This document shows, one piece after another, positions 1-43,577 of a DNA stretch of 43,577 bases. The stretch is from Macrostomum lignano (taxonomy: Eukaryota). The position numbers and the translations under genes were made by a program. The stretch spans positions 1-43,577 of the forward strand of contig NIVC01004512.1 of NCBI GenBank assembly GCA_002269645.1, written 5' to 3'. The number at the start of each line of letters is the position of its first letter. Position 1 is the first letter of the stretch. The notes under the pieces were generated by a model. The model worked only from the letters and a program-made list of their open reading frames with translations, was not told the origin of the DNA and ran no database searches.

Positions 1-230
1 CCAATCATTCTAAAAATCAATGTACACACGCGCCCAACCCCAATCATTCTAAAATTCAATGTACACAGCGCCCAACCCCAATCATTCTAAATTCAATGTA
101 CACACGCGCCCCAACCCAATCATTCTAAAATTCAATGTACACACGCCCCAACCCCAATCATTCTAAAATTCAATGTACACACGCGCTTCAACCCCAATCT
201 TTCATTAGGACTATGTACACACGCTCCCCA
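1..230. repeat. Minisatellite, about 39-41-bp unit (AATGTACACACGCGCCCCAACCCCAATCATTC...), left part
   Basis: Tandem units are visible; the array resumes after the SINE. Confidence 0.9.
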
Positions 231-597
231 TTTTTTATTAGAGGCAGGGGGGTTGTGTGCACCCTTGCGCACTTTAAGCGACATAGGCACACAACCGGCG
301 AGAGGCATTACTGCCCATTCCGCCAACTTCCCCTGAGCAGGCACACAAGCGCGCGGATACGTACGCAGGCACACACTCACACAGGAGTGTACAGCGGCCC
401 TAACTTTATTTTATCGTTAGGCATGTACACTTCACTGCGCCTTGGGGGGTAGGCTCTCAAGGCCGTTAATTGAACGAGCAGAGCCAAGCCGAGATTCCAA
501 TTCAGCCCCAAATTAATGTGACTGCACTTGGAATCGAGCCTGGGCCGCTGGCACACCAGAGCCTGCGCTAGACCGCTGGGCTACGGCCCCCCCCCCC
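231..597 (-). mobile_element. tRNA-derived SINE, about 367 bp, inserted in an intronic minisatellite
   Basis: On the minus strand it begins with a G-run then CCGTAGCCCAGCGGTCTAGCGC (A box TAGCCCAGCGG) and GGCTCGATTCC (B-box-like). It ends ...CCTCTAATAAAAAA. Flanked by a 12-bp duplication with one mismatch: ACACGCTCCCCA (219-230) and ACACGCGCCCCA (598-609). Confidence 0.75.
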
Positions 598-850
598 ACA
601 CGCGCCCCAACTCCAATCCTTCATTAGGACAATGTACACACGCGCCCCAACCCCAATCATTCATTAGGACAATGTACACACGCGCCCCAACCCTATCATT
701 CAATAGGACAATGTACGCACGCACCCCAACTCCAATCATTCATTAGGACAATGTACGCACGCACCCCAACTCCAATCATTCAATATGACAATGTACACAC
801 GCGCCCAACCCCAATCATTCAATAGGACAATGTACGCACGCACCCAAACC
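598..850. repeat. Same ~40-bp minisatellite, right part
   Basis: Units such as CAATGTACACACGCGCCCCAACCCCAATCATTCATTAGGA. Confidence 0.9.
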
Positions 851-866
851 GTTGTAGGAGACTTAC

Positions 867-3800
867 TTCAGCGAATTTTCAACCGCCACGACAAGCGCAT
901 TGCTGACGCTGTCAATGCAGACACACTGCACCGGACCCCCAGCGTTTAAGGACAAATGCAGTCGTTCACGCCGCCGGAATCCTTAAAAATGAATTGATTT
1001 GCATTCTAGCCTACTTTCAGTATCGAAAACTGCATGTTTGCTACTTATTTAATATTCTCAGAAAATAGTCGAAAGTCAAAGTGCTGAAAAAATGAAACAA
1101 TAACATGAAATAATAAAAGCAAAAATAATGACTACGAGCTCAAATTTAAGGCTTGAGAAAGCTTAAATGAGAGTGCTCATCAACAAATGTAACATGAAGC
1201 ATGAAGCACCTAGGAACTACATATAAGTGTTCTGATTAAATACGTTTGTGATACACGACGTGCGATGATAAAACAACGCTTGCCTCCAATGTCGAATCGT
1301 CGGAAAGTCTCTGTTTTTATATAAATTGAGCCAGTTATTGATTTAATATTTATTATTTACTACTAACAAAAAGTAGCTGAAAAATCCTCACCCAGAGCTT
1401 GATCGACCGATCCTCCGACGCGGTCACCCAGCAGTTCTTCTTGGCCCACCATTTAACACAGTTGACATCCGCTGTGTGACCCTGCAGAGTTCCGAGGAGC
1501 ACCAACTGGGAGCCGACCGGGCTGAAGCGACGGATGTACACCAGATTGTCGGCACTGCTCAGCGCCAACTCGTTTCTAGAAAAAAATCGGGAACTTAGAT
1601 TAAATTCTGGCAAAGTGTACATGCAAACTTGTCCACCTCACTCCGAGAACCATAAGCTACAGCGATGGCTCTGTACGCAAGAGACGACCCCATCCATAGG
1701 CTAGCAATGTACACACGCGACACCCACCTTACTCCGAGAACCATAGACTACTACAGCGATGGCTCTGTACGCAAGAGACCACCCCCATCCATAGGCTAGC
1801 AATGTTCGCACGCGACAGCCACCTCACTCCGGGAACCATAGACTACTACAGCGATGGCTCTGTACGCAAGAGACCACCACCATAGGCTAGCAATACACGC
1901 GACACCACCTCACTGCGAGAACTATGAACTACAAACCGTACACTAAAAACAGTCAGCTAACCTTTCCGGAGAGTAGCACATGTCCAAGATGGCATCATCC
2001 GCCGCCAACTCTCGCTCCTCCCACAGCTTCGAATCCACGTTTCGAAAGACGTCTACCAGGCTTAAAAAAGTGTTTAAACGAAGTAAGTATAGATAATTTT
2101 TTAAAGATTCGAATGCTAAAAATTACTGAATATCAGCATCATATACTTACTCTCCAGTCTCCAGATTCCAAATGCAGATCCTCTGATCCCAGCCGGATGT
2201 GACCAGATATAGACAGGAATTTTCGTCCCGCTTAGGGATGATGGCGAAACATGTGACTACTCCGTTGTGCTCGACCAGCACGTGGCGACACTTGTAGCCG
2301 GCCACTCGCTTCGTCACCTGGTCGTCCATCTGAGAAAATGAAATGAAGCTCAAAGTAAAACTCAAAACCAAACCGACTGCATCCAACAAAAAGAAAATGT
2401 TTTCTTTTTGCTTGTCAAATTTTTAGTGCCATAATTTGGCAATTCAGCTCACCTCGCTTGTCGATTCAATGGAGGCCGCGTCGCTATTCGAACTGTCTTT
2501 GTAGCTGGCCTCCTCGGGCGCCATGCTCACAAGCACGCCGAATGCTTTCTCGTCGAATCCAATCACGTCTGGAAAAATTTTAAAGATTGAAATATCGTCT
2601 CTGAATATTTTAGCGGGCCTTGGTGATGTCTTCAGTCAGGAAAAATTTCTTTGCCCGCCATGCAAATTTTTCGTGTCACATTCGATAATTTCTACTTGTC
2701 AGTAGACGAACCCGAAATTAATTAGTGTGAAAAAATTTTAAAAGCACTCTGAAACTCACAGACATTGGAGTCTTCGCATGCCGCTACCAGGACGTCGAGT
2801 TCTTCAACAAATTCGAGCTTTCGAAAGCCCATGGAGTGAACATTTTTCTTCTTCTCCTAGAGGGAATGAGGAATTTCAAAATCTACAGCTACCCAATCTG
2901 ATCTACAGCTACCCAATCTGATCTACAGCTACCCAAGACATCTACAGCTACCCAATCTGATCTACAGCTACCCAATCTGGTCTATAGCTACCCAATCTGA
3001 TCTACAGCTACCCAATCTGGTCTACAGCTACCCAATCTGATCTACAGCTACCCAATCTGATCTACAGCTACCCAAGACATCTACAGCTACCCAATCTGAT
3101 CTACAGCTACCCAATCTGGTCTATAGCTACCCAACCTGATCTACCGCTACCCAATCTGATCTACAGCTACCCAACCAGATCTACAGCTACCCAATCTGAT
3201 CTACAGCTACCCAATCTGATCTACAGCTACCCAAGACATCTACAGCTACCCAATCTGATCTACAGCTACCCAATCTGGTCTATAGCTACCCAATCTGATC
3301 TACAGCTACCCAATCTGGTCTACAGCTACCCAATCTGATCTACAGCTACCCAAGACATCTACAGCTACCCAATCTGATCTACAGCTACCCAAGACATCTA
3401 CAGCTACCCAATCTGATCTACAGCTACCCAATCTGGTCTATAGCTACCCAACCTGATCTACCGCTACCCAATCTGATCTACAGCTACCCAACCAGATCTA
3501 CAGCTACCCAATCTGATCTACAGCTACCCAATCTGATCTACAGCTACCCAAGACATCTGCAGCTACCCAATCTGATCTACAGCTACCCAATCTGATCTAC
3601 AGCTACCCAATCTGGTCTACAGCTACCCAACCTGATCTACCGCTACCCAATCTGATCTACAGCTACCCAATCTGATCTACAGCTACCCAATACAAACTAC
3701 AGCTACCCAATACAATCTACAGCCACCCAAGACAATCTACTACAGCTACCCAATACAAACTACAGCTACCCAATACAATCTACAGCTACCCAATACAATC

Positions 3801-6800
3801 TACAGCTACCCAATACAATCTACAGCTACCCAATACAATCTACAGCTACCCAATACAATCTACAGCTACCCAATACAAACTACAGCTACCCAATACAAAC
3901 TACAGCTACCCAATACAATCTACAGCTACCCAATACAATCTACAGCTACCCAATACAATCTACAGCTACCCAATACAATCTACAGCTACCCAAGACAATC
4001 TACAGCTACCCAATACAATCTACAGCTGCCCAATACAGTCTACAGCTACCCAATACAATCTACAGCTACCCAATACAATCTACAGCTACCCAATACAATC
4101 CAACCAGCTAGCTCAATCCAATCTAGTCACTGAATTTGCGTATCAAGTTGAAATTTTAAAGTGCAAGCAAACTTCTCTCCATCAGCTTCAATTGCCTTTT
4201 ACTAAAGATTCAGTTTGACTCACCTGGCCATCCTTCTTTGCTCGCTTGCCTTCTCTCTTTTGTTCTTGAAGAAGTCTAAAAGTATTAAGCTTCATATAGT
4301 CGCAAGAAACTACTTGGAGTAGTGTTATAAAAGAGTTTTTACAAAATAATTTTTGTTCCAACTCACTGCTGAGGACTTTTCTTTAGCTGGGCCATTCGCC
4401 TGCGGGCAATCTTCTTTTGCAGCATCTTCTCCATCGATTCTGAAGCTCTTAAAGACTCCTTGCTGGAGAAGGAATTAGCGAATTTTGAGTAGCTTCATTC
4501 GCTGGTTGCAAAACAGCGTCATTTATTGTCTTAAGTTTTGAATTTAATAAATAGTTTGATATACTTTTCAAAATTTATTTTGTAGCAGATAAAGAAGTTT
4601 ACATATTACTTTCCAGCATTTAAAGGTTCATTACAAGCAATTAAAACAAGGAAAGAATTAATTCAGGACAGAGAGTTTCAATCAAGAATAGTTTCTATAA
4701 AAATTGAACAGAGGTTATTTTTTAACAGCTCGAAATGTTGTGATTTTCACCCAACAAACGGCCGTGATTGTTAAATTATTTGTTTAAATGCACATTGCCG
4801 GATTTGTTTTCAAATTAGCAAACCTTTTTTTCTAGGAAAGAGAAAATCATTTTTTCTGTTGGGATAAAAATGCAGTTGAAAAAAATTTGAACTGAATTTA
4901 TTGCAATTGAAAGAGCTCGTAGAATACTTAAAGGGTACACTACTAACTAGTAGGATTGTAAGTAGTACAGTCGTGCAAATTCTTTCTTTCGCGATGAATC
5001 ACGGTTGGAAAAATTAAGCGGTCTATGATTCACTTCTTAAACAGACTAGCTTTTAGTTCGAGCTAATTTCAAACTTTACCGAGTCTGCATGGCAAGTCCA
5101 ATTAATTTCGATTGCTGAGCAATCGCTGAGCTCCTTTTAAAAAACAGGTGCAAACAAGGAGATAAAAAACAATTGTATCTGCTGAAAATAACTTCAGCAA
5201 AGTATCATTGTGTGCAACAACCAATTTTCACGAGCAGTTCAGGAATTTATCATTTTAGAAAAAGTACGTGTGCTTACTGCTCATCTTTGTGTGCAATCGA
5301 AAGATCAATTAAATCAAAAAAGAAGACTTCAATAAAACAATAAAGAAGTTTCCTCTCGAAATAAAAAAATGGTATGGAGCAGTAAAAAATCATCAGACCT
5401 CCGCGAACTGTTCGTACAAATCCTGCAGGAGTCCGCTAAAAACAATAAAATCAAGTTGAATAGAAATGGCAAACTGGCTAATGTGTGGACCTCGAAAATT
5501 TTTGTTCATAAATTTATCCTTTGGTAGATAGGCCGCGCATAAACATTAAGCTCACCCATCTCACGCCCCAGTCGGATAAGTACACACCGCCCACCTCACT
5601 CCCCCAGTCGGATAAGTACACACCCACCCACCTCACTCCCCCAGTCGGATAAGTGCACACCGCCCACCTCACTCCCCAGTCCTATAAGTGCACACCGCCC
5701 ACCTCACTCCCCAGTTGGATAAGTACACACCCATCCACCTCACTCCCCCAGTTGGATAAGTACACACCCACCCACCCCACTCCCCCAGTCGGATAAGCAC
5801 ACACCGCCCACCTCACTCCCCAGTCCGATAAGCACACACTCCCTACACACCACCCAGCATACCTGAAAGCGAAGGCGTTGGTCTGTTTCCGCTCCCATTT
5901 GACAATGTCGCCCTGCTGATCAGTTGAGAAAATCAAAATCGGCGCTTTATTGGCTGAAAAATACAAAAAAATCAAGCAAAGATCAGTTTGTTGGAATCCA
6001 TTGCTCTCTATCAATTACTCATATATCAAGTCAGAATTCTCACTATATGTCAGGCAGTCGATTGGGGTCTCGGTAAAGAAGGTGGTAACGCAACCGCTTT
6101 GGGAATATTTCCACACAACCAGATTTCGGCGATTAGTTGATCCTGAAACCAATCGGATAAAAATGGGCAAGTTTTTAGGCAAGGTTATACATTAGTGCGG
6201 AGAGAGACAGGGAGAGAGACAGGGAGAGAGACAGGGAGAGAGACTGGGAGAGAGACAGGAAGAGAGGCAGGGAGAGAGACTGGGAGAGAGACTGGGAGAG
6301 AGACAGGGAGAAAGAGAGGGAGAGAGACAGGGAGAGAGGCTGGGAGAGAGACAGGGAGAGAGACATAGAAAAAGAGAGGGAGAGAGACAGGGAGAGAGAC
6401 AGGGAGAGAGACAGGGAGAGAGACATGGAAAAAGAGAGGGAGAGAGACAGGGAGAGAGGCTGGGAGAGAGAGACAGGGAGAGAGACAGGGAGAGAGACAG
6501 GGAGAGAGACAGGGAGAGAGACTGGGAGAGAGACAGGGAGAGAGACAGGGAGAGAGACAGGGAGAGAGACGGGGAGAGAGACAGGAAGAGAGGCAGGGAG
6601 AGAGACGGGGAGAGAGACAGGGAGAGAGACAGGGAGAGAGACAGGGAGAGAGACAGGGAGGCAGGGAAAGAGGCAGGGAAAGAGGCAGGGAGAGAGGCAG
6701 ATAGAGATTCGGGGCAGTCAGAGAAGCAGCTCACCGAACACCAGGTGCTGGTCAGCCGAGTAGGCCAGCAGCTGCAGTGTGTACTTCCTAGCTGTCTCAA

Positions 6801-8405
6801 CTTCATCGTCTTCCTTGGCCAGAAAAGTATCGCAAAATTCGGACACATTCTCTCCGGATTTTGGCTCGTAAATAAAAGCAAAGTGGTAACCAGCCGCCAC
6901 CCAGATTGTCTTGTTGCGGGCAATGAAACAGATGCCTGTAGTGCAGCGATTGGCAGCGTTTCATGATTTTGTATTTAATTTTTTAAAGTACGCATCCAAC
7001 CACCCCACTCCCCCTATCAGATAAGTACGCACCCACCCACCCCACTCCCCAGCCAGATAAGTACGCACCCACCCACCCCACTCCCCTGCCAGATAAGTGC
7101 CCACCCGCCCACCTCACTGACCATAATCAAATAAGCAAACCATCTCACCAGTCACGGGGCTTGCAAAGTCGTCCAGCCTGTGCACCAGTTTGCCATCAGT
7201 TGTCCAAACTTTCACGCACTTGTCGAAGGCGCTAGTGATCAGCCAGCTGTTGTGCTCGGCGTCCTGCGCCACTATCAGATTGTTGAGGCCGGCCTCGTGC
7301 GCGCGGCGAACGCTGATGGGCGTCATCTCTCGGACCCCGTGATATCCGGACTCGTAGATAATCAATCGCTGATCAAATCCGCCGCTAAACACGCGCGAAT
7401 CAAAATAGGCGAGGCATTTCACAATGTCCGTGTGCTCGGTCGCCTTGATGAAGTCGTGCGGATCGATGTAGTGTCGGCGCAACTTGTCTGTGGGGAGTTT
7501 GAGCACAGTTATCGAGATTTATTAGTTAGTCACACGCTCGCACAGGGGTTGACCCCAACTCTGACACCAACATTAGAAAGCCAGGACTCACATTTGTCCA
7601 GCTCGTAGAGATTGATGCCAGTGCTGGTGCCGCAGACCAGCTGGCTTTTTCTAATGTTCACCGCCATTGAGTAAATTGCCTCCTCTGTCTGCAGAAGAAA
7701 GTCGAACATTTTAAGTGCACTCTAGAGATAGAAAGATAATATAATAAAGAGCTTGAGCATACATGCACAATGTCCACCAGAGAGTTCCCAGACCAGAACA
7801 TGATGACGCCATCCTGACCAGCTGTGATGAATGTTTTGATTTCTGGCCTAAAAGAGTGTTTTAAGATATTGTTAAGCAACATTAAAACTTTATGAATAAA
7901 AAATTCCAAAAATTGTGGTAAATACCTTACCAGTAAACAATACTTGTAACCCATCCTTGGTGCCCGGGGCTCAAGTGCTGAACAAACTTGCAGGGATCGG
8001 CTTCCCATACTTTCAATGTGCCATCTGTAAGTACCGAAATTTAGCACGCCTTTTGGAAATTTTTAAATAAATTTAGCTTTAGAAAAGCAAAAATTCAATT
8101 TATGTCATTCACGCTACATGTTGTATGCAATATTGAATAATGGACTATTTACATAACACAGAAACAATAATAGCAAAATTAAACAAAATTTGGCAATGGC
8201 CAGCTAGAAATATAAAAAGCTTACATATATAAGTAAGTCAAACGTGATACCATTTAGATATATTTTCGGAAGGCTGAACTGAAAAATAGAAGAACGAATT
8301 ACCTTCGAAACCAAGAACTACTTCTCTTCTAGCTGGATTAAAACCTATCGCAGTAATATTTCGACTGTGAGTATCCTTAATTGTGTATGCATGTCTAACA
8401 GACAT
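867..8405 (-). CDS. Multi-exon WD40-repeat protein (about 680 aa in window; 3' end continues past the left edge)
   Basis: GT-AG exons in transcription order: 8405-8303, 8024-7931, 7847-7763, 7688-7592, 7487-7149, 6935-6735, 6142-6044, 5953-5863, 4462-4367, 4275-4224, 2856-2760, 2568-2453, 2329-2151, 2060-1962, 1575-1392, 981-867. Phases are consistent through 1392. WD repeats include GFEDGTLKVWE, GHQGWVTSIVYW, FITAGQDGVIMFW, FSGGFDQRLIIY, ITSAFDKCVKVW, LVTSGWDQRICIW and GHTADVNCVKWW...TASEDRSIKLW. The last exon needs a 1-nt correction (see findings). The ATG at 8405 may not be the first exon. Confidence 0.9.
1633..1922. repeat. About 90-bp tandem repeat, ~3.2 copies, in a WD40 intron
   Basis: CCACCT(C/T)ACTCCG recurs near 1633, 1724, 1819 and 1905, followed by CTACAGCGATGGCTCTGTACGCAAGAGAC. 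Confidence 0.85.
2881..4100. repeat. 20-bp minisatellite (TCTACAGCTACCCAATCTGA, shifting to ...AATACAA)
   Basis: About 60 tandem units; the variant type changes near 3690. Confidence 0.95.
5555..5845. repeat. About 38-bp minisatellite (CACCTCACTCCCCCAGTCGGATAAGTACACACCGCC)
   Basis: About 7 units just downstream of the donor at 5862 on the minus strand. Confidence 0.9.
6197..6705. repeat. 12-bp GA-rich minisatellite (GGGAGAGAGACA)
   Basis: Tandem units; source of the SLSLS/RETG pseudo-ORFs. Confidence 0.95.
6990..7118. repeat. Second array of the ~38-bp CCACCCCACTCCCC..GATAAGTAC family
   Basis: About 3 units similar to 5555-5845, again just after a minus-strand donor (7148). Confidence 0.8.
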
Positions 8406-8784
8406 TGTGAAAAGTGGTATTTTTATCAAATAAAAATCCGGTTGAATTGTGTAAATTCCCTTACTTTTTGAATAACAAAATCAGCCCTTGTTTCTATTGT
8501 AAACTTAATAAGCATTTAAACAAAATCAAGCTGCATAAGCACAACAGTTTGAAAAATGAAAAAAGTGAGCAGTTTAAAAATAAAAAAAAGTTTCTTTCCC
8601 TCTGCGTTTTATGTTCAAAATCTTTAGTCAATTTATGAAGAGCCAACACATCCCCATGCCAACAAGAAGAGCAATCTTTCAATACTTGAAAGCCCTCCAA
8701 AAAACCTGTTTCCGTCGAATGCATGTGTCTCCTTGATACATTTTTGAGCCAGACGAGACATTAACTATCAAAAACTTTCGAATC
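8406..8784. promoter_or_regulatory. Probable bidirectional promoter (379 bp between ATGs) with X-box-like motifs
   Basis: Divergent ATGs at 8405 (-) and 8785 (+). ATCCCCATGCCAAC (8650-8663) and GTCTCCTTGATAC (8727-8739) are imperfect matches to the RFX X-box GTNRCC-N0-3-RGYAAC. Confidence 0.45.
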
Positions 8785-11062
8785 ATGTCTACTGCTCACC
8801 GAGACCCTTATCCTTATCCTCGGTATGAGAGTGACCAGACTCTTGCAGGATTGAAACCAACGGAGGTACGTTCGAAACAATGCAATTGTTTTTACGAAGA
8901 GCTTGCGTGCACGGCAGCCGTTCACGTAAGCTCAGAATTGCGTGCACGGCGGCTATCTACCTAGTGCTTTATTTGCATGTATGCAGCCGTACACCTAGTG
9001 TTGTAATTGCGTGCACGGCAGCCGGCAATTGGCCGGGACTGGGGCCCTTAAATCCACGCATTGTCATTGGCAAACCTAATTAAAAAATATTTTTACTATA
9101 TTGTTTTATAATGTTTTATCCCCCGTACACCATGGACTGCAAATGTAATCTTAATTAATTGTTTTTTTGTTAACTTGAATATTAATTCGAATAGTATATG
9201 ACTTACTGTATAAGCCTATAAGATATAGCTCTGCCGTGCACGCAATTCTGAGCTTACGTGAACGGCGGCCGTGCACGCAAGCTCTTCGTTGTTTTTACTG
9301 CTAAGGGAAGCGGTTTACCTTTTATACATGTAGAATCTCTTCGATTCATTTAATTGTCTTACGACTATATGAGCTTTAACTGTTAAGTCTTGGCAACTAT
9401 AGATCAGTGCACTCTAAAATCAATATTTATGAAGCATGATACTAATACCAATATCCACTATAATAAAAATTCAATGGAAGGACAAACTAGACAAGAAAAT
9501 GTACTAAATCTTGCTAAATCTTAAATTTTAAGCTAAAATAAGACATTTTCAGTGAAAATTTGGCTGATTTTATCATTCTTCATTTGCTCAATTCATAAAT
9601 TCAATTGACTTTTGCCAGTCATTAAAAAGTTTTTTCTAAGAATTATTTTAGGTTTTCTATCTTTGATAGTTTTTATTTTTAATATTTTAAATTTCAACAG
9701 AAATTTAAATTTTCAAAAAGACTGGCGCAATTTTCAAAATTTTTCTTGGCAAAAATATCATAGCATAAACAATATTCGCTTATTTCACTGTCTCAACATG
9801 ATCTCAAACTCAATCTCACAACCCAACAGAAAGCCACCTACTCAAAGCCAACTCATCTGGCGCAGCAAGATGACCCGTGGAGCCGCCTGAACCTCAGCCA
9901 GACTCTGACCAGCACCCGCCACCAGGCATTCTATTACGATCCGCAGGCGCCAAACGACAGTCTGGACTTTGTTCTCAAGACCGAGTACGATCAGCACAGG
10001 GAGCTGTTCAAAGGCAAAAACCAGGTTCTGCTGCAGACCGAGACCTGCTCTGATGAGCACGGGTAAGTCATTTTTATTTTTTGACCAGATTTTTTGAATC
10101 TTTATTGCGCGAAAGGCCACAGAACTTACTAACAATGATATTTTTTAAAAAGACAATCAGGAAGAAAGGAAGAGGATCCGTGAGTTGCTGACGCGGTGAA
10201 ATATTTTTATTGCATTATTTACTCTTTCATTCGTTTATGAAGCTACACAATTATTGTGTGAAAGCTGATTCCGTTGTACGAGCTTCCAATTATGATTTCT
10301 ATCCAGCTATCACTTTCTCTCTGTTAATTTCATGCGCTTTGCTATCTTGCTTATCTATGTTGCACTACCCGATTTAGCTACTGAAAGTAATATTGCTGAA
10401 AATTTTGAGGCGATTGCCGCGAAGGACAGATTACTTTGATTTTTCGTTTTTTAAATTACACAAAGGTTCCTTTTATGCTCCTTTATATTACTTTCAGTCG
10501 AGTGCTCAAGAACAGGATCCGCCAGGTGCAGCAGGTGCCACCCAAGCTGGGACACCCGCTGCGCCAGTGGCAGCAACCGCGGCGTGAAGACGTCAACAGC
10601 ATCAAGAATGCCATCGGTGAGCATCTGTGGGCTGACTGGCCTAGAGAGAGAACTGAGGCTAACGATATGTATCGAAACTATACTTAACTTGTGTAGAATT
10701 CAAATAATGATCCAGAAGTTTGTTTCTTTCGAGAAAAAACTTCTGGGTAAGAAAAATTGAATATCTTTCAAGTAGAAAAGTATAGACAGGATCGATTCCC
10801 GATATGTATCGAAAACAAACTTTTGTGATGCCAGAAATTTAGGTACATTGTCAAGTTTTCTTGAATAAGAAATCATTTTTGGCTTTTCCTATTGCCACTG
10901 CTAGCTGAAAAGTCCAATGGAATCTAGATTAAAACTGTGTTACTTTTCTGCTACCGATATGTATCGAAACTCACAAAACTTTGCCTTGCAGAGGGCCACC
11001 ACACTCAGGCCACGAACCGGGGCTATTCCCGCAAGCCAGATGGCGGCCACTTCACTTCCTAA
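8785..11062 (+). CDS. CFAP276: Cilia- and flagella-associated protein 276 (C1orf194 homologue), 167 aa
   Basis: Exons 8785-8865, 9830-10062, 10498-10616 and 10992-11062 total 504 nt with consistent phases. Translation: MSTAHRDPYPYPRYESD...KPTHLAQQDDPWSRLN...FYYDPQAPNDSLDFVLKTEYDQH...EGHHTQATNRGYSRKPDGGHFTS*. This matches recalled C1orf194 motifs (PTHLAQQQEPWSRL, DLDFRL..LYNHH, TNGGYSRK.DGGFF). AATAAA at 11149-11154. Confidence 0.9.
8894..9289. mobile_element. MITE, 396 bp, about 65-70-bp TIRs, 7-bp TSD, in CFAP276 intron 1
   Basis: Left end ACGAAGAGCTTGCGTGCACGGCAGCCGTTCACGTAAGCTCAGAATTGCGTGCACGGC. The right end is its reverse complement with about 1 mismatch. TGTTTTT lies directly on both sides. 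Confidence 0.85.
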
Positions 11063-11569
11063 AAGAATTTGACGTCAATCAGGCTCGACTGAGCAGCACG
11101 ATTTTGAACTCTTTCAATATGAGAGCAGATACTTATACATAACTGCTAAATAAAATGTGGAAATATATTCATTTCGGGTCGCTTTTTCGCAGTTTATTTT
11201 GCGAGCGTTGTCGTATCTTTTGTTCACAATTATCCAATACGAGTACTGGATATAGGAAAAGTTTAGCAAGTCTGCTCAACTGTTTCCTTTTACAATTTTT
11301 TAACAAAAATTGCTGCTGATACCGTTTTATCTTTTATCTCTCATTAGTAGATCTTTGTTTGGTATGTAGTATACCTCGTTTGGTTGGAGATTTTCGAATA
11401 CATTGGGAATAAAAAGTGTGTGCTCGATTATTGGCTGCAGTCCTAATCACAATATACTAAATCTCTAAGGTCTGTCTTATTATTATGATTATTATGATTT
11501 TTATAATTAACTTTTGAGTGTTTTTTGAAGATTACACTGAATTTTTATTGAGCCCCCCTGATCTTAAGG

Positions 11570-12010
11570 ATCAGTGATTTGGGATGTGGGATTAGAGATT
11601 TGGGATTAGTAATTTGGGATTAATGGTTTGGGATTAGTAATTTGGGATCTGTGATTTAGAATTAGTGATTTGGGATTAGTGATGTGGAATTAGTGATTTG
11701 AGATCAGTGAGTTGGGATTAGTAATGTGGAATTAGTAAGTTGAGATCATTGATTTGGGATCAATGATTTGGGATCAATGATTTGGGATCAATTATTTTGG
11801 ATCAGTGATTTGGGATCAGTGATATGGTATTAGTAATATGGGATCAGTGATTTGGGATTAGTGATGTGGAATTAGTGATGTGGGATCAGTGATTTGGAAT
11901 CAGTGATTTAGGATTACTGATTTGGGATTTGTAATTTAGGATTAGTAACTTGGCATTAGTGATTTTGGATTAGTGATTTGGGATTATTAATTTCGGATCA
12001 GGATTCGGGA
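11570..12010. repeat. Degenerate 14-bp minisatellite (GATTTGGGATCAGT) between convergent CFAP276 and tetraspanin 3' ends
   Basis: Tandem units are visible. Confidence 0.9.
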
Positions 12011-12279
12011 TCGAATTTTAGGTTCCGAACAAATCCATCACATTTATAGTTCACAAAATACAGTTTAAAGTTCACTGATATTCCAAGAACTACTTAAGTA
12101 TATTACGTTACATTAGTCGTCCTATTCTTTAATACGAGTACTCATAAACAGAAAAATCGGTAATAAAACATTTTTATTGATAAAAAGAATCAGTTAAGGT
12201 TAACAAAAATCACAAATCACTGCAAGTGAAGCAACATATTCATGCAGAAATCAGAGAAGTTGAGAGTTCGAGAATTCGA

Positions 12280-15797
<3,518 letters not shown>

Positions 15798-16124
15798 GAC
15801 TGAAGAATCTCCCAAACAGCCTGGCAATTTCAAAATTCTTGTCTAAAACTCAACGAGCTCTATAGCTCTCTCAGTATACAGTAGAGAAGTGTAGAGACAG
15901 CATGCAACGAGTCTAAACACTGCTCCACATTTTAATCGGCTAGTTAGTAGATAAGGTTTCCTAGGATACAACGGAGTGAACGTGGCCAAAACTGTGCAGA
16001 ATTAAGTACTGTAACTCGACGCCATTTATTGCAAGCGACTTGATAAAAATAAGTATTGTAAACTATAAACGTATGAATTTAGTAAGGTGAGATTCCAGGA
16101 ATCTGCAGATGAGATATAGATGAG

Positions 16125-16880
<756 letters not shown>

Positions 16881-19214
16881 CGCTCCCAAATGCAGAGTCT
16901 GATGAGTGATGGAGGGAACTAACAGCAGCACGCTATGGTTCGTACTTTGTAGACCTACCCATGTGCCCTCGCCAATCACGCCATGCATCTGATAGAGTAG
17001 CAGGCTCTTGGGAGCCGGGGTAGATGGCTTGTCATGAACTTCTGTGCTTGCGTGGGTTGTCCATCAAGCAGAACTACATGTATAGGCAGGATGCGGCTTG
17101 TGTTATCAGCTCATCAGTCGGTCAGGAAGTATGGTGCATGCACATGGTGTACAGCTCAAGCTTCTCACGATAAGCTGCCAGCGTCATGTCCAAACGCTAG
17201 CATTATACTTTTCAGGCAAAATAGCCTACGCAAAAAAGTTATCCCCAGCAGCAAGAGCGCTTCGTCAACACTTCCGCTTGCCAAACCCAGAAAAAACTGA
17301 AATCCAAGAGCAAACTTCTCATTTGCTCCCAGTTTGCTAAGCGGGAGAGAGAAGGCCAAGCAGTAAGGAAAGGGAAGGCAAAGTAAATTCAAGTTATATA
17401 AATTTGAGCTTGAACTATATGTTGACCAAGTGAAACTTGAAGAAAGCTTACTGCATACAAAGGATCGTGTTTGCTTTTATAGGCTGGCTGGCTTAGAATT
17501 TTCTGTCTCGAAAATTGTTTAACTAACTAACGAGGCGACGAGCACAGTAAGGAAAAGGTTTTTTTGCGCGGTGTCTTTTTTGTAGCTAATAAGACCCCAG
17601 GATAGAGATCTGCTCCAAGCCCTTAATTTCGACCCTTTCTTGCTTTGTACACTGAAGTTTGTTTGACGCTTCGGGGTAGGAGGATCTTTGCAAGAGTACA
17701 GTACGTAGAAGTGAACCCCGAGGGGGTGGTTGTTCACGAATGTACATTGATTTCAAAGGACCGATTGGTCAAACAGAGGGGGGTGTGCCGCGTGCGTACA
17801 TTGCGGCCTTCCCCCCACTTAACACACAAGCCCCCGCTGTCTCAATATTTAAAATAAGTCTGCCCGAATAGATATCGGCCACTGCTGTGCATGTCGCTCT
17901 CCAATTAAGTGTGTCCTAAATTAAAATTGTCTTAAATATCTGCGATTTTGACAATTCTGTTTTTTGACTCCCTCGCATAAAGTACACGCACCCGAGATTG
18001 ATTAGACCTGCCTTTTCTTAACACAGTCTCTCGGCCAGGCCAGGCGAATCGCAGATTGCACAGAAAGCCTCAATCTTCAGCCTCAGTGAATCCCGTCCAT
18101 CCATAATTTATTGTCTTCTCTCGTTTTTCTTACCCACTCCCCGTATACTAAGCCTGCGAGTGCCAGCTTCTCTGCTGCATCAGATTAAACCCGTTTATTG
18201 CAGCCGGGATAGCGAATCCTCCTCCGCCCTCATAACACATAGCCATTTGCATATAATCTGAGATCAAAATCTGTCAAAGCCAGTGAGAAAGGAAGGAGAA
18301 AGAAAGGATATTCTCCCTCGGCAACGAGTCCAGTAAAAAAAGTGTAACTGCGGTTAAGGGTTAACTTGCTTCGGTTGGCCTTACATCTTCTTATTCGAAT
18401 ACATCGTCTTCAGAAACCAGCAAACAAAGGGTAAGGCTGCGATGCTGTTATTAGCCAATTTTACATCATTGCACATACCTATAAGCACAGCAGGGGGACA
18501 CCATGGCGCCTCAAAGCCCGACCAAATAAGTCCCACAGCTTACGCCCCTGCATCAAATGACAAAATGAGTTCAATTTTGGCTCCCAGCTTAAATCTTTTT
18601 AAGTTTCTTATATAACTGGCTTAGTAAGTATTGAAATTTTGCTAATCATTTTGGCCAGCTTATGCGTTAACATTATACCCTAGTAAATTAGTAATTAATG
18701 ATCAATACCTTATGTATGTATTCATGCATTTTTGGTTTTGTACCAAAAACTCGTAAATCCTGTCCTCCTGAAGCAGCAACTATAGTCTTTTATCTGGCAC
18801 AGGTTTTTCATTACTCGCGAGTTGTAACTCAGATAGGCTTCAAAATCCTTTCATATTGAGTCTTTATGGTTCTTACGAGCGTAATTTGTAAATCTGAATT
18901 CTGCACGAGATTGTATTTTATCAGTTTTTTTCTAATTAGTTACCGTGCTCACAAGGAGAGCGAGGGAGATTGGGTTTCTTCTGCGTGGAGCAGTGCAGCG
19001 GTGTGCACAGTAAACCTTTTCTGCTAGCTTCACTAACTACAGTTATTAAAGTACACGGTTCTTACATTAGATTGTGCCAACTGCAACTTGGCTGGTTTCT
19101 TATCTGTAGGCGATTTAAGGCCAAGTTGTGATTATTAGTTTTAAGTAAGCATTAAAGCTGATTTATAACGCTGCCAAGTGCTTAAACTTTGCTCAAATCG
19201 GTGCTGGTATCAGT

Positions 19215-19560
19215 ACTTCAGGATCTGGGATCTGTGATTCAGGGTCTGGGATCAGTAATTCAGGATCTGGGATCTGTGATTCAGGGAATCAGGGTCTGGG
19301 ATCAGTGATTCAGGATCTGGGATCAGTAATTCAGGGTCTGGGATCTGTGATTCAGGATCTGGGATCTGTGATTCAGGGTCTGGGATCAGTAATTCAGGGT
19401 CTGGGATCAGTGATTCAGGATCTGGGATCAGTAATTCAGGGTCTGGGATCAGTGATTCAGGATCTGGGATCAGTGATTCAGGATCTGGGATCAGTAATTC
19501 AGAAACAAGGATCAGTAATTCGTAATGCGAGATCTGTAATACAGAATGTGAAGTCTGGAT
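19215..19560. repeat. 21-bp minisatellite (TGATTCAGGATCTGGGATCAG)
   Basis: Tandem units; gives the VIQDLGS pseudo-ORF. Confidence 0.9.
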
Positions 19561-19811
19561 CAGTGGATTCTGTAATTTGTGATGAGAAATCAGCTAATCT
19601 CTAATCATTTCATTCTTGCTCAGTAATTTGTAGCCATCCTATAGCAGTCAGAGCTGCTGCTAAAGCAGTTGCCAACCTTTTAATTACAAATCTGAGTCTT
19701 CTTTTTAGCAGAGCAGAACAAATCTGCACAAGATTTGATGCAATTATTGCTTTTTGTAACTAGCATATGAACACACTAAGATAAGCTCGTAGAATTTATG
19801 GCTGTTATGAG

Positions 19812-20672
19812 AAGCTAAGGCTGGAAGAAGCTAAGGCTGTAAGAAGCTAAGGCTGTAAGATGCTACAAGGCTGTAAGAAGCGAAGGCTGTAAGATGCTAT
19901 AAGGCTGTAAGACGCGAAGGCTGCAAGACGCTAAGGCTGTAAGACACTAAGGCTGTAGCCTGTAAGAAGCTAAGGTTGCAAGACGCTAAGGCTGTAAGAC
20001 GCTAAGGCTGTAAGACGCTAAGGCTGTAAGACGCGAAGGCTGCAAGACGCTAAGGCTGCAAGACGCTAAGGATGTGAGACGCTAAGGCTGCAAGACGCTA
20101 AGGATGTGAGACGCTAAGGCTGCAAGACGCTAAGGATGTGAGACGCTAAGGCTGTAAGAAGATAAGGCTGTAAGACGCTAAGGCTGTAAGACGCTAAGGC
20201 TGTAAGAGCTAAGGCTGCAAGACGCTAAGGATGTGAGACGCTAAGGATGTGAGACGCTAAGGCTGTAAGAAAATAAGGCTGTAAGACGCTAAGGCTGTAA
20301 GACGCTAAGGCTGTAAGACGCTAAGGAGATGCTAAGGCTGTAAGACGACAAGGCTGCAAGACGCGAAGGCTGCAAGACGCTAAGGCTGCAAGACGCTAAG
20401 GATGTGAGACGCTAAGGCTGTAAGAAGATAAGGCTGTAAGACGCTAAGGCTGTAAGACGCTAAGGCTGTAAGACACTAAGGCTGTAAGAGCTAAGGCTGC
20501 AAGACGCTAAGGATGTGAGACGCTAAGGATGTGAGACGCTAAGGCTGTAAGAAGATAAGGATGAGACGCTAAGGCTGTAAGATGCTAAGGATATAAGACG
20601 CTAAGGCTGTAAGACGCTAAGGCTGTAAGACGCTAAGGCTGTAAGACGCTAAGGCTGTAAGACGCTAAGACT
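19812..20672. repeat. 16-bp minisatellite (GACGCTAAGGCTGTAA)
   Basis: About 50 tandem units with variants. Confidence 0.95.
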
Positions 20673-21363
20673 GACGGTAAGGCTCTTAGACCCTGACACC
20701 ATAGCAGCCATGCCATTCGGGTTGTTATAATTAACAGAGATGTTTAGCGAAGGCACCAACACACTCATACAATGATGAAGCCAATCACTGCAAAAGGCTA
20801 AGTGGTTTCATCTGTATACATCTGCTTTTTCCCCTCATTAATGCCTCATCACGAGAGTTGGGCAAACAACCATAGCCCTTAGCTTTCATAGTTGCTGCTT
20901 TTGCAATAATTTAGCACTGCGCAATGCAGAATACCACAGGATCTATTTTGAGCAGAGCGTGTAAGCAGCTCATCAGGTCCACCAGATTGCCTAAGGATCG
21001 AATGACTGCTCATGTCTGTCGAGAACTTGAGAAGATTGACAAGAAGCATGAGCTAATGGCAGTAGGAGTCATTTCAGAGAGAAATTTTCGGGGTGGGTCC
21101 TTTATTCCCCCTCGCTTCTCTACTCGGCTTTCTCAATCCCATCTTCTTTCTCTCTGCTCGACTACTCGAGTCTTCCTGTTGCTTTTGCTCCTCCCTGCCT
21201 GCTTTTCTCTCCAGCATAAGTGCGTTCCAGTTGCCTCTTCACTGCGAACCACAGAGCGCTGCCTCCCGCCACTTCCTTTCTCTGTGTGCTGCTTCATTTT
21301 AGGGACTTGCCCTTTGATGATGGGTTTCACTTACTGCATGGAGCTCTCTGACTGTCTCGGCTG

Positions 21364-21850
<487 letters not shown>

Positions 21851-21879
21851 TATCATCATCATCTTCATCACGCATACAG

Positions 21880-24522
21880 GTAATTTTCACTGCCAGAAAG
21901 CCAGCCAGCACCAGCATGGAGGCTGCGCCATCCATCGGGCTGCACTGCCCGCATCCGGAGCGGATTCGAACTCCGGACTCCGCATGCGAATCTGTCCGAG
22001 CTGCAGTGAACGCCATCATCGGCTCTGACGGTGGCACCGGCGGCGTCTCCGAAGCCGAGCGTCGGGCAATTCAGCTTGCCAACTTCTCCAACTGGGAGCA
22101 CGAGGACGCCCGGCTGCTGGTATACATGCGCCAGATGTACATCGATGTCGGCTTGGTGGAGCGACTGCCGATTGATGAGGACAAACTGCTGTCGTTCCTG
22201 CTCAGGATTTATGCTGGGTATAACCAGGTAAAGCTTTGGGTTGAGATTTGTCAGGGTGAGATTTTAGGAATCTAATGATGAGATTTGTCAGGGTGAGATT
22301 TTAGGAATTTAAAATGATGAGACTTGTCAGGGTGAGATTATTGGAATCTAATGATGAGATTTGTCAGGGTGAGATTCTTAGGAATCTAAAATGATGAGAT
22401 TTGTCAGGGTGAGATTCTAGGAATCTAATGATGAGATTTGTCAGGGTGAGCTTCTTAGGAATCTAAAATGATGAGATTTGTCAGGGTGAGATTCTAGAAA
22501 TCTAAAATGATGAGACTTGTCAGGGTGAGATTCTAGGAATTTAATGATGAGATTTGTCAGGGTGAGATTCTAGGAATCTAGTGTTGAGATGTCAGGATGA
22601 GATTCTAGGAATCTAATGATGAGATTTGTCGGGGTGAGATTCTAGGAATCTAGTGTTGAGATTTGTCAGGGTGAGATTCTAGGAATCTAGTGTTGAGATG
22701 TCAGGATGAGATTCTAGGAATCTAATGATGAGATTTGTCAGAATGAGATTCTAGGAATCTAATGATGAGATTTGTCGGGGTGAGATTCTAGGAATCTAAT
22801 GATGAGATTTGTCAGAATGAGATTCTAGGAATCTAATGATGAGATTTGTCGGGGTGAGATTCTAGGAATCTAATGATGAGATTTGTCGGGGTGAGATTCT
22901 AGGAATCTAATGATGAGATTTGTCAGAATGAGATTCTAGGAATCTAATGATGAGATTTGTCAGAATGAGATTCTAGGAATCTAATGATGAGATTTGTCGG
23001 GGTGAGATTCTAGGAATCTAGTGTTGAGATTTGTCAGGGTGAGATTCTAGGCAAAATATACCCAACAGCATTCCCACGCTAATCTCATTCCTTGTCCACA
23101 GGTTCCTTTCCACAATTTCCGTCACTGCTTCATGGTGACGCAGATGACCTACTCAATAATCTGGCTGGGCAATCTTCATGCAATCTGCTCAGACTCCGAG
23201 CTTGTCGCCCTGCTCACAGCCGCTGTCTGTCACGATCTGGACCATCCCGGCTTATCGAACTACTATCAGCGCCTGGCTGCCACCAAGATCGCATCGAGCT
23301 ACTCGGCCTCCCCGTTGGAGAGCCATCACGCTGCCACGGCTCTGGCGGTGCTGTCGGACCCGGCTTGCGATATCCTGGCCAGCCTGACAGCGGAGACTCG
23401 CTCCGGAGTTGAAGGCGCAATCCAGAGGCTGATCCTGGCCACCGACATGGCGCATCACGCCGAGATTTTGGCCGAGTTTGAGGCGGCCGTGGAGGCTGGG
23501 CAGTTCAGCCTGCAGGATCTGAGCGACTGCTCTGCGGATAGTCGGGAACTCCTGCTGCGAATTGTGCTCAAAACTGCCGACGTTAGCAACGAGGCGAGGC
23601 CCGTGGCAACCGCTGAGCGATGGATCGACTGTCTGCTGGCTGAGTTCTTTGCCGAGGCGCGGCTGGAACAGGAATCTGGTGAGGGAGCTTTGAGGATGCG
23701 CATCGCGGGAAAACTCTTGCTGGACCAGTCTCCAGATCCTCAGTTGCTGGGCCAGCCTCCCAGATCCTCAGTTGCTGGGCCAGCCTCCCAGATTCTCAGT
23801 TGCTGGGCCAGCCTCCCAGATCCTCAGTTGCTGGGCCAGCCTCCCAGATCCTCAGTTGCTGGGCCAGCCTCCCAGATCCTCAGTTGCTGGGCCAGCCTCC
23901 CAGATCCTCAGTTGCTGGCCAACCTCCCAGATCCTCAGTTGCTGCGCCAGCCTCCCAGATCCTCAGTTGCTGGGCCAGCCTCCCAGATCCTCAGTTGCTG
24001 GACCAGTCTCCCAGATCCTCAGTTGCTGGGCCAGCCACCCAGATCCTCAGTTGCTGGTCAACCTCCCAGATCTTCAGTTGCTGCGCCAGCCTCCCAGATC
24101 CTCAGTTGCTGGACCAGTCTCCCAGATCCTCAGTTGCTGGGCCAGCCTCCCAGATCCGGCAGTGTACCCACTGTGCCTTGGGCGTTGTCACCTTGCACAA
24201 GCCGCAAACCAATTTCTGTACACAAGTTTTGCAGATGCCAAAAACTCATTATCTCCTACTTTAATAAGTAGTGTACGCATACTCTCCTGCACCCTCGCAA
24301 GACATCAGTCCCCTGCCGTTCATGAACCCGGCCTTGGTGCGCAAGGCGGTCAGTCAGCAGCAGTTCATCGGCGGCATCGTCCTGCCGCTGTCCCTCGCTC
24401 TCGCCCGCGTGCTGCCGCGCACCGAGACGGACATTGTGCAGCCGGTCAAACGCCAGCTGGAGTTCTACACTCGCCTGGTTGAGGATGAAGAACGGGAAGC
24501 TGCTGTCGCTGAAGAGGATTGA
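21880..24522 (+). CDS. Class I 3',5'-cyclic nucleotide phosphodiesterase, PDE9-like catalytic domain
   Basis: Exons 21880 (acceptor; in-frame ATG at 21916)-22227, 23102-23678 and 24302-24522, phases consistent. Motifs VPFHNFRHCFMVTQMTY, CHDLDHPG, LILATDMA, TADVSNEARP, ERWIDCLL, PFMN and SQQQF closely follow PDE9 (NPFHNFRHCF, DISNEVRP, WVDCLL). Upstream exons not identified. Confidence 0.88.
22240..23051. repeat. About 37-bp minisatellite (GATGAGATTTGTCAGGGTGAGATTCTAGGAATCTAAT) filling a PDE intron
   Basis: About 22 tandem units starting within ~15 bp of the donor. Confidence 0.95.
23715..24155. repeat. 28-bp minisatellite (TTGCTGGGCCAGCCTCCCAGATCCTCAG) in a PDE intron
   Basis: About 15 units; artificially extends ORF 23132-24271. 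Confidence 0.95.
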
Positions 24523-25209
24523 CGCAGATGAGGATAATAGCGGCGCTGGTCAGGCATAGCAAAATGGTTGTTTTTTGCATGCTTAAGACTGGCGAAGTTA
24601 GTACGCAGATACTTTATTATTAACGATTGCGTTAAATTTTGTATTAAAATCTAAATCCAATTCAAATTGGCGCGAATGAGGAACGGGTTTTTTTAAACGG
24701 CGGTTAAAACGTCTAAAAAAATCAACAAGTTATTGTAAAACACAGCAATGCGAATTGATTGTCTGCAGAGGAACAAAAGCTTAGGAACTCCTTAAAATTC
24801 ATAATAATGAATATAAGACCGTTGTTGGACACCATGGCACGATGCAGAGACAACATGGGGGGTCGGTGTTTACTGTTTAACCTTTAACCAACCTTTAATA
24901 TAGTATTTAAAGGTTTTCTTAGATTTTGTCTCTCTTTGGCACCAATTTGAATTTGATTTAAATTTAAAGATTTGAATTAGAGTAAAATGATAGAAGTTAA
25001 ACTACAAAATCATTCCAAAATTAACTAATTTCAGTTTTACATCTCCACTATATCCTACGAGTATTCTGTGTGTTTTGTTTTTGCCTCCTATCAGATATCT
25101 TGCTAAATTATTTTTCGACAAGTTTGATATCAAGTTACGAGTAGTTTCGCTTATTCAGGGGTTGGCATTTTTTTACCTCGATGGCCAGGTAAAGAATACA
25201 GCTCATGGC

Positions 25210-25380
25210 CAGATGAGAGAGGAAAGGAGAGGGAATAGAGCAGAGAGAAGAGGAAAGGGGAGATTAGAGGAGATGACGATGAGAGAAGAGATGAGGTGAG
25301 AGATAAAGGAGAGAGAGGACATATGACATAGGATAAGAGAGGAGAGGAGATGAGAGAGGAGAAAAGAGAGCTGAGAAGAG
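25210..25380. repeat. GA-rich low-complexity tract
   Basis: Polypurine stretch with no fixed unit. Confidence 0.7.
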
Positions 25381-28003
25381 ACACAAACCTTGAGCAGGCC
25401 GGATTCATTAGTGAAGTTTTAAAGAATCCGAGAGCCGGAAAAAGAGGCTTCGTTGCATTTTGCCGGACTTTCCGGGTTGATCGGGTTCTGTAATAAAAAC
25501 TGTGATTTTTGTTTGTTGCTTTAAAACCTTGTCTGCGTTCTCTTTACGAGCTTTGTCATTCGATATTCATCTGTCAAATGTGTCTCGCATATTTCTATAC
25601 AATATTCTCTATTATTTTACATGTAATTTGTGTTTTTATTATTCTTATCAGGTTGCTGTGATACAATGACTGCTCTCAGTTAAAATTTTCCATTTCGCCT
25701 TGCTTGACCTTGACCAATGCATATGAGCGTTGGAATTTGGCTGCGTTGGAATTTGGCTGCGTTGGAATTTGGCTTGTTTCATTTAGACTTATTTATATAA
25801 CAGATTTTAGACTGACTTTTAAATATCGAACTTATGCAATATTAACGGCCACTAATATTATTTAATGACATGATCGAAGTAAAATATCAATGACATTTGT
25901 GAATTTTCAGCTAAATGTGCAAAAGCTGACTTTTGAAATCGTTTTAAATACACTTAATGTCTGACATTTCTATAGCGATTTTTGCTGACATGCTTACTGC
26001 TTGAGCTGTCGTGAAATTATCCGGGTCCCGCATTGTCCTCCAAATGTCTTTAATTAATAGAGGCCCACGACTTGCCAGAGGTTCCGGGATCATTGCAATG
26101 CTTATACTTTTACGAGTAGTATCTGGATGTTCTCACGCTTGTCCCAGACCCAGACTAAAACTGGAAATATCTACCTCAACACCAAGGATCACTAGAAGAA
26201 GTGGTCTTCTAGTGGTCCTTGCTCAACACATTTTTAAATGTGTTTTTCAAAAGCAGCAATTTTTCTGAGTCTCGAATGTAGCAACACGGTTATATCAGAA
26301 AATAGGCTACGAACAATTTATTAAAACTAACTTTCTTATTGAAGGAATCTGCGCTATTTTTGTTTTAATGTATGTTTTAACGATTTTAAAATACAAATCA
26401 CTTAGATTTTTGTGCTGATATATAATAATGTTTGTGAGCCGATTTAATGACAATTAATTAAACTTAGGTTTTATATAATAATATATATGTTAATACAATT
26501 TTGATTTAAATTTCAGCATCACTGCTCTCTTCTGTTTGAGTTCTCCGCTGTAAGCCATTGGTAGTTGGTACTGATGTTGCTAGAGACGTAGAGAGGACCA
26601 CTTGTCTTCTTGACCACTTCGGCATCGGCACTTGTCTTACCTTAAAACTAGGCCAGTAAGGCCAAGGGCACACATAGGATAGTGCCCCTTTGCCTGGAAA
26701 TTCTGGCGCACAGAAACCTTCACAGGTCAATACTTTAGCACATGTGGCACATATAGTGTAAATGTGAAGATAGTTTAAAAGCATTTAGCTATAATAAATA
26801 AAAAGTTGCCCTAGGCCTAGCCTATAGCAAGTTGGAAAAGGATTAAATAGTGAAGACTCAAGGAATATATTTGGTACTAGGCCTACTTGAATACCAAATA
26901 GAGGAATGTTATCATTATATTGACTATAAACTTAATTTTTTGTTTTATCAATAATTATAATTGCAATACAAGCTTTATTAACAAGTTGTAAACTTAGTTA
27001 GCTTTATTAAAAATTTTATATGCAATTAATAATAAAAGTTTTTATTACCAAAAGGATAGATATTTGTAGAAAAAGTAAAAAATCATATATCAAAGTCTCT
27101 ATGGCATAAGGCACTTTTTCAAAATTGATCAATCACTTGATCTGCATTAACTGTGCCAACTTCCAGGTGGATATGCAATAGAGATAGAGCTAGTGCATGG
27201 TAATTTCATCTGCTGGCGAGCCATATGAAGAGTTCTTTTGTGATGTTTTTGCATGTATAGGCCCTAATATTGTTTAATGCAATATTTCTAAGAAATATTA
27301 TATTTAATTTAAATATCTATTGAAAAAAGTTTTGTGGCAATCAGTTAGTCATTAGTGAATCAGAAGTTCACATTTGAATATGATTGTGAGCATTGTTATG
27401 ATCCCTAGCCCCATCCCAATCCAATGATGATAATGCATTTGCTATCTTATTGCAAAGTTTATATAAACTTAACTTTGAATTATATAGCCTACCTATGTAT
27501 AAAAGTCAAGTCAACATTTGGTGGGTCTTAAAATAATTTTTAAGACCTTTCAAATTTGTCTCTTTTCTCAGTTGCGCCTGGCTAAGGTCAACTTCAGGGG
27601 GGCAGTTGCCCCTCCCTCTGCTCCCCCCTGTTTCTACCCTTGCAAACACTTCACCTTGTGACCTTTGATGAAAAATAGAAACTTTAAAGAGTTTGTCATT
27701 TCGGAGATAGGAAGTGTTTCATAATATTAATTTGTAGTTATTTTTGTTAAGATATATGTTTCATAAATATCTTGAAAAGTTCTATTGAAAAAATTATTTT
27801 ATTTCCCAGTTTTCTAGAATATTCAAACATAGAGAAGTCTTAACAATAGATAATGATATAAAAGAAAGCTAAAAAATAATAAAATGTTGTTTAAAATTAA
27901 TTAAAAATGATAGTAAAAAATTGTTCTTGGCAAAATGATCATACATAGTACCCTAGACCTACCAGCCTATAGGTTATAGAACTTGTTTCAATGACAAGAT
28001 ACT

Positions 28004-28542
28004 CAGTGTTCGGAGTGGGGGTCCTGCAATTTTTTGCGCCTGAGGTAAATTTTTGCGCCTATGAGTATGCCTAGGGGCGCAGTCTACTGAAAACAACAGG
28101 TAAATCCCGGTAGTGTTCAAATTTTAGCCCTTAAAAGTATTTTCAGTGCCTAAGTTCCTGTACTAATTTCCACAGCACATTTTATATAAACAAAAATAAA
28201 TCCACAGCTGGAAAAACGCAAAAATGATCGCAGGCAAGGACTCCATCATTTAACCCACATCCTAAACATGTGCCTGACTACATTGCATAGCACACAGTAG
28301 AATAGGCAATATATTGTACCGGAAAACAGCACTGACTTGCCTTGCATACTAATATTGGAGAAGAAACCACCCAACAAATTGGAACAACGTTGCGTTGTGC
28401 GCCATTGAGGAGCCAAAAAATGTAAAGATTTGCGCCATTGAGGAGCCAAAAAATTCACGCCATGGCTTCAGAATTCGCGGATTCGCGCCTGTCCGAGCCA
28501 TTTTCGCGCCAAGCACGAATTCGCTCCACGCTCTGAACACTG
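28004..28542. mobile_element. hAT-type non-autonomous element, 539 bp
   Basis: Termini CAGTGTTCGGAGTG...CGCTCTGAACACTG. Perfect 8-bp TSD AAGATACT at 27996-28003 and 28543-28550. An 8-bp TSD with CAG..CTG ends is the hAT signature. Confidence 0.85.
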
Positions 28543-29075
28543 AAGATACTTTGGTGACAAGAAGACCCTATTGGTGATAGCCATTGCAGTTTCAAACATA
28601 AAATTATCTTGCCAATCTTGCATTGATTTATTTAATTCTGTTTATTTACTTTATAGAGTTACAATCTATTGTATTTATTTTACCTTTTCTAAACCCTATT
28701 GTTTTTCTTGTGATACTGATAGGCATTTTATGATTGATAAAAAATCTAATATAGCCAAAATGGCCAAAACCTTTGCAACAAAGCCTAAAGTCTGTCTTAG
28801 GCCTAAAATGCATAGAAAGACCATAGAAAAACATTTTTTGCCATTTTTGCTATAACCAATGCCTTTAATTCCTTTTTCTTATAGTAAAAATAATTTACTA
28901 TATTAAAAGTTGTTTCAAAGCAAAGCAAAGCAAAAGTTTTTTCTCAATGACAAAAAGTCCAATTAGAATTAAAGTCAACAGTGGTAGAAAATTGACTAGC
29001 TAGGTTTACTTTTGAAATAAGATAGAAAAAATATTGTAGTATATGATTAGGGATTAAATTAGTAAGTAGCTATAG

Positions 29076-29361
29076 CATACATGCGCAACAGTCGGCCGAG
29101 TCGGCCGATCCGGCCGACCGATTTGGTGGCCAACCTTGGAAGTCGCAAAAATGCCCACCCGAAAAACACCAAGTAGTAGTACTAAGTAGCTGACGAGGCA
29201 TTTTTGCTTTGTAAGACACTCATAGTTACTCCTGCCATTTACCCAAAGTTGCGTTAATTGCGTTTTTACATGTAAGTCGCATTTTTGGCCAACAACTACG
29301 TCGCATTTTTGTTAAAACTAAGTCGCACGGCCGACCGAATTTTGAAGGTCGCGCATGTATG
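29076..29361. mobile_element. hAT-type MITE, 286 bp
   Basis: TIRs CATACATGCGC...GCGCATGTATG. Perfect 8-bp TSD AGCTATAG at 29068-29075 and 29362-29369. Subterminal CGGCCG motifs. Confidence 0.85.
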
Positions 29362-29407
29362 AGCTATAGCCATAATTATAATGTTACTACTAGATGGGTT
29401 ATATAGG

Positions 29408-31073
29408 CTGATATCTGATTTATTACAGAGCAATCTTTGATATCTGGTTTATTACAGAGCAATCTTTGATATCTGGTTTATTACAGAGCAATCTTTGATA
29501 TCTGGTTTATTACAGAGAAATCTTTGATATCTGATTATCTATTACAGAGAAATCTTTGATATCAGATTATCTATTACAGAGCAATCTTTGATATCTGATT
29601 ATCTATTACAGAGCAATCTTTGATATCTGGTTTATTACAGAGCAATCTTTGATATCTGGTTTATTACAGAGCAATCTTTGATATCTGGTTTATTACAGAG
29701 CAATCTTTGATATCTGGTTTATTACAGAGCAATCTTTGATATCTGGTTTATTACAGAGCAATCTTTGATATCTGGTTTATTACAGAGCAATCTTTGATAT
29801 CTGGTTTATTACAGAGCAGTCTTTGATATCTGGTTTATTACAGAGCAATCTTTGATATCTGGTTTATTACAGAGCAATCTTTGATATCTGGTTTATTACA
29901 GAGCAATCTTTGATATCTGGTTTATTACAGAGCAATCTTTGATATCTGGTTTATTACAGAGCAATCTTTGATATCTGGTTTATTACAGAGCAATCTTTGA
30001 TATCTGGTTTATTACAGAGCAATCTTTGATATCTGGTTTATTACAGAGCAATCTTTGATATCTGGTTTATTACAGAGCAATCTTTGATATCTGGTTTATT
30101 ACAGAGCAATCTTTGATATCTGGTTTATTACAGAGCAATCTTTGATATCTGGTTTATTACAGAGCAATCTTTGATATCTGGTTTATTACAGAGCAATCTT
30201 TGATATCTGGTTTATTACAGAGCAATCTTTGATATCTGGTTTATTACAGAGCAATCTTTGATATCTGGTTTATTACAGAGCAATCTTTGATATCTGGTTT
30301 ATTACAGAGCAATCTTTGATATCTGGTTTATTACAGAGCAATCTTTGATATCTGGTTTATTACAGAGCAGTCTTTGATATCTGGTTTATTACAGAGCAAT
30401 CTTTGATATCTGGTTTATTACAGAGCAATCTTTGATATCTGGTTTATTACAGAGCAATCTTTGATATCTGGTTTATTACAGAGCAATCTTTGATATCTGG
30501 TTTATTACAGAGCAATCTTTGATATCTGGTTTATTACAGAGCAATCTTTGATATCTGGTTTATTACAGAGCAATCTTTGATATCTGGTTTATTACAGAGC
30601 AATCTTTGATATCTGGTTTATTACAGAGCAATCTTTGATATCTGGTTTATTACAGAGCAATCTTTGATATCTGGTTTATTACAGAGCAATCTTTGATATC
30701 TGGTTTATTACAGAGCAATCTTTGATATCTGGTTTATTACAGAGCAATCTTTGATATCTGGTTTATTACAGAGCAATCTTTGATATCTGGTTTATTACAG
30801 AGCAATCTTTGATATCTGGTTTATTACAGAGCAATCTTTGATATCTGGTTTATTACAGAGGAATCTTTGATATCTGGTTTATTACAGAGCAATCTTTGAT
30901 ATCTGGTTTATTACAGAGCAATCTTTGATATCTGGTTTATTACAGAGCAATCTTTGATATCTGGTTTATTACAGAGCAATCTTTGATATCTGGTTTATTA
31001 CAGAGCAATCTTTGATATCTGGTTTATTACAGAGCAATCTTTGATATCTGGTTTATTACAGAGCAATCTTTGA
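29408..31073. repeat. Highly homogeneous 29-bp satellite (CTGGTTTATTACAGAGCAATCTTTGATAT), about 57 copies, ending 7 bp before the RBM33-like ATG
   Basis: Head-to-tail identical units with no spacers. Confidence 0.97.
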
Positions 31074-31080
31074 AAATTGA

Positions 31081-34000
31081 ATGTCTCGCTATCGCTACGC
31101 CAACGATCTGGATCTTGAGCCAGACGATATTGATGATGATGACGAAGAATTCGTTCTAGAACATCGAGTTGGCCTGACAGCATCGGCTGCTACTGCCAGT
31201 GGCGGAACTAATAGCGATGTTGGTCGCTACCAGCTCACAGAAGAGGATGAAGAACAGCTGCTGGGCAGCGATGCGGAGTCTTGCGACGGAACGGCTGCTC
31301 CGGCTGCAACTGCCCAGCTGATAGGCAGTCTTAATAGCGTCGACAACGACAATAGTAATACTAATAATAATAATAGTAACCAAATTGAATGCAGCGATAA
31401 TAATAGTAATAATAATAATGATAATAATAATGCCGACGGAGTCGATCTACACGACGAAGACGATCCCGACGCTATTGTTGTCGGCGTTGATATCGACGAC
31501 GAGGATGTCGATGATCTGTTGCAACTCTCCGCTGGCGAAGACGATATTGACGATGAAGCGCCTGCCGCCCAGCCTGCCGCTGGTCGGTCGCCCATTGCCG
31601 TCAAGCGGAAAGCATCCTCGCCAATGCCGCCGCCGACTGCCCCGCCTCAGCCAGCGGCATCAGTCGCCAACGACAGCATCGGCAGCAGCTCCAAGGCTTC
31701 AATAATGAATTCACCCGAATTACTGACTAAAAACGGCATAGTAACCATCAAGCGTCCAGAATTGCCAAAGCCGCTTGCACACAGTCAGCAGTCGAGTTCG
31801 TCTGCCAGCGCTCAGCTACCAGTAGACGATGACTACGAGCGACGCTACGAAGAATTAAAAGAGAAGCAAGCTCGAATCCGGCGCATGATACAGAATAAGA
31901 AAGAGCAGAATAGACTGGCTCGGGTTGGAGCGGCTGCTCCTAAGCCTCAGCAGCCTCAGGCTCAGCCGCCGCAGGCGCCTCAGCAGCGGCAGAATCAGAT
32001 TCGACCTTCAACTGGTCCCGCTGGTCCCCGCGCTGGAATAGCGGCCCGGGCGCCAATAGCCGCTGTTCCGACAAAGCCTTTGATGCAGCAGCAGCAGCAG
32101 AGGCCTGTGCGACCTCCATTTGTACCGCCGCAGCAGCAGCGGCCGTTTGTTCAAAGAGCCGCTCCGGCCGCAACCAGTCTGCTGCAGCAGCATCGCGGCC
32201 AGCTGCCCCGACAGGCTCCAATCAACTCGCTGTTTAACAATCACCAGCTCAGGCAGCCGATGCCCAACCAGCAGCAGCAACTGTTCATGCCGGCCTTCTC
32301 AATGTCATCGATTACATCATCGGTTGTCGCCAATGTTGTCGCTTCCGCCGTGTCAGCCGGCGTTGCTCACGGTCGTCGGTCTGTTCGCATCGCCAACTGT
32401 CCGCCTGGCACCGGGCCTAACGATTTAAAAGTCTATACTGAGCTGGTGGGGCCTGTGCAGGTACGCATGGTTGAGTTCTTGTGCTGCTGTCTCTTGTTTT
32501 CTGTGCTTTAAAGTGTGCTGAGTAGTTAATGGGGTGGCTAAGAGCGTAGCTGAGTGTCTATTAATGTAGCTGAAGGGGTAGCTGAGTGTCTATAGATGTA
32601 GTTGAAGGGGTAGCTGAGTGTATAAATGGTTGCTGAGTGTTGATTAAGGGTAGCTGAAGGGTTAGCTGACTGTACGAGTATAAATGGTTGCTGAGTGTCT
32701 TTAGATGTAGCTAAGTAGGATGTGGGAGGCTGAGTGTATAAATGATTGCTGAGTGTTGATAAAGGGTAGCTGCAGGGGTAGCTGAGTGTCTATAGATGTA
32801 GCTGCAGGGGTAGCTGAGTGTCTATAGATGTAGCTTAAGGGATAGCTGAGTGTCTATAGATGTAGCTTAAGGGATAGCTGAGTGTCTATAGATGTAGCTG
32901 AAGGAGTAGCTGAGTGTCTATAGATGTAGCTTAAGGGATAGCTAAGTGTCTATAGATGTAGCTTAAGGGATAGCTGAGTGTCTATAGATGTAGCTTAAGG
33001 GATAGCTGAGTGTCTATAGATGTAGCTGAAGGGGTAGCTGAGTGTCTATAGATGTAGCTGAAGGGGTAGCTGAGTGTCTGTAGATGTAGCTGAAGGGATA
33101 GTGAGTGTCTATAGATGTAGCTTAAGGGATAGCTGAGTGTCTATAGATGTAGCTTAAGGGGTAGCTGAGTGTCTATAGATGTAGCTGAAGGGGTAGCTGA
33201 GTGTCTATAGATGTAGCTGAAGGGGTAGCTGAGTGTCTATAGATGTAGCTGAAGGGGTAGCTGAGTGTCTATAGATGTAGCTGAAGGGGTAGCTGAGTGT
33301 CTATAGATGTAGCTGAAGGGGTAGCTGAGTGTCTATAGATGTAGTTGAAGGGGTAACTACTAAGGGATTCCGTATGGCTTGATTTTGGAGGTGGGGTGGG
33401 TGTCAACCCTCCTCGCCTCTCATTGGCTGGCGCCCCGATCACTAGGTGATCGATACCCGTATCGATATCGGCGACTCGAACCCGCGACCCTCCCCAGCCG
33501 CAGGCGCACCTACCGATATTAGATCCCAATAAATCAATCAGATCCCAAATCAATCAGATCCCAAATCAATCAGATCCCAAGCGCACCCTCCCGAGCCGCA
33601 GGCGCCCATGCAGCAGGCGCCCATGCCGCAGGCACCCCGAGTGTACACTCTCCCGATATGTGTGTACACCGATATGTAGTCATCGATACGGGCCTCTTCC
33701 CCTCTCTCACCTACATCTCAACTAGCGAAATCGAACCCAGGTCGCGCCCATACTAGGACACTACACGGTTGTGGGGTATAGGGAGCGAGAAGTTTCAACC
33801 CTAACGCTGACGCAGCCCTGTACAGTGAGAGTGTACGGGCAGAGAGGGGTGGGGCGGACAGAGAACCAGCCACTAGGTTGTTATACTGTTGAAGCATAGG
33901 GAGCGAGAAGTTTTAACCCCGATGCTGACGCAGCCCTGTACACTGAGCGTGTACGGGCAGAGGGTGGGTGGAAAGAGATGTGAATAACACAGCCTGCTGC

Positions 34001-37000
34001 AGGAGCCGGATAGAGAGGCGCATGCTAGGACAGAGAGGTAGTGTGAGTCACACACACCCCACAGAGAAAGCCATACAGAGGATAGAGAGCTCCCTCCCCA
34101 GTTGCAGGGGACAGAGAGGCAGGCAGGGTATGCAGGGGCATGCGAACCGTCAAGGGGCCACGCGAGGATAGAGTGGAGGAGCAGAGATGTGTTTGGACAG
34201 AGAGCCAGCCACGTGTGCGTAGTGTGAGGGAACAGAAACATATGGAGCAGGAGGGAGATAGGAAGCAAACGCGCAGGGTAAGGGAGCCATGCAGCAGGGA
34301 GCAGTGTACAGTGAGACACGGGCAGGGGTGGAGCCGTGCGTGGACAGAGCTGAACGGCACGGTCAGCTGCAGGAATAGGATGATAGAGAGGCGCGGAGGG
34401 GGACAGAGAGCAGTGTGCAGGGTAGGCAGCCACGCAGGCTGGGGAACAGAGAGGCGCGTGTCAGCCAGTTACAGCCCGGGACAGAGAAGTATGAAGGGGG
34501 GCCTGGGACAGAGAAGTATGAAGGGGGGCCTGGGACAGAGTTGCGAGCAAGGCACAGAGAGAGGTAGGGTCCGGTAGCTATGTATAGGCAGGGACCCACG
34601 CGAGGGCAGGACAGGGCATGCAAGGCATGCAAATTACATGCAAGGGCAGTGAGGTGTGCGCGGAGGGAGACAGAGAGCAGTGTGTAGGGGTAGGTAACAG
34701 CAAACTTTAGTAGAGGCGCGTGCGGGGACGGAGAAACCAGTCTGAACGTACAGAGACGTTACAGAGAGGTACACAAACAGAGACCAAAGCGGGCAGAGCA
34801 CGTGTAGGGACAGAGACGTGAGGGAGAATAGACCAAAACACGCTATGTATTTTCAAAAGTTGGTTTTAGTGCAGCATATTTAATAGCGGGTAGTATAATA
34901 GTATGTACATAGTAGGTATAATGGTAGTAATAATAGTAAGTATATTAGCCCAAAAGGTAGGCTAAAACAGGCTAAACTGTGTGTACGCATCCTCATCACC
35001 CCACAAGCCCCCTCTCCCGCCAGACTCACTCTTCCATACCCTCCTGTATTGCTGTATGAAGGAAAATATAGTGTAAAAATACAGATCTTAACCGTCAGAC
35101 CGCTGAAATCAGGGCACACTAGAGGGGTTTCGGGGTCTGCATGCTCTATGTAAGCTGTTTCAATTATGTTTTGAAAAAACTAGGGGCTTAAATACAACGT
35201 TTTATTCAAAAAGTAGGTTATTTTAATGAAATAGCTGACACAATCATTGTCGAGAGTAGAAATTTTTATAAGAAACCAGGCATTTTAGCAAAAATAAACC
35301 TTCAAACCACATAAAATTGAATAAAAAGCAGACATTTTCAATTATAAACCGCAAGTATTTTAATAGAAAAGTAAGCAAACAAGGCACAAAACCAGCAAAT
35401 TTTACCTTTTTATTTTAATGTTACTGATAAGGTAGAGAGTAGAAACTTGTGAGCTGTACGGAGTTAGAAAGTATTAACCATTATGTATCGTATGAATTAT
35501 TAGTTCAGTACCAGCCATTGGTCAAGCGAGCATTTATGAAGTTATTACGAGTGATGAAGGGATAGAGAGCTATATACAGGAAGACAGTATCCTTCTAAAC
35601 CACCACGAACAGATTGCTAATAGAGATAAGCTTTGTCTGTGTGCAGTATGAGTAAGCGAAGGCGGGGCAAATACTTTTCCACATGCCGGACAGAACAGTA
35701 TTGTGCTAGGATTTCTCTCGAAATCACGGTACGTTACTAGTTTTTATCACACCATCCAGATGCGTCAACTAGTCAGCAGTAGTCATTTATATGTTATTAG
35801 AACTTACAAACCCAGGTCAAGTAAATATTACAAAGAGTATATTACGTACACACGCCAACTCCGAATACCAAGCCATACTAGTCTACTTGCAGTGCTCCTG
35901 GAGGGAAGGGACGGCGGGGTGTACACCCGGCAGGGTGGGCGTCCAGCGAGTGTACATCTGACAGGATGGGTGTTCAGCAAGTGTACATCTGACAGGGTGG
36001 GCGTTCAGCAAGTGTACCTTCAGCGTCGAGTAGGTGTACACCCGTCAGTGGGGAACTCCACCCCTCCCACCAATGTCGTGTGCATGCGGTTAGTCAGTAT
36101 AGTGGTGGGGTAGACGGTGCAGGAAGGAAACCCAGATGCTGACGCTGCCCTGTACAGCGAGCAACCAGCCCCCTGTAGCAGGGGGGGACAGAGAGTGCGT
36201 GGAGGCAGTAGGAGATAGAGGACGCTACCCGGCATGTCGCAGCACGCGGCGCGGGACAGAGGCAGTGTGTAAGTCACCCCCGCGGAGAGAGCTCCCCTGG
36301 CAGGAGGCGCGGGACAGAGAGGCGGTGAATCACACCCCACGGAGAGAGCCGTACAACGAGCTTCCCCACCCGAGTCCGGTAAATATTACAGAGTATTACG
36401 TGCACACACCAGCCCTGAATACCAAGCCATACTAGTCTATCTGCAGTGCTCCCAGAGGGAAGGGATGGTCAGGAGTTACACACCAAGAATGCATTCATAC
36501 AAAGAGTACACAACTCGAGCCCAGACACCAAGTCACAGTCTACTTACAGTAGAGATGGTAGATTAATAGCAAGATTATATTACAATTAGACCTCTCTAGC
36601 ACATGAGGAGTGAAATTCAATAATAATTGAATTCAATAATAATACAACATTTAGACGTAGTAATTTAATTACAAAATACCACTAACACTGAGCCAACGAA
36701 TTGTAGGTTACAAAGGAGTTGCCACTCATATGGAAAGCCAGTATAATGCAGGTGTGTATTATTAAAACATAGACAAAAACGATGCAGACGTATATACACA
36801 CTATTGATTTTGTACATGTACATTTCGGCATATTACCACACATCGCGGGCACATATTATATATCGGGGGATAGGTTAAAATACACACATCGTAGATGTAG
36901 AAGCAGACACAATGCAGGAAAATTATGATACGAGTGTACATATTAGTGCGTAAAAGTATCATATTATGACACCCTGTAGCACATATTGACATAATGCAGG

Positions 37001-40000
37001 GGAAAATATTGACAGAAATAGTACACAATTGTAGAGGTAACAACCAGCCAACTAGTAAGGGCATCCAGCACTTGTTCAGGTTTTTTTTATTTCGAGACGA
37101 GTGTCATGCCCCCGCAAGAGATCTTATCAGAAATTTGTTGAACTCCACTGCAACTCTCCCCAGAGCCTCCAAATGGGAGTTTTAACACTTGAGGGGATCC
37201 CGCTCAATGTACAGTGCGGACGGAGAGGGGTAACAGAAAGCGCTGCATCAGACCGCGGAGCTGCATTCCTCCCCGAGGTAGGCGCGTCAGCTCCCACTCC
37301 TCATTTAACCATCAAGTAAACTAAAGAAGTCAAGCAGAAAGCCTTACAATCACCCGCAACCAGCACAAGTAAGAGTACTTTCCACTAGAGAGCCATAGTG
37401 CAAGATTCGCGAGCCAAGTTGAAGAAGCACACCAAATTACACTAAAGACATATGTATTAAAAAGCATACCGGCACCTCTACAAAAACACAGTATGTACCG
37501 ATTAAAGTTGCTTTTGGTGCAGTGTATTTAATAAAAAGCAGGTACCTAACACAAAAGTAGGCATCAATGCAGTGCACGGGCTAAACTGTATTTACAAACG
37601 CAGGGCAACGAACTACACACAATGTAGCGCATAGACATAATTGTACACATAAATGTACGCAATTTCCGGTATATAGGACCAAATGTACGCAAATGTACAC
37701 AATGTACACAAACACACACACACTCAGGCGTATTCACAGCAAGAGCTTCCTGCCGATGGCGCCATCGCCTGCGGCGATCGGTGCTGCAGGATGCGCTGCA
37801 GGATGCGCCTGAGTGTGTGTGTGTTTGTGTGCATTGTGTACATTTGCGTACATTTGGTCCTATATACCGGAGATTGCGTACATTTATGTGTACAATTATG
37901 TCTATGCGCTACATTGTGTGTAGTTCGTTGCCCTGCGTTTGTAAATACAGTTTAGCCCGTGCACTGCATTGATGCCTACTTTTGTGTTAGGTACCTGCTT
38001 TTTATTAAATACACTGCACCAAAAGCAACTTTAATCGGTACATACTGTGTTTTTGTAGAGGTGCCGGTATGCTTTTTAATACATATGTCTTTAGTGTAAT
38101 TTGGTGTGCTTCTTCAACTTGGCTCGCGAATCTTGCACTATGGCTCTCTAGTGGAAAGTACTCTTACTTGTGCTGGTTGCGGGTGATTGTAAGGCTTTCT
38201 GCTTGACTTCTTTAGTTTACTTGATGGTTAAATGAGGAGTGGGAGCTGACGCGCCTACCTCGGGGGAGGAATGCAGCTCCGCGGTCTGATGCAGCGCTTT
38301 CTGTTACCCCTCTCCGTCCGCACTGTACATTGAGCGGGATCCCCTCAAGTGTTAAAACTCCATTTGGAGGCTCTGGGAGAGTTGCAGTGGAGTTCAACAA
38401 ATTTCTGATAAGATCTCTTGCGGGGCATGACACTCGTCTCGAAATAAAAAAAACCTGAACAAGTGCTGGATGCCCTTACTAGTTGGCTGGTTGTTACCTC
38501 TACAATTGTGTACTATTTCTGTCAATATTTTCCCCTGCATTATGTCAATATGTGCTACAGGGTGTCATAATATGATACTTTTACGCACTAATATGTACAC
38601 TCGTATCATAATTTTCCTGCATTGTGTCTGCTTCTACATCTACGATGTGTGTATTTTAACCTATCCCCCGATATATAATATGTGCCCGCGATGTGTGGTA
38701 ATATGCCGAAATGTACATGTACAAAATCAATAGTGTGTATATACGTCTGCATCGTTTTTGTCTATGTTTTAATAATACACACCTGCATTATACTGGCTTT
38801 CCATATGAGTGGCAACTCCTTTGTAACCTACAATTCGTTGGCTCAGTGTTAGTGGTATTTTGTAATTAAATTACTACGTCTAAATGTTGTATTATTATTG
38901 AATTCAATTATTATTGAATTTCACTCCTCATGTGCTAGAGAGGTCTAATTGTAATATAATCTTGCTATTAATCTACCATCTCTACTGTAAGTAGACTGTG
39001 ACTTGGTGTCTGGGCTCGAGTTGTGTACTCTTTGTATGAATGCATTCTTGGTGTGTAACTCCTGACCATCCCTTCCCTCTGGGAGCACTGCAGATAGACT
39101 AGTATGGCTTGGTATTCAGGGCTGGTGTGTGCACGTAATACTCTGTAATATTTACCGGACTCGGGTGGGGAAGCTCGTTGTACGGCTCTCTCCGTGGGGT
39201 GTGATTCACCGCCTCTCTGTCCCGCGCCTCCTGCCAGGGGAGCTCTCTCCGCGGGGGTGACTTACACACTGCCTCTGTCCCGCGCCGCGTGCTGCGACAT
39301 GCCGGGTAGCGTCCTCTATCTCCTACTGCCTCCACGCACTCTCTGTCCCCCTCCTGCTACAGGGGGCTGGTTGCTCGCTGTACAGGGCAGCGTCAGCATC
39401 TGGGTTTCCTTCCTGCACCGTCTACCCCACCACTATACTGACTAACCGCATGCACACGACATTGGTGGGAGGGGTGGAGTTCCCCACTGACGGGTGTACA
39501 CCTACTCGACGCTGAAGGTACACTTGCTGAACGCCCACCCTGTCAGATGTACACTTGCTGAACACCCATCCTGTCAGATGTACACTCGCTGGACGCCCAC
39601 CCTGCCGGTGTACACCCCGCCGTCCCTTCCCTCCAGGAGCACTGCAAGTAGACTAGTATGGCTTGGTATTCGGAGTTGGCGTGTGTACGTAATATACTCT
39701 TTGTAATATTTACTTGACCTGGGTTTGTAAGTTCTAATAACATATAAATGACTACTGCTGACTAGTTGACGCATCTGGATGGTGTGATAAAAACTAGTAA
39801 CGTACCGTGATTTCGAGAGAAATCCTAGCACAATACTGTTCTGTCCGGCATGTGGAAAAGTATTTGCCCCGCCTTCGCTTACTCATACTGCACACAGACA
39901 AAGCTTATCTCTATTAGCAATCTGTTCGTGGTGGTTTAGAAGGATACTGTCTTCCTGTATATAGCTCTCTATCCCTTCATCACTCGTAATAACTTCATAA

Positions 40001-43000
40001 ATGCTCGCTTGACCAATGGCTGGTACTGAACTAATAATTCATACGATACATAATGGTTAATACTTTCTAACTCCGTACAGCTCACAAGTTTCTACTCTCT
40101 ACCTTATCAGTAACATTAAAATAAAAAGGTAAAATTTGCTGGTTTTGTGCCTTGTTTGCTTACTTTTCTATTAAAATACTTGCGGTTTATAATTGAAAAT
40201 GTCTGCTTTTTATTCAATTTTATGTGGTTTGAAGGTTTATTTTTGCTAAAATGCCTGGTTTCTTATAAAAATTTCTACTCTCGACAATGATTGTGTCAGC
40301 TATTTCATTAAAATAACCTACTTTTTGAATAAAACGTTGTATTTAAGCCCCTAGTTTTTTCAAAACATAATTGAAACAGCTTACATAGAGCATGCAGACC
40401 CCGAAACCCCTCTAGTGTGCCCTGATTTCAGCGGTCTGACGGTTAAGATCTGTATTTTTACACTATATTTTCCTTCATACAGCAATACAGGAGGGTATGG
40501 AAGAGTGAGTCTGGCGGGAGAGGGGGCTTGTGGGGTGATGAGGATGCGTACACACAGTTTAGCCTGTTTTAGCCTACCTTTTGGGCTAATATACTTACTA
40601 TTATTACTACCATTATACCTACTATGTACATACTATTATACTACCCGCTATTAAATATGCTGCACTAAAACCAACTTTTGAAAATACATAGCGTGTTTTG
40701 GTCTATTCTCCCTCACGTCTCTGTCCCTACACGTGCTCTGCCCGCTTTGGTCTCTGTTTGTGTACCTCTCTGTAACGTCTCTGTACGCTCAGACTGGTTT
40801 CTCCGTCCCGCACGCGCCTCTACTAAAGTTTGCTGTTACCTACCCCTACACACTGCTCTCTGTCTCCCTCCGCGCACACCTCACTGCCCTTGCATGTAAT
40901 TTGCATGCCTTGCATGCCCTGTCCTGCCCTCGCGTGGGTCCCTGCCTATACATAGCTACCGGACCCTACCTCTCTCTGTGCCTTGCTCGCAACTCTGTCC
41001 CAGGCCCCCCTTCATACTTCTCTGTCCCAGGCCCCCCTTCATACTTCTCTGTCCCGGGCTGTAACTGGCTGACACGCGCCTCTCTGTTCCCCAGCCTGCG
41101 TGGCTGCCTACCCTGCACACTGCTCTCTGTCCCCCTCCGCGCCTCTCTATCATCCTATTCCTGCAGCTGACCGTGCCGTTCAGCTCTGTCCACGCACGGC
41201 TCCACCCCTGCCCGTGTCTCACTGTACACTGCTCCCTGCTGCATGGCTCCCTTACCCTGCGCGTTTGCTTCCTATCTCCCTCCTGCTCCATATGTTTCTG
41301 TTCCCTCACACTACGCACACGTGGCTGGCTCTCTGTCCAAACACATCTCTGCTCCTCCACTCTATCCTCGCGTGGCCCCTTGACGGTTCGCATGCCCCTG
41401 CATACCCTGCCTGCCTCTCTGTCCCCTGCAACTGGGGAGGGAGCTCTCTATCCTCTGTATGGCTTTCTCTGTGGGGTGTGTGTGACTCACACTACCTCTC
41501 TGTCCTAGCATGCGCCTCTCTATCCGGCTCCTGCAGCAGGCTGTGTTATTCACATCTCTTTCCACCCACCCTCTGCCCGTACACGCTCAGTGTACAGGGC
41601 TGCGTCAGCATCGGGGTTAAAACTTCTCGCTCCCTATGCTTCAACAGTATAACAACCTAGTGGCTGGTTCTCTGTCCGCCCCACCCCTCTCTGCCCGTAC
41701 ACTCTCACTGTACAGGGCTGCGTCAGCGTTAGGGTTGAAACTTCTCGCTCCCTATACCCCACAACCGTGTAGTGTCCTAGTATGGGCGCGACCTGGGTTC
41801 GATTTCGCTAGTTGAGATGTAGGTGAGAGAGGGGAAGAGGCCCGTATCGATGACTACATATCGGTGTACACACATATCGGGAGAGTGTACACTCGGGGTG
41901 CCTGCGGCATGGGCGCCTGCTGCATGGGCGCCTGCGGCTCGGGAGGGTGCGCTTGGGATCTGATTGATTTGGGATCTGATTGATTTGGGATCTGATTGAT
42001 TTATTGGGATCTAATATCGGTAGGTGCGCCTGCGGCTGGGGAGGGTCGCGGTTCGAGTCGCCGATATCGATACGGGTATCGATCACCTAGTGATCGGGCG
42101 CCAGCCAATGAGAGGCGAGGAGGGTTGACACCCACCTCACAAAATCAAGCCATACGGAATCCCTTAGTAGTGGGTAGCTGAGTGTATAAATGGTTGCTGA
42201 GTGTTGATTAAGGGTAGCTGAAGGGTTAGCTGACTGTACGAGTATAAATGGTTGCTGAGTGTCTTTAGATGTAGCTAAGTAGGATGTGGAGGCTGAGTGT
42301 ATAAATGATTGCTGAGTGTTGATAAAGGGTAGCTGCAGGGGTAGCTGAGTGTCTATAGATGTAGCTGCAGGGTAGCTGAGTGTCTATAGATGTAGCTGCA
42401 GGGGTAGCTGAGTGTCTATAGATGTAGCTGCAGGGGTAGCTGAGTGTCTATAGATGTAGCTGAAGGGTAGCTGAGTTCTATAGATGTAGCTGAAGGGGTA
42501 GCTGAGTGTCTATAGATGTAGCTGAAGGGTAGTTGAGTGTCTATAGATGTAGTTGAAGGGGTAGCTGAGTGTATAAAATGGTTGCTGAGTGTTGATTAAG
42601 GGTAGCTGAAGGGTTAGCTGACTGTACGAGTATAAATGGTTGCTGAGTGTCTTTAGATGTAGCTAAGTAGGATGTGGGAGGCTGAGTGTATAAATGATTG
42701 CTGAGTGTTGATAAATGGTAGCTGCAGGGGTAGCTGAGTGTCTATAGATGTAGCTGAAGGGTAGCTGAGTGTCTATAGATGTAGCTGAAGGGGTAGCTGA
42801 GTGTCTATAGATGTAGCTGAATGGGTAGCTGAGTGTCTATAGATGTAGCTGAAGGGTAGCTGAGTGTCTATAGATGTAGCTGAAGAGGTAGCTGAGTGTC
42901 TATAGATGTAGCTGAAGGGTAGCTGAGTGTCTATAGATGTAGCTGAAGGGGTTGCTGAGTGTCTATAGATGTAGCTGAAGGGGTAGCTGAGTGTCTATAG

Positions 43001-43436
43001 ATGTAGCTGAAGGGTTGCTGAGTGTCTATAGATGTAGCTGAAGGGGTTGCTGAGTGTCTATAGATGTAGCTGAAGGGGTTGCTGAGTGTCTATAGATGTA
43101 GCTGAAGGGGTAGCTGAGTCGGACTGTCTACCTCCGACTCAAGGGTAGCTGAGGTGCGCGCCTGTACACCGGACTGAAACTGGGCCAGTTACTAACTAAG
43201 CTAAGCCTCCGAAAACCCTCAGAACTGCCAAGTGTACCCCAACAATGGCCAGGCTTACATCACATTCTGCTATCCTGAGCATGCGCAAGAGTTTCTTCAG
43301 AGATTCAATCGGTAATTGATGAGAATATTTATATTTGTTCTCTCAAAGATTGCATTGTACTTACAAATTTCATGACTCCTTTGTTTCTTTCAGAGCGCAC
43401 CTGAAAGGCTACCAACTGCAGCTGACCCTATGCTAA
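31081..43436 (+). CDS. RBM33-like RNA-binding protein: acidic N-terminus, coiled coil, P/Q-rich region, C-terminal RRM split over three exons
   Basis: Exons 31081-32460, 43223-43311 and 43394-43436 have consistent phases (0, 2) across a 10.76-kb intron 1. The spliced RRM is SVRIANCPPGTGPNDLKVYTELVGPVQ|NCQVYPNNGQAYITFCYPEHAQEFLQRFNR|AHLKGYQLQLTLC*. It resembles the recalled RBM33 C-terminal RRM (..VGPIQ..EPAHALAFQQKFHRH..). Orthology is from memory, so no symbol is given. Confidence 0.8.
32520..33355. repeat. 32-bp satellite (TAGCTGAGTGTCTATAGATGTAGCTGAAGGGG), left of the palindrome
   Basis: Tandem units in intron 1 of the RBM33-like gene. Confidence 0.95.
33356..42171. mobile_element. 8.8-kb palindromic (foldback-like) non-coding insertion; arms 33356-37730 and 37806-42171, spacer 37731-37805
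   Basis: The right arm is the reverse complement of the left along its length. Mirrored ORF pairs in the track confirm this, e.g. 33873-34433/41100-41660, 34880-35119/40415-40654 and 36801-37064/38470-38733. Termini are ACTACTAAGGGATTCCGTATGG...CCATACGGAATCCCTTAGTAGT, with GGGTA on both sides. Confidence 0.92.
42172..43115. repeat. Same 32-bp satellite, right of the palindrome, same orientation
   Basis: The array resumes in register after the duplicated GGGTA. Confidence 0.95.
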
Positions 43437-43577
43437 ATAATTAACTTATTTCATCTGAACCATTTGCTTACTGTCCTGATTTGTTTTAATCAACTCTTTA
43501 TCCTGTTTTGCTATAAATAACGTTTTTTAAAATTCCTTTCCAAACACAATCTTCCCTAGTCTTGGTGTTCAGTGACT

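What the first reader, a model, noticed from the sequence alone, without database searches (positions are those of the whole stretch)
33351..33380. Unusual termini and TSD: 5-bp GGGTA with ACTACT ends, or a CACTA-like end with a 3-bp TSD
Seen: left ...AAGGGGTA|ACTACTAAGGG and right CCCTTAGTAGT|GGGTAGCTG. The simplest reading is perfect ACTACT...AGTAGT ends with a 5-bp TSD. This does not fit Transib (CAC ends), hAT (8 bp) or Mutator (9 bp). Terminal trinucleotide repeats recall the slide-back termini of protein-primed replicons (adenovirus CATCAT, Polinton AGTAGT), but here the polarity is reversed relative to Polintons. An alternative reading extends each end by 1 nt: the right end then reads CACTAC inward with a 3-bp TSD GGT, the EnSpm/CACTA signature, which needs one C-to-A change on the left. 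The superfamily is unresolved.
Basis: partly seen in the sequence, partly recalled or inferred. Interest (0 to 1): 0.72.

Follow-up and report, generated by a model that had tools for sequence, protein, structure and literature searches.

The report
Palindromic satellite of a split Maverick
This is the left end of an 8.8-kb gene-less DNA palindrome, one of dozens of copies in a flatworm genome, that has the ends and 6-base insertion scar of a virus-like Maverick element; it is likely copied and inserted by a Maverick whose polymerase and whose integrase and capsid genes sit on two separate elements with matching ends.

Summary
The ends are real, but both offered readings fail. The element (33356-42171) is an 8,816-bp non-coding palindrome with 4.4-kb arms and a 69-nt loop. 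54 of 57 bounded relatives have a perfect 6-bp TSD. Another contig reads this same site as GGGGTA/GGGGTA, so the window is one G short. The end motif is (ACT)2//(AGT)2, the mirror of the usual Maverick motif; the base outside it varies, so it is not CACTA.

The same ends bound two coding elements. A (9.0-9.8 kb) carries an intron-split protein-primed polymerase. B (about 10.5 kb) carries integrase, capsids, protease and ATPase. They share only 32 terminal bases. None of 96 polymerase loci lies within 47 kb of 62 capsid loci. A second, diverged family (ACTACGTA ends) repeats the A/B/palindrome pattern.

Best reading: a snap-back, defective-interfering-like satellite of a bipartite Maverick. Trans-complementation and hairpin replication are inferred, not shown. 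This scan noted the split Maverick before on other DNA. The link to the palindromes, the end motif, the shuffled end blocks and the second family were worked out here. Nine literature searches found no report.

The parts
33350..33355 (+). left copy of the 6-bp target-site duplication, GGGGTA
33356..33362 (+). invariant end motif ACTACTA, i.e. (ACT)2; likely origin and integrase end
   Evidence: function inferred
33363..33382 (+). hypervariable 20-nt block (nt 8-27) made of sub-blocks shared among A, B and non-coding elements
   Evidence: 30 variants among the ends of 43 family-1 elements
33356..33656 (+). terminal 300 bp related to the segment-A TIR (97% over nt 1-123, 72% over 125-301)
33356..37733 (+). 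left arm, about 4.38 kb, non-coding
   Evidence: 0 of 9 scanned frames hit Pfam; no Rfam match; no tblastn hit to 16 A/B protein pieces
35915..36328 (+). patch about 70% like the segment-B TIR (mirrored in the right arm)
37170..37216 (-). 47 bp identical to the sequence just behind the segment-A polymerase stop (mirrored in the right arm)
37734..37802 (.). central imperfect-hairpin loop, conserved among copies
   Evidence: 54 genome matches, control 0
37803..42171 (-). right arm, 99.5% identical to the left arm, ending in TAGTAGT
42172..42176 (+). right copy of the TSD, read GGGTA here and GGGGTA on contig C2232
32766..43119 (+). 32-bp minisatellite array (32766-33355 and 42172-43119) that the element interrupts; not part of the element
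   Evidence: TRF

Best explanation
The element is a gene-less 8.8-kb palindrome with (ACT)2//(AGT)2 ends and a 6-bp TSD, and it is likely a snap-back satellite of a two-segment Maverick/Polinton, predicted to be copied by segment A's protein-primed polymerase and inserted by segment B's integrase. SHOWN: (1) ends, TSD, palindrome and copy number; (2) A carries a spliced pPolB and two small ORFs but no integrase or capsid; (3) B carries integrase, double-jelly-roll capsid, protease and ATPase but no polymerase; (4) A and B are never linked in the assembly and share only their terminal 32 bp, including the same variable blocks; (5) a second family repeats the pattern. INFERRED: the polymerase primes at the ACTACT repeat by jump-back and displaces a strand. 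That strand folds into a 4.4-kb hairpin, which rebuilds a duplex origin. Copying round the loop regenerates both arms from one template. B's integrase inserts the duplex with a 6-bp stagger. The 9-10.5 kb size of all classes may reflect one segment per capsid.
For: TSD of 6 bp in 54 of 57 elements. Of 50 bounded ACTAC-ended elements, none has both the family polymerase and the family integrase or capsid. The seven further bounded elements also lack the pair; in C4, C2132, C2286 and C1945 the extra length includes P-element- or LINE-like ORFs, and C106 and C271 hold nested AGTAGT elements. Genome-wide, 96 polymerase loci (56 A1, 40 A2; 134 of 134 candidates scored) against 62 capsid loci (28 B1, 34 B2): 3 share a contig and the nearest pair is 47.7 kb apart. 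A against B by blastn: only nt 1-32, plus one 36-bp patch at E 1.7e-4. Identical nt 8-27 variants occur on A and B (2 of 7 B variants; 3 of 7 on B plus A or non-coding elements), and most sub-blocks are shared. B: rve domain E 2e-9 with D, D and E residues; capsid model matches PBCV-1 Vp54 at E 1e-15. A: PF03175; GT..AG joints in contigs of putative RNA runs at two places (3 of 4 and 4 of 4 runs), and a third skip in one record. A short-read contig runs from the integrase through the ATPase into the TIR with no polymerase. Arm homogenisation: 149 of 166 substitutions against the window arm lie in both arms over 12 copies. Family 2 has A2, B2 and a 9.4-kb palindrome.
Against: No activity was tested: priming, trans-complementation, hairpin intermediates and particles are all inferred. 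The capsid search scored 95 of 448 candidates and the integrase search 113 of 1,545. Both reached down to 30-37% relatives, but a joined copy in a gap, at a contig end or outside the chromosomes cannot be excluded. The 149 two-arm substitutions are largely shared between related copies, so they are few independent events, and gene conversion could also homogenise arms. Most of the arm (outside about 760 bp) has no counterpart in A or B, so its parent was not found. The genome also holds full-length AGTAGT Mavericks that could supply enzymes. The runs are only guessed to be RNA. Several contigs duplicate one site, so independent sites number fewer than 57.
Confidence: 0.75

Rival explanations
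1. A, B and the palindromes are independent deletion derivatives of an ordinary one-piece Maverick (about 20 kb) with ACTACT ends that is extinct, missing from the assembly, or extrachromosomal. The system is not bipartite as a way of life.
For: A plus B is about 20 kb, within the 12.7-24.6 kb range of vertebrate Mavericks. B's integrase-mCP-small ORF-MCP-protease order matches one conserved Maverick module. Searches of capsid and integrase were capped.
Against: No joined copy among 57 bounded elements or 96 by 62 loci. A and B have different TIRs beyond nt 32. Two families with polymerase pieces 51-71% and capsid 87-88% identical are split at the same place. Many B copies are 99-100% identical with distinct TSDs, so they moved recently as B alone.
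Confidence: 0.12
2. The palindromes and A are satellites of the resident full-length AGTAGT-ended Mavericks, borrowing their integrase and capsid; B is a separate defective element.
For: Full-length AGTAGT//ACTACT Mavericks with 6-bp TSDs exist here (C114, 16.8 kb), and integrases 35-37% identical to B's are numerous. AGTAGT elements are nested inside C106 and C271.
Against: The ends differ from the first base. A, B and the palindromes share and exchange terminal blocks with each other. A's polymerase has no tblastn hit to the C114 polymerase at E 1e-3. B itself needs a polymerase that reads ACTACT ends.
Confidence: 0.07
3. A foldback-type non-autonomous cut-and-paste transposon (CACTA, or a 5-bp-TSD superfamily) unrelated to protein-primed replication.
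For: Long non-coding inverted arms resemble foldback elements (recalled). The window alone reads as a 5-bp or 3-bp TSD.
Against: 6-bp TSD in 54 of 57; the 3-bp reading fits 3 of 57; the base outside the end is random. The coding elements with these ends encode Maverick proteins.
Confidence: 0.03
4. The palindrome is a sequencing or assembly fold-back artefact.
For: Perfect long palindromes are a known long-read artefact (recalled), and the assembly has homopolymer errors and one chimeric contig (C5162).
Against: 16 family-1 palindromes have distinct flanks, and 15 have perfect 6-bp TSDs (the window is the exception). The same asymmetric loop has 54 matches, and the arms carry copy-specific variants.
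Confidence: 0.02

Closest known systems
Mavericks/Polintons (adintoviruses); PMC8097293 (passages and section 7 read), PMC10748475, PMC8502044 (passages)
   Same: 6-bp TSD, TIRs, short-repeat end motif suited to jump-back priming, pPolB, rve integrase, double-jelly-roll capsid, protease, ATPase, and the integrase-mCP-PW-MCP-protease order.
   Different: The end motif is (ACT)2//(AGT)2; the three vertebrate motifs listed are (AGT)2//(ACT)2, (AG)3//(CT)3 and (AC)3A//T(GT)3. Polymerase and integrase/capsid lie on separate elements. The polymerase has spliceosomal introns, whereas intact vertebrate elements are described as intronless. There is a multicopy, wholly palindromic gene-less class, and nt 8-27 are shuffled.
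Bidnaviruses (bipartite, up to 12 segments); PMC8502044, PMC11071296 (passages)
   Same: Segmented genome with a pPolB; segments recognised by matching terminal sequences.
   Different: Bidnaviruses are parvovirus-like with a single-jelly-roll capsid and NS1; no integrase is listed among their defining genes in the passages read. Here the segments have a double-jelly-roll capsid and each integrates with its own TSD.
Snap-back defective genomes and hairpin derivatives of protein-primed replicons (phi29, yeast pGKL plasmids); recalled, not found
   Same: A palindrome with one origin sequence at both ends and no genes, dependent on a helper polymerase.
   Different: Here they are integrated, inherited in about 50 chromosomal copies, and arose in two families.
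Foldback elements (FB, Galileo) and EnSpm/CACTA; recalled
   Same: Long inverted arms without coding capacity.
   Different: TSD length, end motif and helper proteins are those of Mavericks.

Membership tests
Maverick/Polinton | 6-bp target-site duplication | tested here: met
   54 of 57 bounded elements; the same site on C2232 reads 6 bp
Maverick/Polinton | TIRs ending in a short tandem repeat motif | tested here: met
   (ACT)2//(AGT)2; polarity differs from the motifs
Maverick/Polinton | pPolB and integrase on the same element | tested here: not met
   0 of 50 elements, 0 of 7 more, nearest polymerase-capsid distance 47.7 kb; the window element has neither
Maverick/Polinton | retroviral-type integrase in the system | tested here: met
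   segment B: PF00665 E 2.1e-9, 35% to the resident Maverick integrase
Maverick/Polinton | protein-primed family B polymerase in the system | tested here: met
   segment A: PF03175 E 8e-18 and 6e-13
Maverick/Polinton | double-jelly-roll capsid, ATPase, protease, minor capsid | tested here: met
   capsid fold and F54H12.2-like homologues; ATPase and protease hit resident Mavericks; the minor capsid label of the 379-aa ORF rests on position and a recalled motif only
Maverick/Polinton | intronless core ORFs (intact vertebrate elements) | tested here: not met
   GT..AG joints in the polymerase; none seen in B
Maverick/Polinton | terminal protein attached to extrachromosomal linear DNA; virions | not testable with these tools
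   needs bench work
EnSpm/CACTA | CACTA/G ends with a 2-3 bp TSD (recalled) | tested here: not met
   outer base A8/C9/G10/T3 in 30 ends; the 3-bp reading fits 3 of 57
5-bp-TSD superfamilies (e.g. Transib) | 5-bp TSD (recalled) | tested here: not met
   1 of 57, contradicted by the second contig of the same site
Bidnaviridae | parvovirus-like NS1 and single-jelly-roll capsid with pPolB | tested here: not met
   the capsid is double-jelly-roll; no NS1-type family among 17 ORFs scanned

The most novel reading that the evidence does not exclude
A segmented, integrating double-stranded DNA virus of an animal: a Maverick split into a replication segment and an integration/capsid segment, packaged separately at about 9-10.5 kb. 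The segments swap their terminal bases during co-replication and are parasitised by heritable snap-back palindromes. The arrangement persists in two diverged lineages.
Probability: 0.55. Interest if true: 0.9.

Novelty: new variant of a known kind. Interest (0 to 1): 0.75.

Why it matters
Mavericks are defined by polymerase plus integrase on one element, and at least one published search required all five query proteins within 20 kb (PMC10748475), so split forms would be missed. A stable two-segment form would show how a double-jelly-roll virus lineage can become multipartite. The palindromes are a footprint of strand-displacement, hairpin-forming replication, a model for Mavericks that has so far rested on analogy with adenoviruses (PMC8097293). 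The host is, by named near-identical proteins, the flatworm Macrostomum lignano, which I recall as a laboratory animal with RNAi. Spliced polymerase transcripts appear in public runs, so whether Mavericks replicate extrachromosomally and form particles becomes testable.

Tried and rejected
Rejected readings: 5-bp TSD and CACTA; assembly fold-back artefact.

Coding capacity of the window element: 9 of the 26 frames of 90 aa or more (many are mirror duplicates) scanned with no Pfam hit; no Rfam match; tblastx finds only TIR patches.

Larger elements checked as possible joined A+B forms (C4, C56, C106, C150, C271, C2210, C126, C221, C1485, C1486, C1945, C2286): none is joined.

Relatives outside this genome: no locus in viral or metagenome contigs. 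Three unnamed capsids at 80-81% lie on contigs under 4 kb, so their architecture could not be seen.

The 336-aa ORF of A has only near-identical relatives and no useful PDB hit; the Atlas gave no answer. The 177-aa ORF gave a weak PC4 hint (E 0.19) and a useless model (pLDDT 36). PHROGs gave nothing useful.

No holder is on record as RNA. Run X10 had nothing laid on B, which is no evidence either way.

The more distant polymerase at C234 has no capsid or integrase hit within 30 kb and no ends were found.

The original Polinton paper was not held, so its end motifs and model are recalled only. Repbase/Dfam and the supplements of the papers read were not seen and may hold such elements.

Full report
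OBSERVATION. The motif at 33356 is the left end of an element that ends at 42171 (8,816 bp). Its two halves are reverse complements of each other (99.5% over 4.4 kb) around a 69-nt loop. It interrupts a 32-bp minisatellite. The ends are a family: 63 exact matches of the terminal 17-mer against 0 controls, and 334 against 3 for ACTACTA-N19-21-TTTTGSRRRK (first 100 rows listed).

TSD. Of 23 paired elements found through the 17-mer, 22 have a 6-bp TSD and only the window shows 5 (my notebook's '23/24' was a miscount). Over all 57 bounded elements, 54 have a perfect 6-bp TSD. The exceptions are the window, C5162 (its flanks belong to two other sites, so it is likely chimeric) and C1313 (one mismatch). 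Contig C2232 holds the same insertion and reads GGGGTA on the right. Contigs C3499 and C1575 show a similar single-base disagreement at one shared site. The CACTA reading fails: the base outside ACTACT is A8/C9/G10/T3 in 30 ends, and the 3-bp reading fits 3 of 57. Five further B2 elements also show 6-bp TSDs; they are not in the 57. Some contigs duplicate one site, so independent sites are somewhat fewer.

WHAT SHARES THE ENDS. Three main classes. Class A (9.0-9.8 kb, TIR mostly about 0.9-1.2 kb) has a protein-primed polymerase (PF03175) plus ORFs of 177 and 336 aa. Class B (10.3-10.7 kb in 15 of 18 end pairs; TIR about 0.65 kb) has an rve integrase, a 427-aa major capsid, a protease, an ATPase, a Fic ORF and further ORFs on one strand. 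The capsid model (pLDDT 74) matches PBCV-1, mavirus and Sputnik capsids, best E 1e-15. Class P is gene-less palindromes like the window: 16 examined, 6.7-9.4 kb, and the loop sequence has 54 genome matches (not all were checked to be palindromes). Other gene-less and hybrid forms exist. The polymerase's closest named proteins are from Macrostomum lignano, the best three at 90-99% identity.

NEVER JOINED. None of 50 bounded ACTAC-ended elements holds both the family polymerase and the family integrase or capsid. Nor do seven more, including the 14-34 kb candidates. Genome-wide, I compared 96 polymerase loci (rows at about 54% identity or more, split hits merged, weak hits dropped; all 134 candidates scored) with 62 capsid loci (rows at 67% or more; 95 of 448 scored, the list reaching 30% relatives). 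Three share a contig and the nearest pair is 47.7 kb apart. A degraded B at C12 has a fragment of a resident-type polymerase about 7 kb away; it is not the family polymerase. A short-read contig runs from the integrase through the ATPase into the TIR, so B is not a long-read artefact.

SHARED, SHUFFLED ENDS. A and B align only over nt 1-32, apart from one marginal 36-bp patch. Nt 8-27 vary: 30 variants among the ends of 43 family-1 elements, built from sub-blocks most of which occur on more than one class. Two of 7 B variants are identical on coding A copies. Twelve of the 43 have different left and right ends (one is the chimeric contig; three differ by one base), whereas 16 of 16 palindromes have equal ends. 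Most palindromes were selected by a pattern present at both ends, so that contrast is biased. I infer template switching among co-replicating molecules.

A SECOND FAMILY. Elements ending ACTACGTA//TACGTAGT with 6-bp TSDs fall into B2 (about 10.1 kb, capsid 88%, integrase about 80% to B1), A2 (9.5-10.4 kb without insertions, polymerase pieces 51-71% to A1) and a 9.4-kb palindrome with A2-type ends. The split has therefore either persisted since these lineages parted or happened twice at the same place. Ordinary one-piece Mavericks with AGTAGT//ACTACT ends also live in this genome (16.8 kb).

SPLICED POLYMERASE. The A polymerase is interrupted by GT..AG stretches, three of them in the catalytic motifs (motif names recalled). 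Of five donor contexts, three occur in 11 of 11 A copies and two in 6 and 5 of 11. Contigs from runs guessed to be RNA skip two of them exactly (3 of 4 and 4 of 4 runs), and one record skips a third. No such joints appear in B.

MECHANISM. Shown: ends, TSD, gene content, non-linkage and splicing. Inferred: the terminal repeat allows jump-back protein priming, as argued for Mavericks in PMC8097293. A displaced strand of the palindrome folds into a 4.4-kb hairpin; the centre folds at -70 kcal/mol, which is trivial for a palindrome. That hairpin restores a duplex origin, and copying round the loop remakes both arms from one template. This fits arm homogenisation: 149 of 166 substitutions against the window arm lie in both arms, though these reflect few lineages and conversion is an alternative. 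B's integrase would insert all classes. The arm is a mosaic of A-TIR, B-TIR-like and A 3' patches; its direct parent was not found. The similar sizes of all classes suggest a packaging limit, which is untested.

COMPARISON. It works like a Maverick. The window element is not a member in the strict sense, since it has no genes, and neither A nor B meets the polymerase-plus-integrase definition alone. The end motif is not among the three listed for vertebrates (PMC8097293, section 7 read). Segmented pPolB viruses with matching ends are known as bidnaviruses (PMC8502044 and PMC11071296, passages). Passages of PMC10748475, PMC6431247 and PMC11161782 showed no split or palindromic Polinton. Nine full-text searches (listings only unless named above) returned none, including for Macrostomum. 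Subscription papers, Repbase/Dfam and supplements were not seen, and Kapitonov and Jurka 2006 is recalled only.

EARLIER NOTES OF THE SCAN. After I had stated my reading, one search showed that other agents had described the split Polinton from A-type windows (e1-8580994, e1-8581312). One read A as borrowing a resident integrase (e1-8581114), which I kept as a rival. One search showed a 9.4-kb palindrome filed as a foldback element (e1-9898789); I did not check that it is this family. These are not independent support.

VERDICT. The stated puzzle resolves to a 6-bp TSD and a new Maverick end motif. The element is best read as a snap-back satellite of a bipartite Maverick (confidence 0.75). New variant of a known kind; interest 0.75.

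Noticed in passing
G000:C271:282528-314472 (L093-L110) and C2322 (L097-L098): A 31.9-kb AGTAGT-ended insertion with a 6-bp TSD nested in an A segment. Its pPolB (about 1,000-1,200 aa; similar-looking ORF at C2322) hits neither segment A's nor C114's polymerase: a third polymerase class in this genome.
   Followed up: partly
G000:C106:353964-375023: A palindrome-type element with a 12.1-kb AGTAGT Maverick inserted in it (TSD CTAGCA).
   Followed up: partly
L071:794-1597 and 3135-3668: Segment B carries a Fic-domain ORF (E 7e-14; no hit in B2) and a TBP-like frame (E 9.5e-5; also in B2).
   Followed up: no
L157:691-1146; C1263: A dUTPase ORF lies near the ends of some family-2 elements.
   Followed up: no
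G000:C428:214927-223625; C4851: Hybrid elements joining 4.2 kb of the window arm (100%) to the 3' 3.1 kb of the A polymerase, with a perfect TSD at C428: recombinants between palindrome and A.
   Followed up: partly
G000:C1313:243594-257956; C3085; C4430: A B2 element with a 3.66-kb inverted duplication of capsid/protease/ATPase. Inverted pairs of polymerase pieces also occur in 5.9-kb family-2 elements, so snap-back forms may arise from coding segments too.
   Followed up: partly
ends of B2 (e.g. C261, C384): B2 has the same sub-terminal TTTTGGAGGTGAG as A1, while A2 differs, hinting at TIR exchange between families.
   Followed up: no
G000:C1329:164773-175277: A B copy whose right end has one trinucleotide repeat fewer yet a perfect 6-bp TSD, as an incomplete jump-back would give.
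   Followed up: no
C2286, C1945, C4, C2132: LINE-like RT ORFs in two A2 elements; THAP/P-element-like transposase ORFs in C2132 and, by a similar start, in C4.
   Followed up: partly
window 1-33355: A dense run of micro- and minisatellites (units 4-58 bp, e.g. 29 bp x 57 at 29409-31073).
   Followed up: no

What the first reader, a model, noticed from the sequence alone, without database searches (positions are those of the whole stretch)
33356..42171. An 8.8-kb mobile element that is essentially one giant palindrome
Seen: two ~4.37-kb arms in inverted orientation, near-identical, separated by only 75 bp. The host 32-bp satellite continues in the same orientation on both sides, and the empty site GTTGAAGGGGTAGCTGAGTGTATAAA can be reconstructed; that same sequence occurs intact near 32600 and 42550. 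This indicates a clean insertion rather than a chromosomal inversion-duplication. There is no transposase, RT, integrase, Rep or PolB ORF; the longest ORF is 186 aa and not protein-like. Known: Foldback/Galileo elements and MITEs have long TIRs, but arms this long with almost no loop are exceptional. Inference: a non-autonomous element family made by snap-back (hairpin-primed) copying of a ~4.4-kb monomer and mobilised in trans. It may be an undescribed foldback-type system.
Basis: partly seen in the sequence, partly recalled or inferred. Interest (0 to 1): 0.92.

Follow-up and report, generated by a model that had tools for sequence, protein, structure and literature searches.

The report
Foldback-type transposon insertion in a flatworm intron
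An 8.8-kb, non-coding, almost perfectly palindromic mobile element sits in an intron of a Macrostomum lignano gene; the same site is empty in another copy of the locus, so it is a real and recent insertion, but elements built like this are already known.

Summary
Window 33356-42171 (8816 bp) consists of two arms of about 4.37 kb in inverted orientation. They differ by 4 substitutions plus homopolymer-length indels and are joined by a 69-77-nt imperfect centre. The element is flanked by a 5-bp target-site duplication (GGGTA) inside a 32-bp host satellite.

The window is the whole contig NIVC01004512.1 of the Macrostomum lignano Mlig_3_7 assembly. The element lies in a 10.8-kb intron that splits the RRM domain of gene Mlig006594.g3.

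A second copy of the locus in the same assembly (L005) carries the exact uninterrupted target site. All satellite landmarks sit at identical offsets from the exon, and the flank is 99.55% identical.

No coding or RNA-family signal exists in any frame of the arm.

The most likely explanation is a young, non-autonomous foldback-type cut-and-paste element, moved by a transposase that makes 5-bp staggered cuts.

The claim that the structure is exceptional or undescribed is not supported. Galileo copy 112 of Drosophila willistoni is 9021 bp and made only of two TIRs of 4246 and 4680 bp.

Copy number, superfamily and autonomous partner could not be tested.

The parts
33351..33355 (.). Left copy of the 5-bp target-site duplication GGGTA
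   Evidence: Read directly. Removing exactly 5 bp gives the best match to the intact sites.
33356..37730 (+). Left arm (4375 bp), non-coding, heterogeneous composition (GC 32-65%, purine-rich block 33856-34856)
33356..33386 (+). Outermost 31 bp of the terminal inverted repeat, identical at both ends (ACTACTAAGGGATTCCGTATGGCTTGATTTTG)
33449..33690 (.). Subterminal cluster of short motifs: ATCGATA/TATCGAT x4 and CCGATAT/ATATCGG x4 within the first 350 bp, against 0-1 in the other 4 kb. Candidate transposase-binding sites (inferred).
33521..33580 (+). Subterminal 16-bp tandem repeat (3.1-3.5 copies), mirrored at 41953-42002. Further short tandem repeats lie at 34474-34552 and 35919-36017.
37731..37807 (.). 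Imperfect centre (spacer) of 77 nt. It is weakly self-complementary, with the symmetry axis near 37768-37770, and contains a tandem GCTGCAGGATGC duplication.
37808..42171 (-). Right arm (4364 bp), reverse complement of the left arm
42172..42176 (.). Right copy of the 5-bp target-site duplication GGGTA
32546..33355 (+). Host 32-bp satellite (with an approximately 180-bp variant block, higher-order repeat) to the left of the insertion. A paralogous intact target lies at 32601-32626.
42172..43119 (+). The same satellite, in the same orientation, to the right of the insertion. A paralogous intact target lies at 42552-42577.
32461..43222 (+). Host intron (10762 bp, phase 0) of RRM gene BOX15_Mlig006594g3. 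It contains the satellite and the element and splits the RRM domain.

Best explanation
The feature is a young, non-autonomous, foldback-type class II (cut-and-paste) transposable element of Macrostomum lignano.

Shown:
- An 8816-bp block of DNA foreign to the locus is inserted in a satellite inside an intron.
- The same terminus faces outward at both ends.
- It carries a perfect 5-bp target-site duplication.
- The identical site is uninterrupted in another copy of the locus in the same genome.
- The block has no coding capacity. Its arms are practically identical. It has subterminal short-motif clusters and short tandem repeats.

Inferred:
1. The whole palindrome was integrated as one unit by a DDE-type transposase or integrase that makes 5-bp staggered cuts. 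The enzyme is supplied in trans and recognises the 31-bp identical termini and the subterminal ATCGATA/CCGATAT motifs.
2. The palindrome arose earlier from one end-half of a parental element. One route is a break inside the element followed by resection, fold-back of the 3' end at a short inverted repeat, and copying of the arm. This is the ssDNA-hairpin mechanism documented for foldback inversions. The other route is TIR extension by template switching or gene conversion during gap repair, as described for Galileo.
3. The asymmetric centre of about 77 nt is either the original loop or a later centre modification. Either way it lowers cruciform and hairpin formation and lets the palindrome persist.
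4. Because it sits in an intron, the pre-mRNA should contain a 4.4-kb perfect hairpin, a likely source of dsRNA and small RNAs.
For: - Palindrome, termini and TSD.
- True empty site. L005 carries GTTGAAGGGGTAGCTGAGTGTATAAA at 12270, and every satellite landmark sits at the same offset from the exon as in the window (129...872, site at +895). The reconstructed empty site matches L005 at 1226 of 1238 positions, and the 100 bp around the junction are 100% identical. The left flank is 99.55% identical to L005 with no gaps.
- The arm has no similarity to L004, L005 or the rest of the window, so it is foreign DNA.
- No Pfam, Rfam or tRNA signal.
- Subterminal motif cluster. Tandem repeats inside the arms.
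- Youth. There are 4 substitutions in 4375 bp between the arms, against 4 in 895 bp between the window and its closest homologous copy. The TSD is perfect.
- Precedents for the architecture and for TIR extension: Galileo copy 112 (PMC4168063); Tm1/FB (PMC3169594).
- Hairpin-primed foldback mechanism: PMC7467729.
- Spacer effect on palindrome stability: PMC3300023.
- DNA transposons make up 3.05% of this genome.
Against: - Only one copy is seen. No tool could search the rest of the M. lignano genome, so 'family', 'mobilised in trans' and the existence of an autonomous partner are untested.
- The termini (ACTACT...) match none of the groups known to give 5-bp TSDs. Transib has CAC..., Ginger/TDD and LTR elements have TG..., so the superfamily is unknown.
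- The assembly is PacBio CLR + Canu + Pilon, with only about 64% error-free bases by REAPR.
- The contig is short, and the palindrome ends 1406 bp from its end.
- The right arm and right flank show deletion-biased homopolymer differences.
- The contig is a mosaic of the two other haplotypes.
- Read-level confirmation is therefore missing.
Confidence: 0.72

Rival explanations
1. Assembly artefact. A missed-adapter (fold-back) PacBio read, or a chimeric Canu join, created the second arm, and the real allele has one arm or a different internal part.
For: - The assembly is PacBio CLR assembled with Canu 1.4, and REAPR scores 63.95% of bases error-free.
- The window is a whole 43.6-kb contig, and the palindrome ends 1.4 kb from its end.
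- The right arm and right satellite carry more 1-bp deletions.
- The contig is a mosaic of L004-like and L005-like sequence.
Against: - A fold-back read inverts the flank as well. Here the right flank continues the satellite in the same orientation and runs on into exons 2 and 3 of the gene, as in L004 and L005.
- The palindrome's ends coincide to the base with a 5-bp TSD at a site that is intact in L005.
- The inserted DNA is absent from the other copies of the locus, so it cannot have been produced by copying local sequence.
- The centre does not resemble SMRTbell or ONT adapters; local alignment scores are 6 or less. The adapter sequences were taken from memory.
- A join between a chimeric read and true reads would need at least 500 bp of shared right-end sequence, so the element would have long TIRs in any case.
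Confidence: 0.08
2. One-off capture. A palindromic extrachromosomal DNA fragment, such as a replicated hairpin-capped fragment, was ligated into a staggered double-strand break, with no transposase and no element family.
For: - Only one copy is visible.
- The termini fit no known superfamily.
- Fill-in of a 5-nt staggered break would also give a 5-bp duplication.
Against: - End-joining captures rarely leave perfectly symmetric ends with a clean TSD and no filler or deletion.
- The 31-bp identical termini plus a cluster of short subterminal motifs look like transposase recognition ends.
- Identical architectures are known to transpose.
Confidence: 0.1
3. The element is old, and its arms are kept identical by continuing arm-to-arm gene conversion, as in sex-chromosome palindromes. 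It is not a young insertion.
For: Divergence is about 0.1% in the arms but roughly 30% in the central 77 nt. The three T/C differences (37664, 37705, 37731) lie within 70 bp of, or at, the edge of the centre.
Against: - The homologous site in L005 is empty although its flank is 99.55% identical, so the insertion is younger than that split.
- The TSD is perfect.
Confidence: 0.08

Closest known systems
Galileo long-TIR copies (P superfamily), e.g. copy 112 of Drosophila willistoni (PMC4168063)
   Same: Both are about 9-kb elements made only of two inverted arms of more than 4 kb (copy 112: 9021 bp; TIRs 4246 and 4680 bp). Both lack a transposase segment and are flanked by identical TSDs. Both arms hold short tandem repeats and heterogeneous sequence. 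In Galileo the TIRs are reported to extend by gap-repair errors and transfer between arms.
   Different: Galileo gives 7-8-bp TSDs, here 5 bp. The terminal sequences are unrelated. The arms of copy 112 differ by about 430 bp in repeat content, whereas here they are about 99.9% identical. The host here is a flatworm, not an insect. No transposase link is known here.
Foldback (FB) of Drosophila and Tm1 of Meloidogyne (Mutator-related foldback elements; PMC3169594)
   Same: Both have composite long TIRs with subterminal tandem repeats, non-coding members mobilised in trans, and paralogous empty sites used as evidence.
   Different: These give 9-bp TSDs, here 5 bp. Their TIRs are mostly arrays of 13-15-bp repeats, whereas here the sequence is mostly unique. 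Tm1 TIR pairs average 93% identity.
Mu killer of maize (PMC3440606)
   Same: Both have two copies of the same transposon terminus facing outward and an inverted duplication of the adjoining internal segment. Mu killer is proposed to give a hairpin RNA of about 4 kb, and its centre was recalcitrant to sequencing.
   Different: Mu killer derives from a known autonomous element and duplicates coding sequence. It is a single locus and is not known to have transposed as a unit. Here a TSD around the whole palindrome indicates integration as one unit.
C. elegans 'palindromic' Repbase repeats (PAL5A_CE, PALTTAA3_CE, IR3_CE; PMC6239182)
   Same: Both are non-autonomous elements that are essentially palindromes, are common in introns and form dsRNA. 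From memory, the digit in PAL5A denotes a 5-bp TSD.
   Different: From memory, the C. elegans repeats are much shorter, hundreds of bp to a few kb. No sequence relation was tested.
Transib and Ginger2/TDD-4/5 (DNA transposons with 5-bp TSDs; PMC1131882, PMC2836005)
   Same: All give a 5-bp target-site duplication. Transib also prefers GC-rich targets, and the target here is GGGTA in a satellite of about 50% GC.
   Different: Transib termini start with an invariant CAC (CACAATG). Ginger/TDD termini follow TGTNR. This element starts ACTACTA.
Foldback inversions formed through ssDNA hairpins at resected breaks (S. cerevisiae; PMC7467729)
   Same: The product is an inverted duplication with a short unique loop at the centre, so this is a candidate route to the palindrome.
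   Different: Those are chromosomal rearrangements, not mobile units. The hairpin step is inferred here, not shown.

Membership tests
Foldback-type / long-TIR non-autonomous class II element (structural category) | Inverted terminal repeats that make up most or all of the element | tested here: met
   The arms are 4375 and 4364 bp of 8816 bp.
Foldback-type / long-TIR non-autonomous class II element (structural category) | Target-site duplication flanking the whole unit, with an empty site available | tested here: met
   The TSD is the 5-bp GGGTA. An empty homologous site lies in L005 and paralogous sites lie in the window.
Foldback-type / long-TIR non-autonomous class II element (structural category) | No transposase or other coding capacity | tested here: met
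   The six-frame Pfam scan gives 0 hits at E<=1. The ORFs give 0 hits.
Foldback-type / long-TIR non-autonomous class II element (structural category) | Dispersed multi-copy family sharing the termini | not testable with these tools
   There are no further copies in the window, L004 or L005. The rest of the M. lignano genome could not be searched by DNA. The metagenome scan found 0.
Foldback-type / long-TIR non-autonomous class II element (structural category) | An autonomous relative that encodes the transposase | not testable with these tools
   There is no access to the whole genome. The protein search appears blind to the source genome (versus 78).
Drosophila FB / Tm1 (Mutator-related foldback) | 9-bp (8-10 bp) TSD | tested here: not met
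   The TSD is 5 bp. The 9 bp on each side differ. Family feature from PMC3169594.
Galileo / P superfamily | 7-8-bp TSD | tested here: not met
   The TSD is 5 bp. Family feature from PMC4168063.
Transib | 5-bp TSD | tested here: met
   Family feature from PMC1131882.
Transib | Termini CACAATG with invariant CAC at positions 1-3 | tested here: not met
   The terminus is ACTACTA. Family feature.
Ginger2/TDD and LTR-integrase elements | Termini TGTNR / TG...CA | tested here: not met
   The termini are ACTAC...GTAGT. Family feature from PMC2836005.
LTR retrotransposon | Direct LTRs and gag/pol coding sequence | tested here: not met
   The repeats are inverted, not direct. There is no RT, IN or RNase H signal.
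Missed-adapter / fold-back read artefact | Flanks inverted together with the arms, adapter at the centre, and duplicated sequence native to the locus | tested here: not met
   The flanks are collinear and run into exons 2-3. The centre is unlike the adapters. The arm is absent from the homologous loci.

The most novel reading that the evidence does not exclude
The element represents an undescribed flatworm transposon group with 5-bp TSDs and ACTACT termini. In this reading the palindromic form is not an accident but the normal product of its propagation. A half-length or single-stranded intermediate would regenerate the second arm by hairpin-primed synthesis at each cycle. That would explain the near-identity of the arms next to a diverged centre.
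Probability: 0.06. Interest if true: 0.75.

Novelty: new member of a known kind. Interest (0 to 1): 0.3.

Why it matters
- The insertion is present in one copy of a locus and absent from another in the inbred DV1 line. This indicates a DNA transposon that was active recently in Macrostomum lignano, a regeneration model in which transposon-based transgenesis has so far not worked. Finding its transposase could give an endogenous tool.
- The locus is a natural test case for how a metazoan tolerates an 8.8-kb near-perfect palindrome in an expressed gene. Open questions are DNA stability, splicing across a 4.4-kb RNA hairpin, and small-RNA production.
- For genome annotation, it shows that such palindromes in PacBio assemblies can be real and need not be discarded as fold-back artefacts.

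Tried and rejected
- Coding content. Ten ORFs and all six frames of the arm were scanned against Pfam, with no hit.
- RNA genes. Rfam at gathering thresholds found nothing. At E<=1 it found only a sub-threshold mir-3149 match at the centre, 45 bits against a gathering score of 100, which is simply the GT/AC hairpin. ARAGORN at default settings found none. A relaxed-threshold 'tRNA-Ile' at 33420-33503 is at chance level, with 87 hits in 50 shuffled arms.
- Other copies.
  - Exact-product look-ups of five arm ORFs failed, including the one crossing the centre, as did the unspliced host ORF.
  - A homologue search with the 186-aa arm ORF found nothing. This null is uninformative, because that tool never returned M. 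lignano proteins of this locus (versus 78).
  - The terminus 22-mer and the host satellite 30-mer both found 0 in the metagenome contigs.
  - A terminus 17-mer gave 2 matches in viral contigs, the number expected by chance.
- Contamination or vector. There was no match to plasmids or phages.
- Literature. Terminus strings gave only chance primer matches. My last search was badly set and returned no Macrostomum paper. Wasik et al. 2015 is not held.
- Spacer as a priming hairpin. The 77-nt spacer alone does not fold better than shuffles (z -1.48; 14 of 200). Its self-complementarity is marginal (15 of 500 shuffles). The snap-back origin therefore stays an inference.


Full report
**1.

Five collinear inverted segments of 99-100% complementarity tile 33482-37733 against 37803-42051. 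A global alignment of the two halves sets the element at 33356-42171, 8816 bp, with arms 33356-37730 and 37808-42171.

Outside the centre the arms differ by 4 substitutions, one 4-bp indel (33387-33390, in a GGTG-type repeat) and nine 1-bp indels. All nine lie in G or C homopolymers, and the right arm is the shorter one in 7 of 9.

The termini ACTACTAAGGGATTCCGTATGG / its complement occur only at these two places, even with 3 mismatches allowed, and 0 are expected by chance. The outermost 31 bp are identical. The centre is 69 nt to 77 nt, depending on how its mismatched edges are counted.

**2. It is an insertion with a 5-bp target-site duplication**

The left flank ends ...GTTGAAGGGGTA and the right flank starts GGGTAGCTGAGTGTATAAA.... 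The 32-bp satellite has the same consensus and orientation on both sides. The uninterrupted 26-mer occurs at 32601 and 42552.

Removing 0-8 bp in turn shows that removing exactly 5 bp gives the best score and the fewest gap blocks against both paralogous sites. The site lies at the unique start of an approximately 180-bp variant block of a higher-order repeat. The duplication is therefore not a satellite register effect.

**3. Where the window comes from, and a true empty site**

A search of the unspliced host ORF against the representative library returned a 503-aa protein, 100% identical over residues 1-461. It is PAA47271.1, BOX15_Mlig006594g3 of Macrostomum lignano. It is encoded on NIVC01004512.1 of GCA_002269645.1, a contig of 43,577 bp, which means the window is the whole contig.

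The gene model is:
- exon 1, 31081-32460
- intron, 32461-43222 (10,762 bp, phase 0)
- exon 2, 43223-43311
- exon 3, from 43394

The spliced C-terminus is an RRM_1 domain (E 5e-7, above the Pfam cut-off), so the intron splits the RRM.

Two further copies of the gene exist in the same assembly. Their gene spans are 2435 bp (L004) and 4573 bp (L005), against 12,356 bp here. Neither contains the terminus (allowing up to 7 mismatches) or any arm sequence.

L005 carries the 26-mer target four times. Its second occurrence, 12270, lies at +895 from the exon-intron anchor, exactly where the interrupted target lies in the window. All eleven preceding 32-mer landmarks are at identical offsets, 129 to 872.

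The reconstructed empty site matches L005 at 1226 of 1238 positions, with 100/100 identity around the junction. The 895-bp left flank is 99.55% identical with no gaps.

The DV1 line has extra large chromosomes, and the assembly holds 180 Mb of blocks at least 95% identical. I cannot say whether L005 is an allele or a duplicated-chromosome copy.

**4. What the arms contain**

- There is no Pfam hit for ten ORFs or for any of six full-frame translations at E<=1, and each frame has 55-78 stops.
- There is no Rfam family at gathering thresholds and no tRNA.
- A relaxed-threshold tRNA-like hit is at chance level.
- There is no similarity to plasmids or phages.
- There is none to the rest of the window, except a 65-bp, 78% match of a subterminal 16-bp repeat to a host 14-bp satellite.
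- Composition is patchy: GC 32-65%, with a purine-rich block at 33856-34856.
- There are short tandem repeats of 16, 27 and 31 bp and a few dispersed direct repeats.
- The first 350 bp hold four ATCGATA/TATCGAT and four CCGATAT/ATATCGG motifs, against 0-1 in the remaining 4 kb. This is the pattern expected of subterminal transposase-binding sites. That reading is an inference.

**5. The centre**

The 77-nt spacer aligns with its own reverse complement better than most shuffles (score 22 against -2.2 +/- 11; 15 of 500 reach it). The axis lies near 37768-37770.

Taken alone, however, the spacer does not fold significantly better than shuffles (z -1.48). So the centre may be a decayed continuation of the palindrome, or it may be the original loop of a fold-back. 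The data do not decide.

It does not resemble SMRTbell or ONT adapters. The adapter sequences were taken from memory, and alignment scores were 6 or less.

**6. Is it an assembly artefact?**

The assembly is PacBio CLR, Canu 1.4 and Pilon, and REAPR scores 63.95% of bases error-free.

Four points argue for caution:
- The contig is short.
- The palindrome ends 1406 bp from the contig end.
- The right arm and right satellite show deletion-biased homopolymer differences.
- The contig is 99.2-99.8% L004-like up to about 29.4 kb and L005-like in the intron.

A fold-back read would nevertheless invert the flank, and it can only duplicate sequence native to the locus. Neither applies here:
- The right flank continues the satellite in the same orientation and runs into exons 2 and 3.
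- The boundaries coincide with a TSD at a site that is intact in L005.
- The inserted DNA is absent from the other copies.

I put the artefact at about 8%. Read-level confirmation is still needed.

**7. Mechanism**

Shown: a foreign palindromic block with identical outward termini was integrated as a unit, with a 5-bp duplication, after the split from the L005 copy.

Inferred:
- Integration was by a DDE-type enzyme making 5-bp staggered cuts, supplied in trans.
- The palindrome formed earlier from one end-half of a parental element. One route is resection, ssDNA fold-back at a short inverted repeat and extension, as shown for foldback inversions in yeast (PMC7467729). The other is TIR extension during gap repair, as proposed for Galileo (PMC4168063).
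- An asymmetric centre of this size should reduce hairpin formation. A 320-bp inverted repeat stalls forks with a 0 or 12-bp spacer but not with a 52-bp spacer, and centre-break revision is known (PMC3300023).
- The intronic position predicts a 4.4-kb RNA hairpin, as proposed for Mu killer (PMC3440606) and for C. elegans palindromic repeats in introns (PMC6239182).

**8. Comparison with what is known**

The architecture is not new. Galileo copy 112 of D. willistoni is 9021 bp, made only of TIRs of 4246 and 4680 bp, has no transposase segment and has identical TSDs.

Membership in specific families fails:
- FB/Tm1 need 9-bp TSDs.
- Galileo needs 7-8 bp.
- Transib shares the 5-bp TSD but has invariant CAC termini.
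- Ginger/TDD and LTR elements have TG... termini.

The superfamily is therefore unknown. DNA transposons are 3.05% and LTR elements 20.69% of this genome.

**9. Limits**

No tool searches the M. lignano genome by DNA. Copy number, other TSDs and the autonomous partner are untested.

The protein-homologue tool never returned M. lignano proteins of this locus, although they exist. Its null result for an arm ORF therefore says nothing about other copies.

**10. Verdict**

This is a real and recent insertion of a non-coding foldback-type element in a flatworm intron. It is a new member of a known kind, and interest is moderate to low. The useful leads are a possibly active endogenous transposase in M. 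lignano and a natural long palindrome in an expressed gene.

Noticed in passing
window 23132-33355 compared with L004 and L005: The contig is a mosaic. 23132-29400 is 99.2-99.8% identical to L004 but 92-97.5% to L005. The intron part 32461-33355 is 99.55% identical to L005 but 89-95% to L004. The switch lies in or near the 29-bp satellite 29409-31073. This is either recombination between homologous copies or a chimeric Canu contig.
   Followed up: partly
window 37808-43119: The right arm and the right-hand satellite carry many more 1-bp homopolymer deletions than the left side. TRF reports 6% indels against 0%, and the right arm is shorter in 7 of 9 homopolymer differences. This suggests poorly polished PacBio consensus near the contig end.
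   Followed up: partly
window 32546-33355 and 42172-43119; L005:11387-14256: The 32-bp intronic satellite has a higher-order structure, with an approximately 180-bp variant block recurring every 390-745 bp. The number of blocks differs between copies of the locus: 3 in the window, 4 in L005 and none in L004, whose intron is only about 0.8 kb.
   Followed up: partly
window 33521-33580 and 11583-12011: The subterminal 16-bp tandem repeat of the element (AAATCAATCAGATCCC) is 78% similar over 65 bp to a host 14-bp satellite (GATTTGGGATTAGT) elsewhere in the window. This may be chance, or a link between the element's repeats and host satellites.
   Followed up: no
window 16116-16880 and 21367-21854: Long (ATAG)n (about 192 copies) and (TCTA)n (about 124 copies) arrays are reverse complements of one another and bracket about 4.5 kb.
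   Followed up: no
window 23132-24271: The PDE9A-like exon ORF runs on in frame into a 28-bp minisatellite (23717-24157). Almost every intron and intergenic stretch of the window is filled with mini- or microsatellites (44 TRF rows), in line with tandem repeats making up 15% of this genome.
   Followed up: no
tool behaviour: the search for homologous proteins listed no M. lignano protein of this locus for window-encoded queries, whereas search of protein representatives returned the window's own annotated protein. Null results of the former should not be read as absence from the source genome.
   Followed up: yes
window 37706-37830: There is a sub-threshold Rfam match to mir-3149 on both strands (45 bits; gathering score 100). 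It is explained by the GT/AC-rich hairpin at the palindrome centre.
   Followed up: yes
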